This document shows positions 1-64,000 of a stretch of DNA of 64,000 nt, one piece after another. The stretch is from the NCBI GenBank assembly GCA_039621445.1, contig CP154954.1, forward strand, positions 47,037,847 to 47,101,846, given 5' to 3'. The notes under the pieces were generated by a model, which did not search any database, was not told where the DNA came from, and worked only from the letters and a program-made list of their open reading frames with translations. The position numbers and the translations under genes are program-made. The DNA comes from Euglena gracilis (Eukaryota). Each line of letters starts with the position of its first letter. Position 1 is the stretch's first letter.

Positions 1-857
1 TTCGGTCATCCATGCTTTGCACACACAGGGGGATTTTGTTATTGGAGGGCGGGGGGGGGGTCTGGGGGGCAGCTTGCACAGGCACCTTCAGCAGAACAGC
101 CCCCAAAAGAACTCATTACCCTGATTTTTTCACAAATTGACCCCCCGAAAGGAGGTTTTTAAAGGCATTTGGGTGGGTTTCGAGTCATTTTCCTTCATAT
201 TTAAATGAGTTTTCTTGGGCAGGGGGGACTTAAAACTTTTCTTGGAGGGGGGGTGGACTGATTATTGGTGGTCAGGCCGACTAGTCGGCCCCACCACAAA
301 TGGTCAGTAGGCCATCACCAACAGTCGCTAGCGACTAGTCGCTAGCCACCACCAAAAAATACATTCCCAGTTTCCCGCAATGAAGCGTCGCGGTGGGTTG
401 GGCTGCTTTATTGGGCGGGAAGGCAACGTGAGGATGGGTCATGCGCACAGGCAGCCCTCCCCCTTGATCACAGTGAGGACGAAGCAATGAGATTTCGCAG
501 ACGCGCTCTGCCGCTTCTTTCATTCCACCAAATTAAAAATTAATTAAACCAAATTAGTCAATTTAATAATAAAGCAGTCCACCCTCCTTGACCGATTGGC
601 TTCATGTTCAAGATGTTTGTCGTTTGTTGCAAGCCTTGCTCTCCTCCCATATTCTGAAACTGACATTCTTCTTTAAAAAAATGCTTAATAAAAATATATT
701 AAGTTTACCACTCACAGTTTAAGTATTAAGTTTACCACTCACGGCGAGGAACATCTGTTGATGCAGTTTTCAACGAATCGAACAACATAATCTCCCACTG
801 CAAGGTTATCAGAAAAATGACCGAAAAGAAGGCTCGGGTCTTGTCAAGGGGGACATT

Positions 858-2037
858 TCATCGCAGAGATGCTGGAGGTTTGGTTGGGCTGCCGGACTCT
901 GTTGCTGGTGTTTTCCGAGGAAGCCACTGGATGTCCCACATGTACCAGTCTGTGGCACGGTTCAGGAAGAGACGGTCGATGTCCGTTCGAAGCACCGTTG
1001 CCGGTCGTTGTAGCATGGGGAATGTTCTGAACCTCCAATGGTGTTTGAGGATGGCAAGGAAAAGGAGAGCATTCAACCCCTCTACTCAATATTCGGTTAT
1101 CACAAGTGTTAAAAACGTTCATGTTACTTCTTTGAGTGGGACAGCTTCCAAAGCAGCATTGAACACCACTTATCTTGCCTGAGAATTCTGGATGGGACAT
1201 TTCTTATGAAAAATGGGCTTGTTTTCAGTGTTTGTTGCATTTTCTCATCACTCCTGGCCTTTCAACGAAAAGCACCAAACAAGGCAAAGAAACTCAAAAA
1301 ACACTCCAACCATGCCCCAGGCGCTGGTACGTTGCAGATCGGGCATGGAAGCGCGCCATGTAATACTGCAACCTGCAGAGGGAAGGGGGAGGGAGCCTTA
1401 ACTCCAATGGTCATTTCCAAAGATTGCCACTCCGTCCCAACCCTCCCTGCCAACCAGGAGTGTTTGTCACAGAGCAGACAATTGGGGGCCACCCCCTCTC
1501 CTTATGGTGACAAGGAGTAGCCCCCCCCCCCCAAGGGTGGACCGCCAAAGGAGGTGCATGGGGATAGAGTGGACACCATGGCTGGGAGAAACAGATTCTG
1601 AACACACCGTGCCTTGTACAAGCGGTCCTGTTCCGGGAAGTCACCCCCTTCGTCTTGCATGGCGTGCACGTCAATGACCTCGCGGCACATTGGGCATGTT
1701 GGGGACTCACCCTTCCCCATCCACTCCTGGCATCTGGATCGCACTTTGAATTGAACAAACGCCTTGGGATAGACATGCTTGCTGCGTTCAAACAAAGCAT
1801 TTTCAGAGGCCATTATCAAATTTGTTATTATTACTATTATTAGAATTATTACAAGCACGGTGGGCCTGTGCTGACACACAGGCCGGATACGCGGTTCCAA
1901 GGGCTACATTTATAGGCCAGGCATGGGCTCCAGCTCGTCTGGATGGGGCGCTTTCTCCCCCTACGGTCACCTTCGCTCGGCAAGTCGCGCGGTCGCGGAT
2001 TTGCAGCGTTACAGGGCTCCGGTTATAACGTAAGGAG

Positions 2038-2081
<44 letters not shown>

Positions 2082-5000
2082 CATTTTTTCTATTATGACT
2101 GTTGTTGTTTCTGTTGTTGTTAAATCACTATTGTTATTAAATTAATTTATTATTGCGGTTTTATTACAGCATGAAAAATATACACCGCATGCATCTATTT
2201 TATACAATTTCATTTTGCTTCTATTTCGCTGATAAAAAAAAACCCCACAAAAACAAAAAAAATGCCAAAGACAAATAGACCCCCTCGTCACTTGAAAGAG
2301 AAGAGTTTTTGGGGCCGAATTTTTCCAAATCAACCAGAAAATGTCCCAAAAAATAAAGACCAATCTTGTTTCAGGCAAGCACCAACCAAAGTGGATGCAC
2401 TGCCGATGGAATCGATGCCCGCACCCAAGGCGTGTTACTGGTGGTGCACTGCAGATGAACAGGCGGGCGGCGAAGACGTCGGTGGGGAAATCAGCAATAA
2501 CACACTCCACCTTGCAGGCCAGGCCTGGGGAACATGCTTGTGCTTACCGACCGGGGGGGGGGGAGGGGGGGTGCTATAGGGTGCCTGCCCCTAGCAGGCA
2601 CACCCCCCCGGGGGGGATAGGGGTCCGGGCCGGACCCAGAAAATTTTCATTGAAAATGGCCTTTTCCGGGCCCCCGGCGACTTCGGCGCCGGGGTCGGAG
2701 GGGGGTGCCTGCTAGGGGCAGGCACCCCCCAAAACCCCCCCCCCCCCCCCCCCCGGGGGGTCGGATCGGGTGCCTGCCCCTAGCACCCACCCCCCCCCCC
2801 GTGGGGTAGGCACCCGACTAAGCGCAAGCCTGCTGGGGAACCCGACACTTCCCTTTTTTTTCTGGTGAATGTGAAAGAAGACAGACCCTTCACAGCCGGC
2901 AGCACGCCGCACTGCCGCAACGCACACCCGTCCGCCAGTCCTGCCGAGGGGCCGAGGGTGGCTGGGGGAGGGGAGCCGGGGGCCTCCAACAGTGGGGCGG
3001 CCTCCTGCGCCGTCTTCCCCGCCACGGCCGCGGGGCCCGGGGAGAGCGGGGACCCGGTGCCCAGGGGCGACGCTGGCGGTGGAGGGTGGGGTGGGCTGTG
3101 GGCGGCGGGGAGGCTGGTGGGCACGCCGCGGCCGGGCCGGCACTGCGTGCCACTGTCCAACGCGCAGCACTTCTTGTGCCCCTGTGTCGTTTAGTATTAT
3201 CATGTTTGCCCTGCCAAACGGACGAGGAAAACGTACGTATGTCCTTGGTGTTGCGGGGATCTGGTGGCAGTCGCAGGATGCGGGGTGATTGTGTGTGTTC
3301 ACGCATGTGTATGTGTTTTGCGTGCATGACTGGCAATCGCCACAGAGTTTCAAAAGTCACCAAAATCCACACCCGCACGCGCCTTGCATTTTCATCAGTT
3401 CTGTCCCAACAGGGTTCCGCTGTCCCCAGGGCTCCGAATTCCTCCAGGCAGATGGAGCACATCTGCTGCTCCAAAGCATTGCATCCATCAATGGGACAGC
3501 ATGCAATGAGAAATGCCATACAAAAATGCATTGGTATAATGGGGAAATGAGAAAAACAAAATAATTATTGCTGCAAAACTTTTGGAATGGGGGGAATTTT
3601 GTATCAAAAAAAAGCGAAACGAGGATGCAGTGGCCATACTCTTTCTCCTTTGACATGCCTTCCACTTCTCGCTGAATGCGCCGTAGTCGCTCTGACGAGA
3701 TGCAATGCCTGTTCCATCATGCCCCTAAGGGTCCATCATATCATTTGGCGGGGCTCTTCAAGCAAAAACTGAAAACCTGTTGGGAAAAAAAAACAAAAAA
3801 AACACGAAAACCCCACAATTTTTGCGGAAATTCAAAAATGACAAAAAAAAGTGTTTGTGTTCCCCCCTGCATCACAAGGGTGAATAGTAGAGTAGCAGAA
3901 TCTGGGTTACCGGGGTGAACCGTAAACAGATTTGTATAAAAAACAAAATGCCTTGATAGATGATGAAAAAGGGTTGACCCATTTTCTGGGTCTTTGGGGA
4001 TTCAACCCAACCAAGCCAGGAGATGGACGAGCATCACCAGAAACAAATGGGCTTTGGGAGAAGCACTGCTGACATCCTGAAAAGCCTAATACATGAATCC
4101 AGCTCAAAGGATGGAATTTTTTGTTTGACAGAAAAGGTTGCTGCTCCGATATGGCCTGTGACAAAATTTGGAAATAATCCCAGAAATGATGCAAATAATG
4201 AAAAAACAAACAAACTCAAAAATAACTCTGGGGAATCAAAAATTGGCACTTAAATTTCCCCAGGTCCCCTTGTCACGATGCCTTCCGTCTTCGTTACATA
4301 GAGAGGAAATTTTTTAGGTGTCTGGGTGTTAATCCATAACTTGTCCAAATGGATCGAAAGTTGGAGTTCAGCTCAAATTGATGAAGGTCAAACCAAACGG
4401 TGCAGGGAAAGAAAAAAACTGCACGCCACCGTAAAATTGGCATTACCTTGTGGCTTGTGAGATAAAATTGAAATGCTGGTCAAAATATTTCATCCAGAGG
4501 AGTCATAGGTTTCGGGTAGTCATGGGCCTGATGGATGGCCTGATGGATCATTTGGTCACAACCTGGGGAACGATCCGAAATGCCCTTTTTGCTGGGCGAT
4601 TCCTGTGCTGCCCATCTGGCCCACTTTCCGATGATCAGCCATCGATGTCTAACAATTGCTGAGGGTCAGAATGATCTAACTACATTCGTACCTGCAAATA
4701 CAAACACAATTACAAATGCGTGCACACACATGTGTGTGGAGCTGTTTACACGATTGTTTTTGTTTTCTGAGTGTAATGTTACCTTGTCCAGATGCATGCT
4801 AAGCGACCCCCTGCTTTTCCATCCTCTTGCTATAGCAGGGCATCCTGTGTGCACAAAGGTGGAACTTGAGATCTGTGCTGAGCTGCCGCACTGGCTTGTG
4901 ACCCTCCCCAAGGTGAGGCGAGACAGGTTGGGTTCCATGCCGCGTAACTCCCCATGGAAAACAAGCATGCACCCGCAAACACCCCGCACACCCCACAAAA

Positions 5001-5197
5001 CACTCCCACACACCCACACACCCACACCCAAACAATGCACACAGCACACACAAAGCACACACAGACACGCAGACACACACACACACACACACACACCACA
5101 ACACACCCGCACAACACACCCGCAACACACACACACACACAACACACACACAAGACACACACACACACACACACACCCACACCCACACCCACCCACG

Positions 5198-5232
<35 letters not shown>

Positions 5233-5711
5233 CACAGCACACTCCACACACACTAACACACACACACACACACTACACAACGGTTCTTTCATCTGCAGGC
5301 GGCCAGCGGGCGGGCTGAACTGCGGCTCGGGTTGCACTCGGCACCACGCAGCGCACCGGCGCACGCCATCCACCACCAGCACAACGGGGTAGGCCAGCAG
5401 GGTGTAGATGCAAACTGTTGCCACGGCCGTCCCACTACCTTGATCCAACCAGGTATTATTTTAAAGCAAAAATTTCAAAAAATAAGGGTTTTTGAGGCAA
5501 TTGTTCTTTTATTTTCCAAGGGCTGTTCAAGGGCCTTCCGGGCATCGAAGCGGTCGAAAATCAAATCAAAAAAAATCGAAAACACCATTTTTGAGTTTGA
5601 GGTGGATGGAAGAATTCACTTCCAGGGACCCTGGGAGGGACGTCCCTGGCCGCCAGGCACCAGAGCCACGGCCGGTGGCAGGGTACGTGTCTGTCTGTGT
5701 GCGTGTGTGTG

Positions 5712-5754
<43 letters not shown>

Positions 5755-8700
5755 GTGTTGTGTCGTTTTGTGTTGTGTTGTGTCGTGTTGTGTCGTGTTG
5801 TGTTGTGTATACATATGTGTGTCTCCAGTATGGCCCTCTGGTTTGGTAGCAGGACTTTCACCCTGACCAGAGGCAGAAGACGAGGAGGGCCAGCAGGGCG
5901 AGCCATGCGTAGGGGAAGGGGGGTTGCAGGCAGGCAGCGGAGATCCACAATTTGTCATTCACAAAGGGATGCAGGAAGGGGGGGGATGCTCTTGGTTGGG
6001 GTAGTCAGGGTGCGGGGGTGGAATTCAAACCTGGTGTGGACTCTCCGCAACTTTCCATGGTGCTCTGGCCACCATCTGCTGAGTTCTGCAGCAGGCAGAA
6101 ACTCAATTCCACTGCCTTGCTGAATCACTGTGCCACTCAAGGCATCCCGGATCAGGAGTAAGCCGCCCACGGCACCTGTGGCAGGCGACATAAGCTGTAA
6201 AATTACAAAGTTGCAGCGCAAGAAGGGAACGTTGATGGTGTCCACCCTAAATGATTCCTTCTGTGGGAGAGGGTAGACCACAAGGTCATCAAAAATGCAA
6301 TGAGCACCAAATAATATACTATTTGGTAAAAATTGGGGGTAACCTTCATTATGAAGACCTCCAAGACAATGGGTAAACGCGGAGGTAGTTTGAATTGTCC
6401 ACACCAGACAAGGACAAGGGGCACAAGCTGCCAAGTTGCGGGGAAAGCAGGAGGATGCAGTTCCAAAAAAAGTGTCCCCTCCTTGCGCCAATTGTCCCAC
6501 CAGTGTGTCTCAAGAGGCTGTCATGCCCCGGGATCAGCGCTGTTGAACCACGGTGTGGGACGCAGGGGTGGGTCGGCGCCCACCTGAATCGTACTGCCCC
6601 TGTTTGAATGCGTCCCTCATCCGGGCCACGATGACGGCCGCCACGTCGTCCAGCAGCGCGGCCTGAGCCCCGCCGGCGGTGCGCAGGTGTCAATACGGTG
6701 GGGCTCCCTATCCCCACCCTCCAATCCCGTATGCCAGCTGGCTCCCCCAAACACACGACACAACACACCACACACACACACACACACACACACACAATGC
6801 GCACACAGCACACACCACATAACACACACATGCTCAAAACAAGATACACACACACACCCCCACCCACCCAAACACACACACACACACACACACCACGCAA
6901 GCCCCACGGTAGCCAAACAACGCGGTCGCTGGCGGACACCAGCAAAATGATGCCGTCATTGCAGGTACCGTGGCTGACGCCCCAGCGAGCCCCGAGTACT
7001 GTGGCGAACGCTTTGCCCTGGGCGATGCTGTCGACAGCGAAGGGTCGACCCAGCATTGAGGTGCGCCACACCAACCAATGCACCCCCCTTTGTCTAACCA
7101 CCAGACACCGTCCCAGCACACTGCTGTCCATCTCTTTGCGACCAAAAACCCTTCATTTTCATCAAAATCCACCTATGGTTGCAGCAACATTCTGTTTTCG
7201 ACTGGAACGTCGCATTTCTTTTGCTGCTTTTGTTACGTGTCAGAGGAAAGGGTACTTCCGAGAAAGTTGTTTTTGAAAAGAATGCAATGGACGGGTGGTT
7301 GGTGCTGAGAAGAACACCAATGGTAGACAGGGCAGGGGTGCAGGACCCCCAAGCAGGGTTCAATTCAAGGGCATGTGGGTGGAAGCCAAGGGGGGTGGGG
7401 TGGAGAGGAACACCCCCAGGAACACCCCCCACCAAAATAGTGGCACACCAAAATGAAGTGTTTCTGTTTCTGACAGGGCGAAGCTACGAGCCAGAGGTCT
7501 ATTTGGGGGGTGCCTGTCTGACTGCGCTCCCCTTCAAAATGTAGTCCATTTGCAAGGTACAAACTCAATTGGATGTTGGGGCTGGCAGGGGAAGAAAAAC
7601 GACCCAATAATTCCACTGTAATGGCACGTACTGCTGATAATACATTGTGATTTTTTTTGCCCCTTTCTCTTGGTGCAAGCCCAAAGCATCACTTCTTTTT
7701 GCAACACAACAACTTGCTTTGGAATGATAATTTTTTGTTAATTTTTCATATTTTGGGCAATCAATTTTTATCGTTTTCTGCAAGCAATTTAATGTGCAGC
7801 AAAACTATCATAGTTTTCCTCCAATGCGTTATTTGGTGTATCCTCCCCACCCAGCCTTGATGTGCTGGCCAGTGGATCTTCTCCTGTCCGAGAATTCCAG
7901 ACCTTTGCTCCTCCAAAACGATTTGTGGGCATGCTCTTGCAATACCATAAAGGAATTTGCCGAGTATCAGAATTCAATATCAAATTACCTATTATCCCTG
8001 GGGGAAAAAAATGCATGCCAGACTCGACCCCAGCAAAGTGTAGGATGGAATTTTCTTTCAGCATTGATGAGCTCTTCAGGTGTATCCATCCAGAGGTCCT
8101 CATCAGGCTCGCCTCTGGGCGACACTCGGAGTGGTGTAGGTGACGTTGGCGTCCATCCTTTGCAGCACCGCCAGCCCTACCTGTAAAAGGATAAAAGCAA
8201 AGAACTGGTGCTTCCTCTGGCTCTGTTCTTATGCCAAAAAACTTCTTGGATGTCGCAGAACCGGTGGCAATTCAACTGGGGGTCACCCACCACTGACTTG
8301 TGGTCTGGGGGACAACTCACAACACCCTCACACCGTTGGTACCATAAATTTGCTGAGTGACCTCCTGGGGGACTTTTCCCTGGGTCCAAAGCCACCCCAC
8401 CCACCCTTTTTTAAAAAACCCACCCACTCACCCCCTCCCCCCGACACCGACCCACCCACCCAAAACCTAGCCAAAAGTGGCCAAAAACCCTTGAAGAAAA
8501 TTTCTGGCCCGGCCTTTGGCAGGGCCGGACCAACCCATGGCACACCCCGCCCCTGGGAGGAGGGGGCCCAGCAGCCAAACCCACCCACTGTCCACTGTCG
8601 AAAATCCATCCACCCCCCAAGGGGTCACACAAGTGTTAAATGAATTTATGGTTGGGACCCTGCAAGTCAATCCAATCGGGTAGAAGCCAGGACCATACAA

Positions 8701-10629
8701 TTTTTTACCGACCCCCGGGGGGGGGGTCACTACCTTTTCAAAAAAAAACCAGTCAGTCACTTTTTTGGGAAACCAGTCAGTCACTACCCCCCTCCGGGGG
8801 GGGGGGGTAGGCCACTCTGGAATCCAAAGGAATTCTGACCAAAAACATGAAAAAAAAGGCCAAAAAATTCCGGCACCTTTGGCGCCGGGTCAATTTAGTG
8901 GTTTTTTGCCGACCCCCCCCCGGGGTGGGGGGGAGAGGGTCCGGGCCAAAAACCAGTCAGTCACTCTGAAAAAACCAGTCACCCCCCGGGGGGGGGGGGT
9001 CTGACAAAGTGATTGTATGGCCTGGACAGATTTCCGACCCACCCATGGACCAATTGATACCGAAAGCTGGTCAGCACCTGATACCCGACGCGCTGTCCCT
9101 GGCAGTCGTGCTGGCATTGTATGGCGATAGCTTCAACCACTGCCTCACTCTGGTTGCGCGCCGCCTCGGAAAGAATGGCATCAGGGTCGGGGTGGAGGGG
9201 AATGCCACCAAGGATATGGGATTCATGGCGTGTTCATGACATACTTCCGCCATTCATCATGGTTTGGTTGACCATATTTCAGTGCGGTGATGGACTGATA
9301 AAGAAATAAGAACATCAATTACCCCAAATATTTTACCCCAGATATTACCGTGGTTTTGTAACTTAACTGACTTTCCAGATGGGGTTGGCAAAAGTGATCG
9401 CTTGAGGTTTGAGTCCAGCAATCCTCGTGACATCGAGATAAGACATGTGAGGGGCAAAACACAGGCATGTGATGCATTCTCTCCAGCGCAAACCAGTCCG
9501 GCCTGTGATAATGAAGGACAAATGAAAACCAAAAGCCATCAAACAGGCACAGACAACATGGTCGTATTTTTCATGTGCCAACAACAGAGGGGGGAGGAAA
9601 CAGCAAGACTCCTTGACGTATGCAATGCAAAATTGCACAAAAATGCAATGAAACTGCAAGCAGTAATTCGTGAAATTAGCAAGCATGTAAATTCCTTTTC
9701 AACCTCCTCGGGATGAAGACTTATCTCTGTTGGAGAGGACTTAAAAAATATCACCTCTGCTGGGGAAAGTTTTTCATGATGAACAATTTTTCATAAAATA
9801 TAATATTTTCATTATGCACCAGAGAACATATATTGAAGAAACATTCACACGGTTTTCAACAAAAAAAACCACAGAAGCACGAGCAATATAACTCTTGTAC
9901 CCCCAAAAAATCCAAGCAAATAAAAAAAACAGCAAAATGACACAATAAAAAGTTGATTGCCCAAATGCACACACTTCAGCATCAAGCAGCTTGAAAATGG
10001 TCAATATCTGAGTACGCCGCACACCGAGCCCCGGGGTCCTGGGGGGTCCTGGGGGGTGCTGAGTGGTGCTGGGGGTCGTTGGGTCAATACAAAGAGCCCA
10101 GAAAGGGACCCAAAATAAAACTCCAACATATGATGGTGTTATTTTTAAGTCCGGGGTCCAGGGGGTGGGAGCCCCCCCCCCAGTAGTTGCCGAAGGAGCC
10201 TGGAAATCCACAGTGAGTGAGTCTTGGGTCCTGGAGGGGGGAAACTGGGCATGACTCCTGGGTTCTTTGGTACAAGAGCAATTTCCGTGCACAATTACCA
10301 CACAAAAATTGTGAAAATTGGGAGGTCAAAATATGCAAAAAATGCACATTTTCCCCAAGATTTTCAGAATGCAAAAAATGCAGATCATACATCTTGCACA
10401 TTCCCCCCCCCAGGCAAACAGCAACAGGACACCCCTCAAGAAAAATCGTGCTCTGATTCCACGTTGAAAACCCTGGCCAACACCTCGATGGACACATTGG
10501 GTTGAGGCATCGCACCTGCCTCCTGCCACACTTCGCAACGTCCACCATAGGGTTGGGGAAATCCTCGGCCTTCCAGGTGGATGCGCGGCCGAGGAGGAAG
10601 ACGACCAGGAGGATGGCAGCAAACGCCAT
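858..10629 (-). CDS. Multi-exon gene: signal peptide + TPM (MOLO-1/TLP18.3-like) domain + hydrophobic segment + RING-H2 finger; putative membrane E3 ligase
   Basis: Exons join in frame: 10629-10516 MAFAAILLVVFLLGRASTWKAEDFPNPMVDVAKCGRRQ; 9502-9488 AGLVC; 9188-9078 DPDAILSEAARNQSE...VGYQ; from 8180 VGLAVLQRMD. Later exons: ~7030-6910 KAFATVLGARWGVSHGTCNDGIILLVSASDRVVW; ~6685-6584 RTAGGAQAALL...AFKQGQYDS; ~3690 RLRRIQRE; ~3470 QMCSICLEEF; ~2430-2393 LGCGHRFHRQCI; from 1728 QEWMGKGESPTCPMCRE; ~1370 LQYYMARF. Some internal boundaries and the last exon (stop at 858) are tentative. Confidence 0.85.
1729..2392 (-). other. Nonconventional intron splitting the RING finger
   Basis: Removal gives HRQCI-Q-EW. 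No GT-AG ends; +4..+6 TTG pairs with -8..-6 CAG. Confidence 0.7.
1853..2082 (+). mobile_element. Possible 3' end of a non-LTR retrotransposon with (GTT)n tail
   Basis: A GC-rich coding-like ORF end (stop at 2028) is followed by a short UTR and about 14 GTT units, all set in AT-rich intron sequence. Confidence 0.4.
2533..2832. mobile_element. hAT-like MITE with 8-bp TSD
   Basis: TIRs CATGCTTGTGCTTA / TAAGCGCAAGCCTG; perfect TSD CTGGGGAA at 2525-2532 and 2833-2840. Confidence 0.85.
4975..5280. repeat. Degenerate (CA)n microsatellite in an intron; similar tracts at 5690-5820 and 6750-6895
   Basis: Directly visible CA/TG runs between exons. Confidence 0.95.
8688..9024. mobile_element. CAG..CTG MITE with internal AACCAGTCAGTCAC repeats
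   Basis: TIRs CAGGACCATACAAT / ATTGTATGGCCTG; four internal motif copies; no clear TSD. Confidence 0.7.
9189..9487 (-). other. Nonconventional intron following a 15-nt microexon
   Basis: 5' GCTGGAGAGAATGC pairs with 3' GCATTCCCCTCCACCCC in the +4/-6 register; removal restores AGLVC-DPD. Confidence 0.85.
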
Positions 10630-10661
10630 CGGTCGTGATGCCAGTAGGCACACAAATATAT

Positions 10662-10730
10662 CTGGAGTGGTCGAAGAAAGAAGAGGGGAACAGGAGACTT
10701 CTGTCTGGCAGGAGAGGGAGGCAGTCGGCC
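10662..10730 (-). promoter_or_regulatory. Putative spliced-leader trans-splice acceptor of the TPM-RING gene
   Basis: On the minus strand, a long pyrimidine tract ends in CAG (10664-10662), about 32 nt before the ATG at 10629. Confidence 0.55.
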
Positions 10731-11430
10731 AGCCTTCCTAGCACATTGGCCCCATAAAGGCCCCCGGAGTCCATTTTGTGAAAAAAATAATAATAAAAGG
10801 AAGGCAAAAAAAACCCTCAAAAATCAAATTCTCCAAAATTTTCATTTTGGAATTTTAGCACTTGCAAATTAATCAAAAAATTGGATAGTGCAAAAATATT
10901 TATGCAATTTTCATCTGCAGGTCCCATGGGTGGGTCCCATGGGCAGGTGCCGTGGCAGGCAGGTGGGGGGGGTTTGGGGTGGGCAGTGCTATAGCATCCC
11001 CCCCCGGTGCCGAAGGCCTCCATTGCACAAGGCACCCCCCTCCAGGGTTGGCAAAAAAGAACCTGATCCGCACCCCCCCCCCCCAATAGCTTTGTCCCTT
11101 TCAAAATTGTCTGACCGATGTTTTTGGCCCTGCCCCCACAAAGTTAATTGGGCAGTGCTCAAAACCATTCGGGACTGCTTTAAAATTTCAAATGCTGTTT
11201 TTGAAGGGGTTTAGGCAGGGCAGGGGGGGTACAGGACACCCCATCCAAACGCTGAACGTCACCTTTGGGGGGTGAGTCCACAACGACCAAAAGCCATCCT
11301 GATCTGCCCACAGAGACTGGCTTGTCGGGAACAGTCAGGGGAAAAAGTTTGCGCTCTTTCCTCAAGCCCCCGCCTCCACTTACAGCCCACAATGAAACCA
11401 CACACATCCCACATGCAGAGGGGTGCTGGG

Positions 11431-11695
11431 CAGGCTTTTTTTTAAGCCCCCCGGGGGGGGGGGGGGGGCCCCCCCCGGCCGGGGCCCCCCCCCCCCGGGG
11501 GGGGGGGGCCGGGACCCCCCCCCAAAAATCGGGCCCGCTAAAGGCGATTTCCAAAAATTTTCGGCGCGAATTAGCACAAAAAGTATGGGATTAGCACAAA
11601 AAGTAAGAAGTTGTGGGTGGGGGGTCCGGCCCGGACCCACCCACCCACCCCCCCTCCCCCCGGGGGGGGGGTCTGCTGACTTAAAAAGAAGCCTG
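11431..11695. mobile_element. hAT-like MITE with 8-bp TSD
   Basis: TIRs CAGGCTTTTTTTTAAG / CTTAAAAAGAAGCCTG; perfect TSD GTGCTGGG at 11423-11430 and 11696-11703. Confidence 0.9.
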
Positions 11696-12296
11696 GTGCT
11701 GGGATGTGCACACCAAACAGTAATTATCATTTTGCGTTTTCTGCCATCATCTGAAAAAAAAATGAGTTCTACAAAGACTACACCAACACCGCAAATTCAC
11801 GTCGTCTGTTCATCGTTGGAAATTCACACTGTGCTGGCACAAAAAAAATTCGTCCTCAGATTAATCAGCATTGGGGAAGTCAGGAGAAAGATAATTGAAA
11901 GGAACCTTTCAATGCGAAATAACTATGCAGAACATTAAAAAATTTGTCACTGGTTTGTGCGCGGGGGCCGAAGTGCCTTCTGTAGTTTGACTTTTGTGCA
12001 GCATCAAATGGCACCGCCCATCGGCTTCAAACAATTTATTTTTTGAAAGTAACACACTTTTGAGATAACTGGCACTTTTTTCTAAAATAAAAGGTTGCGC
12101 TTTATTGAAAATGCTTAACGCTTAACAACAGGACAGCTAAGGGAACCGAACAGGGCCATTCGAATTTCTTTGTCCAGGTCCGGCAACAAGGCCCATCACG
12201 CAAAAATTGATTTGGAAATGAAATTGATAGCAAACAGGGCAAGCCAGTGTTAAACTGCTGTGACCCTCTGGACTGTTCAGGTGTCTTGTGGAAAAG

Positions 12297-15200
12297 TTAT
12301 GTGGCAGCAGCCAGCCGGTCCACCGTGGCCTGCAGGATTCGTTTCTGCAGCACGCGGAATCGCACACACGTCCGCACGTTGGGCGACAGCTGCGGGTCCT
12401 CCAGCAGCGCGAGGTCCTCGGCGACGGTGGTGGGGTAGGCGGCGAGCAGCTGCCGGCAGCGGGCCAGGACGACCGCCTCGGGGAAGCCCCGGCTGTGGTC
12501 CAGGCTGTGGAGGGCCCGGGTGCTGGCAGGGCGCCGCCTGCAACCCGGCCCGGCAACCCGGCCTGGCAACCCGGCCCGCCCAAAGAAAAGGGACCTCTGC
12601 CCTCCCGGAACTCCCAGCCCATCCCCAGTGATGCGGTCTGGAGGCATCCGCCAGGGGGCACCTGGAAGTTGAAAGGGGGGGGGGGCTCTCCAAAGAGGCG
12701 ATGGGCATCCTGAAAATGCATTTGGTTGCTGCTGAGAGATGTTGCATGAGTATCGACTTTTGTGCGAGCTGCTGACAAACGAAGGTGGTATGAACCATTT
12801 TGACTCCCAGAAACCACCCCTCCCAAATGCAGCCCCACCCACCCCAGGGTCTTTCATTCTGGCTACGAGATGTAGACTCCCAAGGAAATGCCGACAGGTG
12901 AAGCTTGGAAGTCGGAAGGCATCAGACGCGAAAATTCTCATTTTGTTTCGCTGGTTACTAAAACTTTCTGCGAAGAAAACAACCTTCAGTGATTGAAAGC
13001 TCACTATGAAAAGTTGCATGAGAAATAATGATGATAATAATAATAATAATGCCTTTTGGATTGCAGAAATGAAAATGGAAATGGGAAAAAAATAGAAATG
13101 AAGAATGGAAAATTTGCTTGAAAACGTATCCATGGTGAATCTGAGACCCAGAAAAATGTCCGATTGTTCTGCAAAACGAAAGAATGGCATATTTTTAGAG
13201 GAGAGAATTTGTGTCTCTCTTTTGGAACTGTCAAAGATAATTTACTGGAACTGAACCCGCCCATCAGGTGTCGCTTTTTTGCCTTTCCACGGTTTTGCCC
13301 ACAACAAGATTGATCTGAACTGGAAATAAATGCTGGTCATGAGGGAAATATAAAAAACATTAGGTTGAAAGAAGCTGGAATGCAATTCCAAATGCTGCGC
13401 TTAAAAATTTCCTGAAAAATAATCTATCTGCAAGTCCCAAAAGACGCAAGACAGGCGTCCGGGGGAGATAACAAGGAAAATAATGATGCGAAGTCAAAGT
13501 GGTGACCTCTGATTTTGCTTCCTGTCGCATTTGCACATACTGTCAAGCAAGGAACGAATGGCTGCCTGAAACCTCAAGAGGCACCAGGGATGAGGCGCCC
13601 ATCCACCATTGAGGCTGCAACAAATAACCGGCAAGGCTCTGAGTCAAAGCCAATCCTGACTTGATCTGGGTCTTGTGTAAAGAAAAAGGCGCACACTCAC
13701 GCACTACCTCGGGCCTGCACGAGTGTCCGAGTGAACTGCTCCAAAGCTGAAAAATTTGGTTGGCTCTGGCTGGGAAAAAAAAAAAAAAAAAAAAAGAGGG
13801 GGGGTGGCGGGGGAGGGTGGGGAGGGGGCGGGGTGGGCGTAATGGGGGGGACGGGTGCGGGGGGGGGCTGATGGGGGGGGGTTTAGGGGGTAGACAGGGG
13901 TAACTTCCCTCTGAGTGATCCCTGTCTGGAACCCCAGGGGTTTTTGTGACAAACTTGTCGCTTCCACGTCAAGGGTCAGACTCAGAGCCTCTGCCTGTTC
14001 AAGCTCGGGCTACAAACGACAGAAATGCCCCCCAGGCTGTACTTGGAGGTGTTGGAGTTGTGTTGGTGTTGTACTTGGAGGGTTGACTCTGGACAGGGGC
14101 TAAATTGTGCTTGAGCTTCCGCTGTAGATCCTTGGCCGAGACCCAGCGCCACCTGTGAGTGGGTGGGTGATGGCACTGGGGATGGGGCAAGCCAGAGGTT
14201 GAGAAAGCGAAGCACAACGGGCTTCAAGCCAAAAGGCCAAAAGGCTGATGAAGGAAAGGCGGGCGATGGCGGGGTCATGGACCTGCTGGCCAAGAATGTG
14301 GAGCAGAACTCGGCAAGGTCCCGGACCCGCTCGAACACGACCACGTTATCGTACGGGTTGTGGTCCAACACAAATCCGTAGGAGAGGAAGAGTACCCGGT
14401 TGGAAAACTTGCCATATTGGACGGTGACCTCCTGGCTGCAGGGCACCCATCATGACTACGCAAAGGCTAACATGGATATTGCATGAATGTGCATATTATT
14501 CTAAAGAAAAATATATACATACATTCATATTCAAAATAAACACTTATATGGGGGGGTGACATTTTCCCCCCAAGGTCCTGGGCTAATTGAAAGAATAGGG
14601 TTGGGGTCGCTGAGCTCTTGTCTCTTCAGAGGAAGAGCGAAGCTGGCCACTGGGGAAAAAGGGGGGGGGAGAACACCCCTACCTGACTCATCTACCGAGG
14701 GGCTGGGGGGGGTAGAACCCCCCCCTTGGTAGGTGATGAAAACTGCAGATCATCATCAAGACCCCAGTCCCGTTCCCTGGACAGTTTCCGGATCACCTCC
14801 ATTTGAACCAAACTCCCTGCCAGACCCAAGCCATTCACCCGTGAAGGGGTCCAAACTGGGTAGGATTCACCAAATCCGACTCTGTCATTTCGCAGGGGTG
14901 AGATTCGGTCAAAGAATCAATTTTTCGAAAATATCTCGAGAAAACGTACATTATCTAAGTGTCGGCAAGACGAAATGTGCCCCTGGAGGCCCTCTACTCT
15001 ATCGCTCCCCATTTGCCATTTTGGCCGCCGACACGCCTGGCCTGTGTTCCAACGCGCTTTTTGGCAAAACAGCCATCTTGGGGTGATTTTTGGGCCGTTA
15101 TTTTTTTGGTAAAAAAACCTGATTTTTTCAAATTCAATTTTCTCGACAATGAAGCAAAATCAAAGGAAATGTTTAGAGACCAAAAATGAAGCCCTTTGAA

Positions 15201-17978
15201 TAGCCTATCCAACCATGCTTCAGTTTTCTCCCAACTCTTCGTGTAGCTTGAGCTGCCGCCATTTTTTGGCTAATTTCGGCCCATTTCATTTTTGGACTCT
15301 TTTTGGGGTCAAAAAAATCGCTGTTTCCATTATATCTCGGAAATGAAGCAAAATAAAAGGAAATGTCCAGAGACTGAAATTGAAGCCCTTTGAACGCCCT
15401 ATCTAATGGTATATTGGTTTCCCTGTAACTCCCCGCAAAGCCCGAGATATAGCTGATTTCACGGCCCAAAACAAGCTTTTGTTTTTGACATTTCGGGCCA
15501 AAAAAAGGAAACAATCAAAAAATTTTACTCAAGTCGATGTCTCTTGGCCTCCCGGACCCAGAAAAACTGTTTTCGAGCCGAAAATGAGCGTTTTTTGACC
15601 CCTTCATCCTGTTTTCGGCCCAAAACCCATGGCCCGGGGGGGGGGGGGCAGCCGGCGGCCCAGGCCGGGGAAACCCAAAGAGACGGCTTTGGGTAATTTT
15701 TTCCGATTTTTTCGACATTTTTGACCTGGAAATGACCCCAAATGCAAACCAAGGGCTGGGCCGGGCCGGGTCGGGTCCCCCTGGCTGCCACAAGCCTCAA
15801 ACATGTAAAGAGCTCAGCACTACACAAAACCTGGTTAGGCGTAACGTTAAGCATAACTCCTTTGCCCTAACTAAAATAGATGCATGCATGCATGCATGGG
15901 AAAAAACCAACAAATGACACCAGAAAGTGTCGAAATACAATGTGTTCTGTTTGTTTTCACCAAATGGAGTGCTCTGCTAGGCCCCTTTGTACACCCGCGC
16001 TCCCGGTCACCAACTGGACGGCAGGCTTGTCTGAGGAATCGAATTTCAAGACAGCGTTGGCGACGAAACTGTGGTTGGCAAATTCACGCAGCAGGATGGC
16101 AAACGGAACTTACGCTCCGTAGGGGGACCCGTGGGACCTCCGTCACTTTGCATGGAGCTGCATCAGACTGCCAGAAGGGGTGGGGTAATTTTCTCAAAAG
16201 ATCCAGAAATTTTGCAAATGGCATTGGTTTTTTGGGGGAAGGGAACACCTCAAAAAAAGACAACGATGGCAAAGAACATACAGTGACAGAAATTTTGGCA
16301 AAATACCCAAATTTTGCCATAATTTCTTTTCTCGTAATTTTCTCACTCCGTCGGTTTCCGACGCCCTCTTGGGAAGCCGCAAGCACAATGCTGGGACGGT
16401 CATGCTTTGACTTCTCAGAGTCAATGAGGACGCACTGTGTCTTAGTGGTCAGCAAAACAACCGTCACACATAAACTCGTCACAGCGAACGCACTTACGGG
16501 CTGTGTGTGTGCTACATTCACAAGGATGTGTGGGCTCAGCACGAAGGGATGCTTTGAGGCAGGGCGGTTCTTAAGCAAATAAAAAAAACTCCGCTGTCAC
16601 AGCACATTCAATGAAAAATCCATAGAGAAACATCTTGCACCTCAGCCATTTCGGAATCTGTCAGAATACGCTTGCGGCCACGTTTTTCATGCCGTAATAT
16701 GAACCATTGTCCTTCCAAAATTTCAAGCAGCGATTAACTGTACTCCAAGGAAGAATAATCTCTTTGAACTCACCCTTGGCATGGCGATCAATAGCTCCTC
16801 CAATCCCATGTTGGCGTGCCCAATCTGTGACGGTTTTTGTGTAACCGTCTGTCCAAACATGAGGTTTTGCCTTGGAAGATGCAACCTCATCCAGCACAAC
16901 ACGTGGGACGGCATGTGAATTCATGGCTAAATTGGAGAAAATGAGAAACTGAAACGTACTTCTTTTAATAAGCAGAGGGAAGAAAGAAATTTTTTAGGAA
17001 AAAACCAGATTTTGCCAAAATTTATTTTGCCAAAATAAAAATTTTGCCAAAAATTTTTTCTCGTATTTTTTTTGCCGTAATTTTTGTTTTCCGTAATTTT
17101 TAGCCACACTGTAAACGAAAAAATACATATTCTCGAGGGTGATGGTATAAAAACCCCCAAAAATCACAAAAAAAAATCCTAAAAATCACAGGAATTGTTT
17201 CCCCCTTATTCTGGGGGCATCTCTGCCCAAAAAAAACTCTGTCTGTCCAAAAAAAATCAAAATTACTCACTCCCCAAAATGGGACAATGAGAAAACAACT
17301 CAAATACTTCAAACCCGGGTTCTTCTTAAGGACTGCTGGGGGGGGGGATGGAAAAAGGTTATGGTTTGAAAAAAGGTGCTGGCTGGACCTTCTCTGGGGG
17401 TGGGTTTGGGGGGGGGCAGCCAGTTGGCAGCTGGACACGCCTGGGACCCGAAAACAGGCAAAAAAAATCCAAATCCAGCTTGGCCGGATTTTAGCCAAAA
17501 TTCTGAGGCAAGAACCCAAAACCCCTCAAAAATACCATCCTTGACCCCCTTTTTCAAAAATTTAGCATTTTGTGCCGAAACTTCCAGCGCTGCTCCGCCA
17601 GGCTGGTAACAACTTTCAGTGGACCCCAGGGTGGATCCACAGCCTGGCTGGGAGCTGCTGGATGGGGAAAACATTGCTGGCTGGATCCCCCTCTCCTGGA
17701 TCGCCCCCCTCCGGTTGTCAAAACCCCTGCTTCGGACACAGACCGAGACAAAAACGTTTGACAGAAGAGAAGAAATGATAGAATGCTTGGGGCGAATGAA
17801 TTTCGAGAAGAGCAGGAAGTTACACGGGGAGATGGCAAAAGAGAGGGAGAAGCGCACATTCTGCAAAATTAAAAAAACACAAAAAATAATTATTTATTTA
17901 GTTATTTATTTATTTATTCATTTATTTGTTTATTTGTTTTATTTATTTTTTCATTCATTTTTTCATTTATTTATTTAT

Positions 17979-18023
<45 letters not shown>

Positions 18024-18024
18024 A

Positions 18025-18057
<33 letters not shown>

Positions 18058-21000
18058 ATCAGTTATTTTTTTCATTTATTTTTTCATTTTTCTTTTATTT
18101 ATTTATTTATTGATTGATTGATCGATTTATTAACTTATTTATGGAATTTGATGTCGTTTCTGGGACCATTTTTATGCATCTATTTCTGAAATGCAAAAAA
18201 AAATACAAATCAGGGAGAGGTCCCAGTGAGGATAAATCAACTGCATCACTTGCGCAATTGCGCAACTGCGCAAAAAAAATCTGAAAACTCACTTGAGCAA
18301 TTGCACAAACAGATGCAAATGTGGCAGCGCCTCTGCAGCGCCAGTGCAAAATAGACCGCCTAAGACAATCTCAAACTCAATTCCACTGGCAAACTGACCA
18401 CTTGGGGGCTGCAATGAAATGGAGGATTGAAACGTTGCTCTTGATTTGTCGGTATTGCGAAACTGCAACCCCCCCCGAAAAAAACAGCAGCAACACTAGC
18501 AGCAAGCAGCAACAAACCGCCACCACCACCATCAAGTGTTTGAGGAGCCTTGCCCGCTTGAACTGATTCCTATCACAATCCGCCAGCTGAGATGATTGAG
18601 CTTGAGGCGTGAGGGACCCAGCAGGCACCGTGCCATCCTGGACTACTCCTGGGCTCAGCACCCTACCGTCGGAGCCAGGCTGTGGGATGGCGATTGCGAT
18701 GATGATCAGGACACAGGCGGAAGCTCCCTCACATGAACAACCTCCATGGATTGAAAAACCGGGCCAGTGTGAATCAGCAAAAAGTGCTGAAGTGTGAATC
18801 AGCAAAAACAGCCCTCGAAACGAAAATGGGGATCAAATTAACAATTCATTGATGAGAAATGAGATTTGAAACGTCAGGATTACGTAATACCCCGTACCGT
18901 TTGGAGCACAATGGGCACAATGTGCAGCTGTGTGGGACGGCCAGGGGGAGGCGCACCATGGCCACACAGCGAGAGCCAAGGATGGAAATGGCCCAGCAAA
19001 AGTCAGCAAGAGTCGCGTCGCGCCGGACCTCAGCCAGGCCGCCTTGATCCGCAAATTCAGAGCAGTTGTTGGAGGCAAACTCTCGTGATTGGAAGGTGAA
19101 GTTCTGGGTTGTTTTTGAGGCTCACGGGCAGTTTCTTTCTTCCCTTCCCATTTGTTGGAGCAGCTAAGAAGGTGGTTTTCACCGGGGGGGGGGGCAAAAA
19201 CTGCACACGGGCAGGTCAAAAACTGCACTGCAAAAAATTGCAAAAAAAAACTGCAAAAAAAACTGCAAACTGCAAAAAAAAACTGCAAAAAAACTGCAAA
19301 AAACTGCAAAAAAAACTGCAAAAAAACTGCAAAAAAACTGCAAAAAAAAACTGCACATCAACAAAAAATAACAATAAACACACTGAAATGGTGTGCATAT
19401 GCAAAACAATGTAATTTGTAATCACATGAGAACGCCCCAATTCACCTAACTTTTGCACAACTTTGGAGCTGTTGACAATAAAAATGAAAGCAATCAATCA
19501 AGGTACACTGTACATGGGTTTTCATGCACTGAAACACAAGTCATGTGTTTGGTTTGGATGCTGGTTCACGCTGGTTTTCCTGCACCAAAGCTTGTGACGG
19601 CCATGCCCACGGAGGTGCCAAACAGCTAAATATGAAAAAATGTACCCATATGCAGAAAGTTTCTATGCTTTTAATTCTTGCATGAAATGTTCAGTTTTGG
19701 AACTTTCGGTCCATCACCTGGTGCACTTCACCCATGTCACGATGTTAAAAAACTTCAAAACTAAAAAAAAATTCTACAACAACCATCACAAACTTTGAAT
19801 ACTGTCTTTAGGGGATGGCCAAATGGTCTGGGAATTCCTTGCAAATAAGAATGACTTCTTTGAAGCATTTGGCTTGTGTGATATTTGGCCAAAATGCTTG
19901 GGACAAGGCCCAATCTTCTACAGGAGCTCGTGCTCCTTTGCGTCTCCACGAATCTCACAAACTCCAACTTCAACCAAAATTTGCACAAAAAAAACAGTTT
20001 TTGGATTTAGTCCCCAGGAATCCCAAAATAATTAGTTCAATCTGCTCAGGAGTGTGCAAATCACGATTGCCAAAATAAGCATCGTGACATCTGTCACCAC
20101 ATGCACAAGTTGGAGATGGAGCGATTTTGGTTGGGGAGAAATTGTGGTGTTGTCACCGAAACAATCTGTTTTTTGGAATGGTGGCTACAACAATTTCTGT
20201 TGTGTCGAGAGGCAAGGAAGTTGGCAAACAGTTGGGGGCAAGACAACTGGTGGGATTACTGTAGACAACACAACTCATGAAGAGATTTTTTGAGAGAGGC
20301 TTTTTCAAACAATATAATCCAGCGTAACAAGGACAGAGCACCAAAAAATGAGCACCTCAGGTTTCCTCAAAACTGAAATCAAAAAAAAGCTGCAAAAAAA
20401 ACTGCAAAAAACTGCAAAAAAAATGCAAAAAACCCCAAAATGTGAAAACTGCAAAAAACTGCAAAAACTGCACGGTGCATATTTTGCCCCTCCCTGTTTT
20501 CACACCCCTGCGGACGACAGGCAGGGGTGTGAGGTAGGGGTTTTCAAACAATCATCATGCAAAACCTCTAAGAAATATATTAAAAAATGTTGATGGGATG
20601 TGCAAACTCCTTCTGGGTCAAGAAAATTTACCGGTTGGTAGAAATGCATGCTCTTTTTGGTCTTCCAATTTAGAAGGACCCTGTCTGATGACGATTTCCC
20701 CATTTATAACGAACCACTGAAAAATTTCCACCAATTTGAATGCAGGCAAAACAGGCATGAAGCTGACACTGAGCATTGAGGCTCACAAAAAAATGTAACA
20801 TGAAATATGAGCCGCTGGTCTGCTTTCTAGGAGCTGAGCCCTTAAACGATTTTGGAAATTAGGGGATAAATTTTGCTGGCCGATTTTGGTGCTGGCAGGA
20901 ATCCCAGGTAATCCTGGCATAATCTGGTAATTGTCCCCAGCGAACAGCAAACAAAATCTCAATTTCAAAATACCTGGCCATTTCAAACCTCACAACCTTA

Positions 21001-24000
21001 AAAAGGGGCCAGGGGATGCCTTCAGCTCCACGGTGCAGACACGCAGCTTAAAAAACCCCCTGAGGGCCTGTTCAGAAAGATTACTTACAAAATGGCCAAT
21101 TGTTTGTGGGGTCCTGGTCAGAGAGGTTGGACACTGGAAAATCAGGGCCGGTTGGAAAAAGGATGGCACCCGCCTCAAGGGGGCTGGCTGGAACCCGGTC
21201 TCAACTGGCCCAGGTCCCTCCGGTTTTATATTGGGGCAGATCTTTCAAGACCCCCACAGGGGTTTTACATTTGGGAGGGGGAATGAATGGGGGGGAACCC
21301 AAACTTCTGGCGATTGTCTGCCCTTTTCCATTTTGTCCCTCGTAGCTCTTTTGTGTTGCTTCCAACAAAAAATACCTCTCCGAAGACACCCCGATGTCTC
21401 GCTTTCGGTCGTTTCGAGTGCCAAGGCCACTGAATCACCAACATCTGAGGAGTCAGGAGGTGATGGATCCGAATCTGATAACTTATTTTGGGAGGGTTTT
21501 ATATTTGGTTGCCAAACCAAACGCCCCAGGGGGGTTTTATACTTGGGGGGTTTGTATTTGGGGGGTTTCTGTTTGGGGGGGGTTTACATCCAGGGAGCTC
21601 CGGAAAAAAATTCATGCAACTAGGGGCTTTTGTGTTTATTTACCTTTTTCCATTTTGTGTGTCGCGATTTCCAAGGGAGAACGTTGTGTTTCCCTCTTGC
21701 ATCGGGGGCCGCAACAGGTTTTTCAGGTGGCTGGTGCAAATCATTCGACTTAGTCTTGGACCTCCTCCCCCATTGACGATCTCTCTGCCCAGCGGCCGTT
21801 CAGGCAGCTGAAGTAAGGGATATTGAGCTTTGTTGGCTGTCAATAAATCAATAGGTCGGGTATAGGTTAAAAGAAATGGGTCGAAAAGGGCGACCAATCA
21901 GTGTTTTTGGGAAATGCACTTTGCATTTTCATTTTTTTTTTGAATCCAGGGTTTTCCAGCTCCTTCAGATTAAATTTCTCGTTATGTTAACTCGGTTTTG
22001 ATATACATTTTGATGACATATGACGTTGGGCACATAAAAATTCTGAAAGGTATGAATTTGTTTGCCATTTTTTCAAAAGTCACAAAAGTTTGACAAAACG
22101 CTTGGGGCGGGAGGGGGGAATGCGTTCTTTTCTCCTTTGTGTGTGTGTGTTTCGATTTTTGCAAATTTTGTGGGTTTGCTCTGTTTCAATTCTTTGTGCA
22201 ATTTCTTCCCCTGGCAATTTTTCTTTTTTTTTGCTGTTTTTTTTGTGAAATTTTTTTTCAGCTTAAAAAAATGTGCATTTTGTCCCCGATTTCCCCCGGA
22301 GGAAGGGCCCAAATAATTTCAGAAGTTTGTGGTGAAAGTCCAGTTTCAGACATCAGTATCAAGGGCGACCAACTGTTCAAATTAGGCGGAATCAAACACA
22401 GCCTGTGCTCAGGCCCCAGACCCTGCCAGCATTCTTCTGCAAGGCGTCGCTGAGTCGATCGCAGGGCGGTGGCCCTCAATTGAAGTGTAACGCTGAGCCT
22501 TGGAGGCCCACTGAATGACAAAAGAAGCTCCTGGACCTAACCAAGAAAGCGACTTTGCCGAAAAAGGAAGGTAGCTTGGCAGTTGGAATGCTTCAAAATC
22601 CACAAATCACAAGCTGGTGGTTATGAGGGTGGCACAGAGAGGGACGTTTTTAGGATGATGACTACCACAGAATTGCCTGAAAAGTTATTCATTTGCTGCG
22701 CTTCCTGGAGGGAGAAATTCCGACCACTTGTTCCCAGAAGAAATACACTGAAAGGGAAGAAAAAAAGAGAAGGCTCGACTTTCAAAATACTCTGTGTGGT
22801 TTTTGTGGTATTATCTGTGTGGTTTGGAAAATAGAAGTGTGGCAGCAGCCTGGAGAAAGCAGCGCGCAAGATGTTCGCATCCTGGAGGTGCTCAAGCTCC
22901 TCTGCCCCGTACTGAAATTCAGGCATACAGCATTCCCGTGGCAACCCAGCAAGATACAATGGCAATTCCCCTCCCTGAACGTCATAATCCCCCCAAAAAA
23001 GCAGGTGCAGGGACTGCTGGCATAGACCAACCTCTGGAGGGGAGTCTCGTGACCTGGAGTGCCTGGGAGGCAAGAACTGTCCCCAGGGAGAGGGTTGGTG
23101 CCTGTCTGGTCATGGGCCCCAAAATGAGCCGTTTCTGGGCTTCCGTGCCTTCGTCACAGGAGTGCTGAAGGCACTTTTGGCACTTTTGGCCATGTGCTCC
23201 CCCCCCCCGAGGGTTGGATCTGGGGGCCTTGGACGGCCTGCCCAGCAGCCGAGAGCCGAGGTGGGTGGGCCATGCCTTAAAACCCAGCCTGGTGGGGGGC
23301 CTGGTTCTGATGAGAGTGGAAAATTTAAATGCAAAGGCAGCCATGCACAACTGAGTTCCAGTCCAATGCACCACGCGAGACGAACCCGTGTGAAAAAAAA
23401 TTGGAGTGTTTTAAATTTCCTTCACCGCATCGGCCTGGTCTCCCCGACAGATTTCCCTGGGATTCCAGGATGAGGAGGAGGAGGACTGACTGGAGCCCAC
23501 TCCCGGCTTTGCCGCCGGTGGAGAAGGTCGAGGGCCATCAGGGCGAGCCCAGGGGTGGTTTTGGACTCAGGCTCCCGGATGAACATGCCCTCAGGAACCG
23601 CCAACAGCACCTGCAAAAGGAGTGAATTCCAAAAGGGCTCCTCGGAGATGATGATGACCCGATTGGTTTGGGACCTCATAGCTTCCCAGGATGTATGGGA
23701 AGCTATGGGGGGGGGGTCGGACCCCCAACAAGGAGGGGTCCGACCGCGAAACTGAAGGGAGCTGAGAAAATTTTTGGTTTTATGGACCGGCAAAGGGCCG
23801 GAAACCAAGCCAAAATGTACAAAAATCCCTGACTTTCTTTGAATCTAAAATGGTCGTTTTTGAACACTTTTATGGGGAAAAGTGTTAAGCAGGGGTTTTC
23901 TGAAGGACCCCGGGGGGTCCTGTGCAGGGGATTTCTCAAGGACCCTGGGGGGGGGGTCCCGCGGCCAGCTGGAAAAAGGTGCTTGTTGGAACCACCCCCT

Positions 24001-27000
24001 GGGGGGGGGGGGCAGAGGGGGGTGGGAGCTGGACATGATGGGTACACAAAAAAATGCCCCCAAAAGCCCAAATCCAGCTGGGCTGTGTTGAGCCAAGCCC
24101 AGCTTTGCCGCATATTTCAGCAGACCCCCGGGGAGTGTCTGCAGCCCAGCTGGGAGGTGCTGCCTGGAAAAAAGACGCTGGCTGGCAGGACCAGGGTTTT
24201 TTTTTCCAAGACCAAGGGGTCCCCCCCACCCACCCCCTGGGGGGGCCCCGGGGGGTTCCCGGGGGACCCATTCACTATTCCCCGGAACAGTGAGTAAAAA
24301 AATGCAAAAAAATAGCACCTTTTCAAAATTTTCGGCAACGCTTGAGCGCAGATGATGGCCGCATTTTTGGCGTTGGATAATCACCCTCATTGTCCGTTGC
24401 ACTGGCACCTGCAGGACGCCATGGAACCTGCTCAGCGTTTGGCTGGGGGGATCACCTTGTGTGGAACCTTTGAGGATGCGTTGGTTGGTCCATTGGGGGG
24501 CACACCTTTTCATACCCCTCAACTTTTGTGGATCACACCCACACGTCAAATTCTCTGCCACCCTGTGGGCACCATCGTGGTCCGGACCCCCCCCCCCCGA
24601 CACCCACCTCAATACCAAACGGCTTCCCATCTACCCTGTTCGGGACCCACCAAAAGTTCATTTGGAGGGGTTACCTTTTTAAATAAAAAAAATGTGGAAA
24701 TACATGGGAGAGTGGCAAGGATCCAAGGATTCCGAGGGTCCAAGGATACCAGAAATCTCTTTCCCCCCCAAAATTGACCCCTGTTTGCCCAGATCCAGCC
24801 ATTCATGTGAATTTCTCACTGAATGTGCTGGGATGGGAAAATTTCTTTACTCTTAACGACGTCCTGTCCGCACGCCCCACACCCTTGGGGAGGATATTGA
24901 CTGTTTTTTTTTCCTTTTGGAGTGACGGACTGGTTTTTGGCTCCAGACCCGGGCCGAAAGATTGGCCGAAGTGGCCCAACCAGCGCCGAAGGCCAAGAAT
25001 ATTCCTTGGCCCAAACCCATTGATTTTGAGACATTTCAGCTCGAGTTGATGTTTTGCTTGACCCATGTTCATCTGAATCCTGAGATCGCTCAACCATCAC
25101 CAGCTTCAAACGATGGACGGTGGCATCAAACGTGATGCACCTGGTTGGCGGATATGTCCTGGGTGGCATAGAGACCCCGCAGTCCATTCGCATCTGTTTT
25201 CAACTCAAGAGGCAAGTCTGGGGAGCCGATGCCAATTTCAACGAGCCATTGAATGAGAGAGCATGCTCCATCTGCTACATGCCCTTCTTCGACCAATGTT
25301 GCTGACCCTGTCAAAAGCAGAGAGAGCTTGATATTTCACATCTTAAATGTTGCTCTCATGCACATTGCGCAAACAGTTTTCTAAATGCAAATCCAAGGGA
25401 ATGTGGCTTTAAATAAATAAATATGTACATGTGCACAGATTCCATAGTTCAGGGGGGTCAACGGAGCGCAAAGGCATTGATTGCTGTCTTGTGAGTGTAC
25501 GACACCCCAGCTGATTATGACCTGGACTTGAAAACCACAGAAACAGCCAGAGGCAAGAGCATGGAGTCTGGTCCCATGAAAATGATGTTCAATGAAGGGG
25601 AAAAAATATCTAGAACCAGTTGGACAGAATTGTTTACAGCGAATCAATGTGGTCCAGCAGTCTGATGATACACCCCCATCTGAGCTGTTGGTTTTCGACT
25701 GAAATGTGGAACCTCACCAGCGTTTGAAAGGGGATGCAGAGGAAGTAATCTGAAATATTATGAGACAACAATGATTTTCCGGTTGCGCCAACGCATCATG
25801 CAAGAAATGTGTAACGAGAAAGGAATCGAGGAGGCAATGGAGTTTCAAAGGCGTTTGCGCGTGTCACTCCACCTGGTCAACTTTTCACTGAAATGGCACA
25901 TTAACCCCCCCCCCCCGCTGAAACCCCCCCACTTATAACCCCCCCTCGGGCCGACCAACCAAACCTTGACTTATAACCCCCCAGGGAAGGAAAATGAAAA
26001 CTGCCAGGACGATTTCTTCGGCCGCAAACCACCCAAAAATGATTTTTTGGCAATTTTTTGAGACCGACCATCATCAAAAAAATGCCATTTTTGACCAAAT
26101 TTGCCAAAATTGCCGATTTCAGGGGCTTTGGGGATCGTTTGGGGGGGATTTTCACCAACGATTCCTTGACTTGTCAACCCCCTCCCTACTCATAACCCCC
26201 CCCTTCGGCCGACCAAATGGGGGGGTTTATATCCGCCACTGCCGACTGACAGTGTGCCTAAGGTGACCCTCTGGTGCCAAAGAACACTCGCTCAAATATA
26301 TTTTTCTCAAACAGAATTTTTTTCTTTGCAACCCTCTGAGCGATAATGGTTCAAGTTCCGAAGGGAGATTGGGAGAACACTCTCACTTCCTCCTCTCCCT
26401 CCAGTATGTGGCAAACAATCATGACACATTTTCAATCTTGTGCAAGTTAGCTGTACACAAGCCCGGGATTGAGAACATTCAAAGCTGCACACATCAGGGG
26501 AGGGAACACAACATGGACCCTCCAAAAATGCCACGCAAAAAAGCGCAAAAAAAAACCGCAAAAAAACACACAAAAAAACGAAAAAATGCAAATTGCATGT
26601 AAAAAATCCTTAAGGAACTGCCCCAACCAAATCATGAAGTTTTCATGTATTTTGCCTTTAGACCCATTTCAAACCATTTTTCAATAATCCCACGATATGG
26701 GGAAAAAATTTGGAAGCTTTTGCCACAGAATTTTTGCCAACAATTTTTTTGCGATTGAAAGCCTTTGAAAGACATGTTACCAGAGTTTTCTTAAGGATCC
26801 CCGGGGGGAGGGGTCCCACGGGCCAGCTGGAAAAAGGTGCGGGCTGGACCCCCACTGGGGGGTAGGGGGTCCAGGAGGGCGAAAAGGCCCAAATCCAGCT
26901 AACATTCTTCAGCCAATTTTGAGGTGAAAACCGATCCCCGGGGGGAGGGGTCCCACGGGCCAGCTGGAAAAAGGTGTGGGCTGGACCCCCACTGGGGGGT

Positions 27001-28244
27001 AGGGGGTCCAGGAGGGCGAAAAGGCCCAAATCCAGCTAACATTCTTCAGCCAATTTTGAGGTGAAAACCGAAAAACCACCCCAAAAATGCCATATTTTCG
27101 GCGCTTTGCGCTGAATGTCGGTCCAGCCCGGCTTTGCCAGGCTGGCCAGAACCTTATTTGTGTGGACCCCCCCACCCGGGGGGGGGGGTCAGCAGCCCGG
27201 CTGGAGGTGCTGGCTGGAAAAAAAAAGTGCTCACTGGCTGGGCCCATTTGGGGGAGAGTCCCCTCAGGTTTATGTTACAGTGGCCATCACAGCCCATCTA
27301 GATGTGACCATGGTGAAATGCAATGAACAATCGTGCCGGGTAAATGAAATTCATGACTAAATACACCCCCCCAAATGGAACCCCTTTTTCAAATGGAACC
27401 CCTTTTGGGGGTCTTGAATTTCCCCCCAAATTTAAAAAGTTCGCTTCTGTATTTGGTGGATTTGATGATGCACTAAATGCCAATGAGCATAACGTTCTAT
27501 ACCAGTAGTCGAGAGAATGACGAAAGCTTGGGGTGCAACTTCCGCAGCACGTAATGATTTCCATACTTTCCAAAGAACACAGAGTCCTGCACAAGAAAGA
27601 TTTGGGGGGAATGTTCACATAAAATAGGAAAACAATGCAAAAGCAGCAAAAAATTAAAGATAATCTATCACATGTCGCGATTGCAGTAATTGTTAATTTG
27701 TTTGCCAAATTATCAAGCTTTTTGGATGGAAGTAATCAAACAAATTTTACATGACTAAAAAACCTGCTCCAAAAAACATCCTTTCAAATGAGGAACCCAG
27801 ACTACCCATCCAAATGACTGTCCACTTCAAAGTTCTGAATTTTTACCAAAAATAAGCAGAATAAAATTTTTACTAAAAATAATTCTTTACCTTAATTTTC
27901 ATCTGCCGCAGTTTTTGTCCACCTGTTTGTGGCCAGACGTTTCCTTTCTTTCCATCATTTTCTGCATGGTGTTTCGTGATATGATCCTGCTTTATCACTG
28001 AAAAACTGGGGCGCCAAAGGGGACCCGGGGCAAATTCCCACCCAAACAACTCACAGAAGTCGTCCGAAGATGAACCACACGACCTCGTTAGCCTCAGAGT
28101 AGGACATCGAGCAGGCAAACAGGGTGCCTGTGGTGATAGGCCGGGACTAAGAGGCACCCAGTCCAATAGTGCGGCGGGTCCAAATAGTGCCGCACCCCCC
28201 GCCGCCGGAGGCGCCGTCCAATAGAGCTGCGGGTGCAATGCCAT
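12297..28244 (-). CDS. Multi-exon SET-domain protein-lysine methyltransferase (Rubisco LSMT/SETD3-like)
   Basis: Exons: 27586-27503; 25307-25141 (GLRGLYATQDISANQ); 23610-23492 (VLLAVP...EWAP); from 22957 (YLAGLPRE...ELEHLQD); ~19050-18897 (DFCWAISILGSRC); ~16100-15980 (FANHSF); 14433-14283 (QEVTVQYGKFSNRVLFLSYGFVLDHNPYD). The last exon LLAAYPTTVAEDLALL...RFRVLQKRIL* is the LSMT substrate-binding C-terminus. The start at 28244 is tentative (AG acceptor ~20 nt upstream). Confidence 0.9.
14434..15979 (-). other. Nonconventional intron (1546 nt) of the SET gene
   Basis: TAG-CAG-AGCAC...GTGCC-CTG-CAGCC|A; removal gives AGVQRG-Q-EVTVQYG. Confidence 0.75.
14606..15833 (+). mobile_element. Non-autonomous element with asymmetric inverted repeats (diverged subfamily)
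   Basis: Starts GTCGCTGAGCTCTT plus a hairpin and ends AAGAGCTCAGC-N14-G; same type of termini as the copies at 39.9-42.4 and 45.5-47.0 kb. Confidence 0.8.
16442..16924 (-). pseudogene. Internally deleted piggyBac-like transposase relic
   Basis: One frame with two internal stops: VVLDEV..HVWTDGY..KG..FWKDN * KWLRCKMFLYGFFIECAVTA * CECSTHTARKCVRCDEFMCDGCFADH*. The motif order matches the piggyBac catalytic core plus C-terminal Cys-rich domain. It lies inside TA-CAGTG...CACTG-TA (16281-17111). Confidence 0.6.
17885..18135. repeat. Compound (TTTA)n/(TTAG)n/(ATTG)n microsatellite
   Basis: Directly visible. Confidence 0.95.
19182..20496. mobile_element. TIR element with subterminal (A)nCTGC arrays
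   Basis: G-run-CAAAAACTGCAC / GTGCATATTTTGCCCCTCCCTG ends; TTTTCAC on both flanks; AAAAAACTGC arrays at 19195-19356 and 20380-20472. Confidence 0.6.
22958..23491 (-). other. Nonconventional intron of the SET gene
   Basis: AGT-CAG-TCCTCC...GGAGGGGAA-TTG-CCATT|G; removal gives the conserved WAPYLAGLP. Confidence 0.85.
26781..27230. mobile_element. MITE-family copy with an internal 137-bp tandem duplication
   Basis: Starts CAGAGTTTTCTTAAGG like the copies at 23890 and 32957; 26796-26932 is repeated almost perfectly at 26933-27070. Confidence 0.7.
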
Positions 28245-31200
28245 TTGGGGGGGTTTACAGCGTCCTGAGGTAAACCATGCACAAATCCACCTGATTCGCG
28301 CAAAAAATGCGATTATTATGCACACGTGTACAACACGTTTGGGCAACACGTTTTTTTTTTGACAAAAAACGTGTTCAGGACACAGTTTTTCGGAAGATAA
28401 ACACGTTCAGTCCACGTGTACACGGTCAAACAACGCGTTCATCTCTTTTTTTTTAAAGGTGTGTTCTACCATCTTTCGACATCTTTCACTCTCCCGCAAG
28501 ATCTGGAAGGCGAGGAATGGCTTGAAGGCCAAGTTATTGAAGGGCACTTTGGGGGGGGGGACTGGGCACCAAAGGCGCCCGGTCCCTCCCCCAAGGGCCC
28601 AATGCTTGGCGTTGAAGCGATCTTCGGCTTAGAGCTTAAAGGTGTGGCATGTACCAAAGTGGAATTCCCTCGTTTTCCATTCTCCCACTTGTCTCTCAGC
28701 CATTTGCGCCTGGCAAACCTCGCTGGGTGCCAGATGCCACTCCCCCACGGTAACGGAGTTGTGGATGCCCTCCAAAAGGTGAAATCTCCTTGGTTTTATT
28801 TCATCTATTCCGCTCCTTCTGTCTCCCTTTCCCTGTGGATGTCCATTACTCTCACTTTTCCCAACATCGACCCCTTTTACATTGAATAGTGAACACGGTT
28901 TTTTTGGCGGATAACATGATCAGCTGTACATTGTGGACTGACCCGGTTTCAATTAAAAGAAACGAACCTTTCAAACTCCGACAACAAGGGGGAGATATGC
29001 AACAAGGTTCCTCAAAATATGCAATAAAAAAAGTAAAAAAAAATGTAAAAAGTGCAAAAAAAATGCAAAAAATGCCAGTTGTGCATAAATTCTCTTGGGA
29101 GCTGTCTGGGGGAGTACACTTTTCCACTGTAAAATGCAACATTAAAAGAGAATGTGATGCAAACTTGTAAAATGATATGGTTGATTCACCTGGTTGCATC
29201 CAATCATATTTCATTATGCAACTACTGCAAAAAAAACGCAAAAAAATGCGACTTTTCACAGAATTCTCATTACGACGCTCTTGATGACCCGCGACAAGGG
29301 GTTCCAGTGGGGGGTCGTTAGATGCTTTCATTCTGATCAAATGATATTGGTTGACAAAAATGAGAAATTGAAAACAGAAAATCTCTAGCGCTTGACGTTA
29401 GGTCCCTGGCACCTTCCTTTGATTGGCCACCATTTTTGACATATTTTGAATCTTTGAATTTACCCAAAAAATGCAGGCAAAAACAATATAAACTGGGACG
29501 TATCAACTTCCAGGTGCGCAGCTGGCCCTGGGGGCCTGTACAGGGTGATAGAGGGTCCCTTGGGCTTCATTCAGGTTCCAATGCTTTGATTGGCCACCAT
29601 TTTGGAGATATTTTGAATTGTCAATTTTTTGGCATAACAACGTCTGTGTAAACCCTCCTATGTGGAATTGTTATTGTCTCTTTTTTTTTTCTGACGACGT
29701 TCGCGGATGTGCGGACCTGTGTGGATGGGTGGGTGTGGGTGTGGCCGTCATTCCAGGAAGGGTTGTACGCATGGCCCCCATCTACCCCAACCCAACCGCC
29801 AGGCTGGTCCCTCTTTAATAATCGTGACAGGTGAGCTTCTCTCAAAAACACTGTTTCAAACGTTTTGAAGAGTTTGGAAATTGTGATGTTCTCATTGAAG
29901 CTACAAGAATAATTGATTTCTTTAAAAAAAAGAAAAAAGAAAAAAGGATCACTCTTCTTCGAAGAGGTAGAAATTGGCAGTGTTGGCTTTTGAAAATTCA
30001 AGCTTAATAATCAGCAGGGTTTTGTTTTTCTTGCACTGAGGATTTGCAGTACACCCCCCAATTAGCTAAAAAAGACAAACTGTGCCCACAGGCAAAGATG
30101 AAAAATCATTTTTGGTCACAAGCTGCAATTGACAGGGAACAAATGATAACAATGATTTGGGGTACCAATTTTATGTCGAAAACAAAATGCAATAATATTT
30201 ATAATCTTTATTTAGAGTATTCATAATTCTAATGTCGACGTGCACAACTTCGGCTTTTCTGGCAGCAGGTAATATTTTGATTTCATTTTGATTTTATTTT
30301 TTCCACTGGCTCGAATTCTTTCCTTCTCAAATGCAACACTTCGGTGAAGAAATCCGGAAGTCAAAAACATCTGGGAGAATCGCCGACCGACAAACAAACA
30401 GAAATAAACAAGATATATGGATATATTTTCATATATAAAATATAATATATAATTATAATATACACAACACATTCTAAACATATAACATATATAATTATAT
30501 ATAATGGGTATATGGCAGCTGCCGACTACATGCCCCCCCCTGGGGGGGGCAAGCAATAGGCACAGGGGTGGGTCATGTGTTATTGATGGAATCGGATTAG
30601 GGTTAGGAGATCGGCATAACTTTCGGCCTAACTTGACCTAACACTGATCTACAAGTTAGACCCTATATTCCATCAATAACCCAAAAAACCCGACCCCCCC
30701 TGGGAATGCTCATTGCCCCTCGGGGGGGGGGGGCAGTGAGCATCCAGCTGCCATGTATATGTACATACATATATATGTATAGTAGTATATATGTATATGG
30801 ATATTCTATATAATATATATTTACATGAAATTGAATCCTTAAAATTCAGGGTGAATTCCTGAAGCGCCTTTTTAAAGCAGATGGGAAAGGTTGTGAACAA
30901 AAAGATTTTTCATGGAAAAAGTTTTTGAAGGTAATTTACATGTGTTGATAATTGATAATTGTGCTCCAGAATTAGAAAACCATCAAAATCCTAAATTGGA
31001 AAAGATGGATCGCTTTTCCATTCCCCGAGCTGTGAAAAGCCATTCAAGTGGCAACCCTGTCCTCAGTCCCAGGTGGATAGGTTGAACGTTGGCCGGATGT
31101 CGATCCCGACTTATCAATGATGTGTTTTTTGAACCATGGGAGAGGGTGGGTTTTTGTGAGCTTGAACCCCCCCCCCGGATGTGGCACACCCAAATGGTGG

Positions 31201-31994
31201 GGTGCACAGATTCTGAAAACCCAGAAATCAAACTGGGTTTTTACGTGTTTGGGGAGCGTTATATTTGGGGGGAGGGTTACGAGTAATTCTCTGGAAATTA
31301 TGGTGATTTTTCAAAATTTTAATTTCCTGTATTTTATTCAGATTGTAAATGGCAGAGTCAAAAGTAGGGGGGGGGGAATCTCACCAATTCAGAGCCTTAT
31401 CAGCTGGACACCCCCACACCGTAAATGCCTAACTTATCTTTTTGTCCATTTTGGTCTTTTTTTGGACTTTGGACTTTTTCAGGGTGCCTGGGGGGGCACA
31501 TATCTGAAATTGTGTGCCTGGTGCAAAGTGCCAGAAGCAGGGGTTTTTTTTAGTCTTGGACCCCCCGGGGGGGCAGGGCAGGCGGGTCTAGCTGAGCCCC
31601 CCCCCCCAGGTCCTTCAAGGGGGGTGGGATATAAACCCCCCTCCCACTTATAAACCCCCCGGGGCTTAATGGATCCGGTTTGGTTGGTCGGCCGAAGGGG
31701 GGGGGGGTTATAAGTGGGGGGGTTCATAAGTCCCGGAATTGTTGGTGAAAATCCGACCCTCAAAAATGACCCCGAAACCCCCCCAAATTGGCAATTTTCG
31801 TCAAATTTGGACAAAAATGGCATTTTTGCCGATAGTCGGTCTCAAAAAAACTGCCAACAAATCAACTTTCGGTGGTTTGCGGCCGAAAAAAAATTGTCCC
31901 CGGGGGGGGGGTTAAGTCCCGGTTTGGTTGGTCGGCCCGAGGGGGGGGGGGTTAAGTAGGGGGGGGGGGGGTATAAGTGCGAGCGGGGGTTTAC

Positions 31995-32432
31995 CAGGGT
32001 TCGATATAAGGACAGGTGGGGGGGGGGGTGGTCCGGCCCCCCCCCCCTGCGGACAAGGAGGGGGGGGGGTGGTGGGGGGCACCCCCCCCCACCTAAACAG
32101 GTGCGCGGTCAGGGTGGCCGAATTTTCGGCCCGGCGCGAAGCGCCGGGCCGAAAATTTTTGACCCCCCAAAACGACCAAAAGTGCCATTTTGGGCACTTT
32201 TTGGGCAAAAATGTGCCAAAAATGCAAAAAATTTTCGGCGCGAAGCGCCGGAGGAAAAAATTGACCCTTTTTGGGGGGGGTCAATTTTTGCCCCCGAGGG
32301 TCGGTCCGGACCCCCCTTGCAGGTGGGGGGGGGGTGGTCCGGACCCCCCCCTGCGGGCCAGGAGGGGGGGGGGGTGGGGGGGGACACCCCCCCCCACCTA
32401 AACCATGTACGCCCTCCTTATATCGAACCCTG
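31995..32432. mobile_element. Young hAT-like MITE: perfect 18-bp TIR, 8-bp TSD
   Basis: TIR CAGGGTTCGATATAAGGA; TSD GGGTTTAC at 31987-31994 and 32433-32440. Confidence 0.92.
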
Positions 32433-32825
32433 GGGTTTACTTTTCGGTGCTGAAGGCACCGAAAATTTTTTACAAGGGTGCTACTTTTGGCATTTTCGCG
32501 ATTTTTTGGATATCCCCCATGACCCCTGACCCTCAAGGAAGGTTTCGGTTTTTTAAAAAAATGGTTTCACTGGCTGTCCAGGGGTTCACGAGAAAGTCCA
32601 CTGGCCAATTTTTGCTGGTTGCAGTCCAGCCCCCTCTCTCAAAGGGGGTCTGCTAGGATGCAGTGAAATCTTTTATGGGGGCAGACATGTTTCTGGGCTG
32701 AAAAAAAAATATCTTTTGGGCAAACAGATATCCACAAATTGAGTTTCTTTATGCTCCCTCCACCATTCAAGAGAAGCAAGCCAAAAACAAGCTTGTGCCT
32801 AGATACGTGGGCTGCTGGTGTTGCC

Positions 32826-32951
32826 CCGCACCACGAGGTGACGGGTTTCATCCAGTGGGTAGTTGTTCATGCTCTGGATGGCGCCTTGGGCCTCCTCTGG
32901 GGTTGTGAAGTGGATGAATGCAATGGCATCAGAGATGCAGGCTTCAGTGTC
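32826..32951 (-). CDS. Exon of an RRM-domain RNA-binding protein (rest of gene unresolved)
   Basis: DAIAFIHFTTPEEAQGAIQSMNNYPLDETRHLVVR matches RNP1 + helix 2 + beta 4 of an RRM. Confidence 0.8.
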
Positions 32952-33223
32952 CAGGTCAGGCTTTTGCTTAAGGACCCTGGGGGGGGGGTACTGGCTAGCC
33001 AATCGGCTAGACACTGGAAAAAGTGGACTAGCTAGACCCCCCCTCCCCCCCGGGGGGGGTTTGGGGGTCCCCCAGACTGGAAAAAAAATTTTCCTCCGAC
33101 GCACAGCGCCGAAAGAAAAATGAGGGGGGGTGCTTCAGCACGGAATCTCCCCGGGCAGTCAATTAGGGGGGGGTTGAAAATTCTTCTCAAAGGGGGGGGG
33201 GGCATTTGGTCAATTAGGCGGGG

Positions 33224-33643
33224 TAACAAAATCCCTTTGCTGCCGGACCGTTTTGTGAGCATGCGCAATCAGACACCCATTGTCGGAGGGCGCCTTCGGC
33301 GGAGGGCTGCCGTCCCCCCCCCCGCACCCCCCCCCCGCCCCCCAATGACAAAATCCCTTTGCTGCCGGACCGTTTTGTGAGCATGCGCAACCAGACACCC
33401 ATTGTCGGAGGGCGCCTTCGGGGGGTCGTCTAAGGGGGGGGGCTGCCGCCCCCCGCACCCCCCCCTCCCCCCAATAACAAAATCCCTTTGCTGCCGGACC
33501 GTTTTGCGAGCATGCACCCATTGTCGGAGGGCGCCTTTGGCGCCCTTGGTCGTCTAGCGGGGGGGGGGGCTTCGGCCCCCCTCCCGCACCCCCCCCCCGT
33601 GTCGGATGAGTGTCGGATGGCGCCTTCGGCGCCCTTGGTCGTC
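33224..33643. repeat. ~122-129 bp tandem repeat (about 3 copies)
   Basis: ACAAAATCCCTTTGCTGCCGGACCG recurs at 33224, 33346 and 33475. Confidence 0.85.
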
Positions 33644-33850
33644 TAACCCGAAGCCTAATCCCAACCCTAACCCGAAACCCTAAACCTAACCCTAACCTTG
33701 AACGTAACCCGAACCCTAACCCTAAACCAAACCCTAACCTTAAACGTAATCTGAACCCTAACCCCAACCCTAACCCGAAACCCTGACCCTGACCCTATAC
33801 CAAACCCTAATCTGAACCCTAACCCAAACCCTAACCCCAACCCTGACCCA
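33644..33850 (+). repeat. Degenerate interstitial telomeric repeat (CCCTAA)n
   Basis: About 200 bp of CCCTAA/CCCGAA/CCCTGA variants. Confidence 0.9.
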
Positions 33851-36842
33851 GTTTGTGGGTATGTACAAAGACAATGTTCTTCCCAAAAGTGGCCCAAAAT
33901 GGGCATTTTCCCCCCAAGTTTTTGCATATTCACCCCCGATTGGGGGGTTTTGGAGCCATTTAAGTGGGTTTTGACTGGTTTTGGGGTGATTTGGACATAA
34001 ATTTTTTTCACGGGGGATAAATCTCCAGAAGGGTAGTGCGGATAATTGCGTTTCCTACCGACCAGGTCGGCCCGACCAGGTGGTCCGGCCGACCCGCAAT
34101 TTGGTCACCCGCAATTTTCGTAAAAACGACATTTTGGGGATTGTTGCCGGGGGGAAATATGTAACTTTCATAAATTGCATCTTTCCATGATCAAAAACCT
34201 TGAAAATTTGCACTTTTTTGCATAATTTGTATTTTTTTGCATTCCTGCAAAAGGTCTATTCAGGGAAAAAAACAAAAAATTGGGAGGATATATCAATTTT
34301 TCACCAGAAACCGTCCATTTTGGACAAAAATTGCAGATTTTGGGGGGAATAAGAGGTACACAACGAAAATTTGGCATAAAAAATCTGCACAAAAAATTGG
34401 CATTTGACTGCAGTTGGAGGCCACCGGAGTTTGCATAAGCCACCCAGAAAATTTTGCTTTCCCCTAAAATATAAAAGCCCCCCCCCCAAACAAAGCCTCC
34501 CGCTGGGTGCCTTGAGATCCTGCCCAAATATAAAGCCGGGGGTTTCATATTTAAGGATTAGTTTTTTTTGTAGAAAATCGTTTCTCCAGAAAACAAGCTC
34601 ATTTATGTCTTTTGGAAGAAGAACACCGTTCTCTCTGCGAGAAATTGTCAAGGCATTCAGAATAGAGGGTGTGATGCGTTTTTTTTGAGGAGGAAGTTCT
34701 CATCTCCCTCTCCATTGGTGTACCTTCCACACCAGCACCATCAAAATACTTCCTTAAAACAGCAGTTTCCGACTGCGTCATCAAACCAGGGCGGCCCACT
34801 TTGCCGATACTGTCACCCTTTGCCAACTGGTTACCCCAAAAATGGATGGTTGACTTTGGTGGGTGCTTCCTGCCATACTTCAGCTGCACTGCAAGAAAAA
34901 GAAATATTCCTGCTGCAAATCGGCGCGCAGCGCCGAAGATTTTTTGGGGGTGTCATTCACTGGAGGAAATTGGACTTTCCTTAAATCTGCCGGGAAAAAT
35001 CCTGGACGGATCCTTAAAAAGGCAGGAAAAATCCTGGACAAAATTTCGTCCAGAATTTTTCCCACAACATTTTTTCCCATACAAATTTCCCCCCCCCCCG
35101 GTAACCCTCTCAAACTCACAACCCCTCATCCAATGACCCCATCACCTGCTGTTGCTTGCAAGGTTCAAAAATTTGAGAAAAATAAATTTTCCAACCCCAC
35201 TCCACAGGCTCCCCTGGGCTTGCCCACAATTCTTGACATGAAAAGAGGCAGAAACGTGCATGGAAGAAGTGGAAATTCAGTGGAAATCTGGTGGAAAAGA
35301 GTGAACAAAAAATGGGTGAAAAAAAACTCAAAAGGTGCAAATGGGAAAGAAATCGATGGAAAATAACGGGAACATGATGAAAGATAAAAATAAAATATAA
35401 ACATTTCAGAGGAATAGCAGAAAATACCACCTCCCTCCAAAACTCACCCCCCCAGATGACCACTGAGGGATCATCTGGGGGTGGATTGTTTGGCATGGAC
35501 GTGTCTTCAAGAAAGGCAACAAATTTCCATTTGAGCAAAAAAAAGGTGGAAACAAAGTGCAGAGGTGAAATGCAAAATAGGTGGAAAATACCATGCCCCC
35601 CCTACTATCCCCCCATGATTGCTCCCATTATGGGAGGTGGCATAGGACTTTTTATGCACAAAATCTTCTTACGCAAGAAGCTTGGGGAAAATTGTCGATT
35701 GTACTAGCGAGGCATGCGAAGCCTAGCTCCTCACCCCACCTAACCCCAGCAACCACTGACTTAATCTCCTTAATGCTAAAAGAATGTGTTGTTTTGTCCC
35801 TAATCCCGGACTGAATTGAGTTGATACAAGAGGGTTGCATTCATGCATTGTGCTTTTGTACCTGCTACCTGCTTGCGGGGTCCTCAAGGCATGATGGGAA
35901 CAGCGAGGGAGGGAGGACAAGCTCCCCCCCTTGCTGCCCAGAACGGCAGGGGGGGGTAAATGTAAACCTGGCAAAAAGGCATGTGATGAACTAGGAATAA
36001 AAACGACAACGTTGGGGAGAATTGTGAAAAAAAAATGGAAATAGGGTTGAAATAATAATGATAAATATGATAAAAACTTTAATATGGTGAAAAAATGCAA
36101 ATAGGTTTCAAAAAAAATGGATCAAAACCGGGGGAATTTGCGGAAAAAAATAATTCAGTGAACTGGGAGAATGGGCGAAGAAAAGTGGAAATAAATGCAG
36201 AATTAATTGTAAAATAGTGAAAAGGTTGAATGGAAATTACATAAAATAATTGAGTTCATTGGAAAAAAATATGCAAAATTATTTTAAAAAAAAGTTCAAA
36301 AAAACGCGAAATACAGGTGCAAAATCTTGTCTCCCAACCCACTACAGCGTGGGGGGGGGACAAGGTTTTGGACGGTGACATAAAAATCTGCAAAAAATGC
36401 AAAACTCAATGCACCCTACAGGCATGAAACCATTGTCCCTGATGTAGTTTAGTGTCAGTCAATTTTCCAAACAGCGCCTATTTGTGTTAGCTCATTAAAG
36501 ACAACCTTGGGCATATTTTGCCCCGAACCCAAATATTTTCCCCACCCGTCCCCGGAATTTTCGCCGCCCCGGCCAAATATTTCTGCCCCCCGTGCAACCA
36601 TTTCCGCCCCTGTTACACTTTTTTTTTTGCCCCAAAGTCTCGTCATTTTCGCCCCTGCCAGGTTAATTTTTGCCACTCTGAAATTTTTTTCTTGTTTTCT
36701 CTTTCTTTTTCGATCCATAATGCTTTTAGTTCCAGAGCTAGAGGCAGGTTGAGAGGGCATTACAATTTGCTGAACGCTGACTAGTTGAACTATATTCCCC
36801 AAACATTGGCGGCTTATTGTAGGAAATTGGTGGTGGACTTTT

Positions 36843-37100
36843 TGATCGCTAGCGACTGTTGGTGATGGCCTACTGACCATTGGTGGTCGGGCCAACTTGT
36901 CGGCAACCATCAATAATTGGTCCCTCTAAAAAGTTTTTAAGCCCCCCCCCTCCAAAAGAAGTTCATTCATATATGAAAGGAATGATTTGAAACCCACCCA
37001 AATGTCTTCAGAAACCCCCATTCGGGGGTCAGTTAGCAAAAAAAATTTGGGTAATATCCTCTTTTTGGCTGTCCTGTCGAAGACGCCTGTGCAAGGCAAG
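36843..37100 (-). repeat. Dispersed repeat; inverted homologue of 70-335
   Basis: CGCTAGCGACTGTTGGTGATGGCCTACTGACCATT is the reverse complement of the 298-333 region; similarity continues for ~250 bp. Confidence 0.8.
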
Positions 37101-37844
37101 GAGGACCCAGATGGTAAACTGGGGGGTAGTGGGTGGTCGGCCGATTACCCAATTGGTCTGCCGACTAGGCCTGGTTGGTGGCTAGTCGGCGAGACGGGAT
37201 GCGGGGGGGGGGGTGTAGTGGGTAGTCGGACGACTACCCACTCTAATCACTCTAATGTGCCAACGGGTCAAGTTCGCCGACTTTTAAGCCCCCCCCTCAA
37301 GAAAATTATTGTCAAAATAATCCCAAAACCAGTGGAAACCCACCCAAATGGCTCTAGTGCCCCCCAATCGGGGTGAAAAATCTCCGTTTTAGCCATTTTT
37401 TATAGCAAAGTTTCATGTGGCAAGTTCAAAATAACCCCCAAACAAAATTGCCAACATAAAGGGATTTTGTTGGGCGGGAGCCCCCCCCCCCCCGCGAGGA
37501 GGCCGTAGGCCGACTAAATTTGCACTCGATCAATTGGAGGTTGGGGGGGTGCGGGGGGGGATGGTAGCCCCCCCCCGCCCATGTCAAATTGGCCAACCAA
37601 AAAAGGACTTTGCCCCCCGAGTATTTTGCCAACATAAAGGAATTTTGTTATTTGAGGGGGGTGTGGGAGGGGGGGCAGTAGCCCCCACCCCCCTTCGCGT
37701 GAGGAGGTCTAAACCTGTAGGCAGGGGGGGGGGGTTGTGTGGTAGGACCCGGGTCCCGGTTTTCGGATTTTTCGGTCCTTTCCACCCGGGAAACACAACG
37801 AAATTGCGCAAATTTCTGTGGATTTGGGGAGAATGGGGTGTTAT

Positions 37845-39703
37845 TTAGAGGAATGGGGTCGGGCCATCTTCAAACACTTGCCATACATTGCAGCCCCAAT
37901 GGCCGACGGGCCACAGGCCACAGCCCTTTCTTTTTGCTGAGAATATGGTGTGTCCACCTTTGGTGTGGCTACCTCCAAACTGCGGTGGCAAAATCAAGCT
38001 TGCGCTGTCACGACGCGACCGCGTGCGAGGCGGGTAGTTGGGAGTGTGTGTAGAAGTTGATTTTCCGGTGCCTCGGACTGTGGTCCAGCCTTTGGCACTG
38101 TTTGCTTTGTTTTGCTGAACGGGTTGGTGCCATTTCTGGTGGGGCTGGCTGCCTCCAGGAGCTTGTTGGGCTCTTGGTGCATGCCCCGGCTCTCGCCTTT
38201 TTTGTCCCCAGGGACCCCCTTTGGCTGTGACTGGAGGACCAGGGTTTTTGGCCTCGCCTATCCGCTCCCCTTCCTTCCAGTCGTGGCTCTCCTCTTCTGC
38301 TGCCATTTCTGTGTCCCCATCAGAAGAGAACCTCTCTTTTCCTGACGCCCTCGCCTGGCGCCTCTGTTCTCTGTGCTCTGTTTGTTCGCTCTGGTACCAT
38401 TGAGGTTGGGTCCTGGTGCGTGTGCTTCGCCTGGGCTTGCTCTCCAGCAGTACCTCGGTTTCTGCCCATGCCAAACCGACATGCTGCCACTCGGCCTCCT
38501 CCTCCAGCTGTATGCGCCCTCCTCTCCCAAACCACAGTGGCGTTGCAGGTCTTCTTCTACTTGCAAGGTGTTTAGCTGACCGCCTCCGGCAACCCAGAGT
38601 GCCCAACACCTTGCCAGTCGGTCGGACGCCTCCCTGTGCTGGTAATTTGCGTACCACGCTTCTCTGTCATCCACCCAATCCTTCGCATCCCCCAGCTTCT
38701 GAAAAGCCTCTTTGCTTTTTGGGTGGGAACATTTATCCGGGTGGATCAGAAGGCTGATCCTCTTGTAGACTGCCGTGCAATCCTGGCTGGGTGTGTTTTC
38801 CTGGACCCCCAAAGCTTGCCATGGAGTTGCTGCACCCAACACTCGTGTCACAGCTTCTCTCTGTTCAGGGGGGCAAAAATCGGCTGCAAAACTCATCAGC
38901 ATCTCCACGTCGTCATCAATGGAAACACTGCCCTGGCGACTCGCTTCGACTTTCTCCCTCCTGATCTTTGCTCTGCGCTTCTGCGCAGCTTTCTGGTAAG
39001 CTTTGGCTTTGTTCTCAGCCCTGGTTGGCACCACAAGCAGCGGTTTCCTCACCTTCCAGTGGGTTGTGTGGTGGCTCCTCTCTGGATCTGGGCTTCCATC
39101 CATCAGGATCGCGTCATAATGTCCCCTGTTTTGGTGGAACACCACCCGCCTGAGGGGACCCGTGGAGCCATATTGCGTACACTCTTGCCAATGGTCACCA
39201 TGGTCCAGAAACACCCGCAGTCTGAATTTCAAGACAGAAGGCAACAAAGCCAGCTCCGGTTCTTCAGCCCAATGGATATGGCTGACCACTGAAGCTAGAT
39301 ATCCCTCCTTGTCCCAGCCCAGGGTTGTCAGGATCTGTCCCACAGACATTCCCAAGCCAGGCATCTCCGTATCCCATTCCTCCCTGACGTAAGCTGCCAC
39401 TTTGCGGCGCAGTTCCAATGCCACAGTGCCCTCGTTAGACATGGCGGCGCAATGGAACAGACACGACCCATCCGGGGCTGCTAACCACAAGGTTGCTTGG
39501 TTTTTCCTGACTATTTCCCCGTTGTGCCCACAGCAACGTTGGCATGCCGGCTGCTGTTGGACTGGGACCTTGTGCTGGAATGGGCACCCAACGTCTCGGT
39601 ACAAACAACCGCTTCCAAACCGGCAGAGTTTCTTTGCAAATGGTGCAGCTTTGCTGTGCTCCGTGCCCTCCTTCTGCACTTGCAGCCTGACCACACGCGT
39701 CAT
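37845..39703 (-). pseudogene. Intronless mobile-element-type ORF: CCCH finger + OTU protease + DnaJ domain, frameshifted into a RIGEAKNPGP-containing tail
   Basis: CRFGSGCLYRDVGCPFQH; APDGSCLFH...WAEEPEL...RGHYD (OTU triad); PWQALGV...YKRISLLIHPDKCSHPKSKEAFQKL (J domain). The frame changes near 38520 to the 37845-38657 frame, which contains RRSTRTRTQPQWY and RIGEAKNPGP (38264-38235). Confidence 0.8.
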
Positions 39704-39854
39704 TTTGCGGAACCACGAACGCACCCCCCCCTGCCTACAACTATAGGCCCCCCCGGGGGCCAATACCCTCACCCCCCCCCTATTTGGCTTATGGCCGGGC
39801 CCCTTCAGACCCCCAATTAGCCAATTGGGGGGGGGACAATTAAGGGGGGTGGGG

Positions 39855-42447
39855 GTCGCTGAGCTCTTATCTCTTTAGAGTAAGAGCGAAGCTTACCACC
39901 GGGGCCGGAGGGGGGGTCGGACCCCCCCGCCCCCCCCGCCCGCCCCCCCCCCCCCCCCCCCCGCCCCCCCCCCCGCCCCCCCCCCGCCCCTCCTGGCTAG
40001 GTAGTGAAATCCCGGGATTATCGATGTGACTGGATTTCGTGGCCCCCAAAGTGAATAGCCTATAGGTTAGGAGAGGTTTCCTAGTACCTCCGGAGCCCTT
40101 CGGTTACCCGCAACTCTCCGCCAGTCCGGAGATATGGCCCGAGCAAAAAAGTTGTGTACCGTTTTTTTTTCCGGGGAAATTGCAGGGTCATTTTGGGGTC
40201 AAAAAATCGATAATTTCAAAATATCTCGAAAACGCCGGGGAGTTGCGAAAAATTAAAGAGGACGTCATTCCACAACTTTGGGACGCCCGATCGATCGGTA
40301 TGCGCGGTTTGGGCCAACTCCCCGCCTAGCCCGAGATACGGCCGTTTTGGGGTTTTGGGCCAGTTGGGCCAGTTTTGGCCATTTCGGGCCCGTTCGGGGC
40401 CCGAAACCGTAATTTGCCCGTATCTCGGGCCAGACGAGGAGTTGGAACCCAAACCAGGGGGTCAATCATTAGGTTTTTTTTTTTTTTTTTGGGGTTCCCG
40501 GGGTCTGGTTGTGCGATTTTGGGCCATTTTTGGGTATTCGGGGACCCCTGCAGAGGTTCGAGGGCTGCCGGGCTGGGGGTCAAAAAATCGAAAAATTCAA
40601 AATATCTCGAAAACGCTGTGGAGTTGAGGAAAAGTAAAGCGGACGTCCACAACTTTTGGACGCCCTATCGATCGGTATGCGCGGTTTGGGCCAACTCCTC
40701 GCCTAGCCCGAGATATGGCCGTTTTGGGGTTTTGGGCCAGTTTTGGCCATTTCGGGCCTGTTTGGGCCCGAAACCGTACATTGGCCGTATCTCGGGCTAG
40801 ACGAGGAGTTGGGACCCAAACCAGGGGGTCAATCATTAGGTTTAGGGGGGGGTTTTGACCGTTTTTTGGGGTTCCCGGGGTCTGGTTGCGCGATTTTGGG
40901 CCAGTTTTGGGTATTCGGGGACCCCTGCAGGCACCGTGAGGGCAGATGGTTGGGTGGCAGGGCCCCCTCCTGGCCGGTGGACTTAGCCATTTTTGGGTCA
41001 AAAAGTCGAAAAAATTCGAAAAAATTTTTTTGCCCAAAACCATGATTTTTGACCTCCCGGATCCGAAAAAAGTGTTTTCGAGCCAAAAATGAGTGTTTTT
41101 CGACCCGCCAGCGCCCCGTTTTGGGCCGCCAATCCATTGACTTTGGGTCAAAACCGGGTCAAAAAAGTCGAAAAAAATCAAAAAAAATTTTTTTGCCCAG
41201 AACAATGTTTTTTGGCCTCCCGGACCCGGAAAAAGTGTTTTGAGCCGAAAATGCGTGTTTTTCCCGGGCCGGGCCGGAGTGGTCTCCCAAAGAGCTCAGC
41301 TCTACGTCACACCCTGGTCGCTGAGCTCTTATCTCTTTAGAGTAAGAGCGAAGCTTACCACCCCGGCGACGGGGGGGTCGGACCCCCCCGCCCCCCCTGG
41401 GTAGGTCCGTAAACCCCGGGATTATCGATGTGATTGGTTTTCCGGGCCCCCAAAGTGAATAGCCTATAGGTTAGGAGAGGATTTCTAGTTTCTAACGAGC
41501 CCTCACTTTACCGGCAACTCCCCGACAGTCCGGAGATATGGCCCGAGCAAAAAAGTTGTCTACCGTTTTTTTCCAAAGAAATTTTGTTGGACCGGCAAAA
41601 GGGGTCATTTTTGGGGTCAAAAAATCGAAAAATTCAAAATATCTCGAAAACGCTGGGGAGTTGAGAAAAAGTAAAGAGTACCTCATTCCACAACTTTGGG
41701 ACGCCCTATCCACCGGTATGCGCGGTTTGGGCCAACTCCCCGCCTGGGCCGAGATATGGCCGTTTTGTGGTTTCGCCACGGGGGGACTCTGCCAAAAAGG
41801 GGTCATTTTTGGGGTCAAAAAAATCGAAAAATTCAAAATATCTCGAAAACGCTGGGGAGTTGAGAAAAAGTAAAGAGTACCTCATTCCACAACTTTGGGA
41901 CGCCCTATCCACCGGTATGCGCGGTTTGGGCCAACGCCCCGCCTGGGCCGAGATATGGCCGTTTTGTGGTTTCGCCACGGGGGGACTCTGCCAAAAAGGG
42001 GTCATTTTTGGGGTCAAAAACGCCACGGGGGGACTCTGCCATTTGGAGCCCAAAACAGGCCAAAAAAACCAGTTTTTGCAAAATATCTCCAAAATGGTGG
42101 GGAGTTGAAAAAAATATCCGGAGAAGCCCTTGGAACGCCCTATCTAGTGGTATTTTGATTTCCACGCAACTCCCCGCCTGGCCCGAGATACGGCCGTTTT
42201 TCGGCCCGGATGGCCGTTTTGTACGCTTTTCCCACTGTGACCGACTCAGCCATTTTAGGTCAAAAAAGTTGAAAAAATCGAAAAAAATTTTTTGCCCAAA
42301 ACCATGTTTTTTGGCCTCCCGGACCCGTAAAAACTGTTTTTGAGCCGAAAACAAACATTTTTCGACCTCCCGCCCCCCGTTTTGGGCCTGAATCCGAATC
42401 CAGGGCCGGGGTGGTCTCCCAAAGAGCTCAGCTCTCGTCACACCCTG
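39855..42447 (+). mobile_element. Head-to-tail dimer of the asymmetric-IR element (39855-41316, 41317-42447)
   Basis: Each unit starts GTCGCTGAGCTCTTATCTCTTTAGAGTAAGAGC and ends AAGAGCTCAGCTCT(A)CGTCACACCCTG; internal tandem repeats of ~180-370 bp. Confidence 0.9.
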
Positions 42448-42794
42448 GTAATTGTAGGCTGCCATATGTGCATGCATACAAGTACAAATATGTGGCTTTT
42501 CATGCAATTCTTGTCTATCAGTGGTCCTTTAACTCTCTGCAGTCCCACCTACCCAAAACTGACCCCCCACCAACCATGAATTCTCATCTGTGGGTGATCA
42601 TACTGGTGCAGAATACTCATTTGGCCTTATGTGGATCGTCTCTGGGTGATTTGGGCCATCCAACCCCACCCGGGCCTCAATTTGGGCAATTTTCTGTGAA
42701 ATGACGATGTTAAGTAGGGTAAAGTTTATGAATGCGGACTCAGTCGGCCCCCCCCCTTGTGGGGTCCTATAGCTTCCGTATATATTTATATACA

Positions 42795-44735
42795 TCAGTG
42801 TGAACAGATTTCAACGTCTTGGAAATTGACTAACTCTTCCTCAGCTTTTGGCCAATATGGCCCAAATTTCCCATGCGGTCGAAAGTCCCTCTCACCTGAG
42901 AACAAAAATGGGGGGATTATCAAAAGCCTCTGATAGAAGGAGAGACCTGATGCGCAACCCGGTGTCCAAGACACCAGGACGCTCCCGAAGGAGCGTTGGG
43001 GCACAGTTCTTAAAATCTATTTCCTGGGCCCAACGCTACTTCCATTGGAAACTGTTAGCGTTGGTTGATTTCCAAGCTGGCGCCAATAATTGTCAGTCGA
43101 TTTCCAAGACAGAAATTTGTTGCTGGCCAGATTCAACCGCTTCGGGGTCAAAAAAATGGCTTCTCAAATTATTTTGAAAATGTCAGGGAATCAGAGGAAG
43201 CCTGGGGGGGGGGGGAGTGAAACCCTGGGGACCCTCTATCACCCCATGCAGGGCCACCTGCGTGCCTGGCCCATTTTGCGCTGCTTTCGCCAGTTTCAGC
43301 TTGGTCATGAAAAGAGCTTTGAAAACATGCAAAAAAGCATTGCACAAGCAATAAATGAATGGCTACCTGCAAATGAGATCACGAACAATAATAAATTTCC
43401 TGCAGATGGAGAGGTTCCATTTGCATTTCCAAAAGGAGTGAAATACGGTGATGACGGTATTGATGATGGACAACAATGACGAACAATCCTCAAATCTCGT
43501 GCTTCTGAGAAGAGAAAATGGAATTTCCCACAAGTGCAGATAACCTTGCTAGCTATGTCCCTGGAGAGGTTTCCCCAGAAGACAAATAAAAAAACGATGC
43601 ATTGTTTGTTGGTTGCTGGGCGCGCAAATCATCAGATGGGTCAGCATCGCGGACTTTGTCCAACGAACAAAATAGAAACCAGCCATTTCGGCGGAAAATT
43701 GGGAACGACGCCTGCCGTACACGTGACCTATTGTTGAGAAAATGTGTTCCAAATTGGCAGAACTTGCCAAACAATTGCAAAGGCGTAAGCCACCCCTGTC
43801 AAACCCATAGGAAAACCGGACATCTTGCCTGCCAACCACCAAGCAACAGGATCACCTTTTTGTTTGATCAAGGCAGGATGAAATGGTGGGGATTCAGTCA
43901 AATATGCATTCAGTGCACATGCGATGTCTGACCCTTCTGCAAATTGATGAGCCAAATCCAGTTGTGCCGGGGTCAAACTCCTCCCAAAAAAATGGGCATC
44001 CAACTCATTTGCCAACAAAAAGAAGGAGCAATTTAAAATTTGTTTGCTTCTCTCCAAACCCAAATTATACCCTCCTGCTTTTGTGGGAATGCGTTCTTGC
44101 ACTATTCGACAGCCTCCACCAACGTTCCTTTTGTGCGTTGCATCAAATCCAACATTTCAACAACAGGCATTCAACACTTGCATAAGCCGTCGCCCAGCCG
44201 TCGGCAAGCCGCGTGACCCACAGGAAAATGACCCGAGCCACATCCTTGCAATGAAAAAGCAATTTCTCCATCAATCTCCCCTCCAGGTCATGGTCATTGT
44301 TGTGGAGGCTGTATTTTTGCCCATTTGAGGCTTTTTTCGCCAATTTTTGTCAATTTTGCCAATTTTGGATTTTTGCGACTGGAACCAACCCCAAAAAAAC
44401 CTTTTTCTTTCTATGTTCCACAAATCCTTTACAAAAAGTGCCTTGACACTGTACTGTTCAGGGGGGGAACAGTGAGGGGGGGGGGCATGGTATTAACACA
44501 CCAAATTAGGGATTCAAATTTCAGCATCATCCGAAATTAGGCATTTGCCACTCAAAATAAAGGATTGACACATGGAATTAGGAATTTGCTCCTCAGAATT
44601 GGGAGTTGGCACATTAAATGGGGAATTTGCCTTTGAAAATTCGGAACTGGCTACCCAAAAGCGGCGTAACAACATAAACCAGCTTCCGTCACACCGTCGG
44701 GCAGGCGTCGGGAAGCCGTCAACTGGCCATGGGCC
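42795..44735 (-). CDS. Probable exons of an unidentified host gene
   Basis: Non-repetitive, coding-like blocks with splice-like ends (e.g. LHNNDHDLEGRLMEKLLFHCKDVAR, QASFPIFRRNGWFLFCSLDKVRD); no recognisable domain. Confidence 0.3.
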
Positions 44736-45534
44736 AGCCGTGTGCTCCACCGCTCAGGGTTGGGCACGTCATTTTCCAAGTCAAGCAATTAACCATGGTT
44801 AATTGGGGGTCAATTAACCAATTTTTGATTAACCATGCATTTCCCTCGATTAATTTCGATTAACTGACATTGGATCAATTTTTTCCAAAAAAATCACATC
44901 CTTTTCCGGCGTAAAAAAAAATGCAAAAAATGTTGAAAAAAATAAAAGGAAAATTTCGTAAAAAAACTCACGATGAAACACCTAAACCACACTTGGAATT
45001 CCATTAAGTTCAAAATATGCCAAAATGGTCAAAAACATCCAATATGTTAAAATATGCATTCATGCGTCCAAAAAAAAACAACAACAAAAAACGGCTTCCA
45101 AAAAAACAAGTTGCCAACTATAGAGGCTAGATAGTCCACTTCGGGACCCCGAACCCCCCCTCCCCCCCTCCCCCCCTCCGGGAAGTCAAAATGTCTAGTT
45201 CAGTTCGGAAGTGAACAGGGGGGGTCCCAGCCCCCCCCCCCTCCGTGTACCTGGGCTCCTATGCATTATTTTTATTTTATTTCACAGTTGTATTGTTATT
45301 TTTTATTAGCAATGTTGATATTAAATGGGAAATATATTTTGGGATTAAACCGACGTTTGGGACGCCGGGCTCAGGACAGAACCGGCGTCCCCCCCCACGG
45401 GTTTTCCGGACGCCGGTTCTGTCCTAAAACCCGGCGTTAGGAACGCCGGTTTTGTCCAAAACCCGGCGTCCGTTTTTTCATTCCAAAAAATGTCATCAAA
45501 AGTGCCCAAAAATGTGGCACTTTTGTGGCACACC

Positions 45535-46995
45535 CCCCGTGGCGAACCCTCAAAACGGCCGTATCTCGGCCCAGGCGGGGAGTTGGCCCAAACCGCGCAT
45601 ACCGGTGGAAAGGGCGTCCCAAAGTTGTGGAATGAGGTACTCTTTACTTTTTTTTCAACTCCCCGGCGTTTTCGAGATATTTTGAATTTTTCGATTTTTT
45701 GACCCCAAAAATGACCCCCTGTTGCCGGTCCAACAAAAGTTCTTTGAAAAAAAACGGTAGACAACTTTTTTGCTCGGGCCAGATCTCCGGCCTGGCGCGG
45801 AGTTGCGGGCAAAGTGAGGGCTCTGGACAAACTAGGGACCGTCTCCTAACCTATAGGCTATTAACTTTTCGGGTCCCGAAATCAGGTCACATCGATAATC
45901 CGCGGGTGCCCGGGCCTACTCAGGGGGGGGGGGGCGGGGGGCGGGGGGGGGGGGGCGGGGGGGGGGGGGGGTCAGGGGGGGGTTTCGGGGGGGTGGTAAG
46001 CTTCGCTCTTACTCTAAAGAGATAAGAGCTCAGCGACCAGGGTGTGACGTAGAGCTGAGCTCTTTGGGGGACCACTCCGGCCTGGCCCGGGAAAAACGCT
46101 CATTTTCGGCTCAAAAACATGTTTTCCGGGTCAAGTAGGCCAAAAAACATGGTTTTGGGTCAAAAAAATTTTTTTCGATTTTTTTCGACTTTTTTGACCC
46201 GGTTTGGACCCAAAGTCAATGGGTTGGCAAACCAAAATGGGGCGCTGGCGGGTCGAAAAATGCTTATTTTCAGCTCAAAAACACTTTTTCCGGGTCCGGG
46301 AGGCCAAAAAACATGGTTTTGGCCGAAAAAAAAATTTTCGATTTTTTTTCGACTTTTTGGCCCGAAAACGGCTAAGTCGGACAGTGGGAAAAGTGTACAA
46401 AACGGCCATTTGGACCGAAAAACGGCCATATCTCGGGCCAGGCGGGGAGTTGGCCCAAACTGCGCATACCAGTGGATAGGGCGTCCCAAAGTTGTGGAAT
46501 GAGGTACTCTTTGGTTTTTCTCAACTCCCCAGCGTTTTCGAGATATTTTGAATTTTTCGATTTTTTGACCCCAAAATGACCCCTTTTTGGCAGAGTCCCC
46601 CCCCGGCAAAACCACAAAACGGCCATATCTCGGCCCAGGCGGGGAGTTGGCCCAAACCGCGCATACGGGTGGATCGGGCGTCCCAAAGTTGTGGAATGAG
46701 GTACTCTTCAGTTTTTCTCAACTCCCCGGCGTTTTCGAGATATTTTGAATTTTTCGATTTTTTGACCCCCAAAATGACCCCCTGTTGCCGGTCCAACAAA
46801 CTTTCTTTGGAAAAAAAACGGTAGACAACTTTTTTGCTCGGGCCACATCTCCGGACTGGCGGGGAGTTGGGGGCAAAGTGAGGGCTCTGGACAAACTAGG
46901 GACCATCTCCTAACCTATAGGCTATTAACTTCTCGGGTCCGGAAATCAGGTCACATCGATAATCCGCGGGTGCCATTGCCTACTCGAGGGGGGGG
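45535..46995 (-). mobile_element. Inverted, truncated dimer of the same element (junction 46037/46038)
   Basis: AAGAGCTCAGCGAC|CAGGGTGTGACGTAGAGCTGAGCTCTT is the reverse complement of the 41316/41317 junction. It is nested in another IR pair (45359-45390 / 47760-47790). Confidence 0.85.
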
Positions 46996-49900
46996 GGTGA
47001 TATGACTGTTTTAACCATGTGGGACAATGAATTTTGCCATTTGGGGGCCATTGGGGTGGAAACCCAATTTTGGTGAAATTGGCCCTGTTTTGGAAATAGA
47101 GTACCGTGCACCGTGGAAAAATCTGATGAGCACCGCCGGTCGTCTGTTGAAAAGAGCTTTCGATCGAGGGGTAACTTGGCACCCTAACGTTGCACGCAGC
47201 CTGAGATACGCTCGCGATCGTCGATCGGCCAGAATCTGAGTTGAAGTTTGTGGTAATTTTTGGTGATTTTTGGTTTAAGATGCTGAATAAACCTTACAGA
47301 AACGATTTTTCTCTTTGAATCAACGACCTGAGGGGTCTAGGGGGGCACAAGAATTGTGAAATTAGGATTTCCCTGCAACAAGAAAGAAGGCTGCCAGGCG
47401 GCGTGGCTGAATTTGGTGATCATCACCAGTCGTCTGATGAAAAGACCTTTCGATTGAGGGGTGAGTTTGTACCTGGACGATTGACACAGCCCGAAATACC
47501 CTCGCGATCGCCGGAATTTGGTGAAATGCAAAGGGCGTGACATTGCCGATCAGTGGTTGGAGATTGGTCCTGGGAGGGTTTTTTGACCGAAGGGTGGGGA
47601 CGTGCCGCTTTAAACAAAGGGACAATTCACGGAAGCATTTCCTTTTCCATGACTTTTTCTTCATTCTTAGGCCGCCATTCAAATGACCTGTAAGATGACT
47701 CGGAAAAATTTGTCAAAAAAAAAGAGAGTTCAAAGAATTCTACTAAAAAAGGGGCGGCGGACGCCGGTTCTGTCCTGAACCCAGCGTCCCGGATGCCGGT
47801 TCCGTCCTTCGGAACCGGCGGAACGGGCCTCTGGGGAACATTGTGAAGAGAGAGTGGCATCCAAATGACCCAAGCATATCAATAGGCACCCCCAAAAAAA
47901 CTCCGTTGCAAAACACCCTTGAAGTGGAAGGAAAACCCTTTTCTTTTTCTGCAAATCAGCTTGATTCGTGAAGTTGCTCATTGAGGGCTTTTTTTTTGAG
48001 TGATGGAGAAATTCAAAGATTTTCCAACATTCCAATTCCAAGTGCGAAAAAGCACGCGCTTTTCGCTGGCCACGATTGACCGAGAATGCCTCCACCACCG
48101 TGCTGCTCTGCCCAAAATTCCAGGGGTTTTGGAGGTCACGGATCAGCACCTGTTGTGCTGCACATTCAAAAACCTTTGCAAGTGGCACACTTCAATCTGA
48201 GACTTTCTTAATTCCTTGGCACAACGATGTAGCTTCCAAGCCAAGAAGGAACAACGGTCTGACGAAAACACCCGCCTGGTCACATTTTTTTTCCACGCCT
48301 TGATGGCGACGGACCCATGGCGATTGACTTCACCATTTGTCACACCCTAAATTGTGCCCTCGTCGCAAAAGCAGTTCCCACGTTTCAATGTCCATCAAAA
48401 TATCACCCCCAACCACCAAAACGGTGAAGTTCACCGGTGGAGTCCCCCCGTACAACCCAACCTCCAAAGGGAGAATTCTCCATCCAAGGAAGAACATCTT
48501 GGGGAAATGGTGCAGTCAGGAGGCCAGGTGCCCGGGCGGTTCAGACCGGAAATGTTGACTTCCCAGAGTGGGGGGAGGAGATCAGGCAGTAACTTGCAGG
48601 ATTTTGGTAGGGTGGTGACTGAAATTTCCGGCCCCTGAAATTTCGCAAAATTTCACGATTTTTTACTTTTCTTTCTCGCCACTAGCCAATAGCAGGGTGT
48701 TGACTGAAATTTCCGGCCCCTGAAATTTCACGACATTTCACGATTTTTTACTTTTCTTTCCGACCACCTTTCACGAATGTCACCACCCTGGATTTTGGAC
48801 CCACCCTCCCCCCCCCCTGGGTGAAATTCACCATTTGAAACTTCACCGGGGGTCCGGACCCCCTCTCCAGCGTTGACGTCTTTTTTTTTGCATCTGTGAA
48901 CAGAAGCCCGGCACCTGCCCTGGGTTTCGTGGACATGATCACGGATTACGGGGCATTAATTGGTTAATCAACGTCCTGATAATCGTGAACAACCTGTTCA
49001 CGATCATCAGGCGTCCAAATAAGCATGGCTTACTTCCTCACCCCACAATAGGCGAAGAACCCCCAAAATTTTGGTGTCCAGAAAATGTGGAATCAAACAC
49101 AGAGTTTTAAGCGTGACATTTAAGGCTTTTTGAAAGAATTTTTCATCCACTGCACAACCTTGCCATCTTCCTTGAAGAAATGTTCCCAACCCGGACATTT
49201 CTTCTTTCTGCAAAAAAAAGAAGCGATTAACTGGGGGGACAAGCGATTAACTGGGGGGACAAGCGATTAACCAGTTTTCGGTTAATGGTGGTTAATTGTC
49301 CCCCCCACAAACGAACGATTAATTGGGGGGGTCACAAGCGATTAACCGTTTTCGATTAACCATCCTACCTTGCACCGCTGGGTTGGTCAAATTTTGCATC
49401 CCTCACCCCCCCCCTCAAAGTGTCCCCCCCAAAGTGGCCAAACTTTTGGCAAATTTTGGTTTAGCCCCCCCAAAGTGGCCATTTTCCTTCGGCGCCAAGG
49501 CGCCGAGGGCCAAAATTCACCCCCCAAGTGCCCCCCCCCTCAGAGTGGCCATTTTGGGGTCCCATGATGCCTGGAGGGTGGCATAATGGGCTTTTTTTAA
49601 AAAAGCATGTTTCAATTTGAGTTTGAATAAACACATTTTTGAAAAAAAGACACAAAAAACATAAAAAAAAAGGGGAAATTTGATTGAAAAAAACTTGTTA
49701 CAAAACACCCAAACCATACTTTGAACGTTCAAAAACTGCCAAAAATGGTAAAAACATCCCCCCGCAAAAATGCAATTTTATGACTTTTTTCATTTTTGTG
49801 GAAAGAGGTTTTGGCAGAAATCACCCAAAAGTTGCCAAAAAATGATTGAAAATATGCATTCAAAATTTTTTTCCGCCAAACCTTGGACGTTTTTTTATAA

Positions 49901-50738
49901 AAAACATTGTAAGAGATTTAAAAAAAAATAAAAAAACGTCAAAAAAACAGGTGTGCCCACTGTGGAGGGGGGCCACTTTGGGGGGGGGGAGGGTAAACAA
50001 GCTAGCAGCCAAGAGGTGGTCCATTTGGGTATGAAAAGACCCCCCCACCCTCCCGTGCAGATGATTCAATTGACCAGCAAGCTGGGCCAGGAGCGAAGTT
50101 AGTGCCAGCCATTAACAGACAAGAAGCCTTAGTGCAACTGAGGGGGACCAGGAGCCCTCCCCCCATCCAAAACGAGCCATTTCACCACCCCAAAACAACC
50201 CTACCCCAAAATCCAAAAACCTCAAATAAAATCCAAATACTCAATTCATTAAATTTGTGCCTTGGAGAGTCAAGGGGGTTCACCCGTGACCCCCCCCCTC
50301 AGGACTCATCCTAAGACCCTTTTCAGCAAAATTTTTCAGAAACAAATTGGTTGGAGATGCCTAATTTGAATACATATTCAGGTAAATTACTAATTCTGAG
50401 GCATAAATTTTACAAATTTTGGGGATGGTGATTTCTAATTTGGTGTCAGAATACAAATTTCAGGTGTGGGGATTCCTGATTTTTATGCAATTTCCCAAAA
50501 AATTTCTTGTTCGGTGATTCCTGATTCCCCTGACCCCCCCGTGACCCCCCCCCCCCGTGACCCGAACCACCTCCCAAAGCTACGAACTTCCCAAGGAAGA
50601 GAGATATTGCAGTTGAGAGCAGGCAAAACTGGACGGGTTCTAAGATCACCCCCATCCCCTATTGTTCCAAATTGAATTTTTTTGCGATTTTTGCGAAAAA
50701 AATTCCAAAACAAATTCTAGCGCCTGCATACCCGAAAT

Positions 50739-51312
50739 CATACTTGTAGTTGGTGCGCCGCGGTGCTCATGCCACGGCGCAAAACTTTTTTTTCCGCGGT
50801 GGTCGCGGCGCACAGAAAGATTTTTGCCGCGATTGTCGCGGCACAAGCAAAATTTATTGCCGCGGTGGTCGCGGCGCAAGGGGAAAATTTTTCCGCGGTG
50901 GTTGCGGCGCAAAAAAATTTTCTGCCCGGAGCTCAAGAATGTTGATGTGGAGGTCTCGCTTGACATGGTGAAAGCTGATCTGTGAAAACAAACAAGAACG
51001 TTTGCACAAAAGTTCACTCCCTGCCGCCAAATACCCTTCTCGGCCATGGTCGAGAAAGTATCAAAGAGGCTAGGCAGGGGAAGGGGCCGAAAGGAAGTAT
51101 ATGTGGGACACAATTTAAAAAGACAATTGCCGCGGTGGTCGCAACACAAACTTCAAAAGTTTCCGCGGCGGTCGTGGTGCACACATAAACCAGTGCCGCA
51201 GCATTCGCGGCGCACAAAATTTTTTTTGCCGCGGCGCTGCCGGTTACAAAAAAATTTTCCGGTCGCGGCGCACGAAAACATTTTTTTTCCGGTCGCACCA
51301 GCTACAAGTATG
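50739..51312. mobile_element. TIR element with CCGCGGTGGTCGC subterminal arrays
   Basis: CATACTTGTAGTTGGTGCG / CGCACCAGCTACAAGTATG inverted ends; unique ~190-bp core. Confidence 0.65.
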
Positions 51313-54300
51313 CCCGGGACCCACGTTCCTCTTGACACTTAAGTTTTTTGAAGCTGCCTACTTGATGAGGGGTCAGCCCCATCGAGCTTTTCGCACCTCC
51401 CAAATGGAGTAATGTTGGGGGGGGGGGCAATCAATGCGCAAGAAACAAACTTGACAAAGGAGGTTGATGATGTGTCGCAAAAAGATATCCCTTTTTGAGA
51501 TGCTGACTTGTGACAGCTTTTGGAGGTGACATCACATCTTGAGAACCTGGACAGAGCATATGATGACATGACCTCACCCTCCCCTCAAAGTGGCCACCCT
51601 CCAGACACCCATTGGGGGGGTGGTCAACATTTGGCCTTCGGCGCCCACTTTGAGGGGGGGTAAACCAAAATTCGCCAAAGAAAATTTGAGCATGTGGACA
51701 AAATGGCTTTTGGGTCTATCTTGCTTGGTTAACTCCTGAACGTCAGGGGGTGGACATAGGTGTAGGAACAATTTTTCCCCGGGGGGGGCGAGCCAAAAAA
51801 TTTTCTTGGCACAACCAAAATGAATTTTTCTCTGTCCTCCTGGCCCCAAAGGGGCCGAGACGCTGGCGTCTCTTTGAAGCCCAATGGAGCCCAGGTACAG
51901 GGGGGAGGGGGGGTCCCGGGCCCACCTGTTCACTTCCGAACTGAACTGGACATGTTGACTTCCCGGAGGGGGGGAGGGGGGGTCCGGCGCCGAAGGCGCC
52001 AAAATTTTTTTGAAAAAATGCCCTTTTCGGTGTTCGCCCGTCGTTCCGTTTTTCGGTTTTTCCCCGAAGTGATCAAGCACATCCAGGTACACGGGGGGGG
52101 GTCTCAGGACCCCCCTGTGCACTTCCGAAGTGAAGTCAATGGGTAGAACCCCTTTGGAAACCTCCCAACTCAACCCAACTGTCGACTTTGCAACCTGGGA
52201 TGGGGGGGGGGGCGAAGGAGCGATTTTTTTCACTTTGCGCAAATTGTTTTTTTCATTGAAATTGACCTGCAGAGTTTCCCCAAACCCAGCTGGTCAAGAA
52301 AATGGAGGGGGGGGGGGACGCATGGGGAATCGGTTTGTATTCAAACAGCCAAGGTGAAAGTGGTTTGTGGGGTCCCAAAAAAAAAACAATTAGTATCAAA
52401 GGAGGGGAAAGGAGTCGGTTTGTGGCCAAAATTAGACATCAAGAAGTGCCATGGGTTTCAAGGAGGTGAAATGAGCATTTCCTCAAGGGCTTTATTTCGG
52501 CCGCCAAGGGCGGCCGAGACGGTAATGGCTTTTGCAATTTTATTTTCCAGAAATGTGATTTTGACTGGTAAGGTGGCTGCCGAAGGCAGCCGAGATGGTA
52601 ACGCCCTTTGAACCATTGATCATGGCATTGCAAAGGAAAAAATTTTCTTTCCAAAATCCCGGGGGGGGGGGGGCGGCCGCCCCCCCCGACCCCCACTTTC
52701 TACACCTGGGGGTGGAGATCATCCCCCCTTTCCTGCTCCAACTGACCCTGAGGGGGCCACAGAACGCCTTTTCAGGTCCAAGACGGCCGGAGGGGGGCCT
52801 TTTCAGGCTCGCTCGCGCCGTACTCGCACGTCGCACGTGCTTTTTTTGCGAGTGTCGCCCATGTCGGCGCGCTGTCCTTTGCCGTCGAGATGGGACACCG
52901 CGAGCCGTTGCTCACGCCTCTCGTCTCGCTGGCCTTCCAGAGGGGGCCCTTTTTCTCATTGATGGTATGGCGCAACCTTGGAGATCAGGCGGTGAACTTT
53001 GGGTTTTTTGGGCGGGACCCCCCCACCCCCTCCTCCTCATTGGAAATACCATGCCCCCCCCATATAAGCCCCCCCCCCCCCTGGCCGGCCGAAGGCCGGC
53101 CCTTTGGCCGGGACCGACCCCCCCATATAAGACCCCCCCCATATAAGACTCCCCCCTGGGATTTTGGCTCCCGAGGGGGGGTCTTATATGGGGGGGGGGC
53201 ATGGTACATGGACGAACTTCACCAGTGAACTTCACCGGTGAACTTCACCAGTGAAATTTCTCCATGAAATTCCTTTAGGGGCGGAGCCCCCCACCCCCCC
53301 CCCCCCAACCCCTGCCTAACCTCCCTTGTCTGTTGTTTTTCCGTCTCTCACCTCGGTTTGGAGCATTGGATCCGGAATTATTTGTCGGAAATAGACACTC
53401 ACCCCCACCTACCCCCGTGTATCAGGGTCATTTTTCATTGAATTCCCTTAAAATGCCCTGAGTCATGGCACAAAGTGGGGCCTCCAAACCAAAGCCGGCA
53501 GTCAAAAAAAAAACAAAAAAAACAAAAAAGGTTTTTTGTTTTTTTTGTGTTTTTTTAAAAAAAAACAAAAAAAATGCCAGCGGGGGTATGGTGGAAAATT
53601 TTTTTTCATTTTTTTGGGCAGTTCCCAACATGATCTTGGAATTGTTGCATTTTTTTCTGTCACTTTTATAGCTATTTTCTCACGCCTGGCCGTTATGAGT
53701 CAATAAGGTCAATACAAAACCGAGGAAAGGGGGGGTTGCATGTGTGTGGTGTTTTTTTTTGAGTTTTTCCGTTGCCGACGACTTGGCGCTTGATTCGGCC
53801 GGTTTTTTTAAAAAAACCGTTTTTTTTGCCGTTTTTTTTCTTCAAAAAAAACACGTTTTTTTTTAAAAAAAACCGCCAGCTCTGCTCCAAACCCCCATAC
53901 CCACACCCCCTACAAGGCGGGGGGGGGGCGACAATCAGCCCATCCTGTGCGCATATAGGGTGATGATGGGCAGCTCCCCCCCCCAAATTGTCACCCCCCC
54001 CAATGGTTGCCAGGGAGAGTGCCATTTGGGGGGGGGGGTGCCATTTGTGACATTGATGGGTCACACTGTTTACCCATAAAATAAGTCGTGGGGCGGGGGG
54101 TGCCCAAGGGGGGGCAAATCCCACTGTGGGACCAGGAAAAATTTGCCGGGCTGGAGACCACCCCCAAAACCGCGATTACCACATAACATGACCTTGCTAA
54201 CCATTTTGGACACTTTGGCACTTTCATATTTGGTACCCAGATGCTGCCTCATGCGCCCCGAAGCGATGTCTGAGACGCACGCCGGTTCGGCGGGAAATTT

Positions 54301-55210
54301 CCTGATGCTGGTTTGGGCATGAGCCCCCAGACACAGTCACGTCCATCCTGTTTGTGTCATCCATTCTGTGTGTGCAAAGTGAAAAAAATTCCCATCAGGG
54401 TCGCGATTCTTCCAAGTCCTCTCATGTGTCCCCTCATTTTATGGCTCCGTGCGGATGCTTGGCTATGACGATCCCAGAGGTCGTAGTGACCATGGTTGGG
54501 CCGACCGTTGGCTATGGCTTATCGACCATTGGAGGTCAGGCCGACCAGGTCGGCCCGACCTCCAATCATCTGCATTACCCCCCCTTTTGAAATTTAAGCC
54601 CCCCCCCCCCCAGCTGCATTTCGTAAAATATGATTCAATTGTCAGGAATACAATGGGATGACGTTGAAAATGGCAGTAATGGAACAAGATTGCACCTACT
54701 TACATTGCCAGCTGCCGATCTGAGGAGTAAGGAGAGCAGCGGCACCGCAGAACAGTAAGCATTTCATCCAAAAAAGGTGACATTGGATTAAACTGCGGAC
54801 AGCATTGGATACGCGGTGAAAAAATAGCCCCTCCCCCACATAAGAAAATGTGTTTTAGAATACTTAGTCGGTCTGGGCTGCCCCCCCACCCCTCCCAAAA
54901 TAACAAAACCCCCTTGTGTGTGCAAGGCAGGGCTGGGCAATAACACGCACACCATAACAAAATCCCCTGTGTGTGCAGACTGTTTTGTGTGCTAACTCAG
55001 TCGGCCTCCTCCAGGGGGGGGGCTGCTGCCCTCCCCCCCCCCCCGGACCCCCCGGCCAAAAATAACAAAATCCCCTTGTGTGTGCAAGGCAAGGACGGCC
55101 AAAACACGCACCCTAACAAAATCCCCTTGTGTGTGCAAGGCAGGGGTGGCCATAACTTGTTGTGCGGGTCGCGGTCGTGTCGGGCGTAGTCCAGCAGGTG
55201 GGCGGTAGCC

Positions 55211-55876
55211 CTAGAACGGGTCTGGGTCGGCCCGCAGGCGGTCCACCACCGCGTCCTCCACGGGCAGGCCCAGCGTCCACGGCGCGGGGACCACCCAGTT
55301 CTCCGCGTAGGCGTCGAGGACGCCAGGCGCGAAGCAACCGGGGTGATTGTGCACGAGCGTGTGGAAGCCCATCCCCGCCGCATCCCGTTGGGCGCGGCGC
55401 ACGCACCGCAGGGCGTCCTCCGCCTGCCGGTGGCCCGTCAGCCCCCTGCAGTCGTTCGTGAACTCCAGGTATTCACAGGCGTCCACGTAGAACAAGTTGT
55501 GCTCGCAGCCGCAGGCGCGGGGCTTGAGGAACCAGGCGGTGGACTGCCACTGCACCACCGTCCGCGGGTCGTTCAGCGCCCACCGGAGCGGTCCGGACGT
55601 CCGGTTCAGGACGAGGAGAGTGGTCGGATCGCAGAACGCCACCACCCGGTGTACCCACACCTCCGTGGGGATGCGCGCCCGCGGCCCGCACCGCTGCCGC
55701 TTCACCCCGCGCACCACCACCCGGCAGGCAGCGGGGCTCCGCGGCGCCGAGGTCCCCGGGGCGGGTCGCAGCGGTGGCAGGGTCGCCGGCTGGGTGTCGT
55801 CTGCGGTCCAGAACCAGTCGTCTCCCGCCGGCTGTGCCGCGGTGATCTCCTGGCCGTGGAAATTCAAATTCAGCAT
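55211..55876 (-). CDS. Intronless F-box-like protein (221 aa from ATG 55876)
   Basis: IPTEVWVHRVVAFCDPTTLLVLNRTSGPLR fits an F-box pattern; very high GC3 and an open frame. Confidence 0.6.
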   Translation of the reverse strand: MLNLNFHGQEITAAQPAGDDWFWTADDTQPATLPPLRPAPGTSAPRSPAACRVVVRGVKRQRCGPRARIPTEVWVHRVVAFCDPTTLLVLNRTSGPLRWALNDPRTVVQWQSTAWFLKPRACGCEHNLFYVDACEYLEFTNDCRGLTGHRQAEDALRCVRRAQRDAAGMGFHTLVHNHPGCFAPGVLDAYAENWVVPAPWTLGLPVEDAVVDRLRADPDPF

Positions 55877-55999
55877 CGCGGGGACGAAAAACCTGTGGGA
55901 AAAAAAATAACAACAAAAAAACCCCCAGACCGTTCCACGGTGATAGGCGGGGCGGGGGCAAGCATCCAGTGGTGAATGTGGGGTGAGGGCGCCCGGCAG

Positions 56000-56068
56000 C
56001 CCCCGGCCGAGTGGTCCCCCGCGGCGCCGTCCATGCGAGCGACCCGGGTTCAAACCCCGGTCGGGGAC
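56000..56068 (+). ncRNA. Degenerate tRNA-like element / Pol III A+B boxes
   Basis: A box CGGCCGAGTGGT; T arm CCGGG-TTCAAAC-CCCGG; acceptor CCCCCGG/TCGGGGA; TCC-centred 7-nt loop; D arm defective. Confidence 0.6.
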
Positions 56069-56170
56069 TGGGGTACTTCCGGACCGTCCCACAGAGGGTC
56101 GAAAAGGTAAATATTAGGCTGTGCTCTGGATCCGCCTGGGCTCGGGAGAGCCTCGAACGGGCGTGCAGGG

Positions 56171-56499
56171 TCAGTCGTTCAGGGGGTCCCAGCCAGACCG
56201 GCGCACGCCGTCCACGTACCGCCGGATCCCCTGTCCCCCCCCCCACACCACGAGTTCGTTGCGGGAGCAGGTGTCGGCGGGGGACAGGCAGTAAAAACAC
56301 CAGTCCTCCGCGACCTCGTGTCCGCGGCGGACGAAAGTGTGACCGTGCACCACCCCCAAGGGCAGCCGCCGGTTCTTCCGGGGGCGGTGCCGCTCCCAGA
56401 GGTCCGCGTGGACCTCGGCCTTGTCCAGGAGGTACACCTTTGAGGGGTGACTAGCACAACCCAGGACCCCCCCCCTCCGTGGCTGCCGCCAGGGAACAT
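56171..56499 (-). CDS. Small hypothetical protein, probably frameshifted in a G9 run
   Basis: High-GC3 frame VYLLDKAEVHADLWERH...GWDPLND*; a one-base change in the homopolymer links it to ATG 56499. Confidence 0.4.
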
Positions 56500-57194
56500 T
56501 TTTTTTAACTCCTGCCCACGAGGCAGGGACCCATTCTCTCCAAAAAAGAAATGTTCACAATTTTTGTCAAAAAATCACAATTTTTGTCAAAAAATTGAAT
56601 TTTTCGGGGGGGGGCAAAAAATTTTTGTTTCAAAAAAACGCCTCGATTTTGGAACAAAAAAGAACATTTTGATAAAAATTTTCAAAAAAATCGACTTGTA
56701 TTTCTTTTCGGGCTGGGGGGGGAGGAGGGGCAAAATTTGTTTCAAAAAAAACGCCTTGATTTTGGAACAAAAAACAATATTTTGATAAAAAATTTTCAAA
56801 AAAATCGATTTGTATTTTTTTTCGGGCGGGGGGTATTTTTTTAAAAAAAATGTGTATCGGTTTTTGTCATAAAAAACACCTTTTCATCGTAGAAAATTTT
56901 CTGAAAAAATTTCAATTTGGATTTGGGGGGTGGGCAATTTTTTTTTGTTTCGTTCAAAAAAAGATCAAAAGAAATCGTCCTCATTGATGATGATACGTGA
57001 AACAAACAATTCGGAAGAGAACAGAGAATATCAAAACAAATAAGTGATCTCGTTGAGAGCTTATCGAAACCGACGAATGGCTCCATCGTGACCGGAGGGC
57101 ACGTGTGCAAATAAAACTATCCTATTTCCACAAACACACTGACCTAACTATCCTATTTCCACAAACACACCGACCTAACTGCCGTTATATGGCT

Positions 57195-57857
57195 TCATCC
57201 CCTGCGCTGCCGTTTCGCATTAGCCACACGCAGGCTGCGCCGTACCTGGCTGGCTGCAGGCTGGGGCTGTTGTTGTGGCTCATAGACTTGCTCGGTATCA
57301 CGAAGGGGCTCTTCTTGAGGCTCACGGAAGAGGGGCTCTGCCTCATGAGTACCCTGTGGAATTTTTTTGAAATATAAAGAACAAAAGAAAAATACACACA
57401 TCAACGACATCAACAGGGGAGGGTCGTCCATCTTGTTCGCTTTCAGCCTGAAGAACAAAGGAATTAAAACACACACAAAAAAACATACCACCGAGAAACC
57501 CCGTGTGAGTTCACTCAATATCCAAATGCTCATTCTCACCCAGCCAGCAACATCAGAGGCACTGACTGCTGGTTTCTCATTTTGTGTGTGTTGGAATGAC
57601 ACAACATGCTTGCATGCCATGATGCATGCATGCCATGCATGCATGCATGGCATGATGCATGCATGCATGCATCTCACAAAACACACACAAAAAAGAAACC
57701 AGGTCAACAACAGGGACAGTGGAAACAAAAGCTGGGGTTGGGATTGGGGCTGGCTGCACTGGGGCTGGGGCTGGGGCTGGAGGGGGGTCGGCACGCCGTG
57801 GCGAGCCGTCCGGCTAGGGGGGGGGGGGGGGGGGTTTTGGGGGGGGCGGGGGGGCCT

Positions 57858-57888
<31 letters not shown>

Positions 57889-58565
57889 TTCCAAGAAAAT
57901 TTTCTTTGGCGCGGCTGACATGGCGTGGCGAGGGGGTCTGAAAAGGGGGGGGGGAGGGGGGGGAAAATGGCGTGGCGAGGGGGTCGGTGAGGGGGGGGGG
58001 GAGGGGGGTGCCGACCCCCCGGAGCTGGGGCTGGCTGCACCGGGGCTGGGGCTGGGGCTGGCTGCACCGGGGCTGACTGCACCAGGGCTGGGGCTGGGGC
58101 TGAGGACGGGGTTGGGACTGGGGCTGGTTGCACTGGGGCTGGCTGCACCGGGGCTGGAACTGGGGCTGGGGCTGGCTGCACCGGGGCTGACTGCACTGGG
58201 GCTTGGACTGGGGCTGAGGACGGGGCTGGGACTGGGGCTGGCTGCATTGGGATTGGATAATAGACCAACGGCTGTTGTAGTGCAGTAGCTGGAGGGGGTC
58301 CAGGGGCTGGCTGTGGTAGCAGTGGAGTGGTACAGTAACGTAGAAAAGAGAACCTCGGGGGGGGGGGGGGGGAGGCTCCGACTGTAGGCAGGACTATTGG
58401 GACTCTCAGGACTGTAACGGGGGCTGATCTGTAGTGAACTACGTGGGGAGTGTGGACTGTAGGGAAGACTGGGACCATAATCAAGGGAATCAATAGAGTC
58501 GTACCATGGACTCGATGGGGGGGGGGTATAACTTCTTGCTTCAGACCACAATGAATGCAGTGCAT
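57195..58565 (-). pseudogene. Proline-rich (PAPVQ-repeat) gene with short GT-AG introns, disrupted by a MITE
   Basis: The PAPVQ array continues across the MITE. Short exons AESEQDGRPSPVDVVD and GTHEAEP...VRRSLRVANAKRQRRG* have AG/GT ends. TATATAAAA lies upstream (~58755). Confidence 0.55.
57782..58020. mobile_element. MITE with 13-bp TIR and 3-bp TSD (PIF/Harbinger-like)
   Basis: GGGGGGTCGGCAC / GTGCCGACCCCCC, TSD GGA. Confidence 0.85.
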
Positions 58566-58985
58566 AGTGATACTATTTGAGAAAAATGATTAAAAAGATT
58601 GATCAATTAAGGAAACAAACAAAGTACTCAAACAGACAGACGAGTGGTGTGTATGTGACACGTATGCTACCCATGCAATTCGCTAAGTTACTGTCTCCTA
58701 CCTTCCTACCGGAGTCTCATCGGCCACCAGACGATTGATGCCTTCCTTTTTTTTTTATATACACTAAAGCCAACAAGGATCCGCTCCAGGAAGCCGATTG
58801 GCATTCTCCCAGAATTCCCTTTTGATCGCCCTGTTATCTGATGGACCTTTTCAAATCGTTCTCAATTTGCAATTGAATATCACAAATTACAGTCTCAATG
58901 CACTGAAATTACACTGAACTCACACAGATAATTCCCAAATCTCACCGCTCCTCTTCCCTCTGTCAAACTCTCCAAACAGACAAAG

Positions 58986-59237
58986 GGGGGGTTGGTACGC
59001 CGTGGCGAGGGGGTCCGAATAGGGGGGGGGGGGAGGGGGGTAAATGGCATGGCGAGGGGGTCGGCGACCAGGGGGGGGAGGGGTGTACCATGGTTTTGCA
59101 ACAAAATTTTCGTTCAAAAAATCGCGAAAATCGCCGGTGGCGTGGCGAGGGGGTCCGGCTAGGGGGGGGGGGGAAGGGGGGGTAAATGGCGTGGCGAGGC
59201 CCTCGGAGAGGGGGGGGGAGGGGTGTACCAACCCCCC
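58986..59237. mobile_element. Second copy of the 3-bp-TSD MITE family
   Basis: GGGGGGTTGGTAC / GTACCAACCCCCC, TSD AAG; shares the internal GGCGTGGCGAGGGGGTC motif. Confidence 0.85.
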
Positions 59238-59465
59238 AAGGGGGGGGGGGCTTAAAAAATCTCGTTAGGAAAAGACTACCTCGGGACGTTCTCATACCTT
59301 ACCTTTTTAGGCAAGGAATGAGAAAAAATATCTGGATGGGTGGTTTCAAAAATTGCCATTGTGAGAAGAATGGCCAATTTCAGATTTTTTTCCCATAAAA
59401 TTGCCTTCGTTCGGCATAAATTTTCTTTGATCCGCCACTTTCCTTTTACATTGAGGTGACATAGA

Positions 59466-61012
59466 GGGGGTGTCTCCCCCGCATCCCCCCTGCGTCCCAC
59501 TTTGGAACCAAAATTTTGTTCTCGAGACAGCCAAATTTAGGAGGCTGCTTCCTAATTTCAGGCAAATCTGAGGTTGGTGATTCCTAATTTGGTGTGGGTG
59601 ATTCCTAACTTGCGGTGGGTGATTCCTAATTTGGGGTGGGTTTGTCCTAATTTGTTGTGGTAGAATCCTAATTTGGCCAAAAATTTCTCGCAACAAATTC
59701 CTAATTTCACCGTCCCAAAAATGGCGTCTCCCCCCCCCCCCCCGCGTCCCCCCCCGCGTCCCCGTCCCAGACACCCCCAGAGGGAAAAAAAGTGTTTTTG
59801 AGCAAAAAATTTTTTTCAAAAATTTGGGTCCTGACCTCCTCCCGACCGTCCCCGACCCCTCGCCCAGCGCCCTTGGACCCCCGCAGGGTTCCCCGAATAC
59901 CCAAAATTGGCCCAAAATCACACAACCAGGCCCCGGGAACCTGAAAAAATGGTCAACCCCCCCCCCAAACCTCATGATTGACCCCCCCCAGTTTGGATCC
60001 CAACCAGTGTGGGTCTCGTCTTTTATTGGTAGTTTAAAACATCATTTTAAATCAGTTTTAAACCGTTGTCGAAAATCAAAACGACTGGTTTTCGACAGTA
60101 TGGAAAAAGTCATAGGGCATCTAAACATCTAGCTCACAAAGGAAACGGCCCGGACAGTCGCAACCCAGTGGACGGCATTTCTAAAGCCTCCGGGAGACAG
60201 CGGAACCCTTCGTCAGAAGTTTGTTGTCCGCTCATCTCAGTGAGGCAGTCACCCCCCCCCCCCCTAACCGTCACACGCCTTTCCAATGGCATAGTCCCTG
60301 CCCCCCGCTTTTGGGTAACCAAAAAAAAGGAGACCACCCATAAAACTTGCCAAAAGCGTGATCCCAACCTTCACAGGGGGGGGCAAAAACTGACCCACCA
60401 AAAATTGGCCCAAAATTGTGAGACCCGCGGGCAAAAAAATCACCCAAAACTGTGGCACCCAGTTGCCCCCCCCACATGGCCAGAAATTGGACCAAAACTG
60501 TGAGACCCTGGTGGCCCCACCTGTGGCCAAAAAAAGGCCCCAAGCAGTGAGACCCAGGTGCCCCCCACCTGTGGCCAAAAAAATGGCCCAAAGCTGTGGC
60601 ACCCAGCTGACCCCAAACTGGCCACCCATTGTGCCCACCTGTGGCCCTCGTGGCCCAAAACTGACCCCACCCGTAGACCCAAAAAGGCCCCAAAAACAAA
60701 CCAGATGGCAGATCCAACATTGAGACAAAACCCAGATTGCAGATCCAACACGTCACATCCTTTAGGGGGTGAGGCGGGTTGCGGGGGGGGGGGGGGTTGC
60801 GGGGGGTGCGGGGGGGGTTGCGGGGGAAAACCCGATTTTTGCATGTCAAAATTAGGAATCACCAAGTCGCAAAATTTGGATGATGCCACCAAAAATTAGG
60901 CATTCCCACACATCAAATTAGGATTTTGGTTCCAAATTGGGCATCGCCAACCCAAAATTTTGACCCATTTGCTCTGGTCGGGATGCGGGGGGGTTGCGGG
61001 GGGAACACCCCC
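59466..61012. mobile_element. Composite TIR element with nested repeats
   Basis: AGGGGGTGTCTCCCCCGCA / TGCGGGGGGAACACCCCCT ends; inverted TTCCTAATTT arrays. Confidence 0.6.
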
Positions 61013-61367
61013 TTAACAACAAAAAATTCTTAAAACGTTGCACAAAAGAATTACAGTGCACGGAGAGGCAGAAAAGGAACAAGTGACAGTACACAGCTTA
61101 AACCGTGGGCAGGATCAGGTCCACCTGGTGTCTTAAGTTCAAATCCCAATGAATAAATCCAGTACTTAAACCCCACCAGGGGTGTCAGTTGACCCTGTAA
61201 AGGGAACAAGAAAGAAGCAAACGTTGAGCTGGCAACATTGTGACTGGCATCCAAATCCCAATGAACTAGCACACAACCCCATCAGGGGTGTCAATTGACT
61301 CTAGTGCACCCTACCAAGGAACAAATGAGAAAAAGCAGGGGGAGAAAAAAGCAAACCTTGAGCTTCA

Positions 61368-61560
61368 CCTGCAGCAACCTTGCAGCTGGACTTCTCCAAC
61401 TTCAGCACACCAGTCCAAATGCATCCAAATGCAGTAACCATTTCTATCCTGGCCGCATCCGCGGCATATGGCCTTCACGGCCCCCTTCTCGTCGGACTGG
61501 CGAATATAATAAACCCAAACTCCGCCAGTCAGCGGCCGCCTGTCATAGCTGGAGATGGTG
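61368..61560 (-). pseudogene. BED zinc-finger-like fragment (hAT transposase N-terminus or host exon)
   Basis: GGVWVYY...KAICRGCGQD...WMHLDWC matches the W-x-[YF]...A-x-C-x2-C...HL-x2-[HC] pattern; repeated motifs lie upstream (61561, 61644). Confidence 0.45.
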
Positions 61561-62160
61561 AAAGTCGGATTAGCGTCGAATCGGGTGCCTTTTTTTTTCG
61601 TGATGTTTCTGACCAATTCCGGGCATTTTTTTTCCCAGCATTGAAAGTCGGATTAGCGTCGAATCGCGTGTCTTTTCGTGAGGTTTTTTTCAGGCGAAAA
61701 AGACGGAGAAAGACGTTCAGACGGTGTCGAATTGTCGGAATGGTCTTTTATTCGAGTCGACCTTGCCAAATTCATTGATTGGAGGTCGGGCCGACCTGGT
61801 CGGCCCGACCTCCAATGGTCGTAACGGCCAGGTGGGACGACTATGGTCGGCCCGACCTCCAGGATCTTCACAGCCAATCATCCGCCCAGGGCCCATTTTT
61901 GTTTCATATCTCTGTTGAAGAAAAATTGCAAACACCCAGCAATGAATGCCGGGCCCTGGGGAGCAGGTTTGTGGCCTGGGGGCTGGGGGGTGGCTGGGGA
62001 GTGTTGGCTGTCAATGACACTGGGGTTGGGGACACGGGGGGGGGGGGGCTCTGGCTGCAGTACGTCGGACAGTTGCACCCTAAAATTTTGGCTTTAGTTT
62101 GGTTCCAGGCCTTGTGACTTTTCAACCAATTGAGCTGGAGGAGGAATTGAATTTTTGGTA

Positions 62161-62331
62161 CTTGTTCGCTGCACGACCGCCCGAAATTTTTCTAAGTCGG
62201 AAGTTTTAGGGTTATTGAAGGAGTAGGGTTAGGTGCGCGCATGGCCATGTTGCGCAACATGGCCATGTGCGCACCTAACCCTACTCCTTCAAATAACGCC
62301 ATAATAAACTGGCGGTCGTGCAGTGAACAAG
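62161..62331. repeat. Foldback palindrome
   Basis: 62215-62292 is a 78-bp palindrome with one mismatch; outer 21-bp IR at 62161-62181 / 62311-62331. Confidence 0.9.
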
Positions 62332-62959
62332 GACCGAATTTTTTTCAATGTGGGGAGGATGGTCGTCCAGACCATCATGCCACCATCGTGCTCGCTGGCG
62401 GCTGGTTGCATGTGTTGGTGCGACCACCCAAAAGTCCATAGCCAATTCCCGCTCATATGCAAGTGTTTCACACCACAGGTGGGGGGGAGGAACCACCCCC
62501 TCAACCCCCACCCAAAGTTCAATGGGCGGAGGTGCTTGGAGTTTTTTCCTGCATTTTTTGTTGCGTATCTCCCCTGTGGTTGGGGGGTCTGAAGCAATTT
62601 AGGTGGGCTTGTGCTGTCCAGCAGCCCAATTGGACGAGGCGGTTCGGACCAAAAACAATTCCCGCTTCTTTTTAAGGAACCCCCCCCCGACCCACAAACT
62701 CTTTCTTAAAATATTTTTGGAGGGTTTGACCAAAATCCATTGATCTGAGACCATCCTTGGTCGAGTGGCCAGAGTGACTGACCCTGAGTTGGAAGTGGGC
62801 GACTGGGTTTCAAAAAGTGACCACCCGTACTTTGAGGTGCAAAGGACAATGGGGGGGGGTGATGTATGTCATGGGGGGGTGATGTATGTCACACCTGACG
62901 ATTGGGATCATACCACAGCAAACAAAATGGGGGATGCCAACTGGTTTTTTTTTTGAGGT

Positions 62960-62987
62960 GAACTGACTTGCTCCCTTTCTCAATCAG
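62960..62987 (+). promoter_or_regulatory. Putative trans-splice acceptor of beta-COP
   Basis: CTGAC + pyrimidine tract + CAG, 15 nt before ATG 63003. Confidence 0.6.
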
Positions 62988-63002
62988 CACTCAACAACAA
63001 CA

Positions 63003-63605
63003 ATGTCACAAACTCAAGAGACGCAGTGCACACAGCTCATCCATTATGATGGTGTCCACATTGGCCAAAAGGAATTGAAGGAGGCTCTGGAAAAGGGCAA
63101 CACGGATTCCCAAGTTGAGCACATGAAGCAGATGATCATGCTCCATCTCAATGGTGAACCTCAAAGTGCCATGCTGATGACTTTCATCCGATTTGTGCTA
63201 CCCAGCCAGGCTCGTGTTTGAAGGGTCAAGGTTGCAAGCGGTGAAAAAGCAATGGCCACCACATCGGAAAGAACAGGTCACTAGTTGTAGGAAGTAGGAA
63301 GTTTCCTCCCTAACCCTGAGGTCATCACTCTGCGTAAGGTCCATCCTTCGTCAAATCAAGCCTGGTGTTAAGCAAGATCACAAATTGAAGAAGTTGACTC
63401 TTTATTTTCTGGAGATCATCGACAAAACCGACTCCTCCGGCAAGTTGCTGCCAGAGATGATATTGGTCTGCAATTTCATCCGAAATGACCTTCAGCACGC
63501 CAATGAATATGTTCGAGGCTGCACCCTCCGATTTGTGAGCAAAATCCGTGAACAGGAATTGGTGGAGCCCCTGACAGATTCAATCATGGCAAACTTGGAC
63601 CACAG
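63003..63605 (+). CDS. COPB1: Coatomer subunit beta, exons 1-2 (63003-63203, 63370-63605); continues beyond the window
   Basis: [66 protein letters not shown] is the conserved beta-COP N-terminus. Confidence 0.95.
63204..63369 (+). other. Nonconventional intron, textbook consensus
   Basis: AGC-CAG-GCTCG...CAAGC-CTG-GTGTT|A: CAG at +4..6, CTG at -8..-6, 8/9 paired stem; frame restored. Confidence 0.9.
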
Positions 63606-64000
63606 GTGTGTATCCCCTTTCGTGATGACACTATCGCAGGGGGAACACTTGAATGGAAAAAATTGTGGGTAATATTCTGAACAAAATTTTGTCCAGAATT
63701 TTTTCTGCCGTTTTAAGGATCCGCCCAGAATTTTTCCGGCAAACTGAAGGAGAATGGTGAAGTCCAATTTTTTTCTTCGGCGCTTTGTGTTGATTCTTAG
63801 AATGCATTTTTGTTCCAAACCCCCTGTTAGATGGTGTATTGGAGGCTAGGCACAGAGGGGGAGGGGAGTCCGAGGGCGACCGTGCGCACCACGCGGAGCC
63901 TAAAAGCGGTGATTTTGGGTCCAAAAAGTGGTAATTTTTGGCCATTTTTGGACCATTTTCGATCAAAAAAATGCTTTTAGGGCCGTGCGCAGAGCGCGCG

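Follow-up and report, generated by a model that had tools for sequence, protein, structure and literature searches.

hAT-like CAG..CTG MITEs with 8-bp duplications in Euglena gracilis as a candidate source of nonconventional introns

The origin of the nonconventional introns of euglenids, and the machinery by which they are removed, have been debated since the 1990s. For these introns, a MITE origin and 'TSD-like' repeats at the junctions are already published (PMC3935182, PMC11282704, as far as the accessible text of both goes); the general transposable-element origin to which the original prediction referred is therefore in print. According to the 2014 paper, euglenid genomes had at that time yielded no identified transposable elements (PMC3935182). 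In a 2024 review, CAG/CTG are labelled terminal inverted repeats, and the repeats at the junctions are called TSD-like; its available portions name no superfamily and no duplication length, and the words 'hAT' and '8 bp' are absent from them (PMC11282704). A 2025 PNAS paper calls the origin of nonconventional introns unclear.

The splice code of these introns is more sharply defined. In Euglena it has been given as 5'-N3CDG-/-CH'GN5-6, followed across the cut by R, with a terminal stem, a purine being preferred as the first exon base (PMC12501133, accessible part). The spacers of 3 nt and 5 nt around CAG/CTG, on which the original prediction drew, are likewise published there as experimentally established: a strict length of 3 nt applies on the 5' side, and on the 3' side the length is 5 nt, with a tolerance for 6 nt (PMC12501133). 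The junctions of a recently gained, strain-specific intron of E. agilis gapC bear direct repeats of eight nucleotides, longer than those of the other introns studied there, and the authors in 2016 took these repeats as the trace of break repair (PMC4770533, accessible text). The gapC repeats fit an 8-bp duplication and are an independent point in its favour. The hAT elements, for their part, are described as having inverted ends of 10-25 bp and 8-bp duplications (PMC3942097, in the part available).

A MITE origin has thus been proposed since 2014, and the literature that we found on it connects it neither with a particular family or superfamily of transposons nor with a length of duplication. 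Our search, outside which most subscription journals lay, returned no paper tying hAT or an 8-bp-duplication rule to euglenid nonconventional introns. The MITE origin is known; the hAT assignment and the sum 3+5=8 were not found in print.

Miniature elements with 8-bp duplications

The window, that is, the whole 64-kb stretch of DNA analysed here, contains five elements (M1-M5) of 183-438 bp with short inverted ends and without coding capacity, the interiors of which are made up of extended tracts of G and of C together with palindromes nested in one another. Perfect 8-bp direct repeats adjoin the inverted ends in 5/5 cases. M1, a 300-bp MITE at 2533-2832 (span 2525..2840 with its duplications), is flanked by the TSD CTGGGGAA at 2525-2532 and 2833-2840; its termini CATGCTTGTGCT and CAGGCTTGCGCT match at 10/12 positions, or at 12/14 in a longer view (CATGCTTGTGCTTA and CAGGCTTGCGCTTA), and the left terminus begins with CATG. 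M2, 265 bp in length at 11431-11695 (span 11423..11703), has the TSD GTGCTGGG on both flanks and the termini CAGGCTTTTTTTTAAG and CAGGCTTCTTTTTAAG, which match at 11/12 positions over 12 nt and at 15/16 by reading of the sequence. M3, the longest at 438 bp (31995-32432), lies between two copies of GGGTTTAC, at 31987-31994 and 32433-32440, and ends in an 18-nt inverted repeat, CAGGGTTCGATATAAGGA, which is perfect (18/18). These three elements, which the original prediction had listed with CAG-type ends and perfect 8-bp TSDs, agree with it base for base.

M4 and M5 go beyond those three. M4 is a 183-bp MITE at 48608-48790 (span 48600..48798) with the TSD GATTTTGG and the termini TAGGGTGGTGAC and CAGGGTGGTGAC (TAGGG.../CAGGG..., 11/12 matching), and contains an internal duplication of its 5' part. 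M5, a 395-bp element at 53490-53884 (span 53482..53892), has the TSD CTCCAAAC and the termini CAAAGCCGGCAGT and CAGAGCTGGCGGT, 10/13 matching; it is less certain than M1-M4, because it was found at a looser threshold, at which shuffles average 1.8 hits. A sixth element, at 62157-62335 (span 62149..62343), has the non-CAG ends GGT..ACC, with 25-nt inverted ends, GGTACTTGTTCGCTGCACGACCGCC, that include 2 mismatches and a perfect 8-bp duplication, GAATTTTT; the 8-bp duplications are therefore not tied to CAG ends.

Every one of M1-M5 is single-copy in the 64-kb window, in which no further copies were found, and the MITE 'families' of the original prediction are in this respect not borne out, though five ends have the motif CAGGCT..TTA[AG] in common, namely the two of M2, one of those of M1, and two solitary ends at 32957 and 23291. 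The two solitary ends are of the CAGGCT..TTAAG type. One, CAGGCTTTTGCTTAAG, lies at 32957..32972 on the plus strand, and a partner for it was looked for and not found; the other, CAGGCTGGGTTTTAAG, lies at 23277..23291 on the minus strand, within the putative intron 22958-23491 described below. The 18-nt end of M3, when compared with metagenome contigs, gave eight matches, each of them single and unpaired, with a similarity that stops at 18-20 nt; we read these as chance hits.

Splice-code geometry and the introns of the window

Most of the introns considered here belong to a TPM-domain/RING-H2 gene (921..10629, minus strand) that matches EG_transcript_7233 (P0145). This transcript-derived protein of 528 aa maps at near identity from 10629 to 921 on the minus strand, in 17 exon blocks with 16 introns, the borders of which were set by forcing the joined translation to equal the P0145 protein. 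Five introns are GT-AG (1, 3, 6, 13, 15) and ten are nonconventional (2, 4, 5, 7, 8, 9, 11, 12, 14, 16); intron 10 was left out of all counts because P0145 residues 253-259, sought between exon blocks 10 and 11, were not found. Each of the ten nonconventional introns admits the register of N3, stem, N5(6) and exon purine (nine with N5, one with N6), a fit that is partly by construction, since between 1 and 5 equivalent positions were available from which the register was picked. For intron 5 there is only one such position, and it fits the register with 11/12 paired. Intron 7 was considered as a breach of the N3/N5 geometry, a reading that we rejected: in register 6121..5926 it fits N3/N5, with A replacing C at +4. 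The strict published code is followed by intron 8 alone among the ten (5868..5674, minus strand; GGT-CAGGGT...ACCCTG-CCACC/G, the slash marking the cut). Intron 8 is also their only user of CAG-CTG, the others having TAC-GTA, CAC-ATG, TGG-CCG, TTG-CAG and similar pairs.

At the other end of the window, the nonconventional intron of the coatomer-beta gene (63204-63369, plus strand; AGC-CAGGCT...AGCCTG-GTGTT/A), which had been read from the DNA originally, is confirmed by P0001 (label GGOE01019192), a transcript-derived protein of a close relative; the exons are 97% identical to it, and it reads ...FVLP/KQDHK over the junction. Two further nonconventional introns are putative, by continuity of the reading frame and of a SET-domain motif. 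The first, in a SET-domain gene (14434-15979, minus strand; TAG-CAGAGC...GCCCTG-CAGCC/A), lets the frame and the sequence ...ANHSF...VQRG/QEVTVQYG run on through the join. The second (22958-23491, minus strand), with TTG replacing CTG, continues the frame as ...REWAP/YLAGLP and probably belongs to the same SET-domain gene. A homologue search with the SET-domain ORF found none, a Pfam scan of 10 window ORFs gave nothing beyond weak RING hits, and neither tRNA genes nor Rfam families were found in the 64-kb window.

When N3/N5 cuts are applied to M1-M5 in both orientations, the empty site is regained exactly in 10/10 cases, a result that follows by construction from the perfect 8-bp duplications. 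The arithmetic that was proposed originally, namely that 3+5=8 and that one TSD copy is removed in either orientation, works in each of these element-by-orientation cases. The suggestion that the TIRs would provide the stem also holds in predicted RNA folds, which pair the ends outward from CAG:CTG; in the fold of M3, the ends pair from CAG:CTG with z = -9.5. Stem and geometry are present in all 10 cases. The strict code is followed in 1/10, that of M2 in the plus orientation only; the nine others fail by one terminal base, by an exon-start pyrimidine, or by both, and in M3 the would-be exon start is a pyrimidine in both orientations. Single-base departures in the terminal triplet are also common among the mapped natural introns, 9/10 of which are not strict.

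How might such elements become introns? A cut-and-paste transposase with an 8-bp staggered target cut would have inserted each element, and the staggered cut would leave the inverted ends, which are 12-18 nt long and start with CAG (or TAG, CAT, CAA), enclosed by a perfect duplication of 8 bp. In the window, the elements are ordinary insertions in non-coding DNA, none of them a splicing unit of its own. Since the cuts of the code fall 3 nt upstream of CAG and 5 nt downstream of CTG, an insertion into an exon would be removed, in either orientation, as the element together with exactly one copy of the duplication. Of the candidates put forward to date for a 'MITE-like' source of nonconventional introns, the hAT-like CAG..CTG elements may accordingly be regarded as the most specific.

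The main alternative, a live possibility to which we give the smaller share of our belief, is that these are ordinary hAT-like MITEs with no part in the birth of introns, and that their CAG..CTG ends and the sum 8 = 3+5 are coincidental; nonconventional introns would then have another origin, such as the repair of double-strand breaks that was suggested in 2016, or elements of an unrelated kind. The positions of the elements favour this alternative. M1 lies within GT-AG intron 13 (2927..2449) of the minus-strand TPM/RING gene; a position beside the 3' stem of one of the nonconventional introns of the RING gene was considered for M1 and rejected, as the protein mapping shows a GT-AG intron at 2927..2449. 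M2 lies about 0.8 kb upstream of the TPM/RING ATG at 10629, and M3, M4 and M5 are found in repeat-rich DNA outside any mapped gene. Coincidence with a spliced intron is 0/5 against the introns mapped in the window, and no element in the window was seen acting as an intron; that the three elements first noted sit away from exon boundaries had been stated at the outset, and none of them is at a spliced-intron edge.

The introns themselves also speak on this side. We looked for duplication remnants by comparing the 8-mer before the stem with the 8-mer after the stem, against a shifted-register null. Across 12 nonconventional introns, 30/96 positions were identical, as compared with a null of 24.2 (sd 4.3, P=0.12), and across the 10 protein-supported introns, 25/80 were identical (P=0.15); the best-paired introns 5, 7 and 9 (11, 10 and 10 of 12 paired) had just 2, 4 and 2 of 8. 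The excess of 8-mer identity that the original prediction expected such a comparison to reveal is thus not significant over the 12 introns. Similarly, a blastn comparison of 13 introns with 6 elements gave only (TG)n microsatellite and G/C-run matches, so that within the window the sought likeness between introns and MITEs does not extend past low-complexity runs. Furthermore, CAG-CTG is used by just 1/10 nonconventional introns of the mapped gene, and the discoverers of the eight-nucleotide repeats read them as break repair (PMC4770533, accessible text).

The ends of two introns resemble those of the elements. The hexamer is CAGGCT at either end of the coatomer-beta intron and CAGGGT in intron 8, and the same two hexamer classes occur in the elements, so that CAGGCT/CAGGGT is common to the element ends and 2/4 CAG-CTG introns. 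By our own estimate this sharing is not significant, because CAGG occurs at one or both ends in 5/13 introns. The match that had been noted between the coatomer-beta stem and the MITE start, CAGGCT, is real for M1/M2; it is not statistically compelling.

Against a purely coincidental resemblance, three independent features come together: the paired CAG/CTG ends, the orientation symmetry and the equality 8 = 3+5. In addition, a newly gained intron has repeats of exactly eight nucleotides (PMC4770533, in the part available). The absence of remnants is what would be expected of old introns, because intronic spacer bases are free to drift, and none of the 12 introns tested looks young. Because few introns were sampled and these may be old, the null results weaken the idea of an intron source without refuting it.

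Taken jointly, we lean towards the explanation that M1-M5 are hAT-like MITEs, ordinary insertions at this locus, and that elements of their kind are a candidate source of nonconventional introns. The narrower statement, that nonconventional introns began as exon insertions of hAT CAG..CTG MITEs and have spacers that sum to the 8-bp TSD, is one that we make tentatively, at a little below an even chance. We consider the question whether the class as a whole is an intron source, with the 3+5 spacing mirroring the 8-bp duplication, to be almost evenly poised: the idea is plausible, testable and unproven. Of the original proposal that MITEs generate introns, the elements, their hAT likeness and the geometry hold up; coincidence with an intron, a significant duplication remnant and homology beyond low-complexity runs did not appear in the window.

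Superfamily assignment and tests of chance

We identify M1-M5 as hAT-like MITEs with high confidence. A C-terminal, truncated fragment of a hAT-superfamily transposase lies at 43660-44167 on the minus strand, with a frameshift near 43790. For its ORF at 43731-44156 (minus strand), a library of 1.84 billion proteins yielded 23 relatives at E<=0.001; among the 10 of these 23 that were scanned, PF05699 (hAT dimerisation) was present in 6/10 and DUF659 in 2/10. With seven of the relatives as tblastn queries, the transposase match runs on into a second frame to about 43660; on this second frame alone, PF05699 reaches only E=0.08. Because this relic lies in the window and the published end and duplication features of hAT elements are present in the five elements, hAT is the likely superfamily of M1-M5, as judged from the sequence.

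It is improbable that the elements belong instead to another superfamily with 8-bp duplications (P, Merlin, Mutator-like or similar). An autonomous partner with matching ends was not found: the window yielded no autonomous element with the ends of M1-M5, and, among 144 candidate pairs for the ends of the transposase relic at 43660-44167, none combined good inverted ends with a duplication. hAT elements have the terminal motif YARNG and the target consensus nTnnnnAn. The terminal motif matches the terminal pentamer in just 3/5 elements, fitting M3, M4 and M5 and not M1 and M2 (CAGGC), and the left end of M1 opens with CATG; for the target consensus, M1 and M5 fit fully, M2 and M3 by half, and M4 not at all. 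The GGT..ACC element, moreover, represents a second lineage with 8-bp duplications in the window. What makes a superfamily other than hAT improbable is the presence of a hAT transposase relic within the same 64 kb, together with the agreement of the 12-18 nt inverted ends and 8-bp duplications with the published description of hAT.

The hAT-like elements stand well apart from random expectation. In a scan that demanded a perfect 8-bp duplication and at least 10/12 terminal matches, with a low-complexity filter, and that was set against 200 second-order Markov shuffles, the window gave 6 elements as compared with a shuffle mean of 0.245 (maximum 3), which makes them about 25-fold commoner than in shuffled sequence; for elements with CAG at an end, the figures were 3 and a shuffle mean of 0.005. 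M2 is missing from the filtered count because its T-rich ends are removed by the complexity filter. Among 173 CAG..CTG pairs with at least 10/12 terminal matches, the distribution of flank identity is bimodal: M2 and M3 are the sole pairs at 8/8, the remainder have 0-5/8, and none is at 6 or 7. A chance origin of the CAG-type elements with 8-bp TSDs is excluded. That the repeats arose by chance or through faulty assembly, as the richness of the window in G/C runs and low-complexity repeats and the spurious hits of scans without a filter (14 at a duplication length of 8, several of them poly-G/C) might suggest, is a reading to which we give next to no credence, in view of the complexity-filtered excess and of M3, which joins an 18-nt perfect inverted repeat with an 8/8 duplication.

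Implications and comparison with known systems

The window offers CAG..CTG elements that are intact and flanked by 8-bp duplications, a relic of a hAT transposase and an arithmetic fit to the 3+5 spacers, and together these turn the general MITE hypothesis into specific predictions. If the proposed origin is true, then the origin of the nonconventional introns could be assigned to one transposon superfamily by name and would follow a quantitative rule; the fixed spacers of 3 nt and 5 nt would be explained by their sum, the 8-bp TSD of hAT; and an insertion, whichever its orientation, would be excised precisely from the RNA and so be 'born' as an intron. If the idea is wrong, the present work would still describe hAT-like MITEs concretely for the first time in this part of the genome.

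Among known systems, M1-M5 are like the BuT2-derived hAT MITEs of Drosophila in being short and non-coding, in having inverted ends within the 10-25 bp described, and in being flanked by identical 8-bp duplications that differ between copies (PMC3942097, in the part available). Both are also accompanied by hAT transposase sequence in the same genome region. Unlike the Drosophila elements, M1-M5 reside in a euglenid host and have interiors of G/C runs and nested palindromes, and only some of their ends fit YARNG.

The introners and MITE-derived introns of Micromonas, Aureococcus, dinoflagellates and Fritillaria are similar in that transposon ends and duplications supply the splice signals; however, introners are removed by the spliceosome and occur as many near-identical intron copies (PMC11282704, in its accessible portions), and no intron copy of M1-M5 was found in the window. 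The removal of insertions of the M1-M5 type, in contrast to that of introners, would be performed by the nonconventional machinery. Maize Ds, a non-autonomous hAT element, was reportedly described by Giroux et al. in 1994 as being removed from pre-mRNA as a de novo intron, and is said to use spliceosomal sites with imprecise removal. Unlike the removal considered here, that of Ds involves no structure-defined cut that erases the duplication.

The closest comparison is with the euglenid nonconventional introns themselves. M1-M5 differ from the mapped introns in having longer, near-perfect inverted ends and intact duplications and in being excised from no mapped transcript, whereas in the mapped introns the stems are short and degenerate, and no significant remnant of a duplication was found. 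The elements nevertheless share with euglenid nonconventional introns the CAG...CTG terminal stem and the orientation symmetry (PMC3935182, PMC4770533, PMC12501133, accessible text of each), and the 3-nt and 5-nt spacers of these introns sum to the length of the elements' duplication (PMC12501133).

Intron types in the TPM-domain/RING-H2 gene

Mapping of P0145, the 528-aa protein of EG_transcript_7233, placed a TPM-domain/RING-H2 gene of 17 exons on the minus strand at 921-10629, in which five GT-AG introns are intermixed with ten nonconventional ones. All ten nonconventional introns fit the N3-stem-N5(6)|purine register, the position being chosen in each intron among 1-5 equivalent ones; CAG-CTG ends were found in only one of them, and the others carry TAC-GTA, CAC-ATG, TGG-CCG, TTG-CAG, GGA-TCC and similar ends. 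At 4800-5800 and 6750-6900 the sequence contains extended (CA)n/(TG)n microsatellites, which fall within nonconventional introns 5 and 8 and are on opposite strands; the apparent likeness of these two introns is due to the presence of such microsatellites in both.

Database proteins and the gene model

Between exon blocks 10 and 11 (3693-5304, minus strand), no coding sequence for P0145 residues 253-259 was detected with up to two mismatches allowed; these residues could be encoded by a micro-exon divided over junctions, or could reflect a difference between alleles or paralogues, or an isoform. P0144, a 188-aa database protein whose source is an assembled sequencing run, tracks the genomic sequence without interruption from exon 15 through intron 15 into exon 16 (1253-1813, minus strand). 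Its tblastn alignment covers 187 residues at ~92% identity, and identity reaches 99% over an 85-aa query; the source of P0144 could be either a contig of genomic DNA or a transcript in which the intron is retained.

Internal organization of the MITEs and repeats

Two of the hAT-like MITEs with CAG-type inverted ends are themselves internally repetitive. M4 (48608-48790) contains a direct duplication that is 92% identical (48609-48682 and 48694-48767), and through this duplication the 5' end of the element is present twice, the additional copy being CAGGGTGTTGAC at 48693. In M3 (31995-32432), two direct repeats with 90% identity occupy subterminal positions (32013-32098 and 32320-32403), each composed of CAGG-G-run...C-run-CTG mini-hairpins, and a 37-nt palindrome occupies the center of the element (32121-32157).

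The region of the hAT transposase relic, a truncated and frameshifted C-terminal fragment on the minus strand (43660-44167), is bracketed by long inverted-repeat arms at 39854-42340 and 45570-46840. These arms, which contain units of ~197-199 bp, may belong to a single composite element of large size or may be satellite arrays in inverted arrangement.

Approximately 0.7 kb upstream of the start codon of the coatomer-beta gene lies a further MITE (62157-62335), with an 8-bp duplication, GGT...ACC ends and a long internal palindrome, which probably represents a transposon lineage other than that of the CAG-ended elements.
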